Shown here: positions 1 through 64,000 of the stretch, one piece after another
Layout of the letters: each line of letters begins with the position of its first letter
Position numbering within the stretch: the first letter of the stretch is position 1
Virus record (IMG/VR): IMGVR_UViG_2687453522_000001
Length of the DNA: 64,000 nucleotides
Direction: 5' to 3' (one strand)
Source: a virus
Lineage: Duplodnaviria > Heunggongvirae > Uroviricota > Caudoviricetes
Notes under the pieces: generated by a model
What the model was told of the DNA's origin: nothing
What the model saw: the letters and a program-made list of their open reading frames with translations, nothing else
The model's database searches: none
Translations under genes and position numbers: made by a program

Positions 1-97
1 AAAATCGAGAGCCTTTGTTAATGGACGATTCAGCGCGCCGCTGATAGTAATAGTCCAACAACTGACTCTTATAGAGGTTTGTTGAGACGTCAGACAT
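1..97 (-). CDS. 5' end of a minus-strand gene running off the window start (partial, product unknown)
   Basis: ATG at 97..95 on minus strand with AGGGA-like SD 8-12 nt upstream; frame stays open to position 1. Too short for the ORF track. Confidence 0.25.
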   Translation of the reverse strand, partial: MSDVSTNLYKSQLLDYYYQRRAESSINKGSRF

Positions 98-175
98 GAT
101 TTTCCCTAATCAATGTTGTGAAGCCTCATTGTAAGATAAGTAACTTGTCACCCCGCCCTGCGGACGGGGTGATTG

Positions 176-1015
176 TCACGCATCGCTATCCAACAGCAAA
201 TCATCTGCGCGGGTGCGATCAAACGTAGGCGTTACTTTCACAATAGCGCCACCAGGCGTTGCGGTGATCGGGGCGCTAATCGACGTAACTCCAGTAAGCG
301 AAGTTGTATCCGAAGTTTCAAACCAGCAGAATGCTTTTTCGGTATCAGAAATCTCGTTCAAAGTGATCATGTCGGCCTGTTCATTTACAACAACCGACAA
401 ATAGAGCGTAAGCCCATCAAACACTATATGCAGTGGCAGTAGAGGCTTTACGAACTGATTAAACTTTCTGAGAATTTCTTCTGTAATTGCGGACTGATCT
501 ATCGTTCCAGTAATACCCATTGTCTGGGCCAGGTCGTTTATGGGAATACTGATCATTCCTCTGGAAGTCAGAAACATCTCGCCGAATGTGCCGCCGGTAG
601 TTTCCAGTGTGCTTTCTGGAATCAGGACCGTGCCATAGGGATGACGTTCAAAGTCCACCGGAGCATATATGGGATCCCATAAAACCGATATACCGTTAAA
701 TTCGCGATAAATTGTCTGGTTTATAGGGCGTTCAGTACCCTTAAAATGGATCTCATCAAACCGCTGTTGTAACAACATCGGAACGGAAGATGAATTCGAC
801 GTTCTGATAGTAAAAAACTGGCCAAGTTCATTTGTCCTAGTCTCCAGATCCTCCTTGCTCATGGAGAAAATAGACTTCCGGTTGGTAATTCGCTCCAACC
901 ATGGGTCAACAAAGGTGTCCATCATTGACTGAACCAAATCAGCCAATGATTTATAAAGTAATGACTTTTGCTTAGCTGATGTAAGCCGGTTATTAAACCA
1001 GGAACGCTGCATCAC
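176..1015 (-). CDS. baseplate/tail structural protein
   Basis: 279-aa ORF last in a co-directional block downstream of the tape-measure-like gene; stop/start overlap with the upstream ORF. Function from position only. Confidence 0.5.
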   Translation of the reverse strand: MMQRSWFNNRLTSAKQKSLLYKSLADLVQSMMDTFVDPWLERITNRKSIFSMSKEDLETRTNELGQFFTIRTSNSSSVPMLLQQRFDEIHFKGTERPINQTIYREFNGISVLWDPIYAPVDFERHPYGTVLIPESTLETTGGTFGEMFLTSRGMISIPINDLAQTMGITGTIDQSAITEEILRKFNQFVKPLLPLHIVFDGLTLYLSVVVNEQADMITLNEISDTEKAFCWFETSDTTSLTGVTSISAPITATPGGAIVKVTPTFDRTRADDLLLDSDA

Positions 1016-2445
1016 TCCTCCTCATACGAAATATTAAAGGTGGAGTTTTCTGTATCCAGATAAACGAAATCGTAAAAGCCGTTGGACTCATTCCACTCGA
1101 CAAATTCCAGATAAAAGTCGCGGAAATAACCCAGCGTTTCGATAAATGCCCAAACGTCTTTTTTCTTGATTAGGATGTACTTGCCGACACGGTTCGGATC
1201 AAAGAAAGTTGAGTCACGCCCAAATTTTGTTTCCAGTGCCGACTTCAGCTCATCAGTCACGTTCTCAATGGTCAGGCTTGCCGATATCCGCCCAGTGATA
1301 GTGATCTTAAAGGGGAGTTTTCTGACCTCTTTATACGAGAATTTCTTGTTCAACTCATTCGGCACCTTCTTAAAGGCAGCCAGGATCATTTCTTCAAGCT
1401 CTGACTGGCTTTTGTTTGGATGCCATCCTGAAATAAATATCTTATTGATATTCCGAACATTATAAGCACCATCTAATTTCTCTTGCTGGCCTTCGCCCCA
1501 TGCCTTTACCCAGGACAGTCCCGGGATGTTACGCACCAAAAAATACGTATAGTCCCCGCCCCATACGACCTGATCATCATAGGCAAGGTAATATTGTGCA
1601 CGATTACGTGTGATCTCCGTTGTTTCGGCATCGGTACCTGCGGTTATGGGTGTCGTTGTCTTAACTGAAATCAAATTAGCTAAATTAGCCGCAGAATCGA
1701 CAGGCGTCAGGTTTTGGCCAGCAACCAGGGTTATATCTCCGTTGGTGCACCATACCTTAAGTGTAATGGTCGAGCCTTCTGGCGGTATTTGCCCAATTAG
1801 CCCATCACCGAATCGAACCCCCAACTGCTCGGATGGCTTATAAAACTCAACGTAGACCTGGCTTTTACTACCGGCTAACCGGAACATAGTGCTGGAAGAC
1901 CACTGCGTGGTCTTACCATCGGTCGTCACGAATACTTCCAGCTTATAGCAGACAGCAGTGAGAGCCTTTGATAACACGACTTCCAGAAATTCTTTGGCTG
2001 CCGTAACGGTATATGTCACCTCCTGGATTTCCAACTGTGCCACTTCTACCGTACCGGTGCCGTCAACCAACCTGCATACATCCATAGTCATGTAAGGGTA
2101 CTGGTCGTCAGATATTAAAGGCATGTTTTTGGGGATTACCGCTGGGGCATCTTCACTTGTGGCGGTGATCTCAATCATCCCCGATGACGGTGTTGGCTTG
2201 GTACCAACGTAACTATTCGTTTCTGCCGCTGCCAGGATAGAGGAACGCCGCGTCGCGGTCGATATAAAGCCTTCAGACAGCGCCGCATCGGCATACTGAA
2301 AGCACCTGTAGACAATCTGGGTAATAAACAATGTCAGCATCGAGACAAATTGAGAGCCGACAAACTTCGACCAGAATGAATCTTTCTCGACAAGCTCTTC
2401 AAACTCTGCACGAATACTGTCTTTAGTCGGTGTTGTTTTACTCAT
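1012..2445 (-). CDS. baseplate structural protein (J-like by position and size)
   Basis: 477-aa ORF, translationally coupled on both sides within the tail/baseplate block. Confidence 0.5.
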   Translation of the reverse strand: MSKTTPTKDSIRAEFEELVEKDSFWSKFVGSQFVSMLTLFITQIVYRCFQYADAALSEGFISTATRRSSILAAAETNSYVGTKPTPSSGMIEITATSEDAPAVIPKNMPLISDDQYPYMTMDVCRLVDGTGTVEVAQLEIQEVTYTVTAAKEFLEVVLSKALTAVCYKLEVFVTTDGKTTQWSSSTMFRLAGSKSQVYVEFYKPSEQLGVRFGDGLIGQIPPEGSTITLKVWCTNGDITLVAGQNLTPVDSAANLANLISVKTTTPITAGTDAETTEITRNRAQYYLAYDDQVVWGGDYTYFLVRNIPGLSWVKAWGEGQQEKLDGAYNVRNINKIFISGWHPNKSQSELEEMILAAFKKVPNELNKKFSYKEVRKLPFKITITGRISASLTIENVTDELKSALETKFGRDSTFFDPNRVGKYILIKKKDVWAFIETLGYFRDFYLEFVEWNESNGFYDFVYLDTENSTFNISYEEE

Positions 2446-2801
2446 AGCACCACGTCCTGTGTGATAGTTATATCCCTGATACGAATGGATATTTTCAACT
2501 TATCAAAAGCATCTCCCTCGGCTACTGACAAGCCAGAAATCGGTATGTCAGGTAAATCTACCGTCAGTTTTTGCAACAGCATTGCCTCAACCGCAATTTG
2601 AACATGCGACAAGTTGGTCGGTTCGTGTTTAAACTGCGGTAAAACATTGCCCCATGACGGATCTCCGTATACCTCACCCTGATAAGTGTTTAGCCACTCA
2701 TATAAACGAGCGCCCCAGGCCTCCTCCTGGGACTCATACGTTTTTACGCCGGATAACTCCAGCGTCAGTAAAGGATCAATTTCATTATTGTTGGCCATCA
2801 A
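2442..2801 (-). CDS. small baseplate wedge-like protein
   Basis: 119-aa ORF immediately downstream of the tape-measure-like gene with overlapping stop/start; assignment by position and size. Confidence 0.4.
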   Translation of the reverse strand: MMANNNEIDPLLTLELSGVKTYESQEEAWGARLYEWLNTYQGEVYGDPSWGNVLPQFKHEPTNLSHVQIAVEAMLLQKLTVDLPDIPISGLSVAEGDAFDKLKISIRIRDITITQDVVL

Positions 2802-5800
2802 TCAACTCTCGCGTAGTCATTCATCAACGGATCATCAATTGACAGTGGCACCGTGCGCATAACGCCCGGTTGAGGCGTGCTGACCTTTACGACAGTTCCC
2901 TGGCCTTTCGCCGAGTCTTTAGTGTGCTCTTCAATCCTGGCAAGCAATGAGGTCATCTGCGCAAACAGCCGCTTCGTTTCACCATCAAGTGAAACGGTAT
3001 TATCAGCCAACTGCATTGTCGGCTTGGCACCGGAGCCGCCAAGGTCACTAATAACCTGTCCGTCTATCTGCATACGACCGGTTGGTTGCTGCAAATCGTT
3101 GGCGGCAGTCGTCACCTGGGACGTGGAGGCTGGTTCAGGCGCATTATTTTTCCGCATCCCCGGCGAGTTGCGGAGTTTATCAAATAGTCCATCAATCCCC
3201 ATTTGTGCGCCGAGTTGGTCAAAGTAACTTGAGTTGCTGGCCACCGGACGCGCCTCTTCAACTGGCATCGGAGTATCAACATACACATTGCCAGCTGCTG
3301 TTGCGGTCCCCTTCCCTCGTGCACGTTCTTCGAGCGTTCCCTGAACGACTTCCCGACGCATACCCCGGCCATTCATGAATTTGTTGACCAGATCGTTAAC
3401 GCCAACAGCATTGCCAATTTTGTCTACCAGACCGCCTTTCTCAAACGGGCTATCACCAGGGGTAAACGCCAGGCCAGTAGACTGATCGATAACAGCGTTA
3501 TCAGGCAGTGGTCCCCTCACTCCATATTGCGCCCCACCCTGTGCTCCTGCTCCAGGTGTATAGATTTCACCACCTAAATAGCGAGCACGATGAGTATTGA
3601 CCTTGATCGCGTACTCACGGTTTTCTTTCGATAAGTCACCTGTGCCTTTTTTCCACTTATTGATAGTGCCAAACCCAGCATTATATGCAGTGATGGCCTC
3701 GTTTAAGTCTCCATTGGCTTGCTTCAGATATTTGCTCATGAGAAGAGCCGCAGCTTCTGCCGATTTCACAGGATCAAACGATTCACCTTCAGCTAAGCCA
3801 GTCTCTTCACGAGCAATCCCCGTGAACTGAAACATCCCCAGAGCACCGGTTTGGGATTTTGCATACGGATTACCACCAGATTCAGTTGCAGCAATCGCGT
3901 AAAGAGTGCCTTCTGGAAGACCGTATTTATTCTCTAGTTCAGCAAAATACGGAGCCAACTTATCGAGATTTGCCTTACCTTCAGCTCCAAGACTTCCGAC
4001 TTTTACATCCAAGTTGCCATTATTGTAGGTATCCGCAGCTTTCTGAATATCATTCCTGGTTCCAGTAGTATTACGCGACGATGATGACGAGCTATTTTGA
4101 CCAATAGCTTTATCAATTTTCTGCAACGCGCTATTGCCCGTTTCTACAGCATTTGCATTGATTATCTGATTGGCAGTTTCTTTAACTGTTTTATTGCTAT
4201 CTTTCGCCGTATCTAGGGATGCATTTACAACACGAGTGACAATATTAGCCTTTTTAGAGGTATATTCAGTCTTAGGAGCATTGTCCTCCTGACGTTCTTT
4301 AGCAGGTGTTTTTAATTCAGGTGTAACCTCTTTCGCATCCGCTTTATTGACTAGCTTTGATGCAACCCAGGCCACTGGGGTGCTCTGAACAGCGGCATCT
4401 GCAACCTCACCTGAAAGCTCTTTTGCGGCACTCCATAGATTACTGCCAGCTTCTTTAATGTATTTCCCTGGGTTCTTAATGAAATCAATTGCACTATCAA
4501 TTGCATCACTGAAAACCTTTTTCAGGTTATCGACAGTAAAGAAGTCTTTGATGGCGTCTAATTTTTCGTTCAGACTCTTGGTTGTGTCACTGAACCAGGC
4601 TGAAATAGCATCGCCAATCTTGGCTGTGTAATCGTTGAATGTTGTGGATATGGTGTCACCAAGGTTAGAAATATATGTTTCTAAATTGGTAATCCCACTA
4701 TCAATGGCCTGGGCAATACTTTCCGTCGAAAATGATTGCAACATATTGCCGATATCCTCAAATCCAAGTGATTTGAGAACGCCACCAATGGCATTGCTAA
4801 TACCAGATACCAGTCCTCCCATATCGAGAACGTTAGCCAGTGTATAAGCCGCTTTTTGCTGAAAAGATGGATCTTCCCCATCCTTAAGCCCAAAGGTCCG
4901 ACGTTGTGCTTCTGTATCATTCCAACCGGTTACCGCATCATAGATACCTCCAGCCACCGTGCCGACTAGCGGAATTGCGCGTAAAGCCCCCTTTGCAAAA
5001 GCCTTAACACCTAGTTTCTCCAATCCCTTAGTTGCAAGTTTTCCGGCACCGCGAGTAGCCAATTCGCCAGCTTCTTTGGCAGCAGCTTTTTTCCCACCAA
5101 AGCCCAATAAGCTTGCAACTTTTTTTATACCTAAAGCGCCTAGTGCCATCGAGCCAACTTTCTTTAGTGCCCCACGGCCAAAAATAAGGGAAGCAATACC
5201 ACCGGCCCCCTTCCCTAACAGGCTAAATAATTTGGACAGCAAGCCGCCCTTCTTTTTCCCGGTGTTTTTGGCTATCTGATCAAGGGCGCTGAGAATCTTG
5301 TCATTGCCCTCTTTAATTTCGCTGGTCTGATCCTGAAGTTCCTGAACCGTCCGTTTTTGGGTGTTAACCTGAACGACATCGGCACTATTTTGCGATTTAC
5401 GCCTAAAAAAACCTTTTCTACGGCTGTTATCGTCATTGCCACGAATCACATCGGCAATAGACTTTCTGGCGCCATTAAGCGATCCACCAACTTCTTTTGA
5501 TATCCCGCCAAGCTCCTTCCCTGCTGCCCACAATGGACCAGCAACGGCATAACCTAACGCATCGACGGCACGAGTCTCTGAAGGGTTACCTATGCCTTCA
5601 GCTACTTTTGACAGTTTTTTTAATAAACCTGATTCAGCATTTAGACGCTCATCATCCTCTTTGCGCCTGGCCTTTTCAGCACGTTCAGCACGGGCATCTT
5701 CCGCTGCGGCCTTACTCCCTGACTTTCCAATAAAACGACCACGCGCATCGCGTTGGTTTTGGCTTTTTTGCGCACCGCCTTTTTGATCGAACATTTCGCG

Positions 5801-6493
5801 AGCGTGTTCGGCTGCTTCGGTCCGTTGTGCCTTTATATCCTCTGATATAGCCTTCCTGCGTCTTTTTTTACCCTTTGGTGTAGTTGATTTGGCCTGCTGT
5901 TCCTGTTGAGCAATGCCCTCCTGAACTACACGAGAAACGTCCCCTAAATTAAGCCGTTTCATTGCGTCAACAATAGGGTCTACTGATGGCGCATTGGCCA
6001 CAAAGTCTGGCCGGGAATTTTCGATTGTTCGATTTAATGCCGACACACTGCGAGATACTGGGTCAACCGTTGCAACGCGTTCCCCTTTCAAATCACGAGC
6101 GAGTTTGACCGTTTCTAACCGCTGTGCTTTAACATCCTCTGTTATTGCCTCTCTTCGTCTATTTGGGGGATTGTGCGCTGTTGGTGCAGCCTGCTGTTCA
6201 CGGTTAGTGACTTTGTCCTCCCGTATACGAGAAGCGTCCCCTAAATTAAGCCGTTTCATTGCGTCAACAATAGAGTCCACTGATGGCACATTGGTCACAA
6301 AGTCAGGACGTGAATTTTCGATTGTGCGATTTAATGCCGACACACTGCGAGAGACAGGATCAACAGTTGCAACTCGTTCCCCTTTCAAATCTTCAACAGC
6401 TTCCCGAATACCTGCAAGCTCTTCCAGCTCTTTCGCGCTGGCGGTTTCAACTGTCCTTATAACATCGTCAATATTGGCGTTTTTTCTTTCCAT
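2798..6493 (-). CDS. sit: tail tape-measure-like protein with lytic transglycosylase domain (P1 Sit-like)
   Basis: 1231 aa; SLT-type motif block (GMFQFTGIAREETG ... AITAYNAG), Gly/Ala/Lys-rich membrane-interacting segment, internal 99-aa tandem repeat. Confidence 0.8.
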   Translation of the reverse strand: MERKNANIDDVIRTVETASAKELEELAGIREAVEDLKGERVATVDPVSRSVSALNRTIENSRPDFVTNVPSVDSIVDAMKRLNLGDASRIREDKVTNREQQAAPTAHNPPNRRREAITEDVKAQRLETVKLARDLKGERVATVDPVSRSVSALNRTIENSRPDFVANAPSVDPIVDAMKRLNLGDVSRVVQEGIAQQEQQAKSTTPKGKKRRRKAISEDIKAQRTEAAEHAREMFDQKGGAQKSQNQRDARGRFIGKSGSKAAAEDARAERAEKARRKEDDERLNAESGLLKKLSKVAEGIGNPSETRAVDALGYAVAGPLWAAGKELGGISKEVGGSLNGARKSIADVIRGNDDNSRRKGFFRRKSQNSADVVQVNTQKRTVQELQDQTSEIKEGNDKILSALDQIAKNTGKKKGGLLSKLFSLLGKGAGGIASLIFGRGALKKVGSMALGALGIKKVASLLGFGGKKAAAKEAGELATRGAGKLATKGLEKLGVKAFAKGALRAIPLVGTVAGGIYDAVTGWNDTEAQRRTFGLKDGEDPSFQQKAAYTLANVLDMGGLVSGISNAIGGVLKSLGFEDIGNMLQSFSTESIAQAIDSGITNLETYISNLGDTISTTFNDYTAKIGDAISAWFSDTTKSLNEKLDAIKDFFTVDNLKKVFSDAIDSAIDFIKNPGKYIKEAGSNLWSAAKELSGEVADAAVQSTPVAWVASKLVNKADAKEVTPELKTPAKERQEDNAPKTEYTSKKANIVTRVVNASLDTAKDSNKTVKETANQIINANAVETGNSALQKIDKAIGQNSSSSSSRNTTGTRNDIQKAADTYNNGNLDVKVGSLGAEGKANLDKLAPYFAELENKYGLPEGTLYAIAATESGGNPYAKSQTGALGMFQFTGIAREETGLAEGESFDPVKSAEAAALLMSKYLKQANGDLNEAITAYNAGFGTINKWKKGTGDLSKENREYAIKVNTHRARYLGGEIYTPGAGAQGGAQYGVRGPLPDNAVIDQSTGLAFTPGDSPFEKGGLVDKIGNAVGVNDLVNKFMNGRGMRREVVQGTLEERARGKGTATAAGNVYVDTPMPVEEARPVASNSSYFDQLGAQMGIDGLFDKLRNSPGMRKNNAPEPASTSQVTTAANDLQQPTGRMQIDGQVISDLGGSGAKPTMQLADNTVSLDGETKRLFAQMTSLLARIEEHTKDSAKGQGTVVKVSTPQPGVMRTVPLSIDDPLMNDYARVD
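5930..6397. repeat. two tandem copies of a 297-bp unit inside sit (in frame, about 99 aa each)
   Basis: CGTCCCCTAAATTAAGCCGTTTCATTGCGTCAACAATAG... occurs at 5938 and again at 6235, offset 297 bp; protein shows LKGERVATVDPVSRSVSALNRTIENSRPDF twice. Confidence 0.85.
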
Positions 6494-6574
6494 GATCTTA
6501 TCGCCTACCGTTTCGGTTTAAGTTTTTCTTCCAGTTTCTCCAACAGGAAAAACGCATAGGATTCAGTAAGCCTT

Positions 6575-7456
6575 TCAGCGTCCTGAATCGGTATACCCCC
6601 ATACAAAACCAGGTTGGACACTAAGGTCTGATAGCTTTTCAATCCCCACCTGTGGAATGAAGTCGGTAGCCCGAAAGGGCACCCACAGACGGGTATACGC
6701 ACCCTCTGTGGACTCCTTTGTATCCTGGTTTGGGCATTTGTGCGGCGGGAGACGAAGACGCATTTCGCCTTTATCGATGTAGCACGGTAAACCATGTTCG
6801 AGCTTTTCATGAGCCAGCCGGATGTGTGCCGCCAGCTTCATAAATTCAGTATCAATGGCCATCCGTTTGATCGTTTCATAACGACGCTCAGCCTGCTCTT
6901 CACGAGTACCGCTAACATCGTTATAAAGTTCACACTGATAAGCGAATTCCCAAAAACGCAAATCAACGATCGCTTCTTTGAATTCCGCGTCGTCTTCAGG
7001 TGGCAATGCTGCTCGGCGCATCTCCAGCATTTCCATTGCCCAACCATCAAGCGGCACGATACGCCATTGATAAGGCACGCCCTCTACAGACACCTCAATA
7101 TCGTCAATGAACGGTTCCACTTCCAGGACCTGGATATCTTCAGCCAGAGCATTCATATCGCAATCGTAATAATGCTCTTTACCGCAATGTTTACAGGTGT
7201 AGGTAAATGTCTCGATCGGTGTTTCGCGGGAGCCAGTAAATATCCACCATAACGCGGTAATCCGGTCCTGTGCCGTCCATTTCAGTGGATCATGTTTCGC
7301 AGCTTCAGCCAGCAAGGCTTTTAAATACGCTGTTGTCTGCTGTTCTTGTTCCTCCGGTGTTATCGAGTTGAAACGCATCGCATCAGCAATATTTGGCTGA
7401 CGGAACTGGATTAATTCAGTTGGCCGCGATGGTAGCGGGAAAAGGGGTAAAAGCAT
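6575..7456 (-). CDS. tail-module protein of unknown function (Cys-rich CKHCGKEHYYDCDM motif)
   Basis: 293-aa ORF directly upstream of sit on the same strand; possible Zn-binding cluster. Confidence 0.5.
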   Translation of the reverse strand: MLLPLFPLPSRPTELIQFRQPNIADAMRFNSITPEEQEQQTTAYLKALLAEAAKHDPLKWTAQDRITALWWIFTGSRETPIETFTYTCKHCGKEHYYDCDMNALAEDIQVLEVEPFIDDIEVSVEGVPYQWRIVPLDGWAMEMLEMRRAALPPEDDAEFKEAIVDLRFWEFAYQCELYNDVSGTREEQAERRYETIKRMAIDTEFMKLAAHIRLAHEKLEHGLPCYIDKGEMRLRLPPHKCPNQDTKESTEGAYTRLWVPFRATDFIPQVGIEKLSDLSVQPGFVWGYTDSGR

Positions 7457-7470
7457 CCTTGCTCCTTAAT

Positions 7471-8082
7471 TTAAAGCGAAAAACTAAAGCCCAGAAGGGA
7501 AGCTAAAGAACTTGAGGATTGGTTAAACGTGCTGTGCAACGCGAAGGTCATTGGGAATGACTTAAATTCCGTAACCTGATCCCGCGCATAGGTGACATCG
7601 CCGGTAGTGACCGGGAATACCGTCATCTCATTTTCCAGTTTGGTTAAACCGGAGGACAGCAACCGATAAATACGCACATTGAGCAAATATTTAGACGGTA
7701 TATTCCCGGTACCGTCCGGATTGATCACCCGACTTTTTGCCGTCTTAAACCAGTCCAAAACGAGGCCATCAACGGTATCCCTGACCATCATTGTTATCTG
7801 CCCAGGCGAACGCTCCGTTGGCTGAAGGATATTCCCTCCGCCGATTTTAATCGTTTCATATTCGATGCTGTAATCGTGGTAGGTAATGTCTTTAGCAAAG
7901 AAGTCTGCCCCCTCCAGACCATCAACTTCGACAGAGAACTGCCATCCTTGCGCGAACAGCATTTTGTTCATGATGATTGACGTCAGCTTACCAACTTCCC
8001 GCTCACCAACGCCGGAGCCAAATAATGTCGTCGTTAATGCCGAAGATACATAAGACTTTACTGAAGCAACATTAAGCCCCAT
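7471..8082 (-). CDS. tail-module structural protein (tube-like size)
   Basis: 203-aa ORF in the same operon-like block; assignment by position. Confidence 0.45.
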   Translation of the reverse strand: MGLNVASVKSYVSSALTTTLFGSGVGEREVGKLTSIIMNKMLFAQGWQFSVEVDGLEGADFFAKDITYHDYSIEYETIKIGGGNILQPTERSPGQITMMVRDTVDGLVLDWFKTAKSRVINPDGTGNIPSKYLLNVRIYRLLSSGLTKLENEMTVFPVTTGDVTYARDQVTEFKSFPMTFALHSTFNQSSSSLASLLGFSFSL

Positions 8083-8092
8083 ATCAGCCCCC

Positions 8093-8683
<591 letters not shown>

Positions 8684-8853
8684 TTAACCGATTCTACGAG
8701 TAGTCATTTGTTCATTGAGTGGGAATATTGCCGTCCGGGAGTAATATGGTATCATTAAGTTAGAGTAGGTAGTGTAGATGGAATGAGGAGTATCATATGG
8801 TTATCACACAATCAGGTTGCTTTGAGTCAGGTTGTTTTGAGTAAAACAATAAA

Positions 8854-8879
8854 ACGCCCTTTAATGGGCGTATTTTTTT
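8854..8879. terminator. hairpin plus T-run (terminator-like) at the edge of the AT-rich island
   Basis: ACGCCC-TTTAA-TGGGCGT followed by TTTTTTT; lies between divergent gene starts. Confidence 0.4.
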
Positions 8880-8889
8880 AGGATTTAAA

Positions 8890-9783
8890 ATGCATTCTTT
8901 ACAGAAATACATAAAACATAAATATACTCACTTAACTTTTTTTCTCTCATTACTTTTCTTCATGATATTTGAATCTCGAGAAGATATTATCAAGAAAACA
9001 TTATCTTTTTCTCTCGATGAAGTTTTACCATTCTTAATGTTTGCGTTCTTCTCCGCCTTTATCAGCATAACGATAAAGGAAAAGATAGCAAAAAAATACC
9101 CAGAAACAAACGATGGGATTACCATTATAGCTTTAATCTTTGGTGTAACGCTATATAGTGTATTTATATTATATTATTTATATGGTGATGTATACCAATC
9201 CACAATTGCTTTACTTATAAGTTCTGTGCTACTTGGTTCTGGGTGGTGGGTTCAGGCTACTGTGAGTAAAGTAGCCGCAAGAAAATCACACACCTTAAAT
9301 ACACTAATGAATCAAAGAAACAGTGAATTATTTCACAAAAAAGTCTCATCGGTAGCGAATACGTTCGGGCTTAGAAAAACCATAAATGAAATTATTGCCA
9401 AACAAAGACTTATCCCAAATGATAAAGATTTAAAAAATAAAAAGGTCCATGATAAATACATATCAGCAGGTAATGATATGTTCTTCGTTCTTAATTATTA
9501 TGAGTTTATCTGTTCAGGAATAATAAATGGAGACTTTGATGAAGATTCAATGAGAGAATGTCTTGGACAAATTGTTCCAGGTCTCGAAGTTAGAGCATTT
9601 CATTTTATAAGAATTGCAAGAGAAATTTCAGGGAGTAGCTGCTTCTGTAATTTTGTTGCTGTTTCAGATAAATGGTCTACTAATGGAGGCTCTCTTATTC
9701 TCAGACACGAGAAAGGAGAACCTGTGATCAATAACCTGACCCATTGCTTTGAAGAAACAGCCTGTTATAACACAACATCTTAA
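8890..9783 (+). CDS. polytopic membrane protein with C-terminal soluble domain, unknown function
   Basis: 297 aa; about four hydrophobic helices in the first 125 aa, then a Cys-containing soluble domain; strongly AT-rich coding sequence. Confidence 0.6.
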   Translation: MHSLQKYIKHKYTHLTFFLSLLFFMIFESREDIIKKTLSFSLDEVLPFLMFAFFSAFISITIKEKIAKKYPETNDGITIIALIFGVTLYSVFILYYLYGDVYQSTIALLISSVLLGSGWWVQATVSKVAARKSHTLNTLMNQRNSELFHKKVSSVANTFGLRKTINEIIAKQRLIPNDKDLKNKKVHDKYISAGNDMFFVLNYYEFICSGIINGDFDEDSMRECLGQIVPGLEVRAFHFIRIAREISGSSCFCNFVAVSDKWSTNGGSLILRHEKGEPVINNLTHCFEETACYNTTS

Positions 9784-9789
9784 TATTTT

Positions 9790-9816
9790 GTAACCCATAA
9801 TCGCTTTATGGGTTAC
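9790..9816. terminator. bidirectional terminator hairpin between convergent genes
   Basis: GTAACCCATAA-TCGCT-TTATGGGTTAC perfect 11-bp stem with AT-rich flanks. Confidence 0.5.
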
Positions 9817-9834
9817 GTTAAATTTGCAATAAAA

Positions 9835-10311
9835 TTAATCGCCGCGCTTTAAGCATCCATCGTTTTTAGCTTGTTGATATAATTTACTTAGCCCAGAAAG
9901 AGGAAATGTGGCAATTTTTTCATTATCAACATAAGCATCGATCGCATTAGCATTTGAATCTGCTGCATCTTGCCAAAAGGCATACCACCAAGAATCTCCA
10001 ACCATTGACCCAAGATTGCTAAAAGGGTATTGCTCACCATCTAATGTTAATACTATTTTACTCTTGTCAGCATTATACTCTTTTTTATTATTCGACGACC
10101 TTAGCAACAGGCCTAAACTACCGGCACTATCTGGTGATCCATACATGAAACCCATATCACATAAAAAACTTATCTTATCACCATTTTGATTATGGATTGT
10201 ATATTCTCTCCCCCCTCTATCTTCAATTACATTCCATTGTAGAGGATCAATTTTTGCAAATACTCCTGCTGAAATTAACGATACAAATAATAAAAACCAT
10301 CTCATATTCAT
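9835..10311 (-). CDS. secreted/periplasmic protein, unknown function
   Basis: 158 aa; N-terminal signal-peptide-like MNMRWFLLFVSLISAGVFA; AT-rich. Confidence 0.6.
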   Translation of the reverse strand: MNMRWFLLFVSLISAGVFAKIDPLQWNVIEDRGGREYTIHNQNGDKISFLCDMGFMYGSPDSAGSLGLLLRSSNNKKEYNADKSKIVLTLDGEQYPFSNLGSMVGDSWWYAFWQDAADSNANAIDAYVDNEKIATFPLSGLSKLYQQAKNDGCLKRGD

Positions 10312-10333
10312 TTTTTTCGCTTCTTATCTGTAA

Positions 10334-10684
10334 TTATTCTGCAATATCATTTGCCCATTGCACGGCAGCAAAATGAGTGCCCAAGCCACTCAGGAAAGCA
10401 ATTATTCCCAAAACAATACTAGCTGCTGTTGATTCAAACAAAGCACCAATGCTATAGCCAATAGCTCCCCATACTAAGCTAAAGACAATCATCAATGGTA
10501 TTGCCAGAAATTTTATTCTTAAACTAAAAATCAGTCCAAGAAATGAACCGCCAAAGGCCCACCATGATTTAGACATTAAACCTATCAGTATTGACAGAAT
10601 TCCTATTTCAATAAAGAGAATATTAGATTGCTCTTCATTGAATTTCGCATTTGTTACACCTTTACGAACATGTTCAGATGACAT
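10334..10684 (-). CDS. small integral membrane protein, unknown function
   Basis: 116 aa with 3-4 hydrophobic helices; upstream of and co-directional with the secreted protein gene. Confidence 0.6.
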   Translation of the reverse strand: MSSEHVRKGVTNAKFNEEQSNILFIEIGILSILIGLMSKSWWAFGGSFLGLIFSLRIKFLAIPLMIVFSLVWGAIGYSIGALFESTAASIVLGIIAFLSGLGTHFAAVQWANDIAE

Positions 10685-10830
10685 GATTAACTATCTCCAG
10701 CCACAGATAAAACGCCTTAAAATAACATTTTGTAGCACAAAGTTTCACCATGCAATGGTCAAAGTCTTTGATCCATATCAATTAGAGTTATACATTTTAG
10801 TTGCATAGCTAATAATTTATACGGACACAA

Positions 10831-10847
10831 ATTGCTCTAATTATTTT
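10831..10847 (+). promoter_or_regulatory. C1-type operator-like site
   Basis: ATTGCTCTAATTATTTT, close to the 17-bp ATTGCTCTAATAAATTT motif recurring in this window. Confidence 0.45.
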
Positions 10848-11044
10848 GTTTTTTTAGTTTCATATGCTACATTAACTCGCTTGCGTGCTAATGCATTTTC
10901 GGTTTATCCTAAACAAGCATCTTAGTAAAACGGATGCCGGGATTGGAACCCCGGATAATGCAAAAGGCGACACAGACGCCAAAAGCGTCTTTTTTATGTC
11001 ATGCCATCGCACAACCATACGTAGCACATAGCTACGAGATCAAT

Positions 11045-11124
11045 GGTAGTGCTGGCTGGGCTGCCGAAAGGCAGGCCGGTTCCCTTTTGCGCCGGTAGTT
11101 CCAACCCAGTCAGTGCTACCGCCA
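11045..11124 (+). ncRNA. c4-like antisense RNA (tRNA-like structured RNA of the immunity I region)
   Basis: 16-bp stem (GGTAGTGCTGGCTGGG / CCCAGTCAGTGCTACC) enclosing two hairpins; loop CCCTTTTGC is complementary to GCAAAAGG at the icd RBS (11162-11170) and at 10960-10969; followed by GCCA. Confidence 0.4.
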
Positions 11125-11180
11125 TTGAGATTGGAACCTCACGCGGTAGCTCCTTAAATTAGCAAAAGGAGGCTGCCATT

Positions 11181-11402
11181 GTGGCTACTATCCCTACCCC
11201 AACTCATCCTGAATTTATCTGGCGCTTTTACTCCTGCCAGAAACGTCACTATCACTTCGTTATTGCACCGACAGAAGATGAGGCTCGCTCTCAGCTTCCG
11301 GATGCACCCTGTATTTTCTCTGCCCGCTTTTCTACCGATTCGCGCAATTCTCTCAGTTACTGGAGCCTCCCTGTTAACGCTTCTGCTCAGGAGGGACTAT
11401 GA
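11181..11402 (+). CDS. icd: Icd-like small protein translationally coupled to ant
   Basis: 73-aa ORF with GTG start 6 nt after AAGGAGG; stop overlaps ant start (ATGA). Confidence 0.5.
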   Translation: MATIPTPTHPEFIWRFYSCQKRHYHFVIAPTEDEARSQLPDAPCIFSARFSTDSRNSLSYWSLPVNASAQEGL

Positions 11403-12490
11403 GAACGTCATTAGTCACCCGTGAAGAGATGATCGAGGCAATTGAACAGCACACTGCCTGTATCAGTACCAGGGATATACCAGGCGTTATTGCCAACTAC
11501 TTCATGATCACCAAACAACTTTACCGGAGAAAGGACAAGAACGCGGTTCACCGTATCCTGTTGTCTGATATCCGCGAATACCTGCTCGAACAGGGTCATC
11601 TGAATTACGCAACCGTCGCAGCCGAAGCACGCAAGGAGGCACACAGAATGAAAGCAAATAACGTTAAATTAGAAAAAATTCATGCACCTTCAGTTCAGGA
11701 ATCAGAGCTGGTGGTTGCTCAAAATCAGCCTGATGAAATTCCCGTTCTGGAATGGCTGGGAGTACGTGTAGTGACAACTGAGACTCTTGCTAAGGGGTAT
11801 GGGACCGATGAAGCGAATATTCGTAAAAATTTGTCTCGCAACCCCGATCGCTTTGAAGAAGGTAAGCATTACTATCTCTTAACTGGTTCAAAATTAAAGG
11901 AATTTAAAAGGCTAGTGACTATTAGTCACTTGGTTAGCAAATATACAAGTCAGGTAATTCTCTGGGCCGAGCGCGGCGCTGCACGCATGTCTAAGATCGT
12001 GGACACAAATGAAGCTTGGGCATTCTTTGAAAAACTGGAAGACAGCTACTTCCGGCAAAAAGAACAGCAACCGGTCGCAATCCCCCAAACATTACCAGAA
12101 GCCCTACGCCTGGCTGCCGAGTTAGCAGAACAGAAAATGCAGTTGGAACAACAGCTGGTGGCCGCAGCCCCTAAAGTCGATTTTGCCGACCGGGTATCAG
12201 TGGCCAATGGAATCCTGATCGGGAACTTTGCAAAGGTCGTTGGACTTAAGCAAAACGCCCTTTTCTCATGGTTGCGCCAGAATGGCATTCTCATGGCTTT
12301 TGGAGCGCGCAAAAACGTACCGCGCCAACAGTACATCAACGCCGGGTATTTCACGGTGAAAGAAGTGGTGCTGGATGATGAAAATGGCTACCAGATACGG
12401 CTGACGCCCCAATTAACGGGTAAAGGCCAGCAGTGGTTAACTCGCAAGCTACTTGATGCTGGTTTGTTAAAACCAGTAGCAATAGGTTAA
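11399..12490 (+). CDS. ant: antirepressor (ORF6N-like N-terminal domain plus KilA-C-like C-terminal domain)
   Basis: 363 aa; C-terminal about 140 aa is paralogous to the C-terminus of the next gene (LPEALRLAA(E/D)LAEQK ... TGKGQQWL). Confidence 0.8.
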   Translation: MRTSLVTREEMIEAIEQHTACISTRDIPGVIANYFMITKQLYRRKDKNAVHRILLSDIREYLLEQGHLNYATVAAEARKEAHRMKANNVKLEKIHAPSVQESELVVAQNQPDEIPVLEWLGVRVVTTETLAKGYGTDEANIRKNLSRNPDRFEEGKHYYLLTGSKLKEFKRLVTISHLVSKYTSQVILWAERGAARMSKIVDTNEAWAFFEKLEDSYFRQKEQQPVAIPQTLPEALRLAAELAEQKMQLEQQLVAAAPKVDFADRVSVANGILIGNFAKVVGLKQNALFSWLRQNGILMAFGARKNVPRQQYINAGYFTVKEVVLDDENGYQIRLTPQLTGKGQQWLTRKLLDAGLLKPVAIG

Positions 12491-12502
12491 CAAAAGAAAA
12501 AA

Positions 12503-12527
12503 ACCTGCCAGCAAACTGGCAGGTTTC
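12503..12527 (+). terminator. terminator-like hairpin after ant
   Basis: ACCTGCCAG-CAAA-CTGGCAGGT followed by a short T tract. Confidence 0.35.
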
Positions 12528-12568
12528 TGAGCAGATCGTCCAACCCGATCTGGATCGAGTCAGAAAAA

Positions 12569-12585
12569 TTTGCTCTAATAAATTT
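12569..12585 (+). promoter_or_regulatory. C1-type operator upstream of kilA
   Basis: TTTGCTCTAATAAATTT, one mismatch to the recurring 17-mer. Confidence 0.5.
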
Positions 12586-12654
12586 CGTTTTCTAAGTGCA
12601 AAGAATCACCATTTCGAGCTGGTGATTGAAGGTTGATGCAAATTTGGAGAAAAA

Positions 12655-13455
12655 ATGCAACAAACATTCAATGCGGATATGAATATATCAAACCTTCATC
12701 AAAATGTCGATCCTTCAACCACTCTGCCTGTTATTTGTGGTGTTGAAATTACGACCGACCGCGCTGGCCGTTACAACCTTAATGCTCTACACAGAGCGAG
12801 CGGACTCGGTGCCCATAAAGCGCCAGCTCAATGGCTAAGAACGCTGTCAGCCAAACAGCTCATCGAAGAGCTTGAAAAAGAAACTATGCAGAATTGCATA
12901 GTTTCGTTCGAAGGCCGTGGCGGCGGCACTTTTGCCCATGAATTGCTCGCTGTGGAGTACGCAGGCTGGATTTCTCCCGCGTTTCGGCTGAAGGTAAACC
13001 AGACATTTATCGACTATCGAGCCGGAAGATTACAACCTGCTATTCCGCAGAGTCTCCCTGAAGCTCTCCGTTTGGCTGCCGACCTGGCAGAGCAAAAGCA
13101 ACGGCTGGAGCAAAAAATGCTTATGGATGCACCTAAAGTCGAATTCGCCGAACGCGTTGCTACCGCCAGCGGGGTTCTAATCGGCAACTATGCCAAAGTG
13201 CTCGGCCTGGGCCAAAACTATCTCTTCACCTGGTTGCGTGATAACGGAATTCTGATCGCAACCGGTGAACGCAGGAACGTCCCCAAACAAGAATACATAT
13301 CCCGTGGGTATTTCACCCTTAAAGAAACCGTGATCGATACAAGCAATGGAAGCAGGATTTCTTTCACGACTCGTATAACCGGCAAAGGTCAGCAGTGGCT
13401 GATGAAGCGATTGCTTGATGCTGGTGTGCTGGTACCTGTCGCAGCAACGCGCTAA
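12655..13455 (+). CDS. kilA: KilA-like protein (KilA-N-like domain plus KilA-C-like domain)
   Basis: 266 aa; N-terminal GRYNLNALHRASG...APAQWLR pattern; C-terminus paralogous to ant. Confidence 0.7.
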   Translation: MQQTFNADMNISNLHQNVDPSTTLPVICGVEITTDRAGRYNLNALHRASGLGAHKAPAQWLRTLSAKQLIEELEKETMQNCIVSFEGRGGGTFAHELLAVEYAGWISPAFRLKVNQTFIDYRAGRLQPAIPQSLPEALRLAADLAEQKQRLEQKMLMDAPKVEFAERVATASGVLIGNYAKVLGLGQNYLFTWLRDNGILIATGERRNVPKQEYISRGYFTLKETVIDTSNGSRISFTTRITGKGQQWLMKRLLDAGVLVPVAATR

Positions 13456-13484
13456 CAGACGTAGTAAGAACCACCAGCATTGTA

Positions 13485-14330
13485 ATGCTGGCTAAAGTCA
13501 CTTTCCTGAGCTGTATAACGATGAGCGATTTTACTTTTTCTGGCTATGAATTGGCCTGCTTTGTAACACACTCCGGTCTATCCCGTAGCGCCGGGCATAT
13601 CCTGTCGCAATGTGCAAATCTAGCGGCAACAACCAGTGAATACTTCATTCACAAGCCTCACCGCCTGATCGCGGCAGAAACTGGTTATAGCCAATCAACC
13701 GTCGTTCGTGCATTCCGTGAAGCTGTAAACAAAGGAATTCTGTCTGTAGAGATTGTTATCGGCGATCACCGTGAACGTCGCGCTAACCTGTACCGGTTTA
13801 CACCATCCTTTTTGGCCTTCGCACAACAAGCCAAAAATGCGCTGATTAAAAGCAAATTAAAGATCTCTTCAGCGGCAACCAAGGTTAAAGCTGTTCTCGC
13901 TAAGACATTGTCTTTATTTAATTTTTTATCCACACCCCCATGTCAAAATGATACCCCCTCCCCCTGTCAGGATGACGTGGCAATAAAGAATAAGAAGTCA
14001 CAAGTTAAAAAAACAAAAAGATCAGTTTCCGGCGGTGCCGGAACGACCAGATTCAAAAAATTGACCTCATGGATCGCTGAGGCAAAAGCAAAGGCTGACA
14101 ATCTGCGGTTATCCAAAAAACGCGCTCAAAAACATGAGTTCAAGCAGAAAGTAGAGGCGGCAGCGCGGAAATATGCTTACCTGAAGAACAAGCGTTCTCC
14201 TGATATTAGCGGGGTATCAAACTTCGATAATCTGCCGCATTGCATGACGGTAAACGAAGCTCTTAATGCGGTTTTAGCCAAAAATAAAGATAACGAAAAA
14301 TGGGGTATACCGGCAGGATTCAGAGGGTGA
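13485..14330 (+). CDS. repL: RepL-like lytic replication protein
   Basis: 281 aa directly downstream of kilA, matching the P1 kilA-repL arrangement; assignment by synteny and size. Confidence 0.5.
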   Translation: MLAKVTFLSCITMSDFTFSGYELACFVTHSGLSRSAGHILSQCANLAATTSEYFIHKPHRLIAAETGYSQSTVVRAFREAVNKGILSVEIVIGDHRERRANLYRFTPSFLAFAQQAKNALIKSKLKISSAATKVKAVLAKTLSLFNFLSTPPCQNDTPSPCQDDVAIKNKKSQVKKTKRSVSGGAGTTRFKKLTSWIAEAKAKADNLRLSKKRAQKHEFKQKVEAAARKYAYLKNKRSPDISGVSNFDNLPHCMTVNEALNAVLAKNKDNEKWGIPAGFRG

Positions 14331-14333
14331 TAG

Positions 14334-14350
14334 ATTGCTCTAATCTGGAG
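14334..14350 (+). promoter_or_regulatory. degenerate C1 operator-like site
   Basis: ATTGCTCTAATCTGGAG shares the first 11 nt of the operator motif; just after the repL stop. Confidence 0.3.
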
Positions 14351-14594
14351 TCACCTGGCGTTTTCAGTTTGAGGTCGGAGATGCAATCTGATTTTTTACA
14401 GTTAGCGATTACTTTTTGCAGGGCATCGTTGAGACATATCCATATATAAAAACCCAAAGCCAGATCAAAACTTGTACTGATAAAAACACAGCTAACCATC
14501 ACAACTTGTAACGTTTATAATTAGTAAAAGAGTGATACATTGCTACTTTTACATATTTTTTGACTTAATTCATGGATAGTAATGGAGATGCATA

Positions 14595-15650
14595 ATGACT
14601 TATGCTGGCACACAAACAGCAGATAACGCCGGGGATACCATGAAATCATATGCTATTTGGAATAATAAAGGTGGCGTAGGAAAGACCTACTTATCTTTCG
14701 CTATGGCCTGTGAATACGCAAGGCAAAATCCAGAAAAGCGTATTATTTTTGCAGATATGTGCCCGCAGGCTAACTTATCTGAAATATTGCTCGGCGGTAA
14801 CGGTACTGGTGCTGCTAACCTCGCGAGCTTAATTCAACAACGAAAAACTGTCGGTGGGTACTTTGACAGAAGAACTCGCAGCCCCCACATGCTTACCGGT
14901 TCAGAAACAAGTTTCTTAATTCATGTCTCTGAAATTAACGAGCATGTCCCTGACAATGTATTTTTGATTGCAGGCGACCCAAGCCTGGAAGTTCAGGCGC
15001 AAGTAATCAATCAGTTAAGCAGCGTAAACTTACCAGTTGACTCATGGAAAAGCATCCACCTGTGGCTACGAGATTTGCTTGTTGCATGTGCACAACAACA
15101 AGGTATCGAAGAAACCATTTGCTTTATTGATTGCAATCCCAGTTTCTCTGCCTATACCGAACTATCACTGATAGCAGCAAATGCAATTATAATACCTTGC
15201 TCAAGTGATGGTTCTTCGGCTCGAGCAGTGGATAACCTAAGCCAGTTGGTTTATGGCGTTGGAGTACAAAACGATTATCGTTCTGTTAACTTTTACGATC
15301 GGTGTCAACAGTTTGGTCTAGCGGTTCCTGTCATTCATTCTCTAGTTTTTAATCGTTCGACAGAGTATGACAAACGAGCAAGTAAAGCGTTTTCGGCAAT
15401 GTTCGACGAAATCAGGGATAGAGCTGAAAATCTGCGGACGAATAAACCAACAGCGTTCCAAGGCGGAAATTTAAAAACGTTTACTGTGCCAGATAACCAT
15501 TCCGTAGCTATAGTATCTTCCCATCTAGGAAGACCTCTATTTGATATAAAACCAGGCAGATATCAGATCCATGACACTGAGCCACAAATCAATAATGAAC
15601 CATTAGAAAGATATGGTGCAGCAATCGAACGTCTTGTTCAGAGTTTATAG
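14595..15650 (+). CDS. ParA/MinD-family P-loop ATPase (orphan, no adjacent ParB)
   Basis: 351 aa with deviant Walker A KGGVGKT near the N-terminus; true start may be the internal Met at 14640. Confidence 0.75.
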   Translation: MTYAGTQTADNAGDTMKSYAIWNNKGGVGKTYLSFAMACEYARQNPEKRIIFADMCPQANLSEILLGGNGTGAANLASLIQQRKTVGGYFDRRTRSPHMLTGSETSFLIHVSEINEHVPDNVFLIAGDPSLEVQAQVINQLSSVNLPVDSWKSIHLWLRDLLVACAQQQGIEETICFIDCNPSFSAYTELSLIAANAIIIPCSSDGSSARAVDNLSQLVYGVGVQNDYRSVNFYDRCQQFGLAVPVIHSLVFNRSTEYDKRASKAFSAMFDEIRDRAENLRTNKPTAFQGGNLKTFTVPDNHSVAIVSSHLGRPLFDIKPGRYQIHDTEPQINNEPLERYGAAIERLVQSL

Positions 15651-15681
15651 TGGCTTATCTCAGTCATAATGGCTAAAAAAA

Positions 15682-15708
15682 GGCTGCAACAGAGGTTGCA
15701 GCCTTTTT
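15682..15708. terminator. bidirectional rho-independent terminator
   Basis: GGCTGCAAC-AGAG-GTTGCAGCC flanked by an A-run and a T-run, between convergent genes. Confidence 0.55.
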
Positions 15709-15719
15709 ATAAAATTACA

Positions 15720-16007
15720 TTAACAGACTGGTAGCGATAGTAAATTATTATTCCATCGATTGTCTGCATACGTTCTAATAAACTGCCTTCCACCATTACC
15801 AGGATTAACAACCCCAACTTCTACACGATTACCTGCATTATCTGTTACATAGAATGTATGGAGATTATTATCAATAGCATTAATTACCTGCTCAACAGTC
15901 CATTTCCCATTGCTAGTATTAAATTGAGGACTTCCCACATGAGTAATATGCTCATGGATTGATTGCGAGCCGGAGAGGGTAATGCAAGTAATGCGTACAT
16001 CAGCCAT
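15720..16007 (-). CDS. small protein, DUF3892-like
   Basis: Start moved to the MADVRIT Met; the track ORF extends upstream through an A/C-rich low-complexity tract. Confidence 0.45.
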   Translation of the reverse strand: MADVRITCITLSGSQSIHEHITHVGSPQFNTSNGKWTVEQVINAIDNNLHTFYVTDNAGNRVEVGVVNPGNGGRQFIRTYADNRWNNNLLSLPVC

Positions 16008-16296
16008 ATATGCTTCCTTTATTCTATAGATTATAGGAATTGCGTCGTCCAAAAAAACAAACAACACAATAACAATAAAGAAACATACACACAACAAAAA
16101 CTAACGCTATTTATTGATAGATTTGCCTGATGAATGCTAGCTCTCTTTGCTACCTAGCACTCAAACAAATAACAGAAGAAAGACCCAGATAACATTACGC
16201 GTCCTGCAAGACGCTTAACATTAATCTGAGGCCATATCTATGCTTAGCATATCTAGATTAACCCTCTCCCCTTTTAAGGAGCAAGGAATTTTACTG

Positions 16297-16893
16297 CTAT
16301 GCCGCCTTTCCAGTTATGGATTCTGCGACAAGAACAACCCCATGCTTACTTCGATCCGGATGTTCACTCCATATCTCGGATTCAGGAATACTTTTCCCGT
16401 CATAGCAAACACGTTCGCCATCAAATGGGTAATACTGAGCAGTATCGGTGTCCAGGATAAAAACTTTTAGTTCGGAAGAACGACGAGCGATGTGCTGCCA
16501 AAGAGCCTTTCCGCCTTCGTATTGCTCATTGTCACTTAGCAAAACAACTCCGGCTTTTGAAGCTACGGTTTCATAAACAAAAGTGGCTAAACCGACATCC
16601 CGGACGATTCCATCAACCACGATACCTTCAATCTGGGCAACATCGTTATCTTCCCAGAACTTCCTCACCAGTACGCCTTCAAGCTGTGGGCGACGTTGAA
16701 GTTCAAGAGTAGCGACAACCTTATGGCGCATATCACCATCGATAACAGAAGGAGCAGCCTCTATTACGGCAGCAAATGGGGTTTTGGAATCCCATATAAC
16801 CTGGTAAAGCACACCCTGGATGGTAACTCCGTCCAGGATCGAAAATCGACGAGCGACAGTACCCGGGGAGTACGACATTGGAATCACAGCCAT
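16297..16893 (-). CDS. hypothetical protein
   Basis: ORF of about 200 aa; probable start at the MAVIPMSY Met. Confidence 0.45.
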   Translation of the reverse strand: MAVIPMSYSPGTVARRFSILDGVTIQGVLYQVIWDSKTPFAAVIEAAPSVIDGDMRHKVVATLELQRRPQLEGVLVRKFWEDNDVAQIEGIVVDGIVRDVGLATFVYETVASKAGVVLLSDNEQYEGGKALWQHIARRSSELKVFILDTDTAQYYPFDGERVCYDGKSIPESEIWSEHPDRSKHGVVLVAESITGKAA

Positions 16894-17021
16894 TTTAGAG
16901 TCCCCCTTTAACAGTACAGGCACAAACATCTACCTCAATAATTGTAGTTTATTAGAACATTAATAATCTAACATAAAACTCCAGACAATGTTATCGATGC
17001 ATTTTTATATAAAAAGGTTAT

Positions 17022-17046
17022 AAAAAAAGCTCCCGAAGGAGCTTTA
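17022..17046 (-). terminator. rho-independent terminator after the structural block
   Basis: AAAGCTCC-CGAA-GGAGCTTT, with a T-run on the minus strand. Confidence 0.5.
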
Positions 17047-17064
17047 AAATACAAGGGATGACTC

Positions 17065-17574
17065 TTAATCCCACTCAATCCAGTTGTAGACGATACGAAG
17101 TGACGGGCGCACAGCGGCAGTCACATCTTCGGTACTAAAGTCGATTGCATCACTGTAGATTTTGCAGTCCAACATTTCAATTGTTGTAGCAGCTTTTGTC
17201 ACAGCGTTAACCCCGGAAGATTTGGATTCAGGGGTCGCAGCCATCGTGATATCAACATAGTCCTTCGCCGCAATGCGATCTTTAATGAACTGAAGAATAT
17301 CACCTTCGATAGTCTCCACGCACTGGACCTGGATTTCCCCGGAGTTACGGATTGGACCGTGCTGGTTGAACTTCACACCATTCGGACCATAGTCCTCCAC
17401 ATCCTCGCGGGTCATTTCAGGAATTTGCGACGTGCGAACCAGTACGCTGATATCTTCATGGCCTGCAAAAGTGAGCTGGAATTCAGAAGATACCAGTCGT
17501 TCGCCTTTGGCCGCGTTGGCAGTATAGCGGCCCTTAATAAATTTACGGTTTCCCTTAGTGTTATTGTGCCCCAT
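17065..17574 (-). CDS. tail/baseplate structural protein (tube-size candidate)
   Basis: 169-aa ORF downstream of the sheath candidate in the same block. Confidence 0.45.
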   Translation of the reverse strand: MGHNNTKGNRKFIKGRYTANAAKGERLVSSEFQLTFAGHEDISVLVRTSQIPEMTREDVEDYGPNGVKFNQHGPIRNSGEIQVQCVETIEGDILQFIKDRIAAKDYVDITMAATPESKSSGVNAVTKAATTIEMLDCKIYSDAIDFSTEDVTAAVRPSLRIVYNWIEWD

Positions 17575-17585
17575 ATAAAATCCTT

Positions 17586-18167
17586 TTACTGGAACGCCCG
17601 AACAATATCGGAGCTGTTATATATCGAAGAACCGGTCAACTGGAGGTTGACGGTGTTTTTCAGGAAATATCCATTACTGTCCCTTGGCGCATCGAGATCA
17701 AAACTTAAGTCCTGGATGGCGACATCGGTGATGTTGATCCGGCGACCAATGTTTAGCGTCACGCGCTCCGGGATTCGACCACCAACATTGGCCGCTTTTA
17801 GTTCCGGGCTAATCATGGCTGTCAACGCGGCGATAGCGCCTGAAACTTCAATGAATGGATTGTTCAAAGCAATGAAAGTTACAGGCAGCGTGAACGTCGG
17901 CGGAGTCCCCCCTTCCCAAACCATTAAGCTATTCCAACGGGCAACCGACGTTGTTTCAGTACCTACTTGCACAAAACCACCCAGAGCACCAGAAACAGAT
18001 CCCATGGACATACCGGTAAACGGCGCTTCCCAATTCTGGGCCATGTTCATTGCCGCTCCCTGGCTGATATATCCGGTAACCTGGTACTGAGAGTTCGTTA
18101 AAGTAACTTTCAGATATGGCGATACACCGTCAGCCTGGCTGTAAACCCCATAAGCTATAGGAGCCAT
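17586..18167 (-). CDS. structural protein of unknown function
   Basis: 193-aa ORF in the block 17065-22405. Confidence 0.45.
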   Translation of the reverse strand: MAPIAYGVYSQADGVSPYLKVTLTNSQYQVTGYISQGAAMNMAQNWEAPFTGMSMGSVSGALGGFVQVGTETTSVARWNSLMVWEGGTPPTFTLPVTFIALNNPFIEVSGAIAALTAMISPELKAANVGGRIPERVTLNIGRRINITDVAIQDLSFDLDAPRDSNGYFLKNTVNLQLTGSSIYNSSDIVRAFQ

Positions 18168-18202
18168 TCAAGTTAAAGGCCGGAGTTCCCCGGCCTCCTC
18201 CT

Positions 18203-19018
18203 TTAGCCAAGGCGCTTACGGCGCAGTTTCATTGACTTTTTGCGGGCAAGTTTTGCCGCGCCAGTCTGGGCTTTTCGACGCGCTTTTTTCAGCGCCGATT
18301 TTTGAGCCGCAGTCAGACGTTTTTTACGCAGGCGTTTACGGATGAGTTTGATCTCACCGTTACGAACAACCTTCTTAAATGCTTCAGTCAGCATTTCATC
18401 AGAAGTGCCAGCAACAACAAACGCCGCTTCCAGTTCGTCGCGGTCGTCGCTATCTAAACCAGCGATAGAGGCACCAACATCAGCAGCAGCGTCGTCGTCT
18501 TCATCGTCAGCCAGTGCTTCGATCAGGTCATCATCTACACCGCATGCTGCGAGGAAGTCAGCAACATTTGCCCATGCTTCGTTATAGGCATCGTCCTGTT
18601 CTTCTGTAACTTCGGAGTCGTCGTCATCAGAGATACCAGCGATAGCCTGAACGAAACCATCAAGGGAGTCGAAAGTCAGATCACCGCTATCAGCCCAGGC
18701 GAAAACGGCATCGGCCGCATTACTCAACGCATTCTGCATAGCACTTCGATTTGCAGCTTCCAGAATCATCTTGTGCGCCTGTTCGACGGTCCATTCTTTA
18801 CCATCTTTTCCTTCCAGGATTTGCTCTGGAGCCGGGGCAGATGGAACGTTATCGTTAGTCTGTGCCGCCGGTTCCGGATTATTATTAATAACCGGATCTG
18901 TTGGCGGTTCGGCGCTTGCTCGGGCAGACTCCATCAGCTGCACAGGATCAGAGTTCAAAGCGAAACGGGACAGTCCATTCCCCAAAAATGCCCCGGATTG
19001 AAAAAAGTTTTTGCTCAT
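18203..19018 (-). CDS. structural protein with acidic core and highly basic C-terminal tail
   Basis: 271 aa; Asp/Glu-rich middle and RKRLRKKRL...KLRRKRLG C-terminus. Confidence 0.45.
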   Translation of the reverse strand: MSKNFFQSGAFLGNGLSRFALNSDPVQLMESARASAEPPTDPVINNNPEPAAQTNDNVPSAPAPEQILEGKDGKEWTVEQAHKMILEAANRSAMQNALSNAADAVFAWADSGDLTFDSLDGFVQAIAGISDDDDSEVTEEQDDAYNEAWANVADFLAACGVDDDLIEALADDEDDDAAADVGASIAGLDSDDRDELEAAFVVAGTSDEMLTEAFKKVVRNGEIKLIRKRLRKKRLTAAQKSALKKARRKAQTGAAKLARKKSMKLRRKRLG

Positions 19019-19027
19019 TGTATTCCC

Positions 19028-20617
19028 TTACTTAATAAGCAGCGGTACGCCCTGGATACGACGGCCTACGCCAGTCGGGCAGCAGGCCCAGACTGCTTCC
19101 CATTTATCGAATTCCGCCTGCGTAACTTTCAGCACATACGGTTCTGTACCGTCAGCATCGGGATCACGAGGAGCCACCAGAGCGCCGGAGGCGACAAAGC
19201 GATCTAAAAGTTTGGTCATCCCTTTAGTCAGGCCAGCCGCAGTAATACCGTCCGGGCTATGCTTCATCTGTCGGGCTAACTGGACAAAGAAACGACTGAT
19301 TGCATTCATCAGGGATGGGACGTGCTGGAAGTGCAGATAGTTATCCTGCGTGCAGCAAGTTAAAGCATCGTCGATGATCATCTGGCCAGAGGTGCCAACA
19401 GATACTTTATTGAGACGGCCCTTGACCATTGCTTCTTCGTCCGGGGTATCTTCCGGATACAGCGGTTGAATTGACGCACGAGCAATGACGGCACGTTCTT
19501 CACCAGCCGGTGAGTAATGCCAACCGCCGACATCAGAGTTTTTCTTGACGCCACGAGCTTTCGCCGCATACGCCGCGCCAGACAGACCGAAGACCACACG
19601 GGATTGGGTCCATTTGTCTTTGCAGGAGAACGGGTAGTGATAGACAGAACAGCTTACATAATCGGTACCAAGTAAACCGGTACCCTCAACAGCTGTTAGT
19701 GCTTCTGCGTACCTTAATGTCGGTTTGACATCAAAGAAGCCATCAATCAGGCGATCTGCACAGATTTTACCTAATGCGGTGATAGCCGCATTGTCATAGC
19801 AGCCCAGGCCAAGAACAGCGGTGTACATGTACGGCGCATTATTCAGCACTTTAACCGCACGCAGGTAAGCAGCGGTTGAGATTTTCGACTGATCGCCATT
19901 GGTACCGCCAGTGAATGCCACCGATTTTTTATTTGTTACTTTCGCTGTAGAAATCAGCTCTTCATTAACAACCGCACGCAGATATTTAGAACGGGCTTCC
20001 AGAGCCGTAGGCAGATAACACAAGCGGCCCATGTCATCTTTCGCTTCTTCCGCCAAAGACACAGTGTGTGTCTCCAGGGTCGTTACCACACCGAGCGAAG
20101 TCGTCTGGGTCAGTTTTAAGAGGAAGCGTTCATTACCCGCGCTGTCCGCTGTTGCCGTTTCGATGGTTAACTCACGGGTAGGTGAAATACACGGATCACC
20201 ATCATCAACGTAGATAGCAAAGGCTTCGCCGCTATCAAGTTCAATTTCAGAACCGTATGGCAACGCACTGTTAGCCGGTTCGCCTGATTCATCGAACATA
20301 ATAATCGGGAACTTCGCATCATCCGGAACAGCACGGACAACATAACCAGACGTTTGCTGAATAGCTTCGTACACATGGCGAATTGGTTCAAACTGTGAGC
20401 CGGAAGACGGCTTCAGCGGTTCGCCAAGAACATCTTCGTAATTGGACTCAGTAACCGCAAGAACAGTAAACGGCTTGCCACGCGCAAATACGCCAATACC
20501 AGCCCACAAGCTGCTATTTAATGCAACACCGGTAGATAACGTCGCATCGGCATTGATCGGGCTAACCGCGACGCCGGATGCATTACCTAATGACTGTTGA
20601 ATTGAATATTGAGACAT
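19028..20617 (-). CDS. contractile tail sheath protein candidate
   Basis: 529 aa, sheath-like size and composition, adjacent to the capsid candidate; consistent with P1 gene 22 position. Confidence 0.55.
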   Translation of the reverse strand: MSQYSIQQSLGNASGVAVSPINADATLSTGVALNSSLWAGIGVFARGKPFTVLAVTESNYEDVLGEPLKPSSGSQFEPIRHVYEAIQQTSGYVVRAVPDDAKFPIIMFDESGEPANSALPYGSEIELDSGEAFAIYVDDGDPCISPTRELTIETATADSAGNERFLLKLTQTTSLGVVTTLETHTVSLAEEAKDDMGRLCYLPTALEARSKYLRAVVNEELISTAKVTNKKSVAFTGGTNGDQSKISTAAYLRAVKVLNNAPYMYTAVLGLGCYDNAAITALGKICADRLIDGFFDVKPTLRYAEALTAVEGTGLLGTDYVSCSVYHYPFSCKDKWTQSRVVFGLSGAAYAAKARGVKKNSDVGGWHYSPAGEERAVIARASIQPLYPEDTPDEEAMVKGRLNKVSVGTSGQMIIDDALTCCTQDNYLHFQHVPSLMNAISRFFVQLARQMKHSPDGITAAGLTKGMTKLLDRFVASGALVAPRDPDADGTEPYVLKVTQAEFDKWEAVWACCPTGVGRRIQGVPLLIK

Positions 20618-20677
20618 AACTTTCCCTGTTATGCGCCCCGCGCGGGGGCGCTATGTTAAACGGAGAGCTTCCCCTGA

Positions 20678-22405
20678 TTACTCAGAGTCACCAGCATCAA
20701 TCGTGTTACCGGTCAGGAAGTTAATTCCGCCATTTTTTGCCATAGTCAGAGTTACACGGGTGAAGTAGTCAGCACCGTTGCGTGGATGCATATCGTTGAT
20801 AGCCGAACCCCACAGAGTGGTTCGGTTGACTAGTGCCGGGGTGGTCGGATGCTGGAATGGGACAGCCGGGACTGCATCACCAGTTACGAAGCCCGCTTTG
20901 CCCGGATTTTCATCACGGACGTAGCACAGCACATCCATTGGGCTGAACTGGATACCGTCGGCGGTCAGGTTCGTACAAATACCTTCTGGTACTTCGAACA
21001 CTTTGACGTTGCCGAACAGAGTGCCAATGTAGTGGACGTATGGGGTCTGGATGTAATCTTCTGCTGGCTGGAAGAAATCCTTCGGCAATTGTTTGAAGAA
21101 AGATGCCGCATCAGCACCGGCATACATCCCCATCGCACCAGAAGATTTAACACGCTCAATAATACCGCGATATACCGTCTGGAATTTGCCTCGAATGATG
21201 GTTGCCCACACATCAAAGGTCTGGTTAGCTGGTAGTGCAATATCAAAGGAGTCGGTCGCAAGAGTTCGCCAAATCATGATACGAAGACGAAGCATATCTT
21301 GCTCATGGGACAGGTATTCCTTCAGGGTGCGGAACTGTAGGGAGCCAAGATCCAGACCAAATTCACGCTGTGCTTCATACGCCGCCTGTACCGTGTGCTC
21401 AGCCGCGATGACGAACTGGTTTGGGAACAGGGTGTAACTCTTCATTTCGTGGTTGATAAGTGGGATCAGCTCAGGAGCTGCTTCTATATTGATCTCCGCC
21501 TCAATGGCGATCTCAGTGCCTTTATCCGGCGCTTTGGAGAACGACAGGGCAATCTGACCAACGTTGTAATTCAAAGAGCAAGTAACAGTGATTTGTTCGC
21601 CTGCTTTGTTATTGAATGTGTGAAGCAGAGTACCGGAGCCGTTATCAACAACAGACTTAATACGGTTAACGTAGATGTTTGTGCGACCTTTGCGAATCGG
21701 GACATTCTGACCTTCGACATCTTCCATCTTGAAGGTTGCAGTTTTGCTGGTGCCGTCGGAGCTTGCAACCAGCACATAGCGGCGGCGCAACTGGCTGTAC
21801 ACGCCAACGGATTGCATGTCCAGAACATCGCCAATAGCATAGGAGCCAAAAGAAGAACCCGCTACGTTAAAGATTTCATAGATTTCGGACTTGTCACGCG
21901 TAACCGGAATGAATGTACACGCATCAGCGGTAGCTGCCCCCAACTGAACAGGCAGGATCATCGCCAAGAATAAAGGCAGACGCATAACCCCGTCAGAAAC
22001 ACTCATCATCTCTGCCGCGACTGATTCCAGCATCGCTTTATTGGTGGCGTCCATGCTATTGCGGGTGGACTCAATCAGGCAGTTTTCCAGCGTCTGATGG
22101 CAGGAGGCCAGAATTTCCGGACGTGGCATAGATTTATGTGTTGCGGCGTAGTCAGCCAGTGCACTTGCCCACGCTGTAGCGATTTGAGCGGTGGCATTAT
22201 CAGAGATACCCGCAAAAATTGGGTCTTTACGTGCAGCTTCAAGGATAGATGCGGCACGCGCGGCATCATCTTTAATGAATTGGTTATCAGTACCGAACTG
22301 CGCAGTGCTTGCCCAGCCAAGCACAGCTTTAGAGCGTTTTGCGATATCTGCAATACGATTCTGGTATTCGCGTAAGTTACTCAATTTACTCTTCCTTAAA
22401 CACAA
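20678..22405 (-). CDS. major capsid protein candidate
   Basis: 575-aa ORF next to parS-parB as for P1 gene 23; the track start is TTG, so the true start is uncertain. Confidence 0.45.
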   Translation of the reverse strand: MCLRKSKLSNLREYQNRIADIAKRSKAVLGWASTAQFGTDNQFIKDDAARAASILEAARKDPIFAGISDNATAQIATAWASALADYAATHKSMPRPEILASCHQTLENCLIESTRNSMDATNKAMLESVAAEMMSVSDGVMRLPLFLAMILPVQLGAATADACTFIPVTRDKSEIYEIFNVAGSSFGSYAIGDVLDMQSVGVYSQLRRRYVLVASSDGTSKTATFKMEDVEGQNVPIRKGRTNIYVNRIKSVVDNGSGTLLHTFNNKAGEQITVTCSLNYNVGQIALSFSKAPDKGTEIAIEAEINIEAAPELIPLINHEMKSYTLFPNQFVIAAEHTVQAAYEAQREFGLDLGSLQFRTLKEYLSHEQDMLRLRIMIWRTLATDSFDIALPANQTFDVWATIIRGKFQTVYRGIIERVKSSGAMGMYAGADAASFFKQLPKDFFQPAEDYIQTPYVHYIGTLFGNVKVFEVPEGICTNLTADGIQFSPMDVLCYVRDENPGKAGFVTGDAVPAVPFQHPTTPALVNRTTLWGSAINDMHPRNGADYFTRVTLTMAKNGGINFLTGNTIDAGDSE

Positions 22406-22499
22406 GGCACTTGTGTGAATCCCTTTTCGGAAGAGATTTTATTGAAAGTCACTTGTTGACTTTCTCGTGACAAGCAATTTTTTTATTTTTTTTCGGGAG

Positions 22500-22600
22500 T
22501 AGGGGAGGAAGGTAAAATCCAAGGTGAAATCGTGGCGATTTCACCTTGAAATTTTAGAGTGATTTACTTTAAAAACAGTAGGTTAATAGTGAAATTTGAA
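22500..22600. other. parS-like partition site
   Basis: ATTTCAC/GTGAAAT heptamers and TCGCCA/TGGCGA hexamers (GGTGAAATCGTGGCGATTTCACC...TAGTGAAATTTGAATGGCGA) downstream of parB. Confidence 0.55.
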
Positions 22601-22610
22601 TGGCGAAAGT

Positions 22611-23612
22611 TTAAGGCTTCGGCTTTTTATCGAGGCTCTTTCTAAGGATATGCCCAATCATCCTGTCGAGTTCTTCCTGTAGCTCTTTTGAAAGTCGATT
22701 AAACTCATAAGAAAATGCACGGCCTTTCACGCGCTTCCTTGCAAAGCGATCCTTGTCCTCAAATTTCCATAATTCAGTAACTACGGACTTATCTTTAGAA
22801 CCTTTATCCGTGAGTAGTGAGGCTTCCTTTGTTATCAAGCGCAGGATTTTATTTTTAACTTCATCTTCGGCCATTTCTTCAATGGATAAGATGTCGTTTA
22901 TTTCCGGGGATATGTTTTGAATAAGCTGATCAAACTCTAAATTCTTGTTCCCCATTTCGTCGCCAACAGCACAAAGCGTTTTGTAGTCCGAAAAGGTTAA
23001 TTCCGACTGCACAGGGAAAAGGGCGACTAATTCTTCCGGAGCACTCGCTGCCTGGAGAGCACGCGTGACTTTCGCCTGAGACAGCCCTTCCTTGGCTGCA
23101 ATATCCTTCTGACTCATCCCATCATTTTTCATTCGCATCAAACGCAGACCTATTTCTCGAATGCTGTGCTGCAATGCTGTCTGAACGTCTTTCGCTAAAT
23201 TTTGCGCTTCCTGAACGCTGATCTCCTGGTCCGTGACTAAAACCCGCAACCCTACGTTCTCTAAGATGGCAGAAGCTCGACGCCGGGAACCATCCAAAAT
23301 TTCAATTTTCCCTGTAGCCCGTCTAACACCTATTGCAGGGTAAAATTGCTGATGCTTAATAGTGCTTCGGATACTTTTTAATGATTTTGGCGTAAGAGAT
23401 GCCTGGTCACGCCCGTTGTTATGCTGATCAACAAAGGTATCGCGTTCTACCTGGTTCGGAGGTATTACCTCTTCAATAAATGTGGCCTGGCGACCAGTTG
23501 ATAACTTGAATACCTGCTCGACTCGATCGCCAGAGGCTGAAGAACTATCAAATCCGCTTAATATTGAAGGATTAAGGGTTCGCCCAATTGTTGGTCTGTT
23601 TTTCTTTGACAT
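22611..23612 (-). CDS. parB: ParB partition protein
   Basis: 333 aa downstream of parA; ParB-like N-terminal region and HTH segment. Confidence 0.85.
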   Translation of the reverse strand: MSKKNRPTIGRTLNPSILSGFDSSSASGDRVEQVFKLSTGRQATFIEEVIPPNQVERDTFVDQHNNGRDQASLTPKSLKSIRSTIKHQQFYPAIGVRRATGKIEILDGSRRRASAILENVGLRVLVTDQEISVQEAQNLAKDVQTALQHSIREIGLRLMRMKNDGMSQKDIAAKEGLSQAKVTRALQAASAPEELVALFPVQSELTFSDYKTLCAVGDEMGNKNLEFDQLIQNISPEINDILSIEEMAEDEVKNKILRLITKEASLLTDKGSKDKSVVTELWKFEDKDRFARKRVKGRAFSYEFNRLSKELQEELDRMIGHILRKSLDKKPKP

Positions 23613-23628
23613 GGGGGTTTCTTACTCC

Positions 23629-24825
23629 TCAGTTAGATCTGATAAATTCAATACGGTCAAAAACTGCTTTAGCAAAATCTTCCGCGGCAATTCGCGCGTT
23701 CTTCAATGCATCAGCACTACCAACATACGTTGCCGGGTTAGCTGAAATAACAGTGTCAAAAGACTCGCCGCAACGTTCAAAACCGTCAAGGCGAGGGAGG
23801 ACGACATCGAGCATATCCCCACCGAACACTTCTTTAGCCAAGCTATGGCAATACTTATGATCTGCCTTGTTACTCAACTTGGACATAAAACCAATGTTAG
23901 TCGCAAGCTGGCACTCGCAGCCTTCATCCGAAATGAGTTTCACCAACTCAGGAAGGCGGGCAACGTATTTAAGCGATGAGTGGAAATCGACAGTTGCTGG
24001 CGGCAGAGGTGTAAACAGTATATTGGCCGAGGCCAAAGCATTTTTCAGGAAGGCGTCAAGGTGAGGACCACTATCAACGAGGATAAAGTCATAATCGCTC
24101 TTCAGCTTATCAATCACATTTTCTTTCAGGACAGCATGGATGTTCTGACCCGGTAGATGCTCATTGCACAGCTCTCTCCAATCGGATGCAATAAAGGCAT
24201 CGTCAATCGACGCAGGCATAACGTCAACCCCAGGTACAACAGAAGGAACAATAAACTCCTCTAACAGCTCTTCACGGCTTACATTCTGCAACATAGCCTG
24301 TGCAGATGTTGCGTTTACGATACCAATAGAGTGTTTATGGCTTAAAAACATCGTTGCTGAAGATTGCGGATCAAGGTCAATAACCAGAATCCTTAAATCT
24401 TCCATCAGAAGATGAGGGTGGGCACGCATTGCATGCGCCAGAGAAACCGTCGATACAGTTTTTGACACACCGCCTTTAAGATTGGAGATGAAAATCACAT
24501 ACGCTTCGCTGTAGCGATCCCGGTATTTTGGCACTCCGCGATGTTCATATATGTCAATGATGTTCTGAATTGACATCGCATATTTCATTGAAGAGCCAGC
24601 AGGGCGTTTATCGAAAACATAGCCCTTTTCTTCCATTTCACTTACGGCATAGTCAACGTTCGCTCGAGTCAGTAGAGGCAATTTTGCCAGTGCCGCTTTC
24701 GCATAGACCTGGTAAAACTCGTTCGCGTGTAGCTCATCCTTTTGCAACTGTACTTGTTCAGTCAGAACATTGAGCATTCTGTTTGCTCTTTGAGCAACCT
24801 TGTGAAGCTGGCTGGAATCACTCAT
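23629..24825 (-). CDS. parA: ParA partition ATPase (long N-terminal type)
   Basis: 398 aa; KGGVSKT Walker A after a roughly 100-aa regulatory N-terminal extension. Confidence 0.85.
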   Translation of the reverse strand: MSDSSQLHKVAQRANRMLNVLTEQVQLQKDELHANEFYQVYAKAALAKLPLLTRANVDYAVSEMEEKGYVFDKRPAGSSMKYAMSIQNIIDIYEHRGVPKYRDRYSEAYVIFISNLKGGVSKTVSTVSLAHAMRAHPHLLMEDLRILVIDLDPQSSATMFLSHKHSIGIVNATSAQAMLQNVSREELLEEFIVPSVVPGVDVMPASIDDAFIASDWRELCNEHLPGQNIHAVLKENVIDKLKSDYDFILVDSGPHLDAFLKNALASANILFTPLPPATVDFHSSLKYVARLPELVKLISDEGCECQLATNIGFMSKLSNKADHKYCHSLAKEVFGGDMLDVVLPRLDGFERCGESFDTVISANPATYVGSADALKNARIAAEDFAKAVFDRIEFIRSN

Positions 24826-25098
24826 CGAAAGTCATCCTTTATGCTGTATTTTTGAATTTAATTAAAAATGCTGCATAAAATAATAATGTATGCGTAGATG
24901 CTTGTACATAGCATTCTCTGCATGTTTACTCCTTTGCCAAGTGTGTCACAACATGCTTTGGCATCCTCCACGTATAAAGGACGCGGATTTCTTCTATGTT
25001 CAGGTTGTAGCCTGAATCATTTTGGTGATTTCCTGCTTCAACGGGCAGCCAGGCTTCACTCTCTATCAACTGGTGAGAACGGCTTGCCCGGCAGCTTC

Positions 25099-25382
25099 GA
25101 TGTGTGCTGGAGGGAGAATAAAAGTCTAAGATGTGCGATAGAGGGAAGTCGCATTGAATTATGTGCTGTGGAGGGATCGCTGGTATCAAATATGTGTGCT
25201 GGAGGGAAAGACAGAGAATTACATGTGCGCTGGAGGGAAAAACTGATGGACAGATGTGTGCTGGAGGGAAAGTCTGGGCAAACTGCGGGGCGTCCCCCTC
25301 CAGCGCACATCAAAAACAGGAAATTGGACAAGCCTTCCCGGCAGCACACATTTTTTGAATGCAGCTGCCCTCCAGCACACAC
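25099..25382. repeat. incA-like iteron array (about nine 19-bp iterons, both orientations)
   Basis: Repeats of GATGTGTGCTGGAGGGAAA and its reverse complement CCCTCCAGCACACA, immediately downstream of repA. Confidence 0.8.
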
Positions 25383-26243
25383 TTATTCGGGGAGTTTCAG
25401 CTTTGGATTGCGAGAATGGACGATTACAAAACTTTCCCGGCCTTTCTTCTCAATTGAACAGTCGAGATAGCCGATTGTTTTAAGCTGTTCTATCGCTTTC
25501 TTAATGATACGGTTTTGCTCGCCAACAGCTGACTGCAAAGCCAGGCGCTCACGGATTCGCGCGAACGATAGCGGCAACGGGTTCTGCGGAAGGCTTTCGA
25601 TGAAAGTGTAAATGGCTTGTGCAGCTTCTTTCTTCGGAAGGGCACGCAAGGCGTGGTGTTGCAACAGAACGCGATAATCAAGCTGGAACAGCTCCCACAA
25701 CTTCGAATCAGCCTCCAGCTCTATCAGATCAAGGTCAGCATCAAAACGCCCGACCTTCAGCAGACCAGTCTGATAGCCGCCTTTAGCATCTTTTCCGCGC
25801 TTAAAAGCGATACCCTTGTTACGCAAGCGTCCAAGTGATTCATGAATGGTTAAACGCAGTTTCGCATCCAGACGTTTTGAGGGGAAACCACAGGCTTTAG
25901 CGAATTCCTGAAACGATAACTGGATGGTGTTTGAGGACAAGCCGTATTTGCTGAACGCGTAGATGACACCGATCCACGTTTTGAAATCAGTATCCATATC
26001 GAGTCGAGGACCGGTGATTTTAATATCATCGTAACCCTCGGCTTTAGCTATCTCCAGCTGGGAAAACGCTTTGGTGGCATCAATCTCTTTACTTTCTCCT
26101 TTGCTCTTTGATGGCTTCGGCACGAATACCCCCAAGCGCATCAACGCTACAGGCTGCACAGTGTTGTTTGAATTAACTGTTAGTTCTTTTGCCTTACTTT
26201 CAATGTCTGCGTAAAGAATATCGGAGATAAATGATTGATTCAT
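25383..26243 (-). CDS. repA: RepA plasmid replication initiator
   Basis: 286-aa ORF bracketed by iteron arrays on both sides. Confidence 0.85.
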   Translation of the reverse strand: MNQSFISDILYADIESKAKELTVNSNNTVQPVALMRLGVFVPKPSKSKGESKEIDATKAFSQLEIAKAEGYDDIKITGPRLDMDTDFKTWIGVIYAFSKYGLSSNTIQLSFQEFAKACGFPSKRLDAKLRLTIHESLGRLRNKGIAFKRGKDAKGGYQTGLLKVGRFDADLDLIELEADSKLWELFQLDYRVLLQHHALRALPKKEAAQAIYTFIESLPQNPLPLSFARIRERLALQSAVGEQNRIIKKAIEQLKTIGYLDCSIEKKGRESFVIVHSRNPKLKLPE

Positions 26244-26299
26244 GTTACTTTTTCCGAATTGTGTGGATAGTTTTTATAAGTGGTGATAACTACCCAGGC

Positions 26300-26403
26300 T
26301 TTCCCGTCAGCACACATCCTATATCCCGCCAGCACACATTAGCAACCCGTCAGCACACATTTTTATCCCTCCAGCACACATCGTTTTCCCTCCAGCACAC
26401 ATC
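26300..26403. repeat. incC-like origin iterons (five direct copies)
   Basis: Five repeats of CC(G/T)(T/C)CAGCACACAT at about 21-bp spacing upstream of repA. Confidence 0.8.
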
Positions 26404-26442
26404 GCGATACACTTCTAAGCCAGACGTGGCGCGGCCTGCAAC

Positions 26443-26520
26443 GATCAGGGATCTATATGGATCTAATTGGGATCTGTATGGACCTGATTATTGGATCTAC
26501 CCAGTGGATAATGTGGATAA
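26443..26520. promoter_or_regulatory. origin elements: cluster of five GATC sites and two tandem DnaA boxes
   Basis: GATC at 26443, 26450, 26460, 26471 and 26494; AGTGGATAA and TGTGGATAA at 26503-26520; another TGTGGATAG near 26268. Confidence 0.6.
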
Positions 26521-26569
26521 GTGAAAAACCGGCCACTGAGGACCGATTTCTGTGAAGAGTTGAAGCGAA

Positions 26570-26971
26570 TTAGTTGTCGTTTTCCGTACCTACTTCTTCG
26601 ATCAACAAACTACTTGTATAGATGCGTAACGTATCACCTTTGTAGAGGAATTGATAACCAACACCTCCTATGGCAGGGAGGTCGGGGAACATTTCAGAAG
26701 CAACCCCAGAGCAAATCACGGCGATACAGTCATCCCGCTGTACATCCTTACGCTCTGTACTCAAAGTTTGCTCTTCCCCGATTGCCTTTGTCATCTCCTC
26801 ATCTTCGTACGCAACAGGGATATATTCAATCGCATCAGGCGTTTTGATACCCAGTTCTTCAGCAATCTCGAACGCCTGTTTAAATTGATCTGACCCAGGA
26901 TATCCAACGGTAATACTCTCAATTTCGAACAAAGAAGTAGCGTTGTTTATTTCTTGTTTAACCGCAAACAT
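26570..26971 (-). CDS. hypothetical protein
   Basis: 133-aa ORF. Confidence 0.5.
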   Translation of the reverse strand: MFAVKQEINNATSLFEIESITVGYPGSDQFKQAFEIAEELGIKTPDAIEYIPVAYEDEEMTKAIGEEQTLSTERKDVQRDDCIAVICSGVASEMFPDLPAIGGVGYQFLYKGDTLRIYTSSLLIEEVGTENDN

Positions 26972-27041
26972 GTTGTTTGTCCTTAGTGGCTTCCTGCCAA
27001 AGTAAAGTCATGAGTGTTGATATTACGATTTCTACAGTTGA

Positions 27042-27401
27042 TTAAATCTGCTCGCTGAGCTTTTGCTTCAGCAGATAACCTTCCAGCGGCCAGATTTTCT
27101 CAATGGCGTTCTTACGGGCCACCTTACGGCCAATCTCCGCGTCGAAATTTTCAGGGCTGGCACAGGCGCTTTCCCCGGTAACAATGAATCCATTGCACAG
27201 CACCAAGACACAGATGGTCAGGCTACGCGTAGAGGGATGAACAGACAGCACCTCACGAACGCCTTCGTGCGCAGCGCGAATGCCGTCAAAAGCTGTGAAA
27301 TAATGCTCTTCGGCAATCACACTCTCGATGTGATCAGGAGTCAGGCGTGGTGCTGTTTTGCCTTTGGCCAGAATCTCTTTTTCAATTTCCATATCGGACA
27401 T
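27042..27401 (-). CDS. hypothetical protein
   Basis: 119-aa ORF with plausible start context. Confidence 0.5.
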   Translation of the reverse strand: MSDMEIEKEILAKGKTAPRLTPDHIESVIAEEHYFTAFDGIRAAHEGVREVLSVHPSTRSLTICVLVLCNGFIVTGESACASPENFDAEIGRKVARKNAIEKIWPLEGYLLKQKLSEQI

Positions 27402-27412
27402 AGTTTTTCCTT

Positions 27413-27745
27413 TTAGTTACCGCTGATAGCACGGTTGTAATCATTAACGTTGCGATTCTTCCTGTTAATCCCCTTCAGCATCGTTTCTGTATCGAGGATA
27501 TACGCTGGCAGATCATCAAAATATTCACTGCTAAACTCTGGCATTCTGCACATAAATGCACTTTTGGGGGCAGGGTGGTTAACCTTTGTCGGCGTCGGCG
27601 TTAAATTCGCTGATCGACTCCCGGAGCAACCGCTGAGTGTCAGCAGGAATGCGCTGGCGAACATTACCCGCCGCAACCAGTTGTTTCTGAACTTCAGCTT
27701 TTCGTTCCATTTGCCTGTCAGCATATTTGGCTTGTTCTGATTCAT
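27413..27745 (-). CDS. outer-membrane lipoprotein (o-spanin-like), overlapping the upstream gene out of frame
   Basis: 110 aa; lipobox LTLSGC after a signal-like segment; start lies inside the 3' end of the gene at 27579-28001. Confidence 0.45.
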   Translation of the reverse strand: MNQNKPNMLTGKWNEKLKFRNNWLRRVMFASAFLLTLSGCSGSRSANLTPTPTKVNHPAPKSAFMCRMPEFSSEYFDDLPAYILDTETMLKGINRKNRNVNDYNRAISGN

Positions 27746-28001
27746 TTTTCACTTCCTGGCTGTGAAAATGTTGCTCTGCTTTGTTCATCGTCTCAATGGT
27801 CTGGTTAAGATCCATTATTGACTTATCACGTTCCTTAACAGCCTGATCAAGACTGCCAATTTTCTCCATGGCTTGCTTTAGCTGATGACGTTCCCATGCA
27901 AACCCAGCACCAACAAGTGCGCAAATCAGAACAAGAACACCAGTAGCAGCAAGTTTCTCCTTCAAAGACAAAGCTGTTTTTAACGTAGAAAAGAATGACA
28001 T
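27579..28001 (-). CDS. membrane-anchored coiled-coil protein (i-spanin-like)
   Basis: N-terminal TM helix (VLVLICALVGAGFAW) then charged helical region; start set at the MSFFSTLK Met. Confidence 0.45.
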   Translation of the reverse strand: MSFFSTLKTALSLKEKLAATGVLVLICALVGAGFAWERHQLKQAMEKIGSLDQAVKERDKSIMDLNQTIETMNKAEQHFHSQEVKNESEQAKYADRQMERKAEVQKQLVAAGNVRQRIPADTQRLLRESISEFNADADKG

Positions 28002-28040
28002 GTCTTCCTCCTGAAGAAAAATTATCAATGAAGTCCTTTG

Positions 28041-28829
28041 TTACTGTGCCGCTTTGTTTAATTCATCAAGAACAGAATCAGGAACCAAAGCGGCAACTGC
28101 GCTGGCTGTGCTGACCTTATTTGCTGATGCTTCCGCAAGAGCGGTACCGATAGCATGGTTATAAGCAGTTATGGCTACGTTGGCGCTTTCATTCGCTCGT
28201 TCATACTGCTGTTGTAACGCAGTTGTGGGCGCTGTTGTCTGGTTGAAAACAACCCCAAACTGTTCAGTTGCTACTTTCAGAGATTCAATTTGCTCTTCTG
28301 TTAGTGCTGGTGGGGGAGTGGCAGTGCCGCCGCCTGAACCAGAGCCTGACGAGCTTCCTGAGCCAGTGTTAAGGGTCTGGTTAATCTCCCCCATAGCAGC
28401 GACTAAACTTGTTGTATTAAGCGCGTTAACAGCGTCCTCAAGCGATTTAGTAATATTCACATCACCAATGGCAATAGAGATCGGCAGTTCTGAAACTTCT
28501 CGCTCATTAGCACGGCAGTAAACATCCCAACCAATATCGAGTTGAAGCAGCATTGACAGATCTGCATAACCAGCCAACAGGTCCGCGTGCTTAGTTGCCA
28601 GTTCTCCAATGTTCGTTAAGCCGGTTGTGGTTGTTCTGATCGTTGAAACATAGCTGGTAATAGTGTCGGGATAGACAATTGTATCCAGAATTAATCCGGT
28701 CAATTCTTCTGCAAGCAGTTTTGCTGTGTTAGCACTGTTTCGTGCCGATGTTATGGCACCAGGTGTTTTCATCCCACCGGCGGCGGCCAATTTTTTATAT
28801 GCGGATAACTGGTAGTCTTTTTCCAGCAT
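28041..28829 (-). CDS. hypothetical protein with Gly/Ser-rich linker
   Basis: Start set at the MLEKDYQ Met; GSGSSSGSGSGGG linker mid-protein. Confidence 0.45.
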   Translation of the reverse strand: MLEKDYQLSAYKKLAAAGGMKTPGAITSARNSANTAKLLAEELTGLILDTIVYPDTITSYVSTIRTTTTGLTNIGELATKHADLLAGYADLSMLLQLDIGWDVYCRANEREVSELPISIAIGDVNITKSLEDAVNALNTTSLVAAMGEINQTLNTGSGSSSGSGSGGGTATPPPALTEEQIESLKVATEQFGVVFNQTTAPTTALQQQYERANESANVAITAYNHAIGTALAEASANKVSTASAVAALVPDSVLDELNKAAQ

Positions 28830-28837
28830 GATATCTC

Positions 28838-29122
28838 CTAACTTACCTGAACCAGGCCGTCTCCGGATGCTACGGTAGATCCGCATGAAACAGGGTCACC
28901 AACGCATACGATCCCTTTACCATTGACGGTAAACCATGCCCTGGTTGATATAGCTTGCCCACCGTGCGTACTGTTTCCATCGGTATGCTGTGCATATTGC
29001 TTACCATCAACTAACACTTCGACTCCGTTGACTTTAAGTAGTGGTTCACTCTCTACAGGAGGCCTGGATGGGAATCCTCCGTGCCCCGAACAAATGCTGT
29101 CTTTTGTTGCAATACTTGCCAC
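28838..29122 (-). CDS. small Gly/Val-rich protein, possibly PAAR-like spike tip
   Basis: 94 aa with VNG.G and GD.V.CG motifs; family assignment tentative. Confidence 0.35.
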   Translation of the reverse strand: MASIATKDSICSGHGGFPSRPPVESEPLLKVNGVEVLVDGKQYAQHTDGNSTHGGQAISTRAWFTVNGKGIVCVGDPVSCGSTVASGDGLVQVS

Positions 29123-29202
29123 GTCATCACCAATTATTTGCTCTGGTTTTCGTTATTTTAACTTAGGTTACTTGTGGTCTATATGGTGTTAACTATTGCA
29201 TG

Positions 29203-29219
29203 ATTGCTCTAATAAATAT
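29203..29219 (+). promoter_or_regulatory. C1-type operator upstream of the hrdC-dmt operon
   Basis: ATTGCTCTAATAAATAT. Confidence 0.55.
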
Positions 29220-29290
29220 TGTTTTTTATGTCGTGTTTTCGGTACCATTCAGCCATCGCCCTTCAATGGGTATTTGTTTGGAGTCGTCAG

Positions 29291-29575
29291 ATGCAGATGG
29301 AGCTAATAAGCCGCAAAGAGTTCGATAGCCGTGTAACCAGCGGTGAACTCGACAACTTGCAGGCTATCAAGGTGAAAGAAGGCTTTTGCCTCATTGGGAA
29401 TCAGAGCGGAACAAATCGCGTTTTTATGCTTCGCCGTACGGATTTGAAGCCATTTGTCTGGAAGAACGAAATTGGTCCCAGCTCATACGCTCAAACTAGG
29501 GGGTGCCTCAACCTGGCCTTTTTCTACAAAAACGAGCTTTCTGTGGTTGATATTCAAGGGTTACAACATGTTTAA
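29291..29575 (+). CDS. hypothetical protein, first gene of the hrdC-dmt operon
   Basis: Start set at the ATG 8 nt after GGAG; stop overlaps the rdgC-like start (ATGTTTAA). Confidence 0.45.
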
Positions 29576-30473
29576 GCACTGGAAAAACATTACTATTTAT
29601 AAACTTTCTCGTGAAGCGGATCTGACCGACTTAGAAGATAAAAAGAAAATGATCCTTTTCACGCCATGCGGTAGTCAGGATATGGCCAAGTTCGGTTTTG
29701 TATCTCCATTTGGTGATAATTCCGAAGTTATCGCTATGCATGGAAATGGTTTTATCCTTGTTGAAGCAAAGCGCGAAACAAAAATCCTTCCCCCGCCGGT
29801 TATCCAGCGAGCTATTCAAGAAAAAATTGAAAAACTCGAGCAAGAACAAGCGCGTAAACTGAAGAAAACAGAGAAGGACTCCCTGAAAGACGAAGTTCTG
29901 CATTCTCTTCTGCCACGGGCTTTTTCAAAGTTTTCTGTTATCCAGGCGATCTACGACGGTTCAACTAAACGTATCTATATCAATGCCAGCGCGCGGCAGG
30001 CAGAGGATATGCTCGCGCTTATGCGTAAATCTCTGGGTTCTCTTCCTGTTGTTCCCCTAAGTGTTGAAAATCCCATTGAATTAACGCTGACCGACTGGGT
30101 ACGTGATGGTAGTGCTCCACAGGGATTTCAAATGGGGGATGCGGCAGAACTTAAGGCAGTGCTTGAGGATGGCGGTATTGCCCGAGTGAAAAAGCAGGAT
30201 TTGGGAAGCGATGAAATTTCCACACACCTGGAAGCTGGCAAGCTCGTTACTAAGTTGGCACTCGACTGGCAGAACCGCATTAAATTTACACTGGACCATA
30301 ACTTCAGCCTTACCAGCGTCAAATTTGCGGATGAATTGCTTGAGCAGAACTCTGATATTGATAGTGAAGATGTTGCGCAGCGACTGGACGCAGATTTCTT
30401 CCTGTTGACCAGTGAAATTTCGTGCCTGGTTGATGCTCTGGTAAATGCCCTTGGTGGAGAGGCTAAGCAGTGA
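29568..30473 (+). CDS. hrdC: RdgC-like recombination-associated protein
   Basis: N-terminus [16 protein letters not shown]...[17 protein letters not shown] resembles E. coli RdgC; the track ORF start at 29454 is an N-terminal over-extension. Confidence 0.8.
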
Positions 30474-32734
30474 AAGAGCTGTGCTATGGATCTGTTTGCA
30501 GTGGAATTGAAGCCGCGAGTATTGCCTGGGAACCGTTGGGTATGCGTCCGGCGTGGTTTGCTGAAATCGAGCCTTTTCCATCTGCCGTTCTTGCGCACCG
30601 CTGGCCCCATGTCGCCAACCTTGGCGACATGACAAAACTTGCCAAAAAAGTCCTGGCTGGGGAAATCGAATCCCCTGATGTGCTCGTCGGGGGTACGCCT
30701 TGTCAGGCATTCAGTATCGCGGGCTTACGTGGTGGGCTTGATGATGAACGCGGCGCGCTAACTTTGAAGTATGTGGAGCTTGCAAATGCAATTGACGACA
30801 AACGGTCTGAGTCCTTCCTCAAACCGACAGTTATCGTCTGGGAAAATGTCCCAGGAGTCCTGTCATCGGCAGATAACGCCTTCGGATGTTTCCTTGCCGG
30901 ATTGGCTGGAGAAGATGCGCCATTTGAACCAGGTGATCGACCTGAATCAGGAAAAAGTAACGCGTTCTGGCGGTGGGATGGCAAAACCGGTTGCCATGCT
31001 CCAAAGTGGCCGCAGTGTGGTTGTATTTATGGACCGCAGCGAAAGGTGGCCTGGAGAATCCTTGATGCCCAATACTTCGGAGTGGCACAACGACGCCGAC
31101 GCGTGTTTGTTGTCGCAAGTGCTCGAACAGACTTCGATCCCGCAACGGTACTTTTTGAGTTCGAAGGCGTGCGCCGGAATATTGCGCCGAGCCGAAAAAA
31201 GAAGGAAATCGCTTCCGCCATTACTGCAAATGGCGCTGCAATCAGTGGCGAAAGCCTAAATCCATGCCTACACGCTGGCATGTCCCCCGGTATGAAATCG
31301 ACGAAATCCGTAAACGGTTTCAGGATGGCGGCATTTGGGGAATATATTGACGATGAAACCGCATTGACAGTAAAGGCAAGAGACTTTAAAGATGCCACTG
31401 ACCTTGCCGTTTTTAGCAGCACTGGAGCAGGTTTTTGGTCAGAAGGGCATGGTACATTGCGGGCGCGTGAGCAAGAAAGCCATGAGCATCTTGTTACATT
31501 GGCTTTTCCTGAGCGTATGAGTGGTACACAACATGCAGCAACTAAGAATACTTCACCATCTCTAATGGCTCAAAATCCAACTGCTGTTTGCTATGAAGTA
31601 AGAAACGAAGAAGTAGCTGTCCGCCGTCTTACCCCTGTCGAATGTGAGAGACTTCAAGGTTTTCCTGATGGGCATACATTGATCCCTACGGAAAAGCGTA
31701 AAAAAGTTAATTCAGATGAACTGGCATATCTGCACAATCACTATCCAGATTTAAGCGAAGAAGAGGCCGCAATGCTTGCAGCTGACGGACCGCGTTACAA
31801 AGCGATCGGCAATAGTATGGCGATACCAGTAATGCGCTGGATTGGCGATCGGATTGCCAAGGCTGCATGTCGGCAGAAGGAAGGGAGTGAAACAAAAGAG
31901 CGAAAAGTTAAACCAGCGGCAGAATTCGAACGGTCCATATTCAAATGGGCTGGTGGAAAATTTGGTGTTCTGGAACAAATCTTTCGCTATTTGCCAGAAG
32001 GGAAGCGCCTGATTGAACCTTTCGTTGGTGGCGGAGCTGTCTTCATGAATGCCGGATACCAGGAAAATCTGCTAAATGATGTGAATGCTGACCTGATTAA
32101 CTTTTACAAGACTCTGCAACGCGAGACGCATTCACTTATCACACTGGCGCATCGTTTCTTCCAGGACTACAACACACAGGAAGGATACCTGGCAGTACGG
32201 AATGCGTTTAACAAACAAGTCTATGATGATTTACATCGCGCAGCGGCGTTTTTGTTCCTGAACCGACATTGTTTTAACGGATTGACGCGTTACGACCAGG
32301 CCGGTGAGTTCAATGTCGGTTACGGGAAGTATAAAACTCCGTATTTCCCATTACAGGAGATGGAAGCCTTCCTCGGTGCGGAAGGGCGGTCTGAGTTTGT
32401 ATGCGGTGATTTTGCTGCGGTGATTGAAGCTGCCGGAGAAGGAGATGTCATCTTTTGCGATCCGCCGTATGAACCGCTCCCAAATACAGAGGGATTCACG
32501 AACTATTCCGGTCATGACTTTAAGTTTGAAGAGCAAAAACGCCTGGCGTCTCTGTTGACGGATGCTCATCGCCGAGGTGCAAAGGTTCTCATTACTAACA
32601 GTGGCGCGCCAAACATCAGAGAACTTTATCAGGACAGTGGCTTCAGAGTGGAACCTCTTTTTGCCAGACGTTCTGTGTCTTGTAAGGGGGACACTCGAGG
32701 TGTTGCTCATGACGTTATAGCAATATTGCTCTAA
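30470..32734 (+). CDS. dmt: bifunctional DNA methyltransferase: N-terminal C5-cytosine MTase fused to C-terminal Dam-like N6-adenine MTase
   Basis: 754 aa; [11 protein letters not shown] and ENVPG (C5-MTase) in the N-terminal half; FVGGGAV and FCDPPYEP in the C-terminal half. Confidence 0.85.
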
Positions 32735-32740
32735 TAAATT
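32724..32740 (+). promoter_or_regulatory. C1-type operator overlapping the dmt stop codon
   Basis: ATTGCTCTAATAAATTT, exact match to the recurring 17-mer. Confidence 0.55.
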
Positions 32741-32918
32741 TATTAGTGTAATATCGCCTCAATGAATCGTGATTTATAGAGCGATTTAGCTGTTAGCCGC
32801 GACAGGCGCGGCGGCAAGTATGGCGGGGTAGTGACTCCTTCCCCCTCATGACGCCGAGTTGCCAGGTTGACCATACGCCTAAGTGGCAACACCGAAGTGC
32901 GTTACGAGCTTCCAGTTT

Positions 32919-32945
32919 GCCCATCTTCGGGTGGGCGTTTTTTTC
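32919..32945 (+). terminator. rho-independent terminator
   Basis: GCCCATC-TTCG-GGTGGGC followed by GTTTTTTT. Confidence 0.55.
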
Positions 32946-33409
32946 AGGGTTTTCGTCATGGTTAGCGACTTTGCGGCGGTTTAGAAACTGACCATTAAAG
33001 TAAATGCAAACGATGATCTGATGATGGTAGCGGCCTAAGAAGCCAGACGCCACGGGGTATGAGTCGTCCCCCGTCAAAAAATCGACCGCAGAGTGTCCCC
33101 GTCTGTGTATTAGGGAACGGGGAGGCACAACAGGTAAGGGCGCTGGTGTGATTAACCAGATGAACGAGAAGGGGCCATCTGTTGGTCAGCGTCCTTTCCT
33201 GTTGCGTCTTCTTTTCAGCGTAACAGCGGTGCTTAACAGCACTTTGGGTACAGTTCCACGAATTTACGGGTATATCCCGTCATGCTGAAAGCGCTAATCA
33301 CGCTGGAAGCCAGGGTTATGCATCCCCTGTTACCGAATTGCAGCCAGGGCGCGGTGCGCCGAAAAGCATACGGAGGTGGAAGCCCTCGCCGGAGACGTAC
33401 CCGGCAAGT

Positions 33410-33485
33410 GATGGTGTAGCTCAGCGGTTAGAGCGGTTGACTGTTAATCAACGGGTCGATGGTTCAAATCCATCCACCATCGCCA
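33410..33485 (+). tRNA. tRNA-Asn (anticodon GTT)
   Basis: 76-nt cloverleaf: acceptor GATGGTG/CACCATC, anticodon loop CTGTTAA, T-loop TTCAAAT, encoded CCA. Confidence 0.85.
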
Positions 33486-33487
33486 AT

Positions 33488-33563
33488 GCCGGTTTAGCTC
33501 AGTTGGTAGAGCGCCTGCCTTGTAAGCAGGATGTCAGCGGTTCGAGTCCGTTAATCGGCACCA
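33488..33563 (+). tRNA. tRNA-Thr (anticodon TGT)
   Basis: 76-nt cloverleaf: acceptor GCCGGTT/AATCGGC, anticodon loop CTTGTAA, T-loop TTCGAGT, encoded CCA. Confidence 0.85.
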
Positions 33564-33569
33564 GCACAA

Positions 33570-33674
33570 CAGGTAAGGGTATTTTGCGACGTCGGAGATC
33601 GCCGAGCTTGGCAGAGGGTTCGAATCCCTACGAAGTACCCTTACCGTTGTGATGAATGCGCAGGCTGATGCGCG
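33570..33674 (+). repeat. structured repeat unit A (stem-loop with tRNA T-arm-like core)
   Basis: CAGGTAAGGGTA...TACCCTTACC 10-bp stem around a loop containing GAGGGTTCGAATCCCT; followed by the conserved tail GTTGTGATGAATGCGCAGGCTGATGCGCG. Confidence 0.5.
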
Positions 33675-33836
33675 AAAGACATTGCAGCTATTGCGGAAAA
33701 GAGCTGTTCGGCGGGGCAATTAAACGCCCGTGAGAGTCTGAAATAACCGCAAGCCGGAGATCAGCACCGGTCATCACAACACAACAGGTTGTACTGCACC
33801 CATTTTGTTGGACGATGAAATGGAATAGCCCCTAAT

Positions 33837-34358
33837 ATGTCAAAGCCAAAATACCCTTTTGAAAAGCGCCTTGAAGTCGTGAATCACTACTTCACAACTG
33901 ATGATGGTTACAGGATCATCTCGGCACGTTTTGGTGTCCCCCGAACCCAGGTCAGGACATGGGTTGCCCTCTATGAAAAACATGGAGAAAAAGGTTTAAT
34001 TCCCAAACCTAAAGGCGTTAGTGCTGATCCAGAGTTGCGTATTAAGGTCGTGAAAGCTGTGATCGAGCAGCACATGTCCCTTAATCAGGCTGCTGCTCAC
34101 TTTATGCTTGCTGGTAGTGGTTCTGTAGCCAGGTGGCTGAAGGTCTATGAAGAGCGCGGAGAAGCTGGTTTACGCGCGCTCAAGATTGGCACCAAAAGAA
34201 ACATTGCAATATCAGTTGATCCAGAAAAAGCGGCATCAGCATTGGAGCTGTCAAAAGACCGACGCATTGAGGATCTTGAAAGGCAAGTTCGATTTCTTGA
34301 AACGCGGCTTATGTATCTAAAAAAGCTGAAAGCCTTAGCTCATCCCACGAAAAAGTGA
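33837..34358 (+). CDS. insJ: IS150 transposase OrfA (InsJ)
   Basis: 173 aa MSKPKYPFEKRLEVVNHYFTTDDGY..., HTH-containing OrfA. Confidence 0.9.
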   Translation: MSKPKYPFEKRLEVVNHYFTTDDGYRIISARFGVPRTQVRTWVALYEKHGEKGLIPKPKGVSADPELRIKVVKAVIEQHMSLNQAAAHFMLAGSGSVARWLKVYEERGEAGLRALKIGTKRNIAISVDPEKAASALELSKDRRIEDLERQVRFLETRLMYLKKLKALAHPTKK

Positions 34359-35206
34359 AAGTACTCAACGAGCTAAGGCAGTTTTATCCTCTTGATGAGC
34401 TTCTCAGGGCTGCGGAGATACCGCGCAGTACGTTTTATTATCATCTAAAGGCTCTCAGCAAGCCTGACAAGTATGCGGACGTTAAAAAGCGTATTAGTGA
34501 GATTTATCACGAGAATAGAGGCCGATACGGATACCGTAGGGTAACGCTGTCTCTTCATCGAGAAGGGAAACAGATTAACCATAAAGCTGTTCAGCGCCTG
34601 ATGGGAACCCTCTCACTTAAAGCAGCGATTAAGGTCAAGCGATACCGCTCTTACAGAGGAGAGGTAGGGCAAACCGCCCCTAATGTTCTCCAAAGAGATT
34701 TCAAGGCTACGCGGCCAAACGAGAAGTGGGTTACCGATGTTACTGAATTTGCAGTCAATGGGCGCAAGCTGTATTTGTCTCCAGTAATAGATCTCTTCAA
34801 CAACGAAGTTATTTCTTACAGCCTTTCGGAAAGACCAGTGATGAACATGGTTGAGAATATGCTCGATCAGGCATTCAAAAAGCTTAATCCTCACGAGCAT
34901 CCTGTTCTGCACTCTGACCAGGGATGGCAGTATCGTATGAGAAGATATCAAAATATCCTTAAAGAACATGGTATTAAACAAAGCATGTCCAGAAAAGGCA
35001 ATTGTCTGGATAATGCTGTGGTGGAGTGTTTCTTTGGAACCTTAAAGTCGGAGTGTTTTTATCTTGATGAGTTCAGTAATATAAGCGAACTGAAGGATGC
35101 TGTTACGGAATATATTGAATACTACAACAGCAGAAGAATTAGCCTGAAATTAAAAGGTCTGACTCCAATTGAATATCGGAATCAGACCTATATGCCTCGT
35201 GTTTAA
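34355..35206 (+). CDS. insK: IS150 transposase OrfB (InsK), DDE catalytic domain
   Basis: 283 aa in the -1 frame relative to OrfA, overlapping its 3' end. Confidence 0.9.
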
Positions 35207-35230
35207 CTGTCCAACTTTTTGGGGTCAGTA

Positions 35231-35302
35231 CAGGTAAGGGCATTCTCCCTTATGGGGCTTGGCTTAAATGCATCGAGTGCTCTTACCGTTGTGATGAAGT
35301 GC
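35231..35302 (+). repeat. structured repeat unit B (interrupted at its 5' end by IS150)
   Basis: CAGGTAAGGGCA...TGCTCTTACC stem then GTTGTGATGAAGTGC tail; the IS150 target GGT lies inside CAGGTAAG. Confidence 0.5.
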
Positions 35303-35437
35303 AGCTCTTTGAAGCAACCAGAAGATAAGCATCTGGCTTCACAACATAAACCGCAGGAACGACCAATAAACGGTAGTCCGTATGGAGAACACCCCGTTGA
35401 GGAAGAGGCCTGGCCGGAACCGTAACCGGCACTACAA

Positions 35438-35550
35438 CGTTGAGAACACTGGCGTAACGGGGTCATATCCCAATCTACGAATAAATGTTGCGTTGCAGCG
35501 TGACAACCAGTGTTCTCAACATTGTGGTGAATGCACAGGCTGATGTGCCG
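35438..35550 (+). repeat. structured repeat unit D (14-bp inverted repeat plus conserved tail)
   Basis: GTTGAGAACACTGG ... CCAGTGTTCTCAAC enclosing GTAACGGGGTCATATCCCAATCTAC; followed by ATTGTGGTGAATGCACAGGCTGATGTGCCGC. Confidence 0.5.
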
Positions 35551-35713
35551 CAACTACAGTAGTGCGCGCTTTGCGGGGCTTGCTACAACCCTGTGTCGGA
35601 GTTCAGCACCGACCATCACAGTTTGATTCTCTGGCATGAGCATAACGCTGAAATAAGTCCAGCCTGGTGCGGCCCGATCACCCGCCGTTAGCTCCACGAA
35701 ACGGAGCACGTAA

Positions 35714-35798
35714 CAGGTAAGAGCATTCTCCTGTAACGGGTTCATATCCCAATCTACAGGTCCACCAAGAATGCTCTTTCCGTTGCGGTGAATGCGGC
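35714..35798 (+). repeat. structured repeat unit C
   Basis: CAGGTAAGAGCATTCT ... AGAATGCTCTTTCC stem around GTAACGGGTTCATATCCCAATCTAC; tail GTTGCGGTGAATGCGG. Confidence 0.5.
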
Positions 35799-35937
35799 TA
35801 AGCGCACGCGGGGAAATGGTTATATCAGTCCATTCATTTCTCCTTGTTTCCCCGTCCACGGTGGATAACCAGCCAAAGGACACCGGGAGGCACCCGGCAC
35901 CGCAGCTTTTTTATTCGTTAAATAATGGAGTGAGAGG

Positions 35938-36174
35938 ATGCAGAACAATCCGAACAAATGTCGAACGCTATGGGTGCGGTTATATATTTATGCCGTCCTC
36001 TGTTTGATTGTGTCACTGGTTCTGTATGTTTGGCTTTTGCCAAATATGATCTCATCTAACAGCACAATACTTGTATTGTTGGGAGTCCTTCTCGCGCTCA
36101 TTTACCCGGCTTTCGCAGTAGTCTTTTTTCGTGAAAAAACCAGGAAATTAATTAATGAAAAAAACGTTGATTAG
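35938..36174 (+). CDS. small two-helix membrane protein
   Basis: 78 aa with two hydrophobic segments; 3' end overlaps the start of the lipoprotein gene. Confidence 0.5.
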   Translation: MQNNPNKCRTLWVRLYIYAVLCLIVSLVLYVWLLPNMISSNSTILVLLGVLLALIYPAFAVVFFREKTRKLINEKNVD

Positions 36175-36982
36175 TGCAGCGATTATTTTGGGTTCTTTAT
36201 GTCTGACCGGATGCGATCGGGTAGAGCCAGGTAACGTAGGGATCAAAGTAAATAAGCTGGGGGATGATAAAGGTATCGGTGAAGTAGTTGGCGTTGGTCG
36301 CTACTGGACAGGCTTGAATACTGAAGTTTATATCTTCCCGACCTTTAAGCAAATGAAGACATACGATGAGCCGTTCAGCTTCCAGATGAGCGACGGAACA
36401 ACCATTGGTTACCACATCGGCGTAGCCTACAAGGTTGATCCAGCAAAAGTCACAACGGTATTTCAGACCTATCGCAAAGGTGTAGATGATATTACTGATA
36501 CCGATCTACGCCAGAAGGTTGCAGATGCTCTGAACCGGTTAGCCAGCAAAATGACCACCGACAAATTTATCGACGGTGGCAAATCTGAATTGCTTGATGC
36601 AGCCCTTAAAGACATTCAGGAAGAAATGACGCCAATCGGCATTCAGGTGATGAGCCTCTCTTATGTAGGTAAGCCAGAATACCCGCCAACAGTTATTGAC
36701 AGTATTAACGCCAAAGTCACGGCAAACCAAAAAACCCTGCAACGCGAGCAAGAGGTCAAACAACGTGAAGCAGAGGCCAACATGCTGCGCGCGGAAGCTG
36801 CCGGACAGGCTGATGCTATTCGCACAAAAGCCCAGGCCGAAGCTGATGCCATTCGTTTACGTGGTGAAGCTCTGCGCCAGAACCCCGGTGTTATGGAGTT
36901 GGAAGCGATCAACAAATGGAACGGTACATTACCGCAGTATATGACCAGTAATACCGCTGTTCCGTTTGTTCCGGTGAAATAA
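36155..36982 (+). CDS. plp: SPFH/band-7-like lipoprotein
   Basis: 275 aa; lipobox LCLTGC after signal peptide MKKTLISAAIILGS; C-terminal Ala/Glu/Gln/Arg-rich coiled-coil typical of SPFH proteins. Confidence 0.65.
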   Translation: MKKTLISAAIILGSLCLTGCDRVEPGNVGIKVNKLGDDKGIGEVVGVGRYWTGLNTEVYIFPTFKQMKTYDEPFSFQMSDGTTIGYHIGVAYKVDPAKVTTVFQTYRKGVDDITDTDLRQKVADALNRLASKMTTDKFIDGGKSELLDAALKDIQEEMTPIGIQVMSLSYVGKPEYPPTVIDSINAKVTANQKTLQREQEVKQREAEANMLRAEAAGQADAIRTKAQAEADAIRLRGEALRQNPGVMELEAINKWNGTLPQYMTSNTAVPFVPVK

Positions 36983-37009
36983 AAGCGTAAGCAAAATTGG
37001 CAGTAATCC

Positions 37010-37085
37010 GGCCCTTTAGCTCAGTGGTTAGAGCTGGCGACTCATAATCGCACGGTCACCGGTTCAAGTCCGGTAGGGGCCACCA
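37010..37085 (+). tRNA. tRNA with CAT anticodon (Ile2/Met type)
   Basis: 76-nt cloverleaf: acceptor GGCCCTT/AGGGGCC, anticodon loop CTCATAA, T-loop TTCAAGT, encoded CCA. Confidence 0.85.
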
Positions 37086-37365
37086 TATTTGGTTGTAACA
37101 CGGCGTCTGGCACATGCGTCGTTAGCGGTCTGGTGACGTTAAAAGGGGGGAACCTTGCCCCTAGCTCAGGCAACGAACCAGGTAGCCGGAATGTGCAAGC
37201 CACCGTTTGTTGTTTCTCGGGTAAAGGGATTCACCATCCTGGCGATTCGGTGTGACAGCCGGGAAGAGTCCGGCGCATTAATCCTGATTTTCTGGTGATG
37301 ACTCATATCGTTAGGAGTGATTTGAGTATGCCGATTATATCTGACATTCAGCACGCCTGGGTGGA

Positions 37366-38736
37366 GTGCTAATGTCTGCATCCCCTCTTGAATCCATGCC
37401 AAATTCCCTTAGTGCAGAACAAGCTGTACTTGGTGGCTTAATGCTTGATAACTGCCGCTGGGATGAAGTTGCAGATCGTATAGTTGCTGATGATTTTTAT
37501 ACCAGTGCTCATCGTGAAATTTTCAGTGAGATGGAGAGGTTATTAAGTCATGGCAAACCGATTGATTTGATAACACTTGCTGAAGCACTTGAACAGAACG
37601 GTAAATTAGAACGCGCCGGTGGTTTTGCGTACCTTGCGGAGATGTCAAAGAACACGCCCAGCGCGGCAAATATTTGTGCTTATGCGGATATCGTTCGTGA
37701 ACGCGCGGTTGTTCGTGAAATGATTTCCGTCGCAAATGAAATAGCCGAAGCTGGATATGCGCAGGATGGCAGGGGCAGCAATGAATTGCTGGATATGGCC
37801 GAGCGCCGCGTTTTTGAAATAGCTGAAAAACGACAAAAGAGCGGTAGTGGTCCAAAAGATATCGCCAGCATTCTCGATGCAACGGTATCTCGCATAGAAG
37901 AGTTGTTTCAGCGACCACATGATGGTGTAACGGGGCTTGATACGGGATTTACCGATCTCAATAAGAAGACGGCAGGGCTTCAGCCGTCCGATCTCATCAT
38001 TGTCGCCGCCCGCCCATCTATGGGGAAGACCACGTTTGCGATGAATCTCGTCGAAAATGCCGCAGTTCGTAACGATAAGCCCGTATTGGTTTTTAGCCTT
38101 GAGATGCCGAGCCACCAGCTGATGATGCGCTCACTGGCTTCTCTTGCACGCGTTGATCAGACTCGTATTCGGACAGGGCAACTTAACGACGAGGATTGGG
38201 CGCGGGTTTCTGGCGCAATGGGTATTCTGTTGGACAAGCAGAATATTTTTATTGATGACTCAAGCGCCCTGACACCTACAGAGCTTCGTTCCCGCGCTCG
38301 TCGTGTTTATAAAGAAAATGGTGGTTTGAGCATGATTATGATCGACTACCTGCAACTTATGCGCGTCCCCGAGCTGCAAGATAACCGAACGCTGGAAATT
38401 GCCGAGATTTCTCGCTCACTGAAGGCGTTGGCGAAGGAATTACAAGTACCGGTGGTGGCATTGTCACAACTTAATCGATCGCTTGAACAGCGTGCGGACA
38501 AACGACCGGTAAATTCAGATTTACGTGAATCAGGAGCAATTGAGCAGGACGCAGACCTGATCATGTTTCTGTATCGCGACGAAGTTTATCACCCGGATAG
38601 CGAAATGAAGGGCATTGCCGAGGTAATTATCGGAAAGCAACGAAATGGCCCAATTGGCACGGTGAGATTGGCTTTTAACGGCCAATACTCACGGTTTGAT
38701 AACTATGCTGGTGCTGACTGGCAAGAGGATTATTAA
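37366..38736 (+). CDS. ban: DnaB-family replicative DNA helicase
   Basis: 456 aa; Walker A ARPSMGKTTF, Walker B-like IMIDYLQLM and a RecA-like C-terminal domain. Confidence 0.9.
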   Translation: MLMSASPLESMPNSLSAEQAVLGGLMLDNCRWDEVADRIVADDFYTSAHREIFSEMERLLSHGKPIDLITLAEALEQNGKLERAGGFAYLAEMSKNTPSAANICAYADIVRERAVVREMISVANEIAEAGYAQDGRGSNELLDMAERRVFEIAEKRQKSGSGPKDIASILDATVSRIEELFQRPHDGVTGLDTGFTDLNKKTAGLQPSDLIIVAARPSMGKTTFAMNLVENAAVRNDKPVLVFSLEMPSHQLMMRSLASLARVDQTRIRTGQLNDEDWARVSGAMGILLDKQNIFIDDSSALTPTELRSRARRVYKENGGLSMIMIDYLQLMRVPELQDNRTLEIAEISRSLKALAKELQVPVVALSQLNRSLEQRADKRPVNSDLRESGAIEQDADLIMFLYRDEVYHPDSEMKGIAEVIIGKQRNGPIGTVRLAFNGQYSRFDNYAGADWQEDY

Positions 38737-39734
38737 TGCAATGGAATGAGGAAAAGCCGATGAACATCCTGATCATTGGGCGAAAATTTGCAGCCATCAG
38801 TGATGTGAAAACATATACGGAAATGTGGTCTTATAACCTGGCCTGCGCCTTTAGTGAGGCAGGGGTAACATTGCAATACCATCGTCCATATTCCCCTGGC
38901 GTCGAAAGCCCCGAGGATTATGTTGAAGCTGTGTTGACTGCTGCGACAGCATGTTCTGCGAAGGCCATTTTGGCACCAGGATTGAGGTATTTTACTACAG
39001 TACCCAGGGAAATAGGCATGCAACTGTGTCGCCGATTCTCTGGATGGGTAGCCCAGGTATATGACGGTTCTATGCTGGATTCGGCACCAGTCGATATTAC
39101 TTTTACTGTCCGCGATGATACCTGGCGGTACCTGGATAATCCCGGTCGGTTAGAACGTCATAATCGCTTTAACAAACATGTTGGATGGGCAGCGAATCAG
39201 GAGCTGTTCCATCTGGAAACCAAAACGGACGATGTTCTGCGTATTTTTGTAGACCACGCTGCATTTGATGTTAGTGGTTTTGATCACTCCTTAAGTATCC
39301 TTATGAACCTTCAGCGTCTGACCGTTCCGTATGAGGCCAGAACGTTGATTGATGACGGATTGGTTACCATTGATCCGGGGAATATTTCGGTAACTCCATA
39401 CAGGCGGACGCCGGTGCCAGCAACCGAATTTGCAGCTGAATTGCGTAAGAGTGACGTTTTTATCGTTACGCATCCCGAAAGCCTTGGATTAACTGTTCTT
39501 GAGGCGGCAATGTGCGGGGCGTTGGTATTAACGCCTCCCGATTGCCTTCCGCCAGATCGCCTGGCTTTGGTGAACCATATGGTTATCAAGTCGCGGATTG
39601 ATTGGGATGAGGTTATTGCTCGCGTTGATCGCGTGAAAAATGCTGAAAAGGTCCAGTGTCACACCTGGTCGGCAATTGCGGAAAAGATGCTTGAGACGTT
39701 TATCACGCAGAAACCGTCGCGCGGTAACGGATAA
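38736..39734 (+). CDS. dbn: hypothetical protein downstream of ban
   Basis: 332-aa ORF coupled to the ban stop (ATTAATG overlap). Confidence 0.5.
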   Translation: MQWNEEKPMNILIIGRKFAAISDVKTYTEMWSYNLACAFSEAGVTLQYHRPYSPGVESPEDYVEAVLTAATACSAKAILAPGLRYFTTVPREIGMQLCRRFSGWVAQVYDGSMLDSAPVDITFTVRDDTWRYLDNPGRLERHNRFNKHVGWAANQELFHLETKTDDVLRIFVDHAAFDVSGFDHSLSILMNLQRLTVPYEARTLIDDGLVTIDPGNISVTPYRRTPVPATEFAAELRKSDVFIVTHPESLGLTVLEAAMCGALVLTPPDCLPPDRLALVNHMVIKSRIDWDEVIARVDRVKNAEKVQCHTWSAIAEKMLETFITQKPSRGNG

Positions 39735-39756
39735 AAAATTGAACCCGTCATAACAG

Positions 39757-39779
39757 AAAAGCCCGAACGCCGGGCTTTT
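39757..39779. terminator. bidirectional terminator between dbn and the baseplate block
   Basis: GCCCG-AACGC-CGGGC followed by TTTTC, with an A-run upstream. Confidence 0.5.
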
Positions 39780-39780
39780 C

Positions 39781-42927
<3,147 letters not shown>

Positions 42928-52534: not shown

Positions 52535-52830
52535 GTGTATATCTTATTGATAAACGTCGACGTGGGCAACAAATACCACCTGTAGGAATTCCGAATCACA
52601 CATGGTTTTGCGTACTTGATATCGATGGTATGGATGCGTTGGTTGACACTCGTCATTACTGCGATACCGCAACAGCTACTCCGGCGAAAGCAAAGAAAAT
52701 GGCTGCTCTGATAGAAAACTGGACTCCACCTGATGGTTGGTGCAATGGGAATGATCGAGATTGGCATGAAAAAATGAAGGGCTATATCTGCGATTTCTTA
52801 CGTAAATGCAACGGATTCAGGGTGATGTGA
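52531..52830 (+). CDS. hypothetical protein (GTG start)
   Basis: GTG at 52531, 5 nt after AAGGAGG, overlapping the upstream stop. Confidence 0.45.
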   Translation: MSVYLIDKRRRGQQIPPVGIPNHTWFCVLDIDGMDALVDTRHYCDTATATPAKAKKMAALIENWTPPDGWCNGNDRDWHEKMKGYICDFLRKCNGFRVM

Positions 52831-52831
52831 C

Positions 52832-53389
52832 ATGAACAAGATTGACTATCAGGCACTGCGTGAGGCGGCAGAGAAGGCAACGTGGGGAGACTGGGACTCA
52901 TATAAACCACACCGTGGCGCACGTGGTTATGAGGTCCGACTAAGTAGTCAGGCCATTGCGCAACACGTTCTGAAAAACAACGCTGAATTTATTGCTGCCT
53001 TTAATCCAAAGATTGCTTTGGCACTACTGGATGAACGGGAAAGGAACCAGCAATACATCAAATCCCGCGACCAGGAGAACGAGGATATTGCACTAACGGT
53101 AGGGAAGTTGCGCGTTGAGCTGGAAGCAGCAAAATCAAAACTCAACGAGCAGCGTGAGTATTACGAAGGTGTTATCTCTGATGGGAGTAAGCGCATAGCA
53201 GAGTTAGAAAGTGGTTCTCAGGCACAAAAGTTAGTTGAAGCAATCATTGTTGCGATAGAAAACGAACAGGAACGTCTTTTTGATGAAGATTACCTAATGG
53301 ATTCGAAAGAATGCATTGACGTAATTCGTGAAGAAGTAAAGCGATGGGATGATTCCCGCGCCGCTGGCATTGGCATCAAAGGAGAGTGA
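52832..53389 (+). CDS. Ead/Ea22-like prophage protein, paralog 2
   Basis: 185 aa; N-terminus NKIDYQALREAAEKAT. Confidence 0.5.
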   Translation: MNKIDYQALREAAEKATWGDWDSYKPHRGARGYEVRLSSQAIAQHVLKNNAEFIAAFNPKIALALLDERERNQQYIKSRDQENEDIALTVGKLRVELEAAKSKLNEQREYYEGVISDGSKRIAELESGSQAQKLVEAIIVAIENEQERLFDEDYLMDSKECIDVIREEVKRWDDSRAAGIGIKGE

Positions 53390-53390
53390 T

Positions 53391-53654
53391 ATGGCAACTT
53401 TGACAAAAAAAGAACAAGCATGGTTGAGCGAATTACAGGACGTTCTTGATCGCTGCCCATCACCGAAAAAAATTGGTTTTTACACCATTGGCGATAAAAG
53501 CATTTACCTGTATGACCTGCGCCGCATGGATGAAATCATGGAGGCTCTTGATAATCGTTCGTCAATGGATTGGTGTGTTGCTGTTCATGATATGAATGCC
53601 GGATTTGATGAAAAGATTTTATTCCCCTCATCAGTTGAAAGTACAGCAGGATAA
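53391..53654 (+). CDS. small hypothetical protein
   Basis: Start set at the MATLTKKEQ Met after GGAGAG RBS. Confidence 0.45.
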   Translation: MATLTKKEQAWLSELQDVLDRCPSPKKIGFYTIGDKSIYLYDLRRMDEIMEALDNRSSMDWCVAVHDMNAGFDEKILFPSSVESTAG

Positions 53655-53664
53655 GGACTAACAC

Positions 53665-54264
53665 ATGACCACTATTACCAAAGAGCGACTGCTGACAATC
53701 AGGCAGTGGCGCGAAACATACGGACCTGGTAGCAACGTTGTACTGCCAGCAGAAGAAGCGGAAGAACTGGCACGAATTGCTCTGGCATCGCTGGAGCAGA
53801 ATGTACTATCGGGCAACTCTCCGCTTATTCCTGGTGAAGTGTTGTCCGCAATCCGGGAGGTTGCCAGGATTCGTGCCGATTTCGATGATTTTGACGGTGA
53901 CAGGCGAGGTATCGGTGATTGTCTGGATGAGGCCGAGCAAGAGCTTATCGTTACCATTAACAAATATGCCAGTCAGTTGGCAGCAGAACCTATAGCGCCT
54001 AATGACGTTCGAGAGCAGACAGCCATTCCGCAAGTTCCGGTAACTCCGGATGGTTGGATAAGCTGTAGTGAGCGAATGCCGAATACCAAAACAGCCGTTC
54101 TTGTTGCCGTGGAGTTTGACAGGAAAGGTGACTGGCGAATGAAATGGGCTACTTACATCCCGGGGCATCCTGACGCTAATGATGGGTGGATAATTCCTGG
54201 TGCGTCGTGGAAACCGTCACACTGGATGCCGCTACCAGAACCGCCGCAGGAGGTGAATCAATGA
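53665..54264 (+). CDS. DUF551-like prophage protein
   Basis: 199 aa; C-terminal W...P...HWMPLPEPP pattern. Confidence 0.5.
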   Translation: MTTITKERLLTIRQWRETYGPGSNVVLPAEEAEELARIALASLEQNVLSGNSPLIPGEVLSAIREVARIRADFDDFDGDRRGIGDCLDEAEQELIVTINKYASQLAAEPIAPNDVREQTAIPQVPVTPDGWISCSERMPNTKTAVLVAVEFDRKGDWRMKWATYIPGHPDANDGWIIPGASWKPSHWMPLPEPPQEVNQ

Positions 54265-54344
54265 GCTGGCCTGAAGCATTCACCACGGTAGGAATTGTGA
54301 TGGCGGCAGCACTGGGTTTGTATTCAATTTGTCGCTGGTGGTAA
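54261..54344 (+). CDS. 27-aa hydrophobic peptide (candidate small membrane protein)
   Basis: MSWPEAFTTVGIVMAAALGLYSICRWW; ATG overlaps the upstream stop (CAATGA); absent from the ORF track. Confidence 0.35.
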   Translation: MSWPEAFTTVGIVMAAALGLYSICRWW

Positions 54345-54346
54345 CG

Positions 54347-54580
54347 ATGGGAAAAATAACTTTTGTAGTCGAATTTGAGGATGGTAAAGAGCCACCTGTT
54401 AGCGCCAATCTTGATGTTGCTGGTGGCAGGCTTGTTTCGGTTCTATTTGGTGACTACCGAGATGATTTCTTCCAACCAGAAGAAGTTGATGTGGTGCGAG
54501 AGGCATTAAACGAGTTAAGTGTTGATAACGATGATGCTCATGCGGAAATCATCCAAAAAATGGAACTGCTAACTCACTAA
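54347..54580 (+). CDS. small hypothetical protein
   Basis: Start set at ATG 54347 (MGKITFVVEF...); the track start at 54329 is TTG. Confidence 0.4.
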   Translation: MGKITFVVEFEDGKEPPVSANLDVAGGRLVSVLFGDYRDDFFQPEEVDVVREALNELSVDNDDAHAEIIQKMELLTH

Positions 54581-54758
54581 ATTATCAATTATGGTGCTAT
54601 CACCTACGACACCGAGAGAAAATTTATAATGTCAAAAGTAAATGTTTTGATTTTTTCAGTAATTGTAGGTTTTGGTTTTTCTGCTGGAGTGCATATTTAT
54701 ATTACGTGGGAAAAAATCATCAACTACGTATGGAGTTGTTTTATTAAGTGAGGTAAGT

Positions 54759-55052
54759 ATGTGGAGAGGTAATAGTCATGGCAAAAGCCAGATGATACTT
54801 ACCGAATATCAGTTTGACCATAAAACCAATAAATCACGTTCAGTATATTTGCTTCGGCACAATAGCCGCGTAAGGAATACCGTGCTGGAACAAAATCTGA
54901 CAGTTGAAATAGATAATTACGGGGGCTTCAAGCCAACAATTTCGCTTGATGATTTTCCTCGTGGTTTAAGCGAAAGAGAAGCAATGCTGAAATTAGCAGA
55001 ATGGCTACAAAGATTAAGCATTGCTATTGAAGATAACTGGTCTGAACCTTAA
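54759..55052 (+). CDS. small hypothetical protein
   Basis: Start set at ATG 54759 after TGAGGTAAG. Confidence 0.4.
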   Translation: MWRGNSHGKSQMILTEYQFDHKTNKSRSVYLLRHNSRVRNTVLEQNLTVEIDNYGGFKPTISLDDFPRGLSEREAMLKLAEWLQRLSIAIEDNWSEP

Positions 55053-55058
55053 ATTTAT

Positions 55059-55433
55059 ATGATGACACTAAAACATTTTCTTGACCGCCCATTATGGGCG
55101 GCAGCCGCAGGCTATGACTTTAATTATATGGATTGCATGTCTTATACTGCCAATGCATACGACCATGCGTTCAGCCTGCTGTTTAATTCTTTAAGAATAT
55201 TGCCGGAAACAGAAGTTGGAGAGCTTCATTTATGGATATTGAGCTTTATCGCGGCAGTCGTTGGTATTGCTGTATGGCCTTTTATTTTCTGGCTGGTGGC
55301 TGTTGTAGTGTGGTTTAAGTGCAAGACATACCGGAGAAAGTATTTCTTAGGTGATGGAATGACCGATATTGCCAAAATGAACATTGAAAAATGGACTAAG
55401 GAATGTGAAAAGAAATGGCGCAAAAAGAAATGA
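55059..55433 (+). CDS. small membrane protein
   Basis: 124 aa with central hydrophobic helices (IAVWPFIFWLVAVVVWF). Confidence 0.45.
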   Translation: MMTLKHFLDRPLWAAAAGYDFNYMDCMSYTANAYDHAFSLLFNSLRILPETEVGELHLWILSFIAAVVGIAVWPFIFWLVAVVVWFKCKTYRRKYFLGDGMTDIAKMNIEKWTKECEKKWRKKK

Positions 55434-56347
55434 CCAGAATCACTGAAGAGCGTATATCAGAGATTATTTCCCGTATCGAAATGTATGGTCACGGTGCTGG
55501 ATATACGGCAGATGAAGTATTGGCACTTGCCCAAATGGCTTTGGCGGCTTGCAAAGATGATAAAAAAATGAAGCTTATCGACTTGTTAGTGAAGGAGCTG
55601 CCTAAGTGCGGCGGGTGGCCTGATGGAATGAGTTATTGTTACCTACCCAGTGTCAATTTAATGGCACCATGCGCGACTTTTGCTTTTGGCTCAGACCACA
55701 AAAAAGACACTTTCTTTGGGCGCAATTTTTGTTGTGAGATTGAGCTTCCAATTGGTGACCTTGATAGCGATGAATACCAGTCAGTTGTCACTCGCGAACA
55801 ATACGAATCAGCTCTCATAGCGTCGCAGAAAGTCGAGTTCAATGGTGATGAACTTGAAAGTAAGACTTACAGGTTGGATTTTGGGCAATGGCTGGAACAG
55901 CAACGCGGGAAAATCGATGTGGACTGTGGTTGTGTGTCCACTGAAACATTCATGCACTGGCTGCGGGTAGCTTACGAGGCTGGCAACTATCCGGATATTC
56001 CGGATAGTTCGGTGCCAGGGCCAGGAAAGGGCGTCACCGGTGAACGTATCCGCATTAAACCGCATGTTTATCGCGAACTGGTTAACCGTCTCCACGATAC
56101 AGCGATCAAGTGTGCTGGCACCCAGCAATTACGAGAAAGAATTAGCCGTGTTTTGGGCGACGTTATTACACCAGATCATCATAAACAAGCCGAGAAAAGT
56201 GGCCTGGAAAGGTGTCACCTTGAGGCGGCATTAAACATTAAGCCGGGGCATACGCTTGGCATTATTGATGCACTATTGGTTCATAAGATGGCCAGGGCTT
56301 TATTGCCGCTGGTGGATGCTGGCGATACAAGCGAGGGTGAAGTATGA
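55415..56347 (+). CDS. hypothetical protein
   Basis: 310-aa ORF. Confidence 0.5.
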   Translation: MAQKEMTRITEERISEIISRIEMYGHGAGYTADEVLALAQMALAACKDDKKMKLIDLLVKELPKCGGWPDGMSYCYLPSVNLMAPCATFAFGSDHKKDTFFGRNFCCEIELPIGDLDSDEYQSVVTREQYESALIASQKVEFNGDELESKTYRLDFGQWLEQQRGKIDVDCGCVSTETFMHWLRVAYEAGNYPDIPDSSVPGPGKGVTGERIRIKPHVYRELVNRLHDTAIKCAGTQQLRERISRVLGDVITPDHHKQAEKSGLERCHLEAALNIKPGHTLGIIDALLVHKMARALLPLVDAGDTSEGEV

Positions 56348-56706
56348 GAGTTGCAGATCACATCAAACACCTTGAAAGAATTATCGAAAACGGTGAACTC
56401 TTAAGAGATCAGATGAGACGCACGGCAGAAGTCAGAGAGGCGATAATCCGCAGTCAGGCTGGTAAATTAAAGCAATTATCAGAGATTAACGCGCTATACA
56501 AGAACAGACGTAACCGGGCGGCGCTGCGGCTTCAGAAAGCACGTAATGAAATTAAATTGGTGGAGGCAAAACTGAAAAAACAGATTCAGCGTTACGATCA
56601 GCAAGATGCTTTTTATGCCGCCATCAAGGCGGCTGCTAATGAAATAGGCATCTGGAAGTTGCTGGTGGAGAAAGCAAAGACGAAGTTAAATGCCAACGAA
56701 AGCTGA
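56344..56706 (+). CDS. small coiled-coil protein
   Basis: 120 aa, Lys/Glu/Arg-rich helical; last gene of the long plus-strand operon. Confidence 0.45.
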   Translation: MRVADHIKHLERIIENGELLRDQMRRTAEVREAIIRSQAGKLKQLSEINALYKNRRNRAALRLQKARNEIKLVEAKLKKQIQRYDQQDAFYAAIKAAANEIGIWKLLVEKAKTKLNANES

Positions 56707-56780
56707 ACTACAGGTACCCACCAGCACATACAGAAAATGATTGTTTCCACATCAAGGAGATTTTAATGTTTCACTGAACA

Positions 56781-56918
56781 TTAAGTAAGCCAGTGCATAA
56801 TTCCATTTTTTACTGACCTTAAAAGCAAAATCAAAACGATGATGAGGATGATCGCCAGAATCTGGCTAATAACAGGCGCATCTAAAAATGCACTCAGGAA
56901 CTGAAAAAAAGCAGTCAT
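56781..56918 (-). CDS. 45-aa hydrophobic peptide (candidate small membrane toxin or holin-like protein)
   Basis: MTAFFQFLSAFLDAPVISQILAIILIIVLILLRSVKNGIMHWLT; AAGGA SD 8-12 nt upstream on the minus strand; absent from the ORF track. Confidence 0.4.
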   Translation of the reverse strand: MTAFFQFLSAFLDAPVISQILAIILIIVLILLLRSVKNGIMHWLT

Positions 56919-57367
56919 TAAGGTGGTTCCTTGTCAAATGTAAAGGAGCACTTGCTCACGTTGACGTAGAAACCCAACCCCTATATAGTTGGATTCGGTG
57001 AAAGAAAGTCGTTAACGTGAGCTTACGGCACATGTTTTCGGAACAACATCAGGGAACGGCTAATTCCTTGATGCGGATGGGGTCTGTAATGCAGACCCTA
57101 TCTATTAACGTCATGATTGCATCTCAAATTTTCTCCTTATCTTCATTAATCAAAATTCATTTCATTTGTGAAACATCACAATATTTAGAAAATGGCCCTC
57201 TTGCAAGTGCATAACTTTGTGGATAAATCAGGAAGAAAAAAGTTGATTCTGCGCACGGCAAGGCAGATAAGCTGTGCACAAAAATCAATGGGAAAAGAAA
57301 AAAAATTAAAAGTTACTTTGCTGGTTAAATAATAGTCGTTACGCAATTGTTCTGGATGGGATTTGAT

Positions 57368-57619
57368 ATGCACGATTGGAATATTGCAGCTAAAAGTCAG
57401 GAAGAACGGGATAAGGTTAACGTTGATCTGGCTGCCAGCGGTGTGGCGTACAAAGAGCGATTGAACATACCTGTCATAGCTGAACAGGTAGCCCGCGAGC
57501 AACCAGAGAATCTGCGCACCTATTTCATGGAACGGTTACGGCACTATCGGCAGTTAAGCCTCCAGTTGCCAAAAGGGAGCGATCCGGTGTATCAGAACGA
57601 GGATGCACCAAAAAAATAA
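57368..57619 (+). CDS. small protein upstream of humD
   Basis: Start set at the [10 protein letters not shown] Met; weak RBS. Confidence 0.4.
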
Positions 57620-57704
57620 CGGCAAGATGGGGGAGAAATGTGATTAGCCCCCAGCGTGGCGCGCCTACAAACCCCGCTTTCACAAACTATGCCTTTTCAA
57701 TGTA

Positions 57705-57724
57705 TACTGTATGAATAAACAGTA
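57705..57724 (+). promoter_or_regulatory. LexA (SOS) box upstream of humD
   Basis: TACTGTATGAATAAACAGTA fits the CTGT-N8-ACAG consensus, 19 nt before the humD start. Confidence 0.6.
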
Positions 57725-57742
57725 TCATTGAGGTAAAACGCT

Positions 57743-58132
57743 ATGGGCTTCCCTTCTCCTGCGGCGGATTATGTTGAAAGCCGAATTTCTCTTGATCAGC
57801 AGATAATTAGACATCCTTCAGCGACCTACTTCATGCGGGCAGCTGATAGCCATCACCGTGAGGGAATATTGCAGGGTGCTTTGCTGGTGGTTGATTCCTC
57901 GCTTACTCCGGTTGATGGTTCTCTGCTTGTGTGCGCTATGGAGGGTGAATATCGCATAAAGAGATACAGGAAGTATCCGCGCCAGCACCTGGAGGATTTA
58001 AGCACCGGGAAGAAAGAGGCGTTACCAGTAGATGACGATGGATACACGGGCAGTAATGCTGTTTTTGGTGTGATCACTCATGTCATCAATGATGCCCGAA
58101 GTGGGGAATTTGATGATTGTCCGGTTATTTAA
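57743..58132 (+). CDS. humD: UmuD'-like protein
   Basis: 129 aa; S24-peptidase-like C-terminal domain without the LexA-type N-terminal arm. Confidence 0.85.
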   Translation: MGFPSPAADYVESRISLDQQIIRHPSATYFMRAADSHHREGILQGALLVVDSSLTPVDGSLLVCAMEGEYRIKRYRKYPRQHLEDLSTGKKEALPVDDDGYTGSNAVFGVITHVINDARSGEFDDCPVI

Positions 58133-58204
58133 GCTGCAAAGTGCTGGTGCTTTATGCCTGTGAAGTTTATAATTGTGTACACATAACGAGTACACGAGGT
58201 GTTT

Positions 58205-58426
58205 ATGCAATCCATTAACTTCCGTACCGCGCGTGGCAACCTTTCTGAAGTGCTCAACAATGTTGAAGCCGGGGAAGAGGTTGAAATCACCCGCAGAGGC
58301 CGTGAGCCAGCAGTAATTGTCAGCAAGGCTACTTTCGAAGCCTACAAAAAAGCGGCGCTGGATGCTGAATTTGCATCCCTGTTTGACACCCTGGACTCCA
58401 CCAACAAGGAACTGGTTAACCGATAA
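58205..58426 (+). CDS. phd: Phd antitoxin
   Basis: 73 aa [39 protein letters not shown]...; stop overlaps the doc start (TAATG). Confidence 0.9.
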
Positions 58427-58806
58427 TGAGGCATATATCACCGGAAGAACTTATTGCGCTTCATGATGCGAATATAAGCCGCTACGGCGGCCTGCCGGGA
58501 ATGTCTGATCCGGGTAGGGCAGAGGCCATTATCGGGAGAGTTCAGGCCAGAGTTGCCTACGAAGAGATCACCGACCTTTTCGAAGTCTCCGCCACCTACC
58601 TGGTGGCTACAGCGAGAGGGCATATATTCAATGATGCCAATAAGCGTACCGCGCTAAACAGTGCGCTGCTATTTCTACGCCGTAACGGGGTGCAGGTATT
58701 TGATTCACCTGAACTGGCAGACCTTACTGTAGGCGCTGCGACTGGCGAGATATCTGTATCTTCTGTCGCCGACACGTTACGTAGATTGTATGGTTCTGCG
58801 GAGTAG
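58426..58806 (+). CDS. doc: Doc toxin (Fic-fold kinase)
   Basis: 126 aa [25 protein letters not shown]... with Fic-like [11 protein letters not shown] motif. Confidence 0.9.
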
Positions 58807-58810
58807 ATTA

Positions 58811-58990
58811 ATGGCACGCAAATACAACAAATTGTCCCGTGAAGCGTTAAAGATGCTTCTTGATGGCGTGAGTCGCCGCAAGGTAAAGCAATACCTGGTT
58901 GGTAAGCAAATTGGAGTCAGGACCGCTATTGCTGTGTTATGCCGTCAGGAAATGGTTGTGCTTAAACAGAGAATGCCGGGCAGCAGATAA
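58811..58990 (+). CDS. small protein downstream of doc
   Basis: 59-aa ORF starting MARKYNKLSREALK, 5 nt after the doc stop. Confidence 0.45.
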   Translation: MARKYNKLSREALKMLLDGVSRRKVKQYLVGKQIGVRTAIAVLCRQEMVVLKQRMPGSR

Positions 58991-59017
58991 AGCCCAATCA
59001 GTGATTAAAGGTGTGAT

Positions 59018-60061
59018 GTGAAAGCCGTAATTACTCCCTTTGTACAGAAAGAGCTTGGCCTCGCCACGTTCAAAGTGGATCAGGAGGTCAGAAAGCTGGT
59101 GGAGGCTGGCCGTAAATTTATTATGGAGCCGGTGCCGCGTGAGTTAATCGAGCACATGGAAGACGGCCTCGTTGTTACCGAGCAAACCATGGCAACAAAT
59201 GAGGCGTTGCAGCCGTTTTTTAACAGCGATGAACTGTTTCGCCGTATTGGTGGAATTGACGCGCTGGTGGCGTGGTTGCGTAGGAAAGAGGGTCAATGCC
59301 AGGCCGCAGATCGTAGTTGGTGTGACAACCATATTGTCCACGCTGAACGAGACAATAGCGCGGTGTTGTTGTGCTGGCATCACGATAACCATTACCGGAT
59401 GCGTGGTTTTAATGAGCTGAAAGAAACGCTGCATAATAATCGCGTTAACTGGATACTGGATGTCGCCCGTCAGGAAATGGGGCTTTCAGATGGCCATGAT
59501 TTAAGTATTCAGGAACTGTGCTGGTGGGCTTTCATGCGCAACATGATGCACCTGATGCCGGAAGAAGTTTGCCGTATATCAATAAATAAGATGAAAGCCG
59601 CAACGCAGGATAGCGGACCTCTGAAAGAGGCGGATATTCGCCCGTATGACGATCGCGCTACAGCATATGTTCAGATGATGGAAGAACGCGCCGCGCCGAT
59701 GCGTGCAAAAGTATGCCCTGTGGATGTTGACTCCGACCCTGGCATGGCGCATTTCAAAATACCAAAACTTCAATCGCTAAAATTGCCCGAGTACATGGAT
59801 TTTGTGGCTTCCCGTCCATGCTGTGGCTGTGGAGCTGCGGGAGCTGGCGCTCACATTACGCCTTATATCGTTCGTCATAGTCGATTATGCGCGCATGACA
59901 TTTATGCTATTCCTCTGTGCCAGTCATGCCAGCGTGATATTGAGCGTGACCGCGATAATTGGGAGAAGACGCACGGTAGGCTGGCGATGCATCAACGATT
60001 GTTCTTTGATTACGCGCTTGGAGTCGGCGCTATCACAAGTCATTCGTCGAGCGTTAGATAA
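59018..60061 (+). CDS. hypothetical protein with C-terminal Cys cluster
   Basis: 347 aa; [16 protein letters not shown]...CQSCQRD near the C-terminus. Confidence 0.5.
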
Positions 60062-60062
60062 A

Positions 60063-60079
60063 ATTGCTCTAATGTATTG
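60063..60079 (+). promoter_or_regulatory. C1-type operator upstream of lpa
   Basis: ATTGCTCTAATGTATTG; TTGACA at 60121 between it and the lpa start. Confidence 0.45.
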
Positions 60080-60149
60080 CTATTTCTTTAATCGAGGGTA
60101 TTATATTCGACGTTGATTAGTTGACATGGGCTAATCAGTAGGTGACAGG

Positions 60150-60602
60150 ATGTTACTTAACTGGCAGGGACGCCACTTCATGGAAATAAATCACTCACGA
60201 ATAACATCGTACGAGATTGCGGATTACATGATCCGCACTAAATCTCTTCTATCAGCGAAAGATCTCGCAGCAATTCTTGAAAAGGAATACCCGCATCTGG
60301 ATGTCGATAAGCGCGATGTTTATCTGCGCTTAAAGGCTATCGCTGTGTCTAAGTATTCGTCTGTTTTGATTGATGACAGTACACGCCCACGTAGATTTCA
60401 GATCCACTCTCTGAATCCTGAATTCTTTCGCCGCAGCCGCGCTCCGCGCCGGTTTGATGAAAAACTCCAGAACGAACTCTATATGACGCAGGACGAAAAG
60501 GAACGCCGGGAGCACCAGCCTTGGGTGATGGCGCGTCAACTTTTCAATAAGGTGGTCCGTCAGCACCGTCATTACGGTAATGCCACATCCGCACGTATCT
60601 GA
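60150..60602 (+). CDS. lpa: late promoter activator-like protein
   Basis: 150-aa ORF directly upstream of pacA with an operator in its leader; assignment by synteny and size. Confidence 0.5.
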   Translation: MLLNWQGRHFMEINHSRITSYEIADYMIRTKSLLSAKDLAAILEKEYPHLDVDKRDVYLRLKAIAVSKYSSVLIDDSTRPRRFQIHSLNPEFFRRSRAPRRFDEKLQNELYMTQDEKERREHQPWVMARQLFNKVVRQHRHYGNATSARI

Positions 60603-60688
60603 TTGATTGCTTGCCCGTTCCGGGCCTTTTGACATGTGACTTTCGTTACCCTCGCGTCAAAAAGAGTTTTATACGAAAGGAAGCATAA

Positions 60689-61882
60689 GTGACCTGGGAC
60701 GATCACAAGAAGAATTTTGCTCGCCTGGCGCGAGATGGTGGTTACACCATCGCACAATATGCCGCCGAGTTTAATCTCAACCCAAACACCGCACGTCGTT
60801 ATCTCCGTGCATTCAAAGAAGACACCGGAACAGCGGACAGCCGTAAGCCAAATAAGCCTGTCAGGAAACCACTAAAAAGCATGATCATTGATCACGCTAA
60901 TGATCAACGTGCAGGTGATCACGTTGTGGCTGAAATGGCTGAAAAACAAAGAGTTAATGCTGTTGTCAGTGCCGCAGTCGAGAACGCGAAGCGCCAGAAT
61001 AAGCGCATAAATGATCGTTCTGATGATCATGACGTGATCACCCGCGCCCACCGGACCTTACGTGATCGCCTGGAACGCGACACCCTGGATGATGATGGTG
61101 AACGCTTTGAATTCGAAGCTGGCGATTACCTGATAGATAACGTTGAAGCGCGGAAGGCCGCGCGCGCTATGTTGCGTCGGTCCGGGGCCGATGTTCTGGA
61201 AACCACTCTTCTGGAAAAGTCTCTCTCTCATCTCCTTATGCTGGAGAACGCCAGGGATACGTGTATTCGCTTGGTTCAGGAAATGCGCGATCAGCAAAAA
61301 GACGATGATGAAGGAACTCCGCCTGAATACCGTATCGCGAGCATGCTAAACAGCTGTTCCGCGCAGATAAGCAGCCTGATCAACACCATTTACAGCATCC
61401 GGAATAACTATCGAAAAGAAAGCCGGGAGGCGGAAAAGCACGCTTTGTCTATGGGGCAAGCTGGCATTGTTAAGCTGGCATACGAACGAAAGCGTGAAAA
61501 CAACTGGTCAGTGCTGGAGGCAGCTGAATTCATCGAGGCGCATGGAGGGAAAGTACCGCCCCTGATGCTGGAGCAAATCAAAGCCGATCTGCGTGCTCCT
61601 AAGACCAATACCGATGATGAGGAAAGGCAAACAGCCGTCGGTGGCCCTTCTCTTGAAGATCTGGACAAAGTTGCGCGAGAACGGGCCGCCAACCGCCGCG
61701 CCGATGCCGCATTGTGGATTGAGCAGCGTAGGGAAGAAATCGCCGATATCGTTGATACAGGCGGTTATGGAGATGTTGATACTGAAGGTGTATCAAACGA
61801 CCCATGGCTGGAACAAGACCTGGACGAAGACGAGGAGGAAGACGAAGAAGTTACCCGCAAGCTATACGGGGATGATGATTAA
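60689..61882 (+). CDS. pacA: terminase small subunit-like packaging protein
   Basis: 397 aa; N-terminal HTH-like region ([18 protein letters not shown]); contains the pac hexamer cluster. Confidence 0.8.
60882..61039. other. pac-like packaging site: 4 + 3 TGATCA/G hexamers
   Basis: TGATCA at 60882, 60889, 60901 and 60916; TGATCG/TGATCA at 61011, 61023 and 61034. Confidence 0.6.
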
Positions 61883-63366
61883 TGGCCAGAAGTTGCGTAA
61901 CGGATCCACGTTGGCGAGAGCTGGTGGCGCTATATCGTTATGACTGGATTGCTGCCGCTGATGTTTTGTTCGGCAAAACACCTACCTGGCAGCAGGATCT
62001 GATTATTGAGTCTGTGCAGGAACAGGGTAGCAAGACATCTGTTTCGTCTGGTCACGGTACCGGGAAATCAGACATGACTTCTATCATGATCATGTTGTTC
62101 ATAATCATGTATCCAGGTGCCCGTGCCATTATCGTTGCGAACAAAATTCAGCAGGTAATGACCGGTATATTCAAGTACATCAAGATAAACTGGGCTACTG
62201 CCACCAGCCGTTTCCCATGGCTTGCTGATTATTTTGTTCTGACAGAAACCGCTTTCTATGAGATTACTGGTAAAGGTGTATGGACTGTAGTACCGAAGGG
62301 CTTTCGTCTGGGAAGTGAAGAAGCTCTCGCCGGTGAACACGCAGATCATCTTCTGTATATTATCGATGAAGCCTCCGGTGTCAGTGATAGAGCTTTCGGT
62401 ATCATCACCGGTGCTCTTACCGGACAGGATAACCGCATCTTATTGCTGTCACAGCCTACACGCCCAAGCGGCTATTTCTACGATACACACCATAAACTGG
62501 CCAAGCGGCCTGGTAACCCTGATGGCGTTTATACGGCGATCACGCTTAACAGTGAGGAATCACCGTTGGTAACGCCAGCATTTATCAAAATGAAGCTGGC
62601 GGAGTACGGCGGGCGTGATAACCCTATGTACATGATTAAGGTACGCGGCCTATTCCCTAAATCACAGGATGGCTTCCTTCTTGGACGTGATGAGGTTGAA
62701 CGTGCAACGCGGCGGAAAGTCAAGATTGCAAAAGGATGGGGCTGGCTTGCATGTGTGGACGTTGCTGGTGGTACGGGACGGGATAAGTCCGTTATCAATA
62801 TCATGATGGTGTCCGGCCAGCGAAATAAACGCCGTGTAATCAACTATCGAATGCTGGAATACACAGACGTTACAGAAACGCAGCTTGCCGCCAAAATTTT
62901 CGCAGAATGCAATCCTGAGCGATTCCCAAATATCACCATAGCGATAGACGGCGATGGCCTGGGTAAAGCAACGGCGGATCTGATGTACGAGTATTATGGT
63001 ATTACCGTACAGCGTATACGCTGGGGTAAAAAGATGCATAGCCGTGAAGATAAGAGCCTGTACTTTGATAAACGTGCTTATGCCAACGTTCAAGCCGCAG
63101 AGGCCGTAAAATCTGGTCGTATGAGACTGGATAAGGGTAATGAAACTATTGAGGAAGCGTCGAAAATCCCTGTAGGGATTAACTCCGCAGGTCAATGGAA
63201 GGTGATGAGTAAGGAGGATATGAAGAAAAAACTCAACCTGCACTCACCAGACCATTGGGATACATATTGTTTCGCTATGCTGGCGGATTATGTTCCCCAG
63301 GATGAAGTGCTTAGCGTCGAAGACGAAGCGCAGGTTGATGAAGCTCTGGCATGGCTTAATGAATAA
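61882..63366 (+). CDS. pacB: terminase large subunit (ATPase/nuclease)
   Basis: 494 aa; Walker A-like SGHGTGKS; start overlaps the pacA stop. Confidence 0.85.
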
Positions 63367-63390
63367 CTCATTGACCATGCCGGATAGAAA

Positions 63391-64000
63391 CTATTGCGCG
63401 CTTTCGGGGTTGTCGTTTACTGGCTGCCCCTTCTTAGTTTTACGGCTGCGCGTAACTGATGCGGCTGATTTGACCTTTTTCTCTTCGCGAGTGATGGCAA
63501 TTTGTTTTTTTACATTTTCAATATCTGCCAGGCGATATATTTTTGCCTGCGGCCAGCGGTCGCAGATGATCGGTTCTATAGAGTCATAAAGGCTAAATTT
63601 TGCTTTCTCGAATTCACCGTTGATGATGATTCCATCACGGAGAGTTTCATCGCAGATAAACACACCACACAGCGGCACATGGTAACTAACTGATTTACCA
63701 TCATTGTAGTTAGGGCTACTGGAAATGTAGTGGACGCGCAGCATTGTTTCGCTAAAGCCGTGTACACGCATACGGAATTTTTCATCCTCCGGGTACTGCT
63801 TCATTAGCTCTTTTGTTGCTTCCAGGTTCTCTATGTATTTCGCACTGTGCTCATTGATCCCCGCGCTTTTCTGGATGCGAATGTCCTTATCAATCAGATG
63901 AATAATGCGGCCAGCGGTCATGTTGACGCTGTTCACAGCTTCTGTCTGATAAGTCGTAACCTTACGCACACCGCGAAGGATGTTAGGCACAGGATATAAA
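63391..64000 (-). CDS. c1: C1-like repressor, C-terminal part (gene continues beyond the window end)
   Basis: Minus-strand reading frame open from 63391 to the window edge; position convergent with pacB as in P1; identity by synteny only. Confidence 0.5.
   Translation of the reverse strand, partial: LYPVPNILRGVRKVTTYQTEAVNSVNMTAGRIIHLIDKDIRIQKSAGINEHSAKYIENLEATKELMKQYPEDEKFRMRVHGFSETMLRVHYISSSPNYNDGKSVSYHVPLCGVFICDETLRDGIIINGEFEKAKFSLYDSIEPIICDRWPQAKIYRLADIENVKKQIAITREEKKVKSAASVTRSRKTKKGQPVNDNPESAQ

What the first reader, a model, noticed from the sequence alone, without database searches (positions are those of the whole stretch)
5930..6397. In-frame 297-bp tandem duplication inside the tape-measure/transglycosylase gene
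Two near-identical 297-bp units produce a duplicated 99-aa segment in the 1231-aa protein. Tape-measure length scales with tail length, so this predicts a longer tail or extended injection needle than relatives with one copy, or a recent slippage event that may be polymorphic.
Basis: seen in the sequence. Interest (0 to 1): 0.4.

Follow-up and report, generated by a model that had tools for sequence, protein, structure and literature searches.

The report
Diverged 99-residue duplication in P1 tape measure
The tail "ruler" gene (sit) of this P1-like phage-plasmid carries a real but old and diverged in-frame duplication of a 99-residue N-terminal module; it is one allele of a widespread 1/2/3-copy polymorphism that should give longer tails, which nobody has yet measured.

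Summary
The window is a P1-like phage-plasmid. The gene at 2798-6493 (-) is sit, P1's tape-measure protein with a lytic transglycosylase domain; here it is 1231 aa, against 1140 aa in P1. Two in-frame 297-bp units lie head to tail at 6095-6391 and 5798-6094. They are not near-identical: 78.5% nt identity overall, with a conserved 165-nt "head" (91.5%, dN/dS about 0.12) and a diverged 132-nt "tail" (62%, dS about 0.87).

P1, P7, SJ46 and distant Salmonella relatives carry one unit. The extra unit's diagnostic "tail A" occurs in 136 of 478 PLSDB plasmids and 197 of 471 E. coli genome records that hold this part of sit. Intact three-unit alleles also exist (1338 aa). Their middle units are head/tail chimeras, the expected product of unequal crossover within the heads.

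This is therefore an established, recombining copy-number polymorphism, not a recent slippage event. Phage phi456, which has two units, forms plaques and myovirus particles, so the allele works. The predicted effect is a tail about 15-18 nm (about 4 rings) longer. That is inferred from ruler experiments in other phages and remains unmeasured. It is an ordinary kind of variation, but it offers a ready test of whether Sit is P1's ruler.

The parts
2798..6493 (-). sit gene: 1231-aa tape-measure / structural injection transglycosylase of a P1-like phage-plasmid
   Evidence: ORF. PHROG 2533 E=0. 93-98% nt identity to sit of P1, P7, SJ46 and phi456. Synteny pmgC-tub-pmgB-sit-pmgA-bplA-gp16 as in P1. 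Protein identical to the annotated Sit of plasmid NZ_CP029117.
6392..6493 (-). N-terminal 34 codons preceding the repeat; the protein sequence is the same in almost all P1-like alleles examined
   Evidence: Identical in all five phages aligned. 0 nonsynonymous and 5 synonymous differences versus P1. Near-invariant across the IMG/VR alleles.
6095..6391 (-). Unit 1 (aa 35-133), the extra unit: head 6227-6391 plus 'tail A' 6095-6226
   Evidence: Absent from P1, P7 and SJ46. Tail A is 62% identical to tail B. Tail A occurs only in multi-unit alleles among the 85 alleles classified.
5798..6094 (-). Unit 2 (aa 134-232), orthologue of the single unit of P1: head 5930-6094 plus 'tail B' 5798-5929 (contains the basic patch KGKKRRRK)
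   Evidence: 92.9% nt identity to the P1 unit, against 79.1% for unit 1. Aligns with the single unit of P1, P7 and SJ46.
6056..6288 (-). Junction-linked 'private' block: from unit 1 nt ~104, across the unit 1/unit 2 junction, to unit 2 nt ~39. It holds all 49 substitutions never seen in single-unit alleles.
   Evidence: Comparison with the consensus and variant pool of 32 distinct single-copy units.
3620..3949 (-). SLT lytic transglycosylase domain (aa 849-958)
   Evidence: Pfam PF01464, E=2.6e-27, 95 bits against a cutoff of 21.3.

Best explanation
The gene is sit, the tape-measure protein of a P1-like (Punavirus) phage-plasmid, with a peptidoglycan-cutting SLT domain near its C-terminus. Directly after a conserved 34-residue N-terminus it carries two tandem copies of a 99-residue module that P1 itself has only once.

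Each module has two parts. The 55-residue 'head' is kept almost unchanged by purifying selection at the protein level. The 44-residue charged 'tail' evolves fast.

The two-unit allele is one state of a 1/2/3-unit polymorphism. The conserved heads serve as substrates for unequal homologous recombination, which adds or removes whole 297-bp units in frame and shuffles the flanks with single-unit alleles. Only the roughly 230 nt around the duplication junction keep their old divergence. The duplication is therefore either ancient or was brought in from an unsampled diverged relative. It is not a recent slippage event.

Inferred, not shown: the module lies in the part of Sit that is threaded through the tail tube. 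Each extra unit should then delay tube termination and lengthen the tail by about 15 nm if alpha-helical (1.5 A per residue), or about 4.5 tube rings at P1's own ratio of 52 rings per 1140 residues. That predicts roughly 56-57 rings for this phage and 60-61 for three-unit phages.
For: Gene identity. Literature: Sit is a virion protein assigned as the TMP (PMC9024508); the P1 tail has 52 tube and 53 sheath rings (PMC12810830).

Duplication and divergence. Head dS 0.28, dN 0.033; tail dS 0.87, dN 0.45.

One unit is ancestral: P1, P7 and SJ46, the distant Salmonella Sit proteins of 1076-1081 aa and P0017 each have a single unit.

Frequency: tail A is in 136 of 478 PLSDB plasmids and 197 of 471 E. 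coli complete-genome records that match this part of sit. Among 85 alleles classified (IMG/VR and genome-collection loci plus the reference phages and plasmids and the window), 63 are B, 20 are AB and 2 are AAB.

Three-unit alleles: an intact 1338-aa ORF in NZ_CP068934, and others in pEC12-3, pXH987-OQX and vB_EcoM-813R1. Their middle units are a unit-2-type head plus tail A, with different crossover points on different parental haplotypes. This is the signature of at least two independent unequal crossovers within the heads.

Recombination: both copy-number states occur on both downstream haplotypes. The private substitutions are confined to the junction block.

Function: two-unit phage phi456 forms plaques and myovirus particles (PMC10967188).

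Ruler precedent: duplicating the N-terminal region of the TP901-1 TMP lengthened the tail about 30% without loss of titre, and deletions shortened it at 0.145 nm per residue (PMC5099701).
Against: No tail length has been reported for any two- or three-unit P1-like phage.

Sit is unresolved in the P1 cryo-EM maps, so it is unknown whether residues 35-232 lie inside the tube.

The AlphaFold2 model of residues 1-345 has low confidence (pLDDT 44.7). It shows only about 57-60% helix per unit, with long unstructured linkers, so the length added per residue is uncertain.

In TP901-1 about 127 TMP residues at the two ends do not count towards tail length, and this module starts only 34 residues from the N-terminus.

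Strong purifying selection on the head (dN/dS about 0.12) suggests a specific binding role rather than a passive spacer.

Whether the duplication is ancient or introgressed could not be resolved. No donor carrying tail A was found among 1.84 billion representative proteins.
Confidence: 0.6

Rival explanations
1. The duplication is length-neutral. The N-terminal module lies outside the measuring part of Sit: in the terminator/neck lumen, disordered, or compressible. Extra units then change nothing visible, and the polymorphism drifts or hitch-hikes with successful plasmid lineages.
For: The module begins 34 residues from the N-terminus. TP901-1 data indicate that about 127 terminal TMP residues do not contribute to length. 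The AF2 model is low-confidence and partly disordered. Tail A shows almost no diversity (130 of 136 plasmid records at 99% identity or more), which is compatible with recent hitch-hiking. Sit length also varies at other sites, from 1100 to 1143 aa among one-unit alleles.
Against: In every TMP tested experimentally, in-frame insertions or duplications between the terminal anchoring segments changed tail length proportionally: lambda gpH and T4 gp29 (from my own knowledge) and TP901-1 (PMC5099701). The extreme N-terminal 34 residues are retained in front of the repeat in all alleles, as expected if they, and not the module, form the terminal anchor.
Confidence: 0.28
2. The unit is a dosage-sensitive functional module. 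The conserved head would be a docking site, for example for the presumed chaperone PmgB, the tail terminator, or DNA/host factors via the basic patch. Copy number would then tune assembly or ejection rather than, or in addition to, tail length.
For: The head is under strong purifying selection in both copies (dN/dS about 0.12, 10 synonymous versus 4 nonsynonymous changes). Its core (I..AMK.LNLG) survives in Salmonella relatives that are only about 45-50% identical in the N-terminal part of Sit. The module is found in no protein other than P1-type Sit (3 hits in 1.84 billion representatives). Tail B carries KGKKRRRK.
Against: There is no domain hit, no confident fold and no experimental interaction data. 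The extra unit's tail lacks the full basic patch (NPPNRRRE), so the units are not equivalent. One unit suffices for P1.
Confidence: 0.1
3. Recent replication slippage, or a private duplication in this isolate.
For: The arrangement is tandem, in frame and exactly 297 bp.
Against: The copies differ at 64 of 297 nt, with dS 0.28-0.87. The same allele occurs in more than 300 independent complete records from humans, pigs, cattle, poultry, gulls and water on several continents. It also occurs on two different downstream haplotypes.
Confidence: 0.02
4. Assembly artefact (a mis-expanded repeat).
For: None beyond the general risk that applies to repeats.
Against: The units are 21.5% diverged, so they cannot be confused by an assembler. 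Independent complete assemblies agree to the base.
Confidence: 0.01

Closest known systems
[quoted passage not shown]
   Same: Orthologous gene in the same operon position, 93% nt identity, same SLT domain and same conserved 34-residue N-terminus.
   Different: P1 has one 99-aa module and this allele has two. Several smaller indels make up the rest of the net 91-aa difference.
Sit of Escherichia phage phi456 (WNL49372, 1231 aa) and the annotated Sit of plasmid NZ_CP029117 (E. coli AR435)
   Same: The same two-unit allele: 22 of 1231 residues differ from phi456 and 0 of 1231 from the AR435 plasmid protein. phi456 is an infectious myovirus.
   Different: Nothing of substance. The allele is deposited, but I found no description of the duplication.
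Engineered duplications and deletions in tape-measure proteins: TP901-1 TMP (PMC5099701); lambda gpH and T4 gp29 (from my own knowledge)
   Same: An in-frame duplication of an N-terminal/internal TMP segment. It is expected to lengthen the tail in proportion and to be tolerated.
   Different: Those are laboratory constructs or short 11/18-aa repeats in siphophages. This is a natural, diverged 99-aa module in a contractile-tail phage that segregates as one, two or three copies.
Tandem repeats as contributors to TMP length variation (PMC13585406, abstract; 11/18-aa repeats of TP901-1, PMC5099701)
   Same: Repeat-mediated expansion and contraction of a ruler protein.
   Different: The unit here is much longer, only two or three copies occur, and the unit is bipartite (conserved head plus variable tail). 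That survey reports that contractile-tail phages rely mostly on homorepeats rather than tandem repeats.

Membership tests
P1-type Sit (Punavirus tape measure / structural injection transglycosylase, PHROG 2533) | Full-length sequence homology to P1 Sit | tested here: met
   PHROG 2533 E=0, 2439 bits, profile covered to its end. 93.4% nt identity to P1 sit and 98.3% to phi456 sit.
P1-type Sit (Punavirus tape measure / structural injection transglycosylase, PHROG 2533) | SLT lytic transglycosylase domain in the C-terminal third | tested here: met
   PF01464 at aa 849-958, E=2.6e-27, above the gathering score.
P1-type Sit (Punavirus tape measure / structural injection transglycosylase, PHROG 2533) | Position in the late operon pmgC-tub-pmgB-sit-pmgA-bplA-gp16 | tested here: met
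   PHROG assignments of the neighbouring ORFs match the P1 annotation.
Tape-measure (ruler) proteins in general | Protein length determines tail length; insertions lengthen the tail | not testable with these tools
   Needs EM of one-, two- and three-unit phages. No published tail length was found for a two-unit phage.
Tape-measure (ruler) proteins in general | Located inside the tail tube lumen of the virion | not testable with these tools
   Sit was detected in P1 virions by LC-MS/MS (PMC9024508) but is not resolved in cryo-EM; only low-resolution density is seen in the baseplate centre (PMC12810830).
Tape-measure (ruler) proteins in general | Predominantly extended alpha-helical structure across the measuring region, including the duplicated module | tested here: inconclusive
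   AF2 on aa 1-345: pLDDT 44.7, no tertiary fold, 57-60% helix per unit with linkers of about 30 residues. [quoted passage not shown]
Recent slippage-type tandem duplication | Copies identical or nearly so; confined to one isolate or clone | tested here: not met
   78.5% identity with dS up to 0.87. Present in 136 PLSDB plasmids and 197 E. coli genomes.
Copy-number polymorphism maintained by unequal homologous recombination | Alleles with different whole-unit copy numbers, and chimeric units at the new junctions | tested here: met
   One-, two- and three-unit alleles exist. The middle units of three-unit alleles are a unit-2 head plus tail A, with two different crossover points. L072 is a single-unit allele with a unit-1-like head plus tail B.

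The most novel reading that the evidence does not exclude
The 99-residue module may be a natural length cassette. P1-like phage-plasmids would then circulate as discrete tail-length classes of about 52, 56-57 and 61 tube rings, created and reverted by unequal crossover in the conserved heads. Copy number would be under selection, for example through matching of envelope or capsule thickness, or through the efficiency of DNA delivery. The conserved head would double as a repeated docking site for the tail-assembly chaperone. If so, this allelic series would give the first direct proof that Sit, rather than gp6, is P1's ruler, and it would be a rare natural example of ruler evolution in a contractile-tail phage.
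Probability: 0.15. Interest if true: 0.5.

Novelty: new member of a known kind. Interest (0 to 1): 0.3.

Why it matters
P1 is a classic model phage, yet the identity of its ruler was historically disputed between gp6 and Sit. The assignment to Sit rests on size, predicted structure and proteomics, and cryo-EM could not resolve the protein.

A natural, viable allelic series of sit with one, two and three copies of a 99-residue module provides a simple decisive test. If Sit is the ruler, tails should grow by about 4 rings per unit. Total Sit length ranges from 1100 to 1338 aa.

The finding also shows that tail length may be a variable, recombination-driven trait among the P1-like phage-plasmids that spread resistance genes in Enterobacteriaceae. 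Beyond that it is an ordinary example of repeat-mediated variation in a tape-measure protein.

Tried and rejected
Tandem Repeats Finder missed the repeat: two copies at under 80% identity fall below its threshold.

Pfam gave no domain for the module; only SLT was found.

BLASTP of the unit against the rest of Sit found no further degenerate copies.

An exhaustive phmmer search with unit 1 against 1.84 billion representatives found only 3 proteins, all P1-type Sit fragments or fusions. No donor of tail A and no wider family turned up.

The genome-contig scan (one genome per species) returned only two useful loci, both with a single unit.

The first homology search returned mostly truncated Sit fragments.

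The AF2 model was too uncertain to say whether the module is extended, so I ran no structure search on it.

Literature searches found no tail measurements for phi456, 673R5 or 813R1, and no description of sit copy-number variation.

I considered whether the DNA repeat itself is the functional element (iterons or other binding sites). I rejected this because the heads differ mainly at synonymous sites while the protein sequence is conserved.

I considered that single-unit alleles might be deletion derivatives of an ancestral two-unit allele, because their heads look like unit-1 5' halves joined to unit-2 3' halves. I judged this less likely because distant relatives have one unit and because tail A has almost no diversity while single-unit alleles are diverse. 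The polarity is not strictly proven.

The + strand ORF 5994-6521 (175 aa) is a mirror product of the repeat and has no support as a gene.

Full report
**1. What is there**

The window is a P1-like phage-plasmid (Punavirus). The ORF at 2798-6493 on the minus strand encodes 1231 aa. It matches PHROG 2533 over its whole length (E=0) and carries one Pfam domain, SLT lytic transglycosylase, at aa 849-958 (E=2.6e-27). Megablast finds it in 21 phage records. It is 98.3-98.4% identical over 100% of its length to phi456 and vB_EcoM-673R5, and 93-95% identical, but only 86-96% covered, to P1, P7, RCS47, SJ46 and JL22.

In the P1 reference the orthologue is sit, annotated as 'putative structural injection transglycosylase; putative tail ruler'. 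The neighbours are pmgC, tub, pmgB upstream and pmgA, bplA, gp16 downstream, as in P1. The window's Sit protein is identical to the annotated Sit of E. coli AR435 plasmid NZ_CP029117.

**2. The repeat**

The repeat finder reports one direct-repeat family in 4 kb: 5883-6094 versus 6180-6391, 84% identity over 212 nt, spacing 297. Tandem Repeats Finder does not report it.

In the protein, residues 35-133 (unit 1, window 6095-6391) and 134-232 (unit 2, window 5798-6094) align without gaps.

The units are not near-identical. They differ at 64 of 297 nt (78.5% identity). Each unit has two parts:
- The first 165 nt (55 codons, the 'head', DLKGERVATVDPVSRSVSALNRTIENSRPDFV.N.PSVD.IVDAMKRLNLGD.SR) are 91.5% identical. 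They differ by 10 synonymous and 4 nonsynonymous codon changes (dS 0.28, dN 0.033).
- The last 132 nt (44 codons, the 'tail') are only 62% identical (dS 0.87, dN 0.45).

Selection therefore acts on the head at the protein level, not on the DNA repeat. The divergence rules out a recent slippage event.

**3. Comparison with relatives**

P1 (1140 aa), P7 (1130) and SJ46 (1137) have one unit. It is orthologous to unit 2: 92.9% identity, against 79.1% for unit 1. The extra unit is therefore unit 1, whose 'tail A' (IREDKVTNREQQAAPTAHNPPNRRREAITEDVKAQRLETVKLAR) differs from 'tail B' (VVQEGIAQQEQQAKSTTPKGKKRRRKAISEDIKAQRTEAAEHAR). More distant Sit proteins have a single, much-diverged unit. These are the Salmonella plasmid proteins of 1076-1081 aa and P0017, which are about 45-55% identical to the window's Sit in the N-terminal part. 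One unit is therefore the ancestral state.

**4. Frequency**

The 5' 844 nt of sit match 478 PLSDB plasmids and 471 E. coli complete-genome records (469 of 5426 genomes). The 132-nt tail A, which megablast cannot cross-match to tail B, is found in 136 of those plasmids and in 197 E. coli records. It is at least 99% identical in 130 of 136 and in 192 of 197. Eight plasmid records and nine E. coli records have two tail-A places. Carriers come from humans, pigs, cattle, poultry, dogs, gulls and water, and include a few Salmonella, Klebsiella and Shigella plasmids.

I classified 85 alleles: the IMG/VR and genome-collection loci, the reference phages and plasmids, and the window itself. Of these, 63 are B, 20 are AB and 2 are AAB. 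No single-unit allele has tail A. Sit length ranges from 1100-1143 aa (one unit), through 1225-1263 aa (two units), to 1338 aa (three units). Smaller indel hot spots lie near window aa 457-491, 716 and 880.

**5. How copy number changes**

Three-unit alleles occur in the following records:
- pRIVM_C029554_1: an intact 4017-nt ORF encoding 1338 aa.
- pEC12-3 and pXH987-OQX, where the gene is annotated as frameshifted.
- vB_EcoM-813R1, where the annotation is fragmented.

In each case examined (pRIVM_C029554_1, pEC12-3 and pXH987-OQX) the middle unit is a chimera of a unit-2-type head and a tail A that is 100% identical to the window's. At the 14 head positions that distinguish the window's two heads, the pRIVM middle unit reads 22222222222112 on a parental unit 1 of 11111111111112. 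The pEC12-3 middle unit reads 22222222222222 on a parental unit 1 of 11222111112122. These are two different crossover points on two different haplotypes. That is what unequal homologous recombination within the conserved heads predicts, and it implies at least two independent triplications.

The reciprocal product, a single unit with a unit-1-like head and tail B, is seen in L072. Both copy-number states occur on both major downstream haplotypes, so the repeat region recombines freely with the rest of the gene.

**6. Age and origin**

I compared both units with the pool of 32 distinct single-copy units. Unit 1 has 45 private substitutions, all from its nt 104 to its end. Unit 2 has 4 private substitutions, at its nt 27-39. 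Everything else matches variants that circulate in single-unit alleles. The only 'old' DNA is thus a contiguous block of about 230 nt that spans the duplication junction (window 6056-6288).

I read this pattern as follows. The flanks are continually exchanged with single-unit alleles. The junction-linked block cannot be exchanged without losing the duplication, so it retains its deep divergence. Deep divergence (dS about 0.9) combined with almost no diversity in tail A fits two scenarios: a long-lived allele that expanded recently, or recent introgression from an unsampled diverged lineage. No donor was found: phmmer with unit 1 against 1.84 billion representative proteins gave only three P1-type Sit hits. 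The question of origin remains open. The claim 'not recent slippage' is firm.

**7. What it does**

The following points are shown:
- Sit is a P1 virion protein assigned as the tape measure from size, helical prediction and the SLT domain (PMC9024508).
- The P1 tail has 52 tube and 53 sheath rings, and Sit is not resolved in the maps (PMC12810830).
- Two-unit phage phi456 forms plaques and myovirus particles (PMC10967188).
- In TP901-1, duplicating the N-terminal TMP region lengthened the tail about 30% without loss of titre. Deletions shortened the tail at 0.145 nm per residue, and about 127 terminal residues did not count towards length (PMC5099701).

The following is inferred. The 34-residue N-terminus stays in front of the repeat in all alleles, so it is the likelier terminal anchor, and the module would then lie in the measuring part. 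On that basis, 99 extra residues add about 14.9 nm if alpha-helical, or about 4.5 rings at P1's own ratio of 52 rings per 1140 aa.

The uncertainty is real:
- The AF2 model of aa 1-345 has pLDDT 44.7. It predicts helices joined by long unstructured linkers, about 57-60% helix per unit, and no fold.
- The conserved head looks more like a binding motif than a spacer.
- No tail measurement exists for a multi-unit phage.

I put the 'longer tail' inference at about 0.6, 'no visible effect' at about 0.28, and a dosage or binding role at about 0.1.

**8. Comparison with what is known, and novelty**

Membership in P1-type Sit is established by homology, SLT domain and synteny. Membership in 'ruler proteins' in the functional sense rests on the literature for P1 and cannot be tested here. 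Repeat-mediated variation in TMP length is a known phenomenon (PMC5099701; PMC13585406). The two-unit allele itself is already deposited many times, including in phi456. I found no description of the polymorphism.

I therefore file it as a new member of a known kind. The gene is ordinary and the mechanism of variation is ordinary. It does have practical value as a natural one/two/three-unit series for testing whether Sit is P1's ruler.

**9. Verdict**

Interest 0.3.

Noticed in passing
window 6505-6810 (-), overlapping the 3' end of pmgB (6575-7456) and filling the pmgB-sit spacer: A 101-aa ORF in the +1 frame relative to pmgB runs 70 nt past the pmgB stop, to 12 nt before the sit ATG. It is open in P1 as well (1 aa different). 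In a distant Salmonella P1-like plasmid (L093 2276-2497) the part lying in the 'intergenic' spacer is conserved as protein (GGIPIQDAERLTESYAFFLLEKLEEKLKPKR versus GGMPVQDAEKLTEPFAFFLMEKLKEKLKPKR), with mostly third-position differences. The 21 nt CCTGGTTTTGTATGGGGGTAT at the frame overlap are identical in both. This may be a programmed-frameshift extension of PmgB, like the G/GT tape-measure chaperone pair, or a small unannotated gene.
   Followed up: partly
sit, window aa ~800-995 (about 3510-4095), and other alleles (P0020; about 19% of the aligned alleles): Some P1-like Sit alleles (the 1124-aa class, e.g. P0020) carry a clearly different sequence across the SLT-domain region. This shows up as a block of small indels with gap fraction 0.19. 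It suggests cassette-like swapping of the muralytic domain. Further length hot spots lie at window aa 457-491 (Gly/Lys/Ala-rich), after aa 716 (inserts up to 37 aa) and at aa 880.
   Followed up: partly
L007 (NZ_CP195557, pEC11-AU-EG2) 1609-4148: In this P1-like plasmid, sit is split by an IS100 (IS21-family) insertion, so that element is probably a defective phage.
   Followed up: no
L005/L006 (pEC12-3, pXH987-OQX) and L096 (vB_EcoM-813R1): These three-unit sit alleles are annotated as frameshifted or fragmented. In pEC12-3 and pXH987-OQX the gene is also 95 nt longer than three units predict. I did not resolve whether these are true pseudogenes or sequencing errors.
   Followed up: partly
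window 8890-9783 (+): A 297-aa DUF4760 protein (PF15956, E=7.7e-14) on the opposite strand sits just beyond pmgC, where P1 has the sim superimmunity genes. It has no PADLOC hit. It may be an accessory or exclusion gene that replaces sim.
   Followed up: partly
window 10917-10995 (+) and 11039-11126 (+); 33410-33485, 33488-33563, 37010-37085 (+): Rfam finds isrK and the C4 antisense RNA (the P1 immI region). There are three tRNA genes (Asn-GTT, Thr-TGT, Met-CAT), as expected for a P1-like genome.
   Followed up: no
window 5994-6521 (+): A 175-aa TTG-initiated ORF lies antisense to the repeat, and its translation is itself repeated. It is a mechanical by-product of the duplication, with no evidence of coding.
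   Followed up: yes

What the first reader, a model, noticed from the sequence alone, without database searches (positions are those of the whole stretch)
10900..11410. Immunity-I-type antisense module: tRNA-like c4 RNA whose loop is complementary to the icd ribosome-binding site
Upstream of the 73-aa icd-like ORF (GTG start, overlapping ant) lies an RNA-like element with a 16-bp closing stem and internal hairpins. Its loop CCCTTTTGC is complementary to GCAAAAGG at the icd Shine-Dalgarno region (11162-11170) and to a second copy at 10960-10969. GATTGGAACC occurs on both sides (10941 and 11129). This matches the P1 c4 antisense-RNA control of antirepressor synthesis; the loop-target pairing can be read directly in the sequence.
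Basis: partly seen in the sequence, partly recalled or inferred. Interest (0 to 1): 0.45.

Follow-up and report, generated by a model that had tools for sequence, protein, structure and literature searches.

The report
P1-type c4 antisense immunity module
This is an ordinary but complete copy of the phage P1 "immunity I" switch, in which a small structured RNA (c4) pairs with its own operon's mRNA to keep an antirepressor silent. It carries recognition sequences different from those of P1 and P7, so it is a further immunity specificity of a well-known system.

Summary

- **The RNA.** Window 11039-11126 (+) matches Rfam C4 antisense RNA at 76.7 bits (cut-off 45). It folds into the 16-bp closing stem plus two hairpins.
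- **The pairing.** The hairpin-2 loop CCUUUUGC (b') is complementary over 8 nt, not 9, to GCAAAAGG at 11162-11169 and at 10960-10967. The first site runs into the icd Shine-Dalgarno sequence.
The repeated GATTGGAACC holds the second target, TTGGAAC. It pairs with the single-stranded junction GUUCCAA (a') of c4.
- **The upstream element.** The upstream site pair lies in an IsrK / c4-a1b1-type leader RNA (Rfam isrK, 58.5 bits) that has its own terminator.
- **Comparative test.** In about 270 related modules (17 a'/b' combinations, plus Stx2 phage F039 and phiP27), all four targets change together with c4. Only two recombinant modules are exceptions. On seven in-register sequences, 9 of 15 intermolecular pairs are compensatory for each site pair, and 0 of 100,000 permutations of 14 representatives reach the cognate score.
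- **Context.** It is P1-like: a C1 operator, icd overlapping ant1/ant2, then kilA and repL, on an IncY E. coli phage-plasmid.
- **Verdict.** Known mechanism, uncharacterised specificity allele. RNA processing and repression were not tested.

The parts
10831..10847 (+). C1-repressor operator of the Oc4/Op51 type, ATTGCTCTAATTATTTT. It overlaps the upstream promoter of the P51a (P2c4) type.
   Evidence: It aligns with P1's annotated Oc4 operator. The 11-nt core ATTGCTCTAAT recurs 8 times in the window, as expected for a C1 regulon. Sequence. Binding was not tested.
10881..10910 (+). Putative promoter of the P51b (P1c4) type: -35 TTGCGT (10881-86), 18-nt spacer, -10 TATCCT (10905-10). It would start transcription near 10917.
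   Evidence: Read by eye. It lies at the position of P1's annotated P1c4 promoter in alignment A1. It is conserved in RCS47 and L008. It falls below the threshold of the consensus scan, so this is a weak inference.
10917..10996 (+). Leader RNA of the IsrK / c4-a1b1 type. It has a 5' hairpin and a second hairpin presenting a1 in its loop, followed by single-stranded b1 and an intrinsic terminator (stem 10974-10990 plus a U run).
   Evidence: Rfam isrK RF01394 at 58.5 bits, cut-off 50, over model positions 1-77. Fold. Terminator-like site. The same element in P1 and P7 matches RF03163 c4-a1b1.
10943..10949 (+). Target a1 (TTGGAAC), in the loop of hairpin CCGGG/CCCGG. It is complementary to a' of c4.
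   Evidence: Five of its 7 pairs with a' show compensatory change, and 100% of cells are paired.
10960..10967 (+). Target b1 (GCAAAAGG), complementary to b' of c4.
   Evidence: Four of 8 pairs are compensatory and 100% of cells are paired.
11039..11126 (+). c4 antisense RNA gene (full Rfam match). The mature RNA is predicted at about 11045-11123 (79 nt), by alignment with the annotated 77-nt P1 c4.
   Evidence: RF01695 at 76.7 bits. Fold at -46.4 kcal/mol, z = -5.5. Thirteen of 28 intramolecular pairs are compensatory in 8 homologues. P1 annotation; coordinates.
11083..11090 (+). b' recognition segment (CCUUUUGC), in the loop of hairpin 2.
   Evidence: It is variable between phages while the scaffold stays constant.
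11098..11104 (+). a' recognition segment (GUUCCAA), in the unpaired junction between hairpin 2 and the closing stem.
11131..11137 (+). Target a2 (TTGGAAC), predicted to lie in the loop of a small hairpin UGAG/CUCA.
   Evidence: Five of 7 pairs are compensatory and 100% of cells are paired.
11143..11150 (+). Segment GCGGUAGC, complementary to the 3' arm of the c4 closing stem (GCUACCGC, 11115-11122). It could form an alternative helix in the unprocessed read-through transcript. Function unknown.
   Evidence: Three of 8 pairs are compensatory and 96% of cells are paired.
11162..11169 (+). Target b2 (GCAAAAGG). It overlaps the icd Shine-Dalgarno sequence AAGGAGG (11166-11172).
   Evidence: Four of 8 pairs are compensatory and 100% of cells are paired. 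It corresponds to the b2 site annotated in P1.
11181..11402 (+). icd, 73 aa, GTG start. Homologues have ATG at the same position.
   Evidence: NCBIfam phage_ICD_like at 49.8 bits. It is 80% identical to P1 Icd. Start codon alignment.
11399..12490 (+). ant1 (363 aa), with an in-frame ant2-type internal start at ATG 11648 preceded by AAGGAGG (11633-39). The ATG overlaps the icd stop in ATGA.
   Evidence: Pfam ANT/KilAC and ORF6N domains. It is 61% identical to P1 Ant1, and the last 140 or so residues are identical. P1 Ant2 also starts at codon 84. Sequence.

Best explanation
The region is the immI (secondary immunity) control module of a P1-like phage-plasmid. Its specificity differs from that of P1 and P7.

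**Proposed mechanism**
1. Transcription starts at promoters overlapped by, or lying just downstream of, a C1 operator.
2. Some transcripts stop at the leader terminator, giving an RNA of about 80 nt that carries a1 and b1. Others read through into c4, icd and ant.
3. c4 is cut out of the read-through transcript. In P1 its 5' end is made by RNase P.
4. c4 folds so that two short segments stay unpaired: b' in a hairpin loop and a' in the multiloop junction.
5. These segments pair with a2 and b2 on the same operon's mRNA. Because b2 runs into the icd ribosome-binding site, icd is not translated.
6. As shown for P1, untranslated icd mRNA leads to premature transcription termination, so the translationally coupled ant1/ant2 antirepressor is not made. 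The C1 repressor therefore stays active.
7. The a'/b' sequences, matched by a1, b1, a2 and b2, define the immunity specificity.

**Shown here**
- Family membership of the RNA and its fold.
- The four complementarities and their strict co-variation.
- The operon anatomy.

**Inferred from homology with P1, P7 and Gifsy-1**
- Transcription, processing, translational block, polarity on ant, and any decoy role of the leader.
For: **RNA family and fold**
- C4 match at 76.7 bits and isrK match at 58.5 bits.
- Stable three-way fold, z = -5.5, with b' and a' unpaired.
- Thirteen of 28 c4 pairs are compensatory in 8 homologues.

**Complementarity in the window**
- Exact 8-nt and 7-nt complementarities at four sites.
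- 0 of 20,000 flank shuffles reproduce all four.

**Match to P1**
- The P1 record annotates the same parts in the same order: Oc4, P2c4 and P1c4 promoters, a1, b1, c4, a2, b2, icd, ant1, ant2.
- The alignment shows P1 with a = TTGACAG and b = GTTAGTG, P7 with TTAGCAG and GATTGTG, and the window with TTGGAAC and GCAAAAGG. In each case c4 carries the matching change.

**Comparative test**
- The census covers 92 distinct module sequences, about 270 modules. There are 17 a'/b' combinations on 3 scaffolds. All four targets track c4 except in two a1 chimeras.
- For 14 representatives, 0 of 100,000 permutations reach the cognate pairing total.
- On an independent alignment, a2/b2 are 100% paired with 9 of 15 pairs compensatory. 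a1/b1 are also 100% paired with 9 of 15 compensatory. Versions slid by 1-3 columns drop to 22-53% paired.

**Downstream genes**
- icd and ant identified.

**Published mechanism**
- c4 of P1/P7 blocks ant expression by pairing around the ribosome-binding site and underlies P1/P7 heteroimmunity (review PMC12197685; PMC8198154).
- The c4 precursor is an RNase P substrate (Hartmann et al. 1995, as listed).
- Own knowledge, papers not held in the library: the translational block on icd causes Rho-dependent termination before ant (Biere, Citron and Schuster, Genes Dev 1992).
Against: - There are no expression data for this element. RNA ends, RNase P cleavage and repression are all unverified.
- c4 lies downstream of a good intrinsic terminator. 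Its synthesis therefore depends on read-through, or on a promoter I did not detect.
- The promoter assignments are weak: 4 of 6 matches per hexamer, below the scan threshold.
- The window's c4 is only about 50% identical to P1 c4 and is closer to P4 CI RNA, at 70%. CI acts by transcription termination rather than by an RBS block, so the exact output step could differ.
- The predicted structure of the free icd leader is not more stable than its shuffles, z = -0.5.
Confidence: 0.9

Rival explanations
1. IsrK-type activation switch, as described for Gifsy-1. The main regulator would be the short terminated leader RNA (10917-10996). Acting in trans, it pairs through a1/b1 with the c4 segment of the read-through transcript or with free c4. 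This remodels or titrates c4 and so turns icd-ant translation on. c4 would then be mainly a cis-inhibitory structure or a sponge target, rather than the primary repressor. This reading can coexist with the main explanation, as a decoy layer on top of it.
For: - The leader passes Rfam's isrK cut-off and carries its own terminator.
- a1/b1 co-vary with c4 as strictly as a2/b2 do, so they are under selection.
- The read-through RNA 10917-11200 is predicted to pair a1/b1 with a'/b' in cis at -113.2 kcal/mol, z = -6.5. This resembles the inactive 'structure A' of Gifsy-1.
- In Gifsy-1, short IsrK activates translation of the read-through isrK-orf45-anrP mRNA. A processed stable RNA, STnc1160, lies where c4 lies here (PMC4825925).
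Against: - For P1 and P7 the genetics identify c4 as a trans-acting repressor of ant. The window has the P1 layout, with b2 on the icd Shine-Dalgarno sequence.
- a2/b2 co-variation is not needed by a pure leader-activator model.
- No experiment on any P1-like element shows leader RNA acting in trans.
Confidence: 0.3
2. P4-type mechanism. The c4-like RNA pairs with the upstream and downstream sites (as CI RNA pairs with seqA and seqC) and directly causes premature transcription termination. Blocking icd translation would not be the primary event.
For: - P4 CI RNA matches the C4 model at 74.9 bits, and the P4 seqA region matches isrK at 60.8 bits.
- The window's c4 is 70% identical to P4 CI, against 50% to P1 c4.
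- The P4 mechanism is summarised in PMC4825925.
Against: - b2 overlaps the icd Shine-Dalgarno sequence here and in all P1-like types.
- The downstream genes are icd-ant, as in P1, and not P4 replication genes.
- In P1, transcriptional polarity is a consequence of the translational block (own knowledge, Biere et al. 1992).
Confidence: 0.1
3. The stretch 11043-11162 encodes a small protein. RefSeq annotates it as a 39-aa 'ash family protein', equivalent to Gifsy-1 orf45. On this reading the RNA-like fold would be incidental.
For: - PGAP annotates this CDS in identical plasmids.
- In Gifsy-1, translation of orf45 was reported to be needed for coupling to anrP (PMC4825925).
Against: - The ORF is not conserved. 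It is 39 aa here, 14 aa in P1 (a stop codon inside the b' loop) and 31 aa in P7. Elsewhere it is fused in frame to the downstream gene.
- Scaffolds differ by a 2-nt indel.
- Substitutions are compensatory for RNA pairs, 13 of 28.
- No NCBIfam model matches the peptide.
- The Gifsy-1 work is summarised as finding the nucleotide sequence conserved but the amino-acid sequence variable.
Confidence: 0.04
4. Chance complementarity, or a tRNA or tRNA remnant serving as an integration site.
For: The stem-loop architecture and the 3' GCCA tail look superficially tRNA-like.
Against: - ARAGORN finds nothing in 10700-11400.
- Rfam assigns C4 here and not tRNA, although it does find three real tRNAs elsewhere in the window.
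- Shuffles and co-variation exclude chance.
Confidence: 0.01

Closest known systems
c4 antisense RNA / immI operon of phages P1 and P7 (Rfam RF01695; Citron and Schuster 1990)
   Same: - Same architecture and gene order: C1 operator, a1, b1, c4, a2, b2 at the icd ribosome-binding site, icd overlapping ant1/ant2, then kilA and repL.
- Same RNA fold, with b' in the hairpin-2 loop and a' in the junction.
   Different: - The c4 sequence is only about 50% identical to P1's.
- a' and b' and all four targets differ. The window has TTGGAAC and GCAAAAGG; P1 has TTGACAG and GTTAGTG; P7 has TTAGCAG and GATTGTG. It is therefore predicted to be heteroimmune.
- The leader matches the isrK model rather than the c4-a1b1 model.
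- The Ant central domain is different (ORF6N), while the Ant C-terminus is identical to P1's.
- The genes upstream are not sim.
c4-like modules of phages D6, RCS47 and JL22 (scaffold A)
   Same: - c4 is 96.6% identical to that of D6.
- The leader, spacing and icd are the same.
- D6 and JL22 share the b' allele CCUUUUGC.
   Different: - D6 and JL22 have a' = GUCUCAA, with a1 and a2 = TTGAGAC. RCS47 also has b' = CCUUUGAC.
- In RCS47 and JL22 this module sits between pacB and c1, as a second copy. In the window it sits next to kilA-repL and is the only copy in the plasmid.
Gifsy-1 IsrK - orf45/STnc1160 - AnrP locus of Salmonella (Rfam isrK RF01394; PMC4825925)
   Same: A terminated leader sRNA is followed by a processed structured RNA and an antirepressor gene. 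The leader is complementary to the downstream structured segment. Alternative cis structures are predicted.
   Different: - In Gifsy-1 the leader is described as a trans-activator, and the c4-equivalent is read as a translated orf45.
- Gifsy-1 has no icd.
- The relation to P1 a1b1/c4 is not drawn in that paper, which compares the locus only with P4 seqA/CI.
P4 CI RNA with seqA/seqC (satellite phage P4 immunity)
   Same: - The RNA is homologous. CI matches the C4 model at 74.9 bits and is 70% identical to the window's c4.
- The upstream seqA region matches isrK.
- Target sites lie on both sides of the RNA gene.
   Different: P4 CI causes premature transcription termination of replication genes. 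Here the downstream target overlaps a ribosome-binding site of an icd-ant operon.
P22 sar RNA
   Same: It is a small antisense RNA that blocks translation of an antirepressor (ant) mRNA.
   Different: sar is cis-encoded on the opposite strand and fully complementary. It is unrelated in sequence and structure. c4 is encoded on the same strand and pairs through two short segments.

Membership tests
C4 antisense RNA (Rfam RF01695; P1/P7 c4) | Covariance-model score at or above the curated gathering score (45 bits), over the full model length | tested here: met
   76.7 bits, E = 3e-13, model positions 1-87 of 87, at 11039-11126 on the + strand.
C4 antisense RNA (Rfam RF01695; P1/P7 c4) | Long closing stem enclosing two hairpins and an unpaired 3' junction, supported by co-variation | tested here: met
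   MFE -46.4 kcal/mol, z = -5.5. Thirteen of 28 pairs are compensatory among 8 homologues.
C4 antisense RNA (Rfam RF01695; P1/P7 c4) | Two unpaired segments (b', a') complementary to sites a2 and b2 downstream on the same strand, with b2 at the ribosome-binding site of the first ORF | tested here: met
   The pairings are 8 nt and 7 nt long. b2 (11162-69) overlaps the Shine-Dalgarno sequence at 11166-72. All cells are paired and 9 of 15 pairs are compensatory.
C4 antisense RNA (Rfam RF01695; P1/P7 c4) | A second copy of the targets (a1, b1) upstream of c4 | tested here: met
   Sites at 10943-49 and 10960-67. All cells are paired and 9 of 15 pairs are compensatory.
C4 antisense RNA (Rfam RF01695; P1/P7 c4) | Downstream icd then ant1/ant2, translationally coupled | tested here: met
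   phage_ICD_like at 49.8 bits. ANT/KilAC domain. ATGA overlap and an in-frame internal start at codon 84, as in P1.
C4 antisense RNA (Rfam RF01695; P1/P7 c4) | Operon under a C1-repressor operator (Op51/Oc4) | tested here: inconclusive
   An operator-like 17-mer at 10831-47 aligns with P1's Oc4. C1 binding and promoter activity were not tested, and the promoters fall below the scan threshold.
C4 antisense RNA (Rfam RF01695; P1/P7 c4) | Processed from the operon transcript by RNase P to a stable RNA of about 77 nt that represses Ant synthesis | not testable with these tools
   This needs RNA-seq or a northern blot, RNase P assays and reporter fusions. The ends predicted by alignment with P1 are 11045-11123.
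isrK Hfq-binding RNA (Rfam RF01394) | Covariance-model score at or above the gathering score (50 bits), with a terminal intrinsic terminator | tested here: met
   58.5 bits at 10917-10995. Terminator-like site at 10974-10990 followed by a T run.
isrK Hfq-binding RNA (Rfam RF01394) | Hfq binding and trans-activation of the downstream antirepressor | not testable with these tools
   Reported only for Gifsy-1 (PMC4825925).
c4-a1b1 motif (Rfam RF03163) | Covariance-model score at or above the gathering score (46.7 bits) | tested here: not met
   There is no RF03163 match in the window at the gathering threshold. P1, P7 and other scaffold-B loci do match, at 51-57 bits, on the homologous stretch that also matches isrK weakly. 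The element is therefore the same but the model is subtype-specific.
tRNA | Cloverleaf with anticodon arm, detected by ARAGORN or Rfam tRNA | tested here: not met
   ARAGORN finds 0 genes in 10700-11400. Rfam tRNA hits occur only at 33410, 33488 and 37010.
'Ash family' / orf45 small protein | A conserved open reading frame and peptide sequence across homologues | tested here: not met
   ORF length varies: 14, 31 or 39 aa, or fused to the downstream gene. The peptide sequence is not conserved, and P1 has a stop codon in the b' loop. There is no NCBIfam hit.

The most novel reading that the evidence does not exclude
The a1/b1-bearing leader is a trans-acting anti-antisense decoy (an IsrK-like sponge). 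On this reading it sets the threshold of c4 repression in P1-like phage-plasmids. The two-segment a/b code has been recombined combinatorially: 2 x 2 combinations on the window's scaffold, and 12 of a possible 14 on the P1 scaffold. This would generate many mutually orthogonal immunity specificities, of which the window's (a' GUUCCAA, b' CCUUUUGC) is one. The evidence shows that all five elements co-vary, so a1/b1 are functional. It does not show what a1/b1 do, nor that single-segment differences are enough for heteroimmunity.
Probability: 0.35. Interest if true: 0.5.

Novelty: new member of a known kind. Interest (0 to 1): 0.25.

Why it matters
For this window it matters mainly for annotation. 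The stretch between 10831 and 11180 is a complete RNA-based immunity switch. RefSeq annotation of identical plasmids instead shows a spurious 39-aa 'ash family protein' CDS lying on top of the RNA gene.

More broadly, the comparison made here shows that the 'putative' upstream a1/b1 sites of P1 are under the same selection as the proven a2/b2 sites.

It also shows that P1-like phage-plasmids carry at least 17 a'/b' combinations built from a few interchangeable alleles. This is a natural set of candidate orthogonal RNA repressor/target pairs. It could explain which phage-plasmids can coexist or superinfect, and such pairs could be reused as orthogonal riboregulators.

None of this changes the known mechanism.

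Tried and rejected
- **Mistyped scans.** Two IMG/VR pattern scans returned nothing because I set the N runs one base too long. After checking the corrected patterns on the held loci, they gave 71 and at least 120 loci.
- **Whole-module alignment.** The alignment of all scaffolds (A3) put P1-type rows out of register in c4 and a2. I did not use it for pair counting. I used anchor-based extraction in Python and a 7-sequence in-register alignment (A5).
- **Promoter scan.** The consensus scan did not recover the P51a/b-type promoters. Those are proposed only by alignment with P1.
- **Second c4 in the plasmid.** I looked for a second c4 module in the rest of the matching plasmid, NZ_CP023961, and found none.
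- **tRNA.** Tested and rejected.
- **Protein-coding 'ash/orf45'.** Tested and rejected as a conserved protein.
- **Shine-Dalgarno hairpin.** A sequestering hairpin in the free icd leader is predicted but is no better than shuffles, z = -0.5. It is not claimed.
- **Papers not held.** The primary P1 papers (Hartmann 1995, PMC41593; Lobocka 2004, PMC523184) are not in the library. Those points rest on reference lists, the GenBank annotation of P1 and my own knowledge.
- **Literature on allele diversity.** I found no paper in the held library that describes the a'/b' allele diversity. Subscription papers, for example the D6 genome paper, could not be checked.
Full report
**What the window is**

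The 801 bases around the finding are 100% identical to about 97-kb IncY plasmids of E. coli, for example NZ_CP023961. The gene order downstream is icd, ant, kilA-like, repL-sized ORF. Eight copies of the C1-operator core ATTGCTCTAAT are scattered through the window. Together these mark it as a P1-like phage-plasmid.

Among named phages, the region is closest to JL22 (92.5%), RCS47 (89.6%) and D6 (87%). P1 and P7 themselves are too diverged for megablast to detect.

**Checking the observation**

- The RNA-like element folds at -46.4 kcal/mol (z = -5.5). It forms a 16-bp closing stem, a GAAA-capped hairpin, and a second hairpin whose loop holds CCCUUUUGC.
- The complementarity to GCAAAAGG is 8 nt long, not 9. 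It exists at 11162-11169, running into the AAGGAGG Shine-Dalgarno sequence 8 nt before the icd GTG. It also exists at 10960-10967.
- GATTGGAACC occurs only at 10941 and 11129 in the 64 kb, against 0.06 expected.
That segment is the unpaired stretch between hairpin 2 and the closing stem. There are therefore two recognition segments and four target sites.
- None of 20,000 dinucleotide-preserving shuffles of the flanks reproduced all four complementarities.

**What it is**

Rfam's C4 antisense RNA model (RF01695) matches 11039-11126 over its full length at 76.7 bits, cut-off 45. Rfam's isrK model (RF01394) matches 10917-10995 at 58.5 bits, cut-off 50.

The GenBank record of P1 annotates exactly this series of parts:
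- C1 operator Oc4, then promoters P2c4 and P1c4
- a1, b1, then c4 (77 nt)
- a2, b2, then icd, ant1 and ant2

Aligning the window with P1 and P7 puts all parts in the same order. It also shows that the recognition sequences differ:

| Phage | a site | b site |
|---|---|---|
| P1 | TTGACAG | GTTAGTG |
| P7 | TTAGCAG | GATTGTG |
| window | TTGGAAC | GCAAAAGG |

In each case c4 carries the complementary change.

The proteins downstream fit:
- Icd matches NCBIfam phage_ICD_like and is 80% identical to P1 Icd.
- Ant has the ANT/KilAC domain. It overlaps the icd stop in ATGA. It has an in-frame internal start with a strong Shine-Dalgarno sequence at codon 84, the position of P1 Ant2.

**The comparative test**

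I collected loci through the Icd protein and through scaffold patterns with the variable positions masked. I added P1, P7, D6, RCS47, JL22, an Stx2 phage, phiP27 and P4.

- The c4 genes fall into three nearly invariant scaffolds. Almost all variation sits in the b' loop and the a' junction.
- The window's scaffold has two b' alleles and two a' alleles, and all four combinations occur.
- The P1 scaffold has seven b' alleles and two a' alleles, and 12 combinations occur.
- A third scaffold has one type.
- In 92 distinct module sequences (about 270 modules), a1, b1, a2 and b2 match the resident c4 at fixed positions. Occasional G-U pairs are allowed.
- The only exceptions are two chimeras whose a1 carries the other allele.
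- For 14 representatives, cognate helices average 7-9 bp against 4.7-5.0 bp for non-cognate alleles. None of 100,000 permutations of c4 against target sets reaches the cognate total.
- On a separate 7-sequence alignment, a2/b2 are 100% paired with 9 of 15 pairs compensatory. a1/b1 give the same figures. Sliding the partner by 1-3 columns drops pairing to 22-53%.
- The c4 fold itself has 13 of 28 compensatory pairs.

The interpretation therefore survives its own refutation test.

**How it most likely works**

By homology with P1 and P7, the sequence of events is as follows.

1. Transcripts start at C1-controlled promoters.
2. c4 is released from the read-through transcript. In P1, RNase P makes its 5' end (reference).
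3. c4's b' and a' pair with b2 and a2. This occludes the icd ribosome-binding site.
4. Without icd translation, the coupled ant1/ant2 genes are neither translated nor, in P1, transcribed. The polarity step is from my own knowledge of Biere et al. 1992.
5. The antirepressor is therefore absent and C1 stays active.

The mature RNA predicted here is 11045-11123, 79 nt. All of these steps are inferred for this element. Only the anatomy and the co-variation are shown.

**The upstream half**

The a1/b1 pair lies in a discrete element:
- a 5' hairpin,
- a hairpin presenting a1 in its loop,
- single-stranded b1,
- an intrinsic terminator at 10974-10996.

In P1 and P7 the homologous stretch matches Rfam's c4-a1b1 model and, more weakly, isrK. 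In P4 the seqA region matches isrK and CI RNA matches C4. The P1 a1b1 leader, P4 seqA and Salmonella Gifsy-1 IsrK are therefore the same kind of element, and P1 c4, P4 CI and Gifsy-1 STnc1160/'orf45' are the same kind of RNA.

In Gifsy-1, the short terminated IsrK acts in trans on the read-through transcript to switch on the antirepressor (PMC4825925).

In the window, the full read-through RNA 10917-11200 is predicted to pair a1/b1 with a'/b' in cis (-113.2 kcal/mol, z = -6.5). This resembles the inactive structure described for Gifsy-1.

The strict co-variation of a1/b1 shows they are functional. Whether they act as a cis-folding partner or as a trans decoy for c4 is open. I give the decoy layer about 0.3.

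**A further conserved pairing**

A pairing I did not expect links the 3' arm of the c4 closing stem (11115-11122) to GCGGUAGC at 11143-11150, between a2 and b2. Three of its 8 pairs are compensatory and 96% of cells are paired. Its function is unknown. It would compete with c4 folding in the unprocessed transcript.

**Rivals rejected**

- *tRNA.* ARAGORN finds no tRNA.
- *Small protein.* RefSeq places a 39-aa 'ash family protein' CDS at 11043-11162, on top of c4. The ORF is 14 aa in P1, 31 aa in P7, and fused to the next gene elsewhere. The peptide is not conserved. No NCBIfam model matches it. It is best read as a by-product of the RNA gene.
- *P4-type direct termination.* This cannot be excluded computationally. 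The overlap of b2 with the Shine-Dalgarno sequence and the icd-ant context favour the P1 mode.

**Novelty and score**

The kind of system has been known since 1990 and Rfam detects it. The exact sequence is present in many sequenced plasmids.

What is specific to this window:
- The allele pair a' GUUCCAA / b' CCUUUUGC was the commonest of the four combinations on this scaffold in my sample.
- The scaffold is only about 50% identical to P1 c4 and closer to P4 CI.
- The module sits at the kilA-repL position and is the plasmid's only c4 module. In RCS47 and JL22 the same scaffold is a second module between pacB and c1.

I rate it a new member of a known kind, with interest 0.25. I did not find the allele census or the functional status of a1/b1 described in the held literature. 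They are the part a specialist might find useful.

Noticed in passing
window 11043-11162 (+): RefSeq/PGAP annotates a 39-aa 'ash family protein' CDS in identical plasmids, lying exactly on the c4 RNA gene. The ORF is not conserved among homologues: 14 aa in P1, 31 aa in P7, and fused to the next gene in others. It is probably the same thing as Gifsy-1 'orf45', and is probably an annotation artefact.
   Followed up: yes
window 11115-11122 with 11143-11150: There is a conserved, co-varying complementarity between the 3' arm of the c4 closing stem and a segment between a2 and b2. Three of 8 pairs are compensatory. It also holds in L008, Stx2 phage F039, phiP27 and P4. It would compete with c4 folding in the read-through transcript. 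Function unknown.
   Followed up: partly
IMG/VR loci L090-L279; RCS47 (L004), JL22 (L005): Many P1-like contigs (at least 15) carry two c4 modules of different scaffolds and specificities. In RCS47 and JL22 the window-type module lies between pacB and c1. The plasmid matching this window has only one module.
   Followed up: partly
L131 and L137 (IMG/VR): These are two natural chimeras in which the a1 site carries the other allele than a' and a2 (TTGAGAC against GUUCCAA, and the reverse). They imply a recombination breakpoint between leader and c4. They are the only mismatches in about 270 modules.
   Followed up: partly
window 11399-12490 (+): Ant is a mosaic relative to P1 Ant1. Residues 1-83 are about 63% identical. 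The central part is an unrelated ORF6N domain. The last 140 or so residues are 100% identical. This suggests a recent recombination junction inside ant.
   Followed up: partly
window 11019-11035 (+): The spacer between the leader terminator and c4 carries an extra stretch of about 20 nt that is absent from scaffold C, Stx2 phage F039 and phiP27. It forms a small hairpin, CGTAGC-ACATA-GCTACG. Part of it (GTAGCAC) is complementary to the c4 3' arm.
   Followed up: no
window 10831, 14334, 29203, 32725, 48229, 50370, 60063 (+) and 48284 (-): Eight copies of the C1-operator core ATTGCTCTAAT occur, consistent with a P1-type C1 regulon spread over the genome.
   Followed up: no
window 33410-33482, 33488-33560, 37010-37082 (+): Three tRNA genes were detected by Rfam, as in P1-family genomes.
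   Followed up: no
window 8890-10684: The genes upstream of immI are not the sim genes of P1. They are a DUF4760 protein (297 aa, + strand) and two small hypothetical proteins on the - strand (158 and 116 aa), the latter apparently a membrane protein.
   Followed up: no
L280 (NZ_CP023961 78595-87427, outside the window): The same plasmid carries a SIR2-family protein gene, and about 760 bp away across two small ORFs a very large (6.8 kb) N-6 DNA methylase gene. These are possible defence or anti-defence cargo.
   Followed up: no

What the first reader, a model, noticed from the sequence alone, without database searches (positions are those of the whole stretch)
27413..28028. Overlapping membrane-anchored coiled-coil protein and embedded lipoprotein gene resembling a spanin pair, far from any lysis cassette
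A protein with an N-terminal TM helix and charged helical periplasmic domain (27579-28001) has a lipoprotein gene (lipobox LTLSGC) starting inside its 3' end in another frame. This is the classic Rz/Rz1-type architecture, here located beside replication and maintenance genes rather than an endolysin.
Basis: partly seen in the sequence, partly recalled or inferred. Interest (0 to 1): 0.4.

Follow-up and report, generated by a model that had tools for sequence, protein, structure and literature searches.

The report
Phage P1 spanin genes ppfA/mlp
The overlapping membrane-protein and lipoprotein genes are real and conserved, but they are the already-catalogued ppfA/mlp spanin pair of a P1-like phage-plasmid, predicted to break the host outer membrane at the end of lysis, so the finding is ordinary.

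Summary
On the minus strand, ppfA (27579-28001, 140 aa) encodes an N-terminal transmembrane helix followed by a long charged helical domain. mlp (27413-27745, 110 aa) starts inside ppfA in the +1 frame, overlaps it by 167 nt and runs 166 nt past its stop. Mlp carries the lipobox LTLSG|C with Ser at +2.

The window is a P1-like phage-plasmid. PpfA is 139/140 and Mlp 107/110 identical to phage P1's proteins. The pair is already listed as P1's overlapped two-component spanin (Summer 2007, cited by Bednarek 2022; Kongari 2018 Table S1). RefSeq labels mlp "Rz-like spanin".

Both frames persist in every diverged relative examined. The mlp-only segment shows third-position substitution bias (p = 1e-9). 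Random synonymous recoding of ppfA recreates a lipoprotein signal in under 1% of trials.

The architecture is "overlapped", not "embedded". The pair lies directly downstream of the baseplate genes upfC and upfB, not only beside the replicon.

The spanin function of this pair has never been tested experimentally. It is not a detectable sequence homologue of lambda Rz/Rz1. Novelty: already known. Interest: low.

The parts
27579..28001 (-). ppfA, the i-spanin candidate (140 aa): type II inner-membrane protein with a helical periplasmic domain
   Evidence: ORF and translation; 139/140 identical to P1 PpfA; phrog_89 'Rz-like spanin' E 1.2e-25; AF2 helices 13-110 and 120-139; Kongari 2018 Table S1 'OIS gp064'
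27897..27953 (-). Coding region for the PpfA transmembrane helix (residues 17-35, LAATGVLVLICALVGAGFA)
   Evidence: Kyte-Doolittle 19-residue maximum of 2.35
28007..28012 (-). Shine-Dalgarno AGGAGG of ppfA, 5 nt before ATG 28001
   Evidence: Read from the sequence; same SD listed by Kongari 2018 Table S1
27413..27745 (-). mlp, the o-spanin candidate (110-aa precursor, 71-aa mature lipoprotein), in the +1 frame of ppfA
   Evidence: 107/110 identical to P1 Mlp; phrog_30284 'Rz-like spanin' E 3e-76; RefSeq P1 product 'Rz-like spanin'; Kongari 2018 'OOS gp063' with LipoP cleavage at position 39
27579..27745 (-). 167-nt dual-coding overlap: PpfA residues 86-140 and Mlp residues 1-55, covering the signal peptide, lipobox and the first mature residues
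   Evidence: Frame offset 256 nt = +1; nucleotide identity to diverged relatives is 64-80% here versus 59-63% in the ppfA-only part; synonymous-recoding test
27626..27637 (-). Lipobox codons L-S-G-C (Mlp residues 37-40); Cys40 is the predicted lipidation site
   Evidence: variants LNGC, LNAC, LSAC, LVAC and LSSC occur at the same column in relatives
27754..27757 (-). Shine-Dalgarno AGGA of mlp, 8 nt before ATG 27745
   Evidence: same SD in Kongari 2018 Table S1; the start Met is conserved 38-39 residues before the Cys in all ten sequences aligned
28041..28886 (-). upfB, the gene directly upstream on the same strand; baseplate 'tripod' protein in P1 (context, not part of the spanin)
   Evidence: 90% identical to P1 UpfB; cryo-EM assignment in PMC12810830
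28838..29122 (-). upfC, PAAR-type tail spike tip and first gene of the same-strand cluster (context)
   Evidence: PF05488 and phrog_281; 99% identical to P1 UpfC; cryo-EM shows it resembles T4 gp5.4
29155..29173 (-). Weak candidate promoter upstream of upfC (AAGTAACCT-N4-TAAAAT; 2 mismatches to the P1 late-promoter pattern). Speculative.
   Evidence: a -10-like hexamer sits at the same alignment column in diverged relatives; no match with 1 mismatch or fewer in 27.4-29.5 kb

Best explanation
This is the two-component spanin of a P1-like phage-plasmid: ppfA encodes the i-spanin and mlp the o-spanin, in the 'overlapped' gene architecture. Inferred mechanism, by analogy with lambda Rz/Rz1 and T4 PseT.3/PseT.2: PpfA inserts into the inner membrane through its N-terminal helix and extends a helical domain of about 100 residues into the periplasm. 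Mlp is exported, lipidated at Cys40 and sorted to the outer membrane (Ser at +2). It probably dimerises through its single conserved periplasmic Cys (C66). The two C-terminal regions would bind to form a bridge across the periplasm, held in check by the peptidoglycan mesh. Once the P1 holins (LydA and others) and the SAR-endolysin Lyz destroy the wall, the complexes would collapse and fuse the inner and outer membranes, completing lysis. Shown here: the anatomy, near-identity to P1's genes, and conservation of both frames. Inferred: topology, lipidation, complex formation, membrane fusion and late timing.
For: Identity: the window is syntenic with P1 at 95-99%. PpfA is 139/140 and Mlp 107/110 identical to P1's proteins. 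Anatomy: TMD plus a long helix, a break, then a second helix; SPII-type signal with lipobox and Ser at +2; +1-frame overlap of 167 nt. Family calls: phrog_89 at 1e-25 and phrog_30284 at 3e-76, both 'Rz-like spanin'. Literature: Kongari 2018 Table S1 lists the pair as an overlapped spanin; Bednarek 2022 cites Summer 2007 for the identification; RefSeq labels mlp 'Rz-like spanin'. Conservation: the +1 lipoprotein frame is kept in 12 of 12 diverged loci, including ones matched only at profile E 1e-21 and 3e-8. Each single-coding segment has third-position bias in its own frame. The lipoprotein signal is not a by-product of the PpfA sequence (P = 0.0002-0.007). mlp and ppfA are among 21 'extremely conserved' genes in 77 P1-like phage-plasmids. 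Context: the upstream same-strand genes upfC and upfB are baseplate proteins, consistent with expression in the lytic cycle. A weak distant relative (L100) has a holin-like 3-TM protein, then an i-spanin-like protein, then a separate lipoprotein. CRISPRi non-essentiality for plaque formation fits the conditional phenotype known for spanins.
Against: No experiment has tested the function; Bednarek 2022 says so explicitly, and no later test turned up in the library. There is no significant sequence similarity to lambda Rz/Rz1 (BLASTP E 0.26, and for Rz1 only the signal peptide aligns). No Pfam hit, and P2 LysB scores far below its cut-off. No canonical Lpa-dependent late promoter lies upstream, whereas P1's annotation predicts only sigma-70 promoters for ppfA, so late timing is unproven. 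Within the overlap, the +1 frame is no better conserved overall than the unused +2 frame. The 39-residue signal peptide is unusually long; Kongari notes 'Too long signal sequence' and no PROSITE hit.
Confidence: 0.86

Rival explanations
1. The pair is a genuine membrane protein plus lipoprotein, but it serves the plasmid-prophage rather than lysis. It would be an envelope function expressed in the lysogen from its own sigma-70 promoters, for example exclusion or envelope modification. This is close to the original P1 annotations 'possible periplasmic function' and 'membrane lipoprotein precursor'.
For: The pair lies about 1.2 kb from oriR/repA. P1's annotation predicts sigma-70 promoters P1ppfA and P2ppfA and no late promoter. 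No late-promoter match with 1 mismatch or fewer was found upstream. Both genes are non-essential in the CRISPRi screen. No sequence homology to lambda Rz/Rz1. Function is untested.
Against: A type II inner-membrane helical protein whose 3' end carries a +1-frame outer-membrane lipoprotein gene is the signature used to define spanins. Both proteins fall in PHROG spanin families. The upstream same-strand genes are virion baseplate parts. P1 has no other spanin candidate in the published survey. Non-essentiality on plates is also what is expected for spanins.
Confidence: 0.08
2. Only ppfA and a short downstream ORF are real. On this view the lipoprotein start inside ppfA is an artefact, and the true downstream product is the 45-46-aa protein starting at internal Met65 that several GenBank records and gene callers annotate as 'Rz1'.
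For: MH422554 and gene calls on L093, L095 and L098 give a 45-46-aa ORF. Within the overlap, the +1 frame is not better conserved than the +2 control. +1-frame openness is unsurprising (P 0.5-0.8) in P1-type and Salmonella-type sequences.
Against: The truncated product has no signal peptide or lipobox, so it could not be an Rz1-type lipoprotein. The start Met at -38/-39, the uncharged hydrophobic core and the lipobox Cys are kept in every lineage aligned. A good SD precedes ATG 27745 and none precedes Met65. Openness is improbable in the two most diverged lineages (P 0.036 and 0.017). The full signal arises in under 1% of synonymous recodings.
Confidence: 0.03
3. The overlapping frame is a chance ORF with a chance lipobox.
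For: Alternative-frame ORFs of 116-117 aa occur by chance in neighbouring genes.
Against: Conservation across all relatives, third-position bias at p = 1e-9 in the mlp-only segment, and the recoding test.
Confidence: 0.01

Closest known systems
Phage P1 ppfA (gp064) / mlp (gp063), the P1 overlapped two-component spanin (Summer et al. 2007; Kongari et al. 2018 SpaninDB)
   Same: Essentially the same genes: 139/140 and 107/110 residues identical, with the same overlap, SD sequences, lipobox TLSG|C and flanking upfB/upfC.
   Different: Four amino-acid substitutions in total. Downstream of mlp this element carries an extra Phage_gp49_66 gene and a UpfA only 54% identical to P1's.
Lambda Rz/Rz1, the prototype spanin (embedded architecture)
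   Same: A type II inner-membrane helical protein plus a Pro-rich outer-membrane lipoprotein encoded in the +1 frame of the same DNA. The presumed function is membrane fusion after wall degradation.
   Different: No significant sequence similarity and different PHROG and Pfam families. The gene is overlapped, not fully embedded. Mature Mlp is 71 aa with a conserved C-terminal domain, versus 40 aa for Rz1. PpfA has no periplasmic Cys, whereas Rz has two. The pair is not adjacent to holin or endolysin genes.
P2 LysB/LysC, the prototype of the overlapped architecture
   Same: Overlapped gene arrangement. There is a weak LysB profile hit (TIGR03495, E 0.0013).
   Different: The score of 19 bits is far below the 92.75 cut-off. 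In P2 the pair lies within the lysis cassette.
T4 PseT.3/PseT.2 (separated spanins)
   Same: The cysteine pattern is similar: the i-spanin has no periplasmic Cys and the disulfide potential lies only in the o-spanin. From my own knowledge, T4's spanin genes are also unlinked from its holin and endolysin genes, so unlinked spanin genes have precedent.
   Different: The T4 genes are separated, not overlapping, and there is no sequence similarity.

Membership tests
Two-component spanin, overlapped class (architectural definition of Summer 2007 / Kongari 2018) | i-spanin: N-terminal transmembrane domain (type II) with a mainly alpha-helical periplasmic domain | tested here: met
   KD maximum 2.35 at residues 17-35; charged remainder; AF2 helices 13-110 and 120-139, pLDDT 71
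Two-component spanin, overlapped class (architectural definition of Summer 2007 / Kongari 2018) | o-spanin: lipoprotein signal with a lipobox Cys and no Asp at +2 (outer-membrane sorting) | tested here: met
   LTLSG|C with Ser at +2; Ser at +2 in the ten sequences aligned, and a lipobox Cys followed by Ser also visible in the more distant L096-L099; LipoP cleavage at 39 reported by Kongari, with no PROSITE hit and a note 'Too long signal sequence'
Two-component spanin, overlapped class (architectural definition of Summer 2007 / Kongari 2018) | The o-spanin gene starts inside the i-spanin gene in another frame and extends beyond its stop | tested here: met
   +1 frame, 167-nt overlap, 166 nt beyond the ppfA stop
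Two-component spanin, overlapped class (architectural definition of Summer 2007 / Kongari 2018) | At least one periplasmic Cys in either subunit, for an intermolecular disulfide | tested here: met
   Mlp C66 within the invariant AFMCRMPE motif, followed by F or Y; PpfA has none
Two-component spanin, overlapped class (architectural definition of Summer 2007 / Kongari 2018) | Both genes co-conserved in relatives | tested here: met
   12 of 12 diverged loci; codon-position bias; recoding test
Two-component spanin, overlapped class (architectural definition of Summer 2007 / Kongari 2018) | Function: required for outer-membrane disruption; complements lambda Rz-am Rz1-am | not testable with these tools
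   Bednarek 2022 states it was not verified for P1; the CRISPRi screen shows only non-essentiality for plaque formation
Two-component spanin, overlapped class (architectural definition of Summer 2007 / Kongari 2018) | [quoted passage not shown] | not testable with these tools
   No multimer prediction or biochemistry was available
Lambda Rz / Rz1 sequence families (Pfam Rz and Rz1 models; phrog_13 / phrog_3198) | Significant sequence match to the family profile or to lambda Rz/Rz1 | tested here: not met
   No Pfam hit at E below 0.01 other than spurious coiled-coil matches. Lambda Rz and Rz1 fall in phrog_13 and phrog_3198, whereas this pair falls in phrog_89 and phrog_30284. BLASTP E is 0.26 for Rz; for Rz1 it is 0.006 but covers only the signal peptide.
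P2 LysB (NCBIfam TIGR03495) | Score above the curated cut-off | tested here: not met
   19 bits against a cut-off of 92.75
P1 PpfA/Mlp orthologue group (PHROG 89 / 30284; Kongari family 'P1') | Near-identity and synteny with P1 ppfA/mlp | tested here: met
   99% and 97% identity; upfC-upfB-ppfA-mlp synteny

The most novel reading that the evidence does not exclude
The P1 spanin pair may not be under the canonical Lpa late-promoter circuit. It could be transcribed with the baseplate spike-tip and tripod genes, or from constitutive sigma-70 promoters next to the plasmid replicon. If so, the proteins might already be present in lysogens and have a second role in the envelope, with the conserved, unusually long and basic 39-residue Mlp signal peptide acting as a regulatory feature.
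Probability: 0.07. Interest if true: 0.45.

Novelty: already known. Interest (0 to 1): 0.1.

Why it matters
It matters little as a discovery, because the gene pair, its architecture and its unlinked position in P1 are already published and catalogued. There are three small points of value. First, the comparative data here give independent support for a functional call that remains untested. Second, widespread annotation errors are flagged: a truncated 46-aa 'Rz1' lacking the lipobox, 'endopeptidase Rz' labels, and swapped i-/o-spanin labels in one paper. Third, it is still not known how and when P1's spanin operon is transcribed.

Tried and rejected
1. Pfam and NCBIfam scans gave nothing significant for either protein.
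2. A Foldseek search of the AF2 PpfA model against BFVD found no match at E below 1, as expected for a long single helix.
3. The late-promoter search (pattern built from six annotated P1 late promoters) recovered 9 sites in the window against 0.87 expected, but none upstream of upfC, upfB or ppfA. Only a 2-mismatch candidate exists at 29155-29173, and at 3 mismatches the pattern is at chance level.
4. The generic sigma-70 and terminator scan was at or below the shuffle expectation.
5. Testing whether the +1 frame is better conserved than the unused +2 frame within the overlap gave no difference. The PpfA frame dominates there, so this argument was dropped.
6. +1-frame openness given the PpfA sequence is uninformative for P1-type and Salmonella-type sequences (P 0.5-0.8) and informative only for the two most diverged lineages.
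7. In the recoding test, three real sequences with Asn at position -2 failed my arbitrary hydrophobicity threshold of 1.5.
8. The genome-contig scan returned only 3 loci, all near-identical. The first viral-contig scan was saturated by near-identical P1 relatives.
9. Summer et al. 2007 is not held in the library, so it is cited only through Bednarek 2022.
10. The P1vir RNA-seq paper and the P1 mutagenesis paper do not mention these genes. A search for 'ppfA' alone returned only unrelated acronyms.
11. The exhaustive HMMER search found few relatives outside P1-like elements; most weak hits are long coiled-coil proteins.

Full report
**What the replicon is.** The 64-kb window is a P1-like phage-plasmid (genus Punavirus).
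- The stretch 26500-29200 matches P1, P7, SJ46, RCS47 and related records at 95-99% identity.
- Window 23501-26535 and 27409-32200 align with P1 59889-68142 at 97-99%. Window 1-8745 aligns with P1 38191-46663.
- The neighbouring 286-aa ORF (25383-26243, minus strand) corresponds to P1 repA, with the oriR iterons next to it.

**Checking the observation.**
- ppfA most likely starts at ATG 28001, preceded by AGGAGG. The TTG at 28028 only marks the longest possible ORF.
- The 140-aa product has one strongly hydrophobic segment at residues 17-35. The rest is highly charged and has no periplasmic cysteine.
- AlphaFold2, run on a 20-sequence alignment, predicts one long helix (13-110), a break at 111-119, and a second helix (120-139). 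Mean pLDDT is 71.
- mlp starts at ATG 27745 with an AGGA Shine-Dalgarno 8 nt upstream. It lies in the +1 frame of ppfA, overlaps it by 167 nt and continues 166 nt past the ppfA stop.
- The Mlp precursor has a long basic n-region, an 11-residue hydrophobic core, the lipobox LTLSG|C (Cys40) and Ser at +2. The mature protein is 71 aa with six prolines and one further cysteine, C66.
- In the terms used by the field this is the "overlapped" architecture, not the "embedded" one.

**Is it more than chance?** ORF length alone is not evidence, because antisense ORFs of 116-117 aa occur by chance in the two neighbouring genes.
- Protein searches found PpfA homologues down to 47-65% identity on contigs of about 90-98 kb from Salmonella, Cronobacter, Klebsiella and Citrobacter.
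- An exhaustive HMMER search added two more distant full-length relatives, P0083 and P0089.
- I obtained DNA for 12 diverged loci: L088-L095 and L096-L099.
- In all of them the +1 frame is open for 110-127 codons and the +2 frame is closed.
- All carry the lipoprotein signal: a hydrophobic core followed by LSGC, LNGC, LNAC, LSAC, LVAC or LSSC, then Ser.
- Among the ten sequences aligned, the only Met present in every one lies 38-39 residues before the Cys.
- The mature protein keeps the motifs NLTPTP, AFMCRMPEF, EYFDDLPAY and INRKNRNVN.

Variable alignment columns by codon position (positions 1, 2, 3 of the named frame):

| Segment | Frame | Pos 1 | Pos 2 | Pos 3 | Fisher p (pos 3 vs pos 1+2) |
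|---|---|---|---|---|---|
| ppfA-only | ppfA | 40/86 | 33/85 | 75/85 | 6.5e-13 |
| mlp-only | mlp | 22/55 | 14/55 | 46/56 | 1.3e-9 |

So each single-coding segment is under purifying selection in its own frame.

**Controls inside the overlap.** The lipobox is encoded by the same nucleotides as PpfA's conserved RIPADTQRLLRES motif, so I checked whether the Mlp features come for free.
- Overall +1-frame amino-acid identity in the overlap (0.40-0.55) is no higher than in the unused +2 frame (0.36-0.58). PpfA dominates the constraint there and the signal-peptide n-region drifts.
- Keeping the +1 frame open is unsurprising given the PpfA sequence in P1-type and Salmonella-type elements (P 0.5-0.8). 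It is improbable in the two most diverged lineages (P 0.036 and 0.017).
- Recoding ppfA with random synonymous codons yields a complete signal (Met, uncharged hydrophobic core, lipobox, open frame) in only 0.02-0.7% of trials per lineage.
- The synonymous sites of ppfA therefore carry information that specifies the Mlp signal peptide. The overlapping gene is real.

**What it is.** PpfA is 139/140 and Mlp 107/110 identical to P1's proteins.
- PHROGs assigns PpfA to phrog_89 (E 1.2e-25) and Mlp to phrog_30284 (E 3e-76), both described as "Rz-like spanin".
- RefSeq P1 labels mlp "Rz-like spanin". Several GenBank records label the pair Rz/Rz1.
- Kongari et al. 2018 (PMC6139136) Table S1 lists P1 as an overlapped two-component spanin with gp064 as i-spanin and gp063 as o-spanin.
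- That table gives the same SD sequences, lipobox TLSG, LipoP cleavage at position 39, "Too long signal sequence", no periplasmic Cys in the i-spanin and one in the o-spanin.
- Bednarek et al. 2022 (PMC9025707) credit the identification to Summer et al. 2007. They note that the genes partially overlap, lie in an operon unlinked to the other lysis genes, and have not been verified experimentally. Their text swaps the o- and i- labels.
- mlp and ppfA are among 21 "extremely conserved" genes in 77 P1-like phage-plasmids (PMC9603915).
- Both were scored non-essential in a genome-wide CRISPRi screen (PMC10695390). From my own knowledge of lambda Rz mutants, spanins typically show only a conditional phenotype, so this is compatible.

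**Context.** "Far from any lysis cassette" is correct.
- tblastn with P1 Lyz and LydA-E finds nothing in the window.
- In P1 those genes lie at 20.0-20.9 kb and 30.4-31.5 kb, against 63.4-63.9 kb for mlp/ppfA.

"Beside replication genes" is only half the picture.
- The two genes directly upstream on the same strand are upfC (a PAAR-type spike tip) and upfB. Cryo-EM of the P1 virion identifies these as the baseplate spike tip and "tripod" (PMC12810830).
- The spanin pair therefore ends a cluster that begins with virion structural genes, which fits expression in the lytic cycle.
- The same upfC-upfB-ppfA order is kept in every full-length relative.
- A weak distant relative (L100, profile E 1.4e-4) shows a holin-like three-TM protein, then an i-spanin-like protein, then a separate 92-aa lipoprotein with lipobox LPGC. 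This suggests a lysis context but is too weak to weigh heavily.

**Expression, unresolved.**
- A pattern built from six annotated P1 late promoters finds 9 sites in the window against 0.87 expected. None lies upstream of upfC, upfB or ppfA.
- One 2-mismatch candidate sits 33 nt upstream of upfC at 29155-29173. A -10-like hexamer is conserved at that column in relatives. This is only a lead.
- P1's own annotation predicts sigma-70 promoters for ppfA.

**Mechanism.** By analogy with characterised spanins, PpfA and Mlp would form a bridge between the inner and outer membranes that is restrained by the peptidoglycan mesh. After holin and SAR-endolysin action, the bridge would fuse the two membranes. 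The steps of topology, lipidation, complex formation and fusion are all inferred, not shown.

**Comparison with known families.** The pair works like lambda Rz/Rz1 in architecture but is not a detectable member of those sequence families.
- It falls in different PHROGs from lambda Rz and Rz1, and BLASTP gives E 0.26 for Rz.
- For Rz1, only the signal peptide aligns. There is no Pfam hit.
- P2 LysB scores 19 bits against a cut-off of 92.75.
- Differences from lambda: overlapped rather than embedded; a larger mature o-spanin with a conserved C-terminal domain; no periplasmic Cys in the i-spanin; and genes unlinked from the holin and endolysin genes.

**Verdict.** Interest is low. The residual open points are the lack of any functional test and the unknown transcriptional control of the operon.

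Noticed in passing
window 28041-29122 (-): upfB and upfC, directly upstream of the spanin pair on the same strand, are P1 baseplate proteins: UpfC is a PAAR-type spike tip like T4 gp5.4 and UpfB is a trimeric 'tripod' (PMC12810830). Their ORFs overlap by 49 nt (28838-28886). UpfB is only 90% identical to P1's, while UpfC is 99% identical.
   Followed up: partly
window 26570-27401 (-): Between mlp and oriR this element differs from P1. It has an extra 119-aa Phage_gp49_66 (PF13876) gene at 27042-27401 and a UpfA homologue only 54% identical to P1's at 26570-26971. The same arrangement is seen in a Cronobacter-type relative (L093). The repA-upfA region is a known variable hotspot and an insertion site for blaCTX-M-55 in phage JL22 (PMC9603915).
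   Followed up: partly
window 29155-29220: The divergent control region between upfC and uhr/dmt contains the conserved C1 operator (ATTTATTAGAGCAAT, about 29204-29220, P1 Odmt). It also holds a degenerate late-promoter-like sequence (AAGTAACCT-N4-TAAAAT) 33 nt upstream of upfC. Salmonella-type relatives have TAATGACAA-N4-TACAAT at the same place. Whether this drives the upfC-upfB-ppfA-mlp cluster is unknown.
   Followed up: partly
L002 (MH422554) 1505-1645; L093 4449-4589; L095 3049-3186; L098 6467-6607: Public records and automatic gene calls often annotate a truncated 45-46-aa 'Rz1' that starts at internal Met65 and lacks the signal peptide and lipobox. Other records call PpfA 'endopeptidase Rz' or 'outer membrane lytic protein'. 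Bednarek 2022 swaps the o-spanin and i-spanin labels for ppfA and mlp.
   Followed up: yes
L005 (JAFAFU010000017.1): A 5.9-kb contig binned as 'MAG: Bacillota bacterium' encodes a PpfA 100% identical to this window's. This is almost certainly a mis-binned or contaminating enterobacterial P1-like fragment.
   Followed up: no
window 128-146, 8691-8709, 13485-13503, 22436-22454, 42857-42875, 44562-44580 (-); 22374-22392, 34806-34824, 60634-60652 (+): Nine matches (1 mismatch or fewer) to the P1 Lpa-type late-promoter pattern, against 0.87 expected by chance. The first two correspond to P1 LPs and LPsit. The others were not mapped to named P1 promoters.
   Followed up: no
window 27413-27745 (-), Mlp residues 1-39: The Mlp signal peptide is unusually long (39 residues, with an n-region of about 26 basic residues). 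Its start Met is the only Met conserved across all ten aligned sequences, so the length seems real rather than a mis-called start. Its significance is unknown.
   Followed up: partly

Follow-up and report, generated by a model that had tools for sequence, protein, structure and literature searches.

The locus considered here lies within a window of 64,000 nucleotides (the whole stretch of DNA that was analysed) and centres on dmt, a plus-strand gene (30470-32734) for a 754-aa fused DNA methyltransferase. The gene starts with a GTG that overlaps the TGA of the upstream gene in a GTGA overlap, is preceded by the Shine-Dalgarno sequence GGAGAGG 8 nt 5' of the start, and ends with a TAA at 32732-32734. 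The upstream gene, hrdC (29568-30473, plus strand), encodes an RdgC-family protein of 301 aa (PF04381 RdgC, E=8.6e-98) that is identical to P1 HrdC at 301/301 residues. Ahead of it lies the first gene of the operon, uhr (29291-29575, plus strand; 94 aa), which matches P1 Uhr in 93/95 codons and whose product had no Pfam match. On the same strand, the operon is headed by the sigma-70 promoter Pdmt (29219-29248; -35 TTGTTT, -10 TACCAT), which has the same sequence as the annotated P1 Pdmt, and by the C1 operator Op68 or Odmt (29203-29219; ATTGCTCTAATAAATAT), with 1 mismatch to the consensus. The Op68 sequence is also that of the P1 and P7 site annotated as Odmt (former Op68), and by the P1 GenBank annotation it is the site through which the repressor controls uhr-hrdC-dmt. 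The first-pass annotation had placed the methyltransferase gene in a repressor-controlled operon behind an RdgC-like gene, and Op68 and hrdC bear this out. A sigma-70 scan missed both Pdmt and Pban and gave fewer hits than shuffled sequences, hence it was uninformative. The late promoter annotated inside this gene in P7 (LPdam2) was considered as a further candidate and rejected; its window counterpart AAGTTAATTCAGATGAACT poorly fits the consensus AAGTGACTT...TAnAAT and is not annotated in P1.

At its 3' end, dmt runs into a pair of C1 operators. The consensus for these operators is a 17-bp, asymmetric sequence, ATTGCTCTAATAAATTT, which is present with 0 mismatches as Op72a (Obana; 32725-32741, plus strand) and overlaps the dmt TAA, just as a perfect operator over the stop codon had been described before. 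The second operator, Op72b (Obanb; 32736-32752, minus strand; ATTACACTAATAAATTT), has 2 mismatches and is inverted relative to Op72a, with which it shares a 6-bp overlap. Both are 100% identical to the annotated Op72ab of P1 and P7. The two plus-strand promoters at this position are P2ban (32709-32740), in which a few spacer bases differ from P1, and P1ban (32726-32754), which is identical to P1. By the P1 annotation, Op72a and Op72b together form the bivalent C1 operator of the downstream ban operon, over P1ban/P2ban. Scanning the window for C1 operators yielded 10 sites when as many as 3 mismatches were allowed, versus 0.53 expected, and 0/100 shuffles reached 10.

Comparison of the window with P1 showed close agreement at the level of both protein and DNA. 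Dmt was identical to P1 Dmt (AAQ14041.1; GenBank AF234172/NC_005856) at 732/754 residues (97%) with 0 gaps, and the DNA identity was 97.9% over 4 kb. The P1 protein has the same 754-aa length and two-domain architecture, and its gene lies in the same operon, with Op68/Pdmt upstream and Op72ab/Pban over the stop codon. Megablast likewise showed the two to be colinear, with the order Op68-Pdmt-uhr-hrdC-dmt-Op72ab-tRNA-Asn/Thr...ban kept. The host element differs from P1 further downstream, where an IS3-family insertion follows the tRNAs and an SPFH gene replaces tciA-C. A search of Rfam at gathering threshold returned three tRNAs only, with no DicF-family hit for the downstream 'dicF-like region' annotated in P1. 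The dmt gene is 100% DNA-identical in about ten ~97-kb E. coli plasmids, and window positions 39829-64000 are 100.000% identical to the E. coli plasmid pCREC-629_2. The c1 repressor gene is on the same element ('Phage repressor protein C1', plasmid positions 23563-24414); it occupies 63391-64000 of the window and continues beyond, the window end cutting the gene. Among 5426 complete E. coli genomes, 492 (~9%) contained a dmt homologue.

The N-terminal half of Dmt (aa 1-475; 30470-31894, plus strand) was assigned to the C5-cytosine methyltransferases by profile searches, alignment and AlphaFold2 modelling. It matched Pfam PF00145 (C5 methylase) with E=2.7e-36 and 126.1 bits (cut-off 22), and NCBIfam TIGR00675 dcm with 117.4 bits (cut-off 100.65). 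Motifs recognized in this half were PCQ (aa 77-79), ENVPG (aa 125-129), QRRRR, motif IX (aa 385-400) and GNS with N448. When aligned to M.HhaI and M.HaeIII, the catalytic motifs IV, VI, VIII, IX and X were all present, and residue by residue C78, E125, R209, R211 and N448 of Dmt corresponded to C81, E119, R163, R165 and N304 of M.HhaI. Motif I is a variant, VCSGIEA (CSGIE at aa 10-14), in which a Glu replaces the second Gly of FxGxG, with the correspondence to M.HhaI drawn by eye; within the family, CSGIE is conserved to at least 90%, and it was modelled with a pLDDT above 90. The AlphaFold2 model of this half, based on a 41-sequence alignment, had a core pLDDT above 90 and M.HhaI as its top Foldseek match (probability 1.0). 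For aa 237-376 the pLDDT was below 50, which makes structural inference on the variable region impossible. The fold and the catalytic motifs IV, VI, VIII, IX and X are those of the M.HhaI/M.HaeIII-type enzymes of PF00145, from which Dmt differs by the motif I variant, by conserved insertions (~45 aa between motifs VI-VIII and ~30 aa between IX-X) and by a long variable region in which no likeness to known target-recognition domains could be detected.

The C-terminal half (aa 487-754; 31928-32731, plus strand) is of the Dam type. It carries KWAGGK, FVGGGAV (aa 518-524) and DPPY (aa 664-667), and it has KWAGGK, FxGxG and DPPY in common with E. coli Dam and the TIGR00571 family. Pfam PF02086 (D12 N6-adenine methylase) covered aa 493-726 with E=7.5e-58 and 196.7 bits (cut-off 22), and NCBIfam TIGR00571 dam scored 249.8 bits (cut-off 114.85). 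The host-Dam equivalog NF008152 scored 246.9 bits, under its cut-off of 441, and on these profile scores the half classifies as a Dam-family member, not as a host Dam equivalog. E. coli Dam (PDB 2G1P/4RTJ) aligned over its full length with the C-terminal half (E=1.4e-58). Whereas E. coli Dam is a host enzyme, Dmt is phage-encoded, repressor-controlled and fused behind a C5 methyltransferase, and the sequence similarity between the two is moderate. The residues of E. coli Dam that contact GATC are reportedly, in the 2G1P structure paper, K9, Y119, N120, L122, R124, P134 and Y138. In Dmt, K492, N603, L605, R607 and Y621 equal the conserved K9, N120, L122, R124 and Y138, and two DNA-contact positions are changed (Y119 to F602 and P134 to G617). 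Taken as a whole, Dmt is predicted from its sequence to be a single fused C5 and Dam-like methyltransferase with the catalytic residues intact in both halves. The fused 754-aa enzyme of the first-pass annotation was thus recovered in full: all of its motifs (PCQ, ENVPG, FVGGGAV and DPPY) were found, both domains scored above the profile cut-offs, and alignment of the catalytic residues left neither half without them.

For P1 Dmt, the role described is GATC methylation that permits cleavage of pac (Sternberg and Coulby 1990, as cited in PMC12707154 and PMC7253447). P1 requires methylation of pac by Dam or Dmt (PMC12707154, PMC7253447, PMC11437467), and dmt is non-essential in Dam+ hosts (PMC10695390). 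By orthology, with 97% identity to the P1 protein for which this was shown experimentally, the Dmt of the window probably methylates the adenine of GATC. The packaging site pac, the documented functional target of Dmt/Dam methylation, is located at 60882-61040 as a GATC cluster with 4 + 3 TGATC(A/G) hexamers. Another GATC cluster, six GATC in 158 bp, is found at the plasmid origin oriR (26443-26600) and corresponds to the five Dam sites annotated in P1 oriR. A GATC-rich origin had been noted earlier at 6 kb from the gene; the cluster is there, but the distance is true only from the dmt end (~6.2 kb), the dmt start being 3.9 kb downstream of it.

We regard the gene, with a probability of roughly 0.93, as dmt (formerly dam) of a P1-like plasmid prophage, with the Dam half used for pac licensing and Op72 for ban. 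As such, dmt and its two C1 operators are classical P1 features that have already been described, and their re-identification adds nothing to the field. In a lysogen, C1 bound at Op68 would shut off uhr-hrdC-dmt, in which dmt is the third gene from Pdmt, and inactivation of C1, or infection, would lead to dmt expression. The Dam half would then methylate the seven pac TGATC(A/G) hexamers, upon which the PacA/PacB pacase would cut and headful packaging would start. Methylation of pac by Dmt would in this way make the phage independent of host Dam. The gene had previously been proposed to encode an orphan methylase with an anti-restriction or regulatory role; the orphan status stands, but the role has to be replaced by the documented one, GATC methylation for pac cleavage and packaging.

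Between motifs VIII and IX of the C5 half lies the variable region (aa 243-384; 31196-31621, plus strand), the presumed target-recognition domain. In otherwise ~95%-identical Dmt proteins, this region consists of unalignable cassettes of 60, 98, 142, 195 and 234 aa, which differ in number and order among relatives. The window and P1 have a cassette of 142 aa, whereas P7 Dam (672 aa) has one of 60 aa and SJ46 Dmt (807 aa) one of 195 aa; the 234-aa cassette is that of P0099. The C5 core, the linker and the Dam half are near-identical in P7, SJ46 and RCS47 (Punavirus), and their operators are identical to those of the window. RCS47 Dmt (1095 aa) additionally contains a 341-aa Hint/LAGLIDADG intein before Cys78, which the window allele lacks; the empty site, GGTACGCC followed directly by TGTCAGGC, is at 30692-30708. 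About 31% of the dmt alleles of E. coli (152 genomes) had a LAGLIDADG intein exactly before the catalytic Cys78. The multispecific C5 enzymes of the Bacillus phages SPR, phi3T and rho11s, which have tandem target-recognition domains, resemble Dmt in being orphan enzymes that are encoded by phages and silent in lysogens, and their VIII-IX region, too, grows or shrinks by entire cassettes exchanged among relatives through recombination. Dmt differs from them by its fusion to a Dam domain, and its putative modules are not significantly similar to one another. Eight candidates for tandem 'TL'-type target-recognition modules, which would be the mark of a multispecific enzyme, were compared by pairwise local alignment with shuffles; the best z was 2.9, and none exceeded 3. 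We therefore take the likeness to the SPR-type enzymes as a lead only.

The swapping of variable cassettes, together with the location of the intein exactly at the catalytic cysteine, suggests that the C5 half is functional. Of 150 representatives of the family, 143-149 retain PCQ, ENV and QxRxR, and the fusion of C5 and Dam domains is maintained across no fewer than 8 separate clusters at 50% identity. We infer that the C5 half may be active, with a target that would be set by the swappable variable region. The wider proposal, in which an active C5 half has its specificity re-assorted among P1-like phage-plasmids by swapping 60-234-aa cassettes between ~95%-identical flanks, is tentative, and we would place it below even odds. 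If it is true, Dmt would combine a packaging licence (m6A at GATC) with variable anti-restriction (m5C), possibly multispecific like the SPR-type enzymes, and the Cys78 intein would be a homing element taking advantage of an active site that is essential. The P1 GenBank record lists C5 activity only as 'perhaps', and no report of a demonstrated Dmt C5 activity or target was found in searchable papers.

The opposite possibility is that the C5 half is dead or decaying and may serve as a DNA-binding or folding appendage only, with Dmt being functionally just a phage Dam. The documented activity is GATC methylation only and the gene is non-essential; dmt is broken into pieces in phage 673R5, is entered twice (as dmt-A and dmt-B) in the P1 table of PMC10695390, and has lost motif IX in P0093. 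Moreover, the P1 reference strain carries a Trp at position 74, beside the catalytic PCQ, where Gly is at least 90% conserved in the family. In the allele studied here, however, all catalytic residues that align to M.HhaI are intact, the sole variant being the family-typical motif I CSGIE. Of the 22 substitutions that separate P1 Dmt from the window protein, the notable one is precisely G74 (window) versus W74 (P1), and the Gly of the window is the family consensus. The motif conservation and the persistence of the fusion given above also speak against decay, and functionally constrained proteins show such traits as exchange limited to the variable region and insertion of an intein at the active-site Cys. 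We consider a dead or decaying C5 half doubtful on balance. The reference that carries W74 is P1 mod749::IS5 c1.100; under the proposal of an active, re-assorted C5 half, its G74W allele may have lost function in the laboratory, and the absence of m5C reports could be explained in this way.

The position of Op72 raises the question of whether this operator acts on dmt too, either because C1 bound there would block or terminate transcription from Pdmt or through C1 looping between Op68 and Op72, which are 3.5 kb apart. Such looping between operators is described at the P1 c1 locus. Two high-quality C1 sites bracket the operon exactly (29203-29219 and 32725-32752), and the interval from the dmt stop codon to Op72 lacks an intrinsic terminator, with no terminator-like hairpin before the one at 32918-32937. 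Against this, Op72ab is given to ban only in the P1 annotation, and Op72 lies past the dmt coding sequence, where it would be unable to prevent Dmt synthesis. Since Pdmt is already repressed at Op68 in the lysogen, a further block to transcription near the 3' end would have little effect. An action of Op72 on dmt is improbable. Op72a is best read as regulating ban, and dmt's own operator is Op68; the earlier implication that the operator on the stop codon regulates dmt is not supported, and annotation should give this operator to ban instead of dmt. Transcription from P1ban/P2ban would proceed through the tRNAs and then ban, and the overlap of Op72a with the stop codon would reflect mere tight gene packing.

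P1-type elements have a restriction system, EcoP1I res/mod, at a locus away from dmt, and Dmt might on that ground be the modification component in a restriction-modification pair with its nuclease elsewhere on the element. This is highly improbable: EcoP1I has its own Mod subunit, pCREC-629_2 has a SIR2-family gene in the P1 res/mod slot and no restriction endonuclease annotated at positions 1-50000, the neighbours of dmt (uhr, hrdC, tRNAs, the IS3-family element, the SPFH gene and ban) are not nucleases, and a GATC methylase with a nuclease would be DpnII-like, with nothing of that kind present. No restriction nuclease was found within ~10 kb on either side of dmt, in agreement with what the first-pass annotation had stated for the adjacent genes, and Dmt is an orphan methylase in this sense.

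P1-like plasmids, present in ~9% of complete E. coli genomes, spread resistance genes, and an m5C methylase that is variable and encoded by the phage could influence the range of restriction barriers open to them. The findings also have value for annotation, because the RefSeq name 'Dam family methyltransferase' ignores the C5 half. In some records Dmt is even mislabelled as 'multidrug DMT transporter permease', which is a confusion with the name of the gene.

We identified a single ORF of 754 aa at 30470-32734 (+), which begins at a GTG codon that shares bases with the TGA of the upstream gene (GTGA), is preceded at 8 nt by GGAGAGG, and ends in TAA (32732-32734). Pfam assigned the N-terminal half to the C5-cytosine methylases (PF00145, E=2.7e-36) and aa 493-726 of the C-terminal half to the D12 N6-adenine methylases (PF02086, E=7.5e-58), and in agreement with this, TIGR00675 (dcm) and TIGR00571 (dam) both exceeded their NCBIfam cut-offs. 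The fused C5 and Dam-like polypeptide proposed in the first-pass annotation was thus borne out, including all of its quoted motifs (PCQ, ENVPG, FVGGGAV, DPPY) and its position behind an RdgC-like gene (PF04381, E=8.6e-98). Between 29400 and 33400, identity was 97.9% with Escherichia phage P1 (AF234172/NC_005856, 65342-69338) and 98.1% with phage JL22, and the protein matched P1 Dmt at 732/754 residues with 0 gaps. P1 and the window are colinear through the tail genes, repA/par, dmt, ban, and pacA/pacB. In addition, 39829-64000 and positions 1-24172 of the E. coli plasmid pCREC-629_2 (NZ_CP024817.1, 96,990 bp) share 100.000% identity, and about ten plasmids of this type carry the dmt DNA at 100% identity. 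Judged by this colinearity, the Dmt identity and the plasmid matches, we identify the window as a P1-like phage-plasmid and the gene as dmt. Of 5426 complete E. coli genomes, 492 carried a homologue, nearly always on a plasmid. The 2004 genome record of P1 already annotates everything within the interval singled out earlier, which is therefore already known.

The names given to these proteins in databases vary. NCBI entries P0001, P0031, and P0038 label Dmt as 'multidrug DMT transporter permease', which appears to be an annotation error spread from the gene symbol, and RefSeq names the RCS47-type proteins only 'Dam family methyltransferase'. In the P1-like phage vB_EcoM-673R5 (L007 369-3532), hrdC is annotated as RdgC1/RdgC2 and dmt in pieces (C5 methyltransferase, hypothetical protein, Dam), a splitting that suggests frameshifts or errors in sequencing. 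PMC10695390 likewise divides dmt into dmt-A and dmt-B in its P1 table.

The Dam half aligned end to end with E. coli Dam structures (2G1P, 4RTJ; E=1.4e-58). DPPY was kept, and of the contact residues of the E. coli Dam-DNA structure, K9→K492, N120→N603, L122→L605, R124→R607, and Y138→Y621 were also kept, with two contact positions altered (Y119→F602, P134→G617). For the C5 half, HMMER alignment to M.HhaI/M.HaeIII equated C78 with Cys81, E125 with Glu119, and R209/R211 with Arg163/Arg165, and placed motif IX in a 16-residue stretch and motif X at G447-N448-S449. An alignment of 41 family sequences shows at least 90% conservation of the motif I variant of this half, VCSGIEA. The AlphaFold2 model built from this alignment had a catalytic core with pLDDT >90, and its top Foldseek match was M.HhaI (probability 1.0). 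Neither half is visibly inactivated, which argues against the loss of catalytic residues from one domain that the first-pass annotation had considered; on alignment both halves keep these residues.

The proposed repressor-controlled operon also held. The curated P1 GenBank record places Odmt (former Op68, a C1 repressor operator) and promoter Pdmt upstream of uhr in the operon uhr-hrdC-dmt, and the window carries both, Op68 at 29203-29219 (one mismatch to consensus; same sequence in P1 and P7) and Pdmt at 29219-29248. Ten operator matches at ≤3 mismatches were found in the window, against 0.53 expected by chance, and the 17-mer ATTGCTCTAATAAATTT at 32725-32741 (0 mismatches) indeed spans the dmt stop codon. 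In the P1 record, however, promoters P1ban and P2ban overlap a divalent operator at the 3' end of dmt, Obanab (former Op72a,b), described there as the element that 'controls expression of ban'. In the window, Op72a is at 32725-32741 and Op72b at 32736-32752 (minus strand, 2 mismatches), and window, P1, and P7 are identical over 32723-32790, the stretch running from an A two bases 5' of Op72a to the alignment end; every P1-annotated regulatory site of dmt/ban was found. Given the P1 annotation and these identical sites, the stop-codon operator is genuine, but it controls the transcription unit that follows and does not regulate dmt. The earlier observation is confirmed, and its interpretation was partly right: dmt encodes a fused orphan methylase in a C1-controlled operon and has no nuclease partner, but the operator was assigned to the wrong unit.

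The unit controlled by Op72 comprises a dicF-like region, tRNA-Asn, tRNA-Thr, tRNA-Ile2 (called Met/CAT by ARAGORN), and then ban. The P1-annotated dicF-like region (32849-32950), just past Op72, matched no Rfam family at gathering threshold and ends at a terminator-like hairpin (32918-32937), 3' of Op72, plus a T-run. After tRNA-Asn and tRNA-Thr lies an IS3-family insertion sequence (33663-35276) missing from P1, with orfA (33837-34358, HTH) and orfB (34355-35206, rve integrase core). Upstream of tRNA-Ile2 and ban, the segment 35904-37001 has an SPFH/Band-7 gene (36155-36982, 275 aa) in place of P1 tciA-tciB-tciC.

Within ~10 kb of dmt we found parB, parA, repA, small unknown ORFs, uhr, hrdC, tRNAs, the IS3-family element, the SPFH/Band-7 gene, ban, and dbn, none of them a nuclease, and positions 1-50000 of pCREC-629_2 contain no annotated restriction endonuclease. 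This makes Dmt an orphan methyltransferase, as had been suggested and as was accepted earlier for P1. Beyond the window, a SIR2-family gene of pCREC-629_2 (L008 28653-29960) occupies the slot of the P1 type III res/mod genes (EcoP1I); it resembles an exchanged cargo gene and may have a role in defence.

The function that the first-pass annotation put forward as open is already documented. According to passages in PMC12707154, PMC7253447, and PMC11437467, citing Sternberg and Coulby 1990, P1 pacase cleavage requires adenine methylation of GATC-containing pac hexamers, for which either host Dam or phage Dmt suffices; dmt is dispensable in a Dam+ host (PMC10695390). The pac of the window (60882-61040) has the canonical 4 + 3 TGATC(A/G) hexamers, and by orthology to P1, Dmt would methylate their GATC adenines and so permit pacase cleavage. 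The 'GATC-rich origin' noted earlier is oriR (26443-26600). The adjoining region (26535-27409) is unlike P1, which has upfA there; it contains an N4 Gp49 / Sf6 gene 66 family gene on the minus strand (27042-27401) and, in addition, a 133-aa ORF that matched nothing in Pfam.

For the C5 half, the P1 record gives activity as 'perhaps', and no paper demonstrating m5C activity was found in the literature searched. We aligned six Punavirus Dmt proteins, plus further variants, and found them near-identical in C5 motifs I-VIII and again from motif IX onward through the whole Dam half. These otherwise ~95%-identical proteins carry, between motifs VIII and IX (aa 243-384 of the window allele; 31196-31621), unalignable cassettes of 60 aa (P7), 98 aa (database entries P0098 and P0104), 142 aa (P1 and window), 195 aa (SJ46), or 234 aa (P0099). 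The cassettes share recognisable sub-blocks in varying combinations (window versus L002, L005, P0098, P0099). This exchange suggests specificity swapping, and elements may differ in their C5 target. For tandem recognition modules related to one another, as in the multispecific Bacillus-phage enzymes, we found no statistical support, and AlphaFold2 left the variable region unmodelled.

Like the cassette swapping, an intein is a feature of relatives and not of the window itself. The RCS47-type Dmt (1095 aa) has a 341-aa insertion (L004 1502-2524) exactly between Pro77 and the catalytic Cys78 of PCQ, and its Hint and LAGLIDADG domains and C...HN|C junctions (GGTP|C...VVHN|CQAFS) identify it, by sequence, as a canonical intein. 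The window allele lacks it (empty site 30692-30708). The DNA of this intein occurred in 152/5426 complete E. coli genomes, ~31% of those carrying dmt, and more distant relatives have inteins at the same site. The wider family comprised 4463 50%-identity clusters (E <1e-30), and among the best 150 representatives PCQ was retained in 143, ENV in 149, and QxRxR in 149. A C-terminal D12 domain was Pfam-confirmed in 7 of these 150 (P0124, P0125, P0127, P0130, P0133, P0157, P0159), and P0121 likewise has DPPY. Motif retention, cassettes, and inteins argue for selection on this putatively active C5 half. The P1 reference strain (mod749::IS5 c1.100) has Trp74 (L001 9290-9292), two residues ahead of the PCQ proline, where the window (codon 30689-30691), P7, SJ46, JL22, and RCS47 have Gly74, the residue found in at least 90% of the 41-sequence alignment; the reference allele may be defective for C5 activity.

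Follow-up and report, generated by a model that had tools for sequence, protein, structure and literature searches.

The 64-kb stretch of DNA analysed here (the window) carries an intact copy of IS150 in a P1-like IncY phage-plasmid, inserted at a target GGT within a non-coding structured-RNA array in the leader of the ban operon, a reading to which we assign a probability of about 92%. The insertion is real and private to one sequence, and comparison with its relatives suggests that it is recent. The element itself is a standard, intact and common E. coli insertion sequence, and its arrival is an already known kind of event.

Identity and anatomy of the element

The element is 1443 bp long and agrees at 1443/1443 bases with the annotated IS150 of K-12 MG1655 (NC_000913.3 3720633-3722075); the RefSeq copies named "IS3-like element IS150" are likewise 100% identical to it. 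The initial annotation had described a complete 1443-bp IS150 with TGTACTG...CAGTACA ends and an OrfA/OrfB pair bearing the slip site A_AAA_AAG. Alignment to the reference returned exactly the same coordinates, and the ends, the protein domains and the open -1 frame were all found. Another member of the IS3 family is ruled out by the 100% identity with K-12 IS150.

33790..35232, + strand: complete IS150 (IS3 family), by identity to K-12 IS150
33790..33820, + strand: left terminal inverted repeat, beginning TGTACTGCACCC, by comparison of the ends
35202..35232, + strand: right terminal inverted repeat, closing with GGGGTCAGTACA, by comparison of the ends
33837..34358, + strand: orfA, 173 aa, helix-turn-helix DNA-binding protein (InsJ in K-12), by HTH_28 and related domains
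34355..35206, + strand: orfB, DDE integrase core (InsK in K-12), by rve, rve_2 and HTH_21
34319..34325, + strand: A_AAA_AAG heptamer for programmed -1 frameshifting, with a predicted stem-loop after it, by frame check and downstream fold

The tips TGTACTG and CAGTACA belong to an imperfect inverted repeat in which 22 of the 31 outermost positions match. The two reading frames are in 0/-1 phases, as expected of IS150 (IS3 family); the slip site is read in the orfA frame, and from it the -1 frame continues without a stop, giving a 456-aa OrfAB fusion. IS150 is known to use frameshifting (Vogele et al. 1991, as cited in PMC11708052). The K-12 element (insJ/insK; IS3 family, IS150 group) is alike in sequence, ends, orfA/orfB, slip site and length, and differs by location only, lying at the hokA/sokA locus between flanks (GTA and AAC) that form no 3-bp repeat. 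IS150 is present in 2864 of 5426 complete E. coli genomes, and neither a second copy nor other related ends occur within the 64-kb window.

Target duplication and empty site

33787..33789: left GGT copy of the 3-bp target-site duplication, a single GGT in empty sites
35233..35235: right GGT copy, whose 3 nt also begin the inner stem of hairpin H2 (see below), a single GGT in empty sites

The trinucleotide ACA closes the IS and also precedes the target GGT, and the flanks overlap by 6 bp (ACAGGT) in the BLAST comparison; when the canonical IS150 ends are used, the duplication is the 3-bp GGT. Such a duplication is typical of IS150 insertion, and PMC11708052 documents 3 bp for IS150, with new insertions in the LTEE alike in this respect.

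Deletion in silico of the IS together with one GGT yields a 1455-bp sequence that is found in nature: more than 30 P1-like plasmids have it at 100% identity, and the phages RCS47 and vB_EcoM-813R1 at 99.7-99.9%. GGT had been proposed to flank the element on both sides, and removal of the element to restore a complete copy of a repeat family; both proposals hold, with a single GGT in the empty alleles and the restored sequence occurring naturally in those plasmids.

The rest of the window matches the P1-like IncY plasmid pCREC-629_2 at 99.994-100% identity over 62.5 kb with about 2 mismatches, and the IS plus one GGT is the sole indel or structural difference between them. The occupied junction occurs in none of the PLSDB plasmids, complete E. 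coli genomes, GenBank phages, IMG/VR records or GTDB genomes, and IS150 occupies this position in none of the P1-like records searched. Among about 1000 plasmids with the region there are only 11 extra places, and the occupied junction is in none. The earlier suggestion of a recent insertion thus agrees with an IS identical to the K-12 copy, a near-identical empty plasmid and an occupied allele absent from five collections.

Position in the ban operon and possible effects on expression

The insertion site lies inside the C1-repressed leader of the ban operon, whose order is Pban/Op72, tRNA-Asn, tRNA-Thr, the RNA module array, the SPFH gene, tRNA-Ile2(CAT) and ban. Op72 and Pban follow dmt, the tRNAs and ban share one orientation, and the gene order is that of P1. 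The gene map also agrees with the initial annotation in that the IS parts the tRNA-Asn/Thr pair from the membrane-protein gene, the SPFH-lipoprotein gene and the third tRNA.

32725..32752: Op72a/b, operator of the C1 repressor, which overlaps the Pban promoters and opens the operon, sequence equal to the P1 operator
33410..33563, + strand: tRNA-Asn(GTT) and tRNA-Thr(TGT), upstream of the IS, by tRNA search
35938..36982, + strand: 78-aa ORF with two transmembrane segments and 275-aa SPFH-domain lipoprotein (lipobox LTGC), downstream of the IS, by ORF and domain calls
37010..37085, + strand: tRNA with anticodon CAT, called Met by ARAGORN and tRNA-Ile (Ile2) by the P1 annotation and PGAP
37366..38736, + strand: ban, the distal gene of the operon split by the IS, encoding a DnaB-like helicase, by homology and P1 annotation

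During lytic growth, Pban transcripts would have to traverse 1.4 kb of IS before reaching the distal modules, the SPFH gene, tRNA-Ile2 and ban, and partial polarity on the distal ban operon is therefore possible. A DicF-like terminator (32915-32945) already stands between Pban and the tRNAs, ahead of the IS site. In a lysogen, the 3' end of IS150 may give weak read-out toward the SPFH gene, tRNA-Ile2 and ban, and with it low constitutive transcription.

The insertion would be adaptive if read-out from the right end of IS150 made the C1-repressed distal operon constitutive in the lysogen. The allele would then be a natural analogue of the "bac" mutants of P1. The IS is oriented toward the SPFH gene, tRNA-Ile2 and ban, and a scan of the + strand found no terminator-like site at its right end or ahead of the downstream genes, so that no such site separates it from the distal operon. 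No sigma-70-like promoter was found from the right end of the IS to ban, which leaves a hybrid or outward promoter without sequence support, and the curated P1 annotation lists no promoter on the + strand between Pban and ban. In the LTEE, new IS150 copies were able to switch on silent downstream DNA, but the effect past the IS 3' end was modest and occasional, with downstream transcription in 12/55 cases (PMC11101190), and in a reporter study the terminal 150 bp of IS150 had no detectable promoter activity (PMC12095673). With the allele private to one sequence and no sign of its spread or selection, we regard an adaptive role as unlikely. The event was probably neutral or nearly so, since the region is hypervariable in P1-like elements, the lysogen keeps the ban operon repressed and dnaB+ hosts can do without ban. 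Modules of the array have been gained and lost among P1, P7, D6, Ro157 and RCS47, with mosaic variants in about 1000 plasmids.

The structured-RNA array

The array comprises long hairpins (H0-H4) and cloverleaf-like units, of which the following lie around the target hairpin H2.

33120..33212, + strand: hairpin H0, upstream of tRNA-Asn, z = -6.2
33565..33651, + strand: hairpin H1, immediately past tRNA-Thr, z = -5.4
33646..33780, + strand: unit U_A, cloverleaf-like RNA module with closing helix GTTGTGATGA/TCATCACAAC, by covariation
35431..35528, + strand: hairpin H3, of different stem sequence and the same architecture, z = -7.6
35521..35622, + strand: unit U_C, by covariation and alignment
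35709..35787, + strand: hairpin H4, z = -6.3
35782..35906, + strand: unit U_E, STnc100-like and under the Rfam threshold, by RF02076 score, z = -3.2

The repeat family is real: GCACAACAGGTAAGGG occurs four times, as does a 34-nt family represented by CTTACCGTTGTGATGAATGC, others recur too, and the 12-mer ACAGGTAAGRGY has 5 occurrences against 0.71 expected. The hairpins are structured, with folding z-scores of -5.4 to -7.6. For U_A and U_C folded alone the z-scores are not significant (-1.8 and -0.65), and the case for their structure therefore rests on covariation. Homologues of U_A with compensatory changes occur in mEp460, phiSTEC1575, D6 and P7, and in the 5'/3' closing helix 4 of 10 positions show compensatory pairs when the units of the window are compared with homologues from these four and from Kp4882. 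In mosaic form, the array is common to P1-like, lambdoid/Stx, Klebsiella, Salmonella and Cronobacter phages. Roughly 1000 plasmids and 114 phages gave matches.

Rfam searches of the region returned only the three tRNAs above threshold, with STnc100 and permuted tmRNA below it. U_E scored 37.8-38.3 bits (E ~3e-6) against STnc100 (RF02076), over model positions 31-147 of 206 only; this is below the gathering score of 47, so that U_E is not a member by Rfam, and U_A and U_C were not reported. The Rfam models of DicF, rtT and tRNA gave no match on the modules, and H0-H4 gave no Rfam tRNA match, as tRNA or pseudo-tRNA, at E<=5. The T-arm-like motifs GGGTTCGAATCCC and GGGTTCATATCCC are present; ARAGORN with relaxed thresholds made inconsistent calls on the modules. 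In D6 and P7, a true tRNA-Ser occupies the slot held here by H2. Matches to miRNA-type Rfam models were set aside as a mere reflection of the long hairpins.

Two known systems offer a comparison. The rtT repeats of the E. coli tyrT operon follow tRNA-Tyr. They resemble the present array in being tandem repeats of ~180-260 bp that are transcribed together with the tRNA genes ahead of them and probably freed by processing, but the sequences are dissimilar, the Rfam rtT model gave no match, and the present units are composites of hairpin and cloverleaf-like elements. STnc100/PasD (RF02076; bioRxiv 10.64898/2026.05.13.724894) is a prophage sRNA family, and U_A, U_C and U_E are likewise phage-borne; the features they share with its model are a closing helix, a GGUGAAU hairpin on the 5' side and, beside the helix on the 3' side, a hairpin of the CCGGGAGGCACCCGG type. 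Unlike STnc100, whose function has not been assigned (PMC12370729), the units here are arrayed and alternate with long hairpins and tRNA genes.

Tentatively, and at somewhat short of even odds, we read the region as a hitherto unrecognised array of structured RNAs, polycistronic and transcribed together with the phage tRNAs, in which H0-H4 alternate with cloverleaf-like units remotely related to STnc100/PasD and which has been mis-annotated as Plp/Upl. A tmRNA-tag-like mini-ORF lies nearby. The RNA array and this mini-ORF are more curious than the insertion itself.

The target hairpin

The IS starts 9 nt past unit U_A, at the base of H2.

33782..33789, + strand: 5' basal strand of H2, ACAACAGGT, left of the IS, by repeat comparison and folding
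35233..35292, + strand: remainder of H2, inner stem-loop GGTAAGGGCAT...GTGCTCTTACC plus GTTGT, predicted to be foldable after the insertion

The repeat sequence is split by the IS, and the disturbed part of H2 is only its 5-bp basal extension. Since the duplicated GGT supplies the first three pairs of the inner hairpin, this hairpin is retained on the right-hand side of the IS. The initial annotation had placed the element within one structured repeat unit; folding supports this and refines it, with the inner H2 hairpin predicted to be intact.

Such a position could suggest targeting, in which IS150 prefers the repeat sequence or the hairpin or cruciform DNA that it forms and did not arrive here by chance. 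The insertion is exactly at the foot of a long inverted repeat, the ACA ahead of the target GGT equals the last 3 nt of the IS, and PMC11101190 reports an insertional hotspot for IS150 in the LTEE. Only one of the five similar copies is occupied, however, the roughly 1000 plasmids with the region and their 11 extra places have no occupied junction, and a preference is not demonstrable from one insertion event. We consider targeting quite improbable.

Minus-strand reading frames

The IS might instead matter as a disruption of plp, a minus-strand gene for a putative lipoprotein, whose loss or alteration would be the relevant effect. Both plp and upl are annotated on the minus strand across the region in P1 (NC_005856) and RCS47, and the homologue of the plp ORF in the window (35203-35553, 116 aa) now terminates within the IS. 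Against a real gene, the Plp proteins of P1 and RCS47 have 91 N-terminal residues in common, after which a 196-bp indel, its length not divisible by 3, makes them wholly different; the homologue in Ro157 has in-frame stops, and the TTG start is lost in P7 and D6. In P1 the ORF is antisense to, and overlaps, tRNA-Thr. It has no Pfam or NCBIfam match, PGAP calls no CDS at the site, and the ORF crosses long palindromic hairpins, which open a frame on the other strand too. Among close relatives, Plp and Upl are not conserved as coding sequence. The plp and upl ORFs of P1 are, on these comparisons, probably spurious and laid over a conserved structured-RNA array, and disruption of a real plp is very unlikely to be what the insertion means.

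Origin of the insertion

IS elements are a common source of misassembly, yet the misplacement of a chromosomal IS150 into the plasmid contig is extremely improbable here, because both junctions are exact at the canonical IS ends and the 3-bp duplication is perfect, which is the signature of real transposition and disfavours a chimeric join.

For a genuine insertion of IS150 into the phage-plasmid, the donor would most likely have been a chromosomal IS150 of the E. coli host. The OrfAB transposase would be made by -1 frameshifting at A_AAA_AAG, as established for the family, would excise the IS as a circular copy (copy-out) and would integrate this circle at the new site (paste-in). Transposition by a circular intermediate is known for the family of IS150 (PMC11708052). 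In contrast to the LTEE insertions, which are chromosomal and laboratory-born, that in the window is in a natural phage-plasmid and a repressor-controlled operon.

Discussion

P1 has carried other insertion sequences: according to Lobocka et al. 2004, IS1 reportedly resides in P1, and IS5 in P1 c1-100 mod749::IS5. These residents are alike to the present element as host insertion sequences carried without loss of plasmid maintenance, and differ from it in family and in site.

The insertion itself is of little weight, being a textbook example of an IS that is very common in E. coli. It represents the movement of a host IS150 onto a P1-like phage-plasmid, a vehicle able to bring the IS to new hosts by lysogeny. 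It also provides a clean, dated, single-difference ban operon mutant relative to pCREC-629_2, which could be used to ask if the distal operon requires Pban and if read-out from IS150 de-represses it. Checking the site further exposed plp and upl of the P1 reference as probable artefacts over a conserved structured-RNA array. Lastly, if the modules of this array are functional RNAs, such as processing signals, decoys or regulators, the IS150 allele would be a ready natural polar mutant for them.

Identity and structure of the inserted element

The element at 33790-35232 is 1443 bp long, begins with TGTACTGCACCC, ends with GGGGTCAGTACA, and is identical at 1443/1443 positions to the annotated 'IS150' of E. 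coli K-12 MG1655 (NC_000913.3 3720633-3722075, insJ/insK); many RefSeq copies named 'IS3-like element IS150' are also 100% identical to it. This alignment bears out the initial annotation, which had described a complete 1443-bp IS150 with TGTACTG...CAGTACA ends, OrfA/OrfB and a slippery A AAA AAG, and it rules out a different IS3-family member with different ends. The features of the element and its flanks are as follows.

33787-33789, left copy of GGT, directly before the IS
33837-34358, + strand, orfA (173 aa; HTH_28, HTH_29 and HTH_Tnp_1 domains)
34319-34325, + strand, heptamer A_AAA_AAG, in the orfA frame
34355-35206, + strand, orfB (283 aa; rve, rve_2, rve_3 and HTH_21 domains)
35233-35235, right copy of GGT, directly after the IS

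The two reading frames overlap, and the -1 frame is open from the heptamer, which would permit a 456-aa OrfAB fusion; a stem-loop is predicted shortly 3' of the heptamer. The IS ends form an imperfect inverted repeat, with 22 of the first 31 positions matching. IS150 occurs in 2864/5426 complete E. coli genomes (median 2 places per genome), and no further copy was found in the 64-kb window. In the IS3 family, OrfAB made by -1 frameshifting releases a circular copy of the element, which is then integrated at a staggered cut of 3 bp (PMC11708052). By this route, OrfAB from -1 frameshifting would have generated a circular IS150 copy, presumably from a chromosomal IS150 of the host, and inserted it at GGT. 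The K-12 reference copy, at the hokA/sokA locus (flanks at 222-233 and 1677-1688 of the K-12 segment L006), has GTA on the left and AAC on the right; because these 3-bp flanks do not match, it has no visible target duplication, in contrast to the GGT/GGT of the window copy.

The empty site and the age of the insertion

Deletion of the IS and one GGT yields a 1455-bp sequence, with GGT single. More than 30 natural P1-like plasmids carry this sequence at 100% identity, and phages RCS47 and vB_EcoM-813R1 match it at 99.7-99.9%. One of the plasmids with the empty site, pCREC-629_2 (NZ_CP024817.1, IncY, 96,990 bp), was compared with the whole window by BLAST, which gave two blocks.

Window 1-33789, pCREC-629_2 58609-92397, 99.994% identity
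Window 35230-64000, pCREC-629_2 from 92392 across the origin, 100% identity

With about 2 mismatches, located in the left 33.8 kb, the IS and its duplication are therefore the sole structural difference from pCREC-629_2 in 62.5 kb. The two blocks share 6 bp, ACAGGT, because ACA both closes the IS and precedes GGT in the target; when the canonical IS150 ends are taken, the duplication is GGT, and its length agrees with the 3 bp on record for IS150 (PMC11708052). Searches for the occupied junction in PLSDB plasmids, complete E. coli genomes, GenBank phages, IMG/VR and GTDB representative genomes gave no match. The insertion is thus real, recent and private to the window sequence, and the recent origin and GGT duplication proposed initially both hold. 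The source of pCREC-629_2 is human urine from South Korea, and its PGAP annotation includes a TnpB-family gene, darA-like genes, a SIR2-family gene and phd/doc.

Position within the ban operon

The window belongs to a P1-like phage-plasmid, and the gene order around the IS is as follows.

30470-32734, dmt
32725-32752, C1 repressor operator Op72a/b with the Pban promoters, identical to P1
32915-32945, terminator-like hairpin ending the 'dicF-like' region of the P1 annotation
33410-33563, tRNA-Asn and tRNA-Thr
Between tRNA-Thr and the 78-aa ORF, about 0.9 kb of non-coding repeats
35938-36982, 78-aa two-TM ORF and SPFH-domain lipoprotein gene
37010-37085, CAT-anticodon tRNA
37366-38736, ban, DnaB-like helicase

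This confirms that the IS separates the tRNA-Asn/Thr pair from the membrane-protein and lipoprotein genes and the third tRNA. The latter is called Met by ARAGORN and tRNA-Ile (ileX-like, lysidine-modified) by the curated P1 annotation and PGAP. Neither the curated P1 annotation nor a promoter scan contains a + strand promoter between Pban and ban, and the IS therefore lies within the ban operon and in its orientation, with Pban about 1.06 kb upstream and ban 2.1 kb downstream. The 78-aa ORF (35938-36174), with two predicted TM segments and a 20-nt overlap with the start of the SPFH lipoprotein gene, could encode an NfeD-like partner of the SPFH protein; the annotation of phage Ro157c2YLVW includes this ORF, and PGAP does not call it in pCREC-629_2.

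A leader built of hairpins and multi-branch units

Among the repeats of the leader, GCACAACAGGTAAGGG and a 34-nt family (CTTACCGTTGTGATGAATGC...) are each present in four copies and a 36-nt family in three; there are also several long inverted repeats, and a 12-mer, ACAGGTAAGRGY, occurs 5 times against 0.71 expected. Together the repeats make up an array, at 33120-33789 and 35233-35906, in which long hairpins (H0-H4) alternate with cloverleaf-like units (U_A, U_C, U_E).

33120-33212, H0, folding z = -6.2
33565-33651, H1, folding z = -5.4
33646-33780, U_A
Insertion target, H2, folding z = -6.2 when reconstituted
35431-35528, H3, folding z = -7.6
35521-35622, U_C
35709-35787, H4, folding z = -6.3
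35782-35906, U_E

For none of the five hairpins did a shuffled sequence fold equally well. At its base the stem has a conserved sequence (ACAACAGGTAAGRG / CTCTTWCCGTTG), and the distal stem varies in sequence yet remains paired; H3 keeps the same architecture with an entirely different stem sequence. The three units share one predicted multi-branch fold, in which a closing helix of 9-10 bp is followed by an AAU linker, a 5-bp hairpin, a variable centre and a hairpin adjoining the 3' strand. Across phages, compensatory (double) changes occur at 4/10 closing-helix positions.

U_A, GTTGTGATGA / TCATCACAAC
96-98% identical homologues in mEp460 and phiSTEC1575, GTTGTGGTGA / TCACCACAAC
D6 and P7, GTTGTGGTGG / CCACCACAAC
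U_E, GTTGCGGTG / CACCGCAGC
Second P7 unit, ATTGCGGTG / CACCGCAAT

Rfam recognises U_E only, weakly, as STnc100 (RF02076; 38 bits, E ~3e-6, gathering score 47); U_E thus resembles the STnc100/PasD prophage sRNAs but, being below threshold, is not a member. Our best guess, a tentative one, is that the array may serve the processing or stability of a polycistronic tRNA transcript, or give rise to sRNA-like products from it.

The IS begins 9 nt past the last base of U_A, within the basal 5' strand of H2 (ACAACAGGT^AAGGG), and GGT forms the first three pairs of the H2 inner stem (GGTAAGGGCAT...GTGCTCTTACC). Because GGT is duplicated, the complete inner hairpin still folds to the right of the IS, and the sole loss to H2 is of two pairs from its 5-bp basal extension, ACAAC/GTTGT. 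In structural terms the IS parts two modules and destroys neither. The initial description of an insertion precisely into one structured repeat unit, whose removal restores a complete copy, is therefore right at the level of sequence, where the repeat family is confirmed, but not structurally, since the H2 inner hairpin survives.

The leader also carries, within a segment at 32884-33336, a tmRNA-tag-like mini-ORF at 33006-33038 on the + strand, GCAAACGATGATCTGATGATGGTAGCGGCCTAA, which encodes ANDDLMMVAA* and has a resume-codon-like AGTAAAT in front of it. There the Rfam model for permuted tmRNA gives 24-26 bits against a gathering score of 47, and ARAGORN reports a 'permuted tmRNA' at a relaxed threshold only, with a tRNA-like domain that does not convince. 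P1, RCS47, Ro157 and D6 share the segment in conserved form; P7 has ANDDLMMAAA*.

Probable shuffling of modules among phages and plasmids

About 1000 plasmids carry mosaic variants of the region. P1 and D6 are without U_A and H2 (a 196-bp deletion), P7 and Ro157 are without H1 and U_A, D6 and P7 have a tRNA-Ser in place of H2 behind the same leader that precedes H2 in the window, and Ro157 has an extra tRNA-Tyr between tRNA-Asn and tRNA-Thr. Modules are gained or lost between close relatives exactly at common repeat ends (window 33565-33789), which suggests cassette-like shuffling through recombination between repeats. Pieces of the array also appear, at 75-98% identity, in lambdoid and Stx phages, where they lie in unannotated DNA shortly 3' of cI. 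U_A itself is 95-98% identical to DNA about 400 bp downstream of cI, on the same strand, in lambdoid/Stx2 phages including mEp460, Stx2a_WGPS2 and IME207 (homologues at 2014-2148 of phage segment L007 and about 2001-2137 of L008), a striking exchange between P1-like and lambdoid phages. A hairpin-then-unit composite lies directly behind tRNA genes in Klebsiella phage ST147-VIM1phi7.2, between the genes for a DUF1133 protein and lysis S; it has the same placement in the unannotated Kp4882-1. Cronobacter phage ENT47670 has such a composite about 230 nt downstream of a Q-like antiterminator gene, with no feature annotated downstream.

In the annotations of P1 and RCS47, two minus-strand ORFs, 'plp' (putative lipoprotein) and 'upl', cover this array.

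3235-3804 of P1 (NC_005856), - strand, plp/upl
35203-35883 of the window, - strand, homologue

The window plp homologue now stops within the IS. We judged plp and upl spurious as genes for six reasons: the Plp proteins of P1 and RCS47 have 91 residues in common and then diverge completely, because the 196-bp module indel shifts the frame; the Ro157 homologue has in-frame stops and those of P7 and D6 are without a start codon; the P1 plp ORF overlaps tRNA-Thr in antisense; no Pfam or NCBIfam match was found for either ORF; PGAP calls no CDS between tRNA-Thr and the SPFH gene; and palindromic hairpins give alike open frames on both strands. The P1 'plp'/'upl' are probably a mis-annotation over a structured RNA array.

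Possible consequences of the insertion

The 1.4-kb IS now stands between Pban and the distal modules, the SPFH gene, tRNA-Ile2 and ban, so that Pban transcripts of these features have to cross it; partial polarity in lytic growth is therefore possible. The 3' end of the IS faces these same genes, and a sequence scan found no + strand terminator-like site in between. In the E. coli long-term evolution experiment, new IS150 copies turned on silent downstream DNA in 12/55 cases, modestly (PMC11101190), and the terminal 150 bp of IS150 had no promoter activity in a reporter (PMC12095673). Weak constitutive read-out from IS150 in the lysogen is possible but unproven. As ban is dispensable in dnaB+ hosts and the region is plastic among P1-like elements, the insertion is expected to be close to neutral.

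The event is a recent IS150 insertion, ordinary and of an already known kind, with nothing new but its location; the array around it is less commonplace. The main value of the insertion is twofold: it is a naturally occurring single-difference mutant, and it draws attention to a mis-annotated RNA array.
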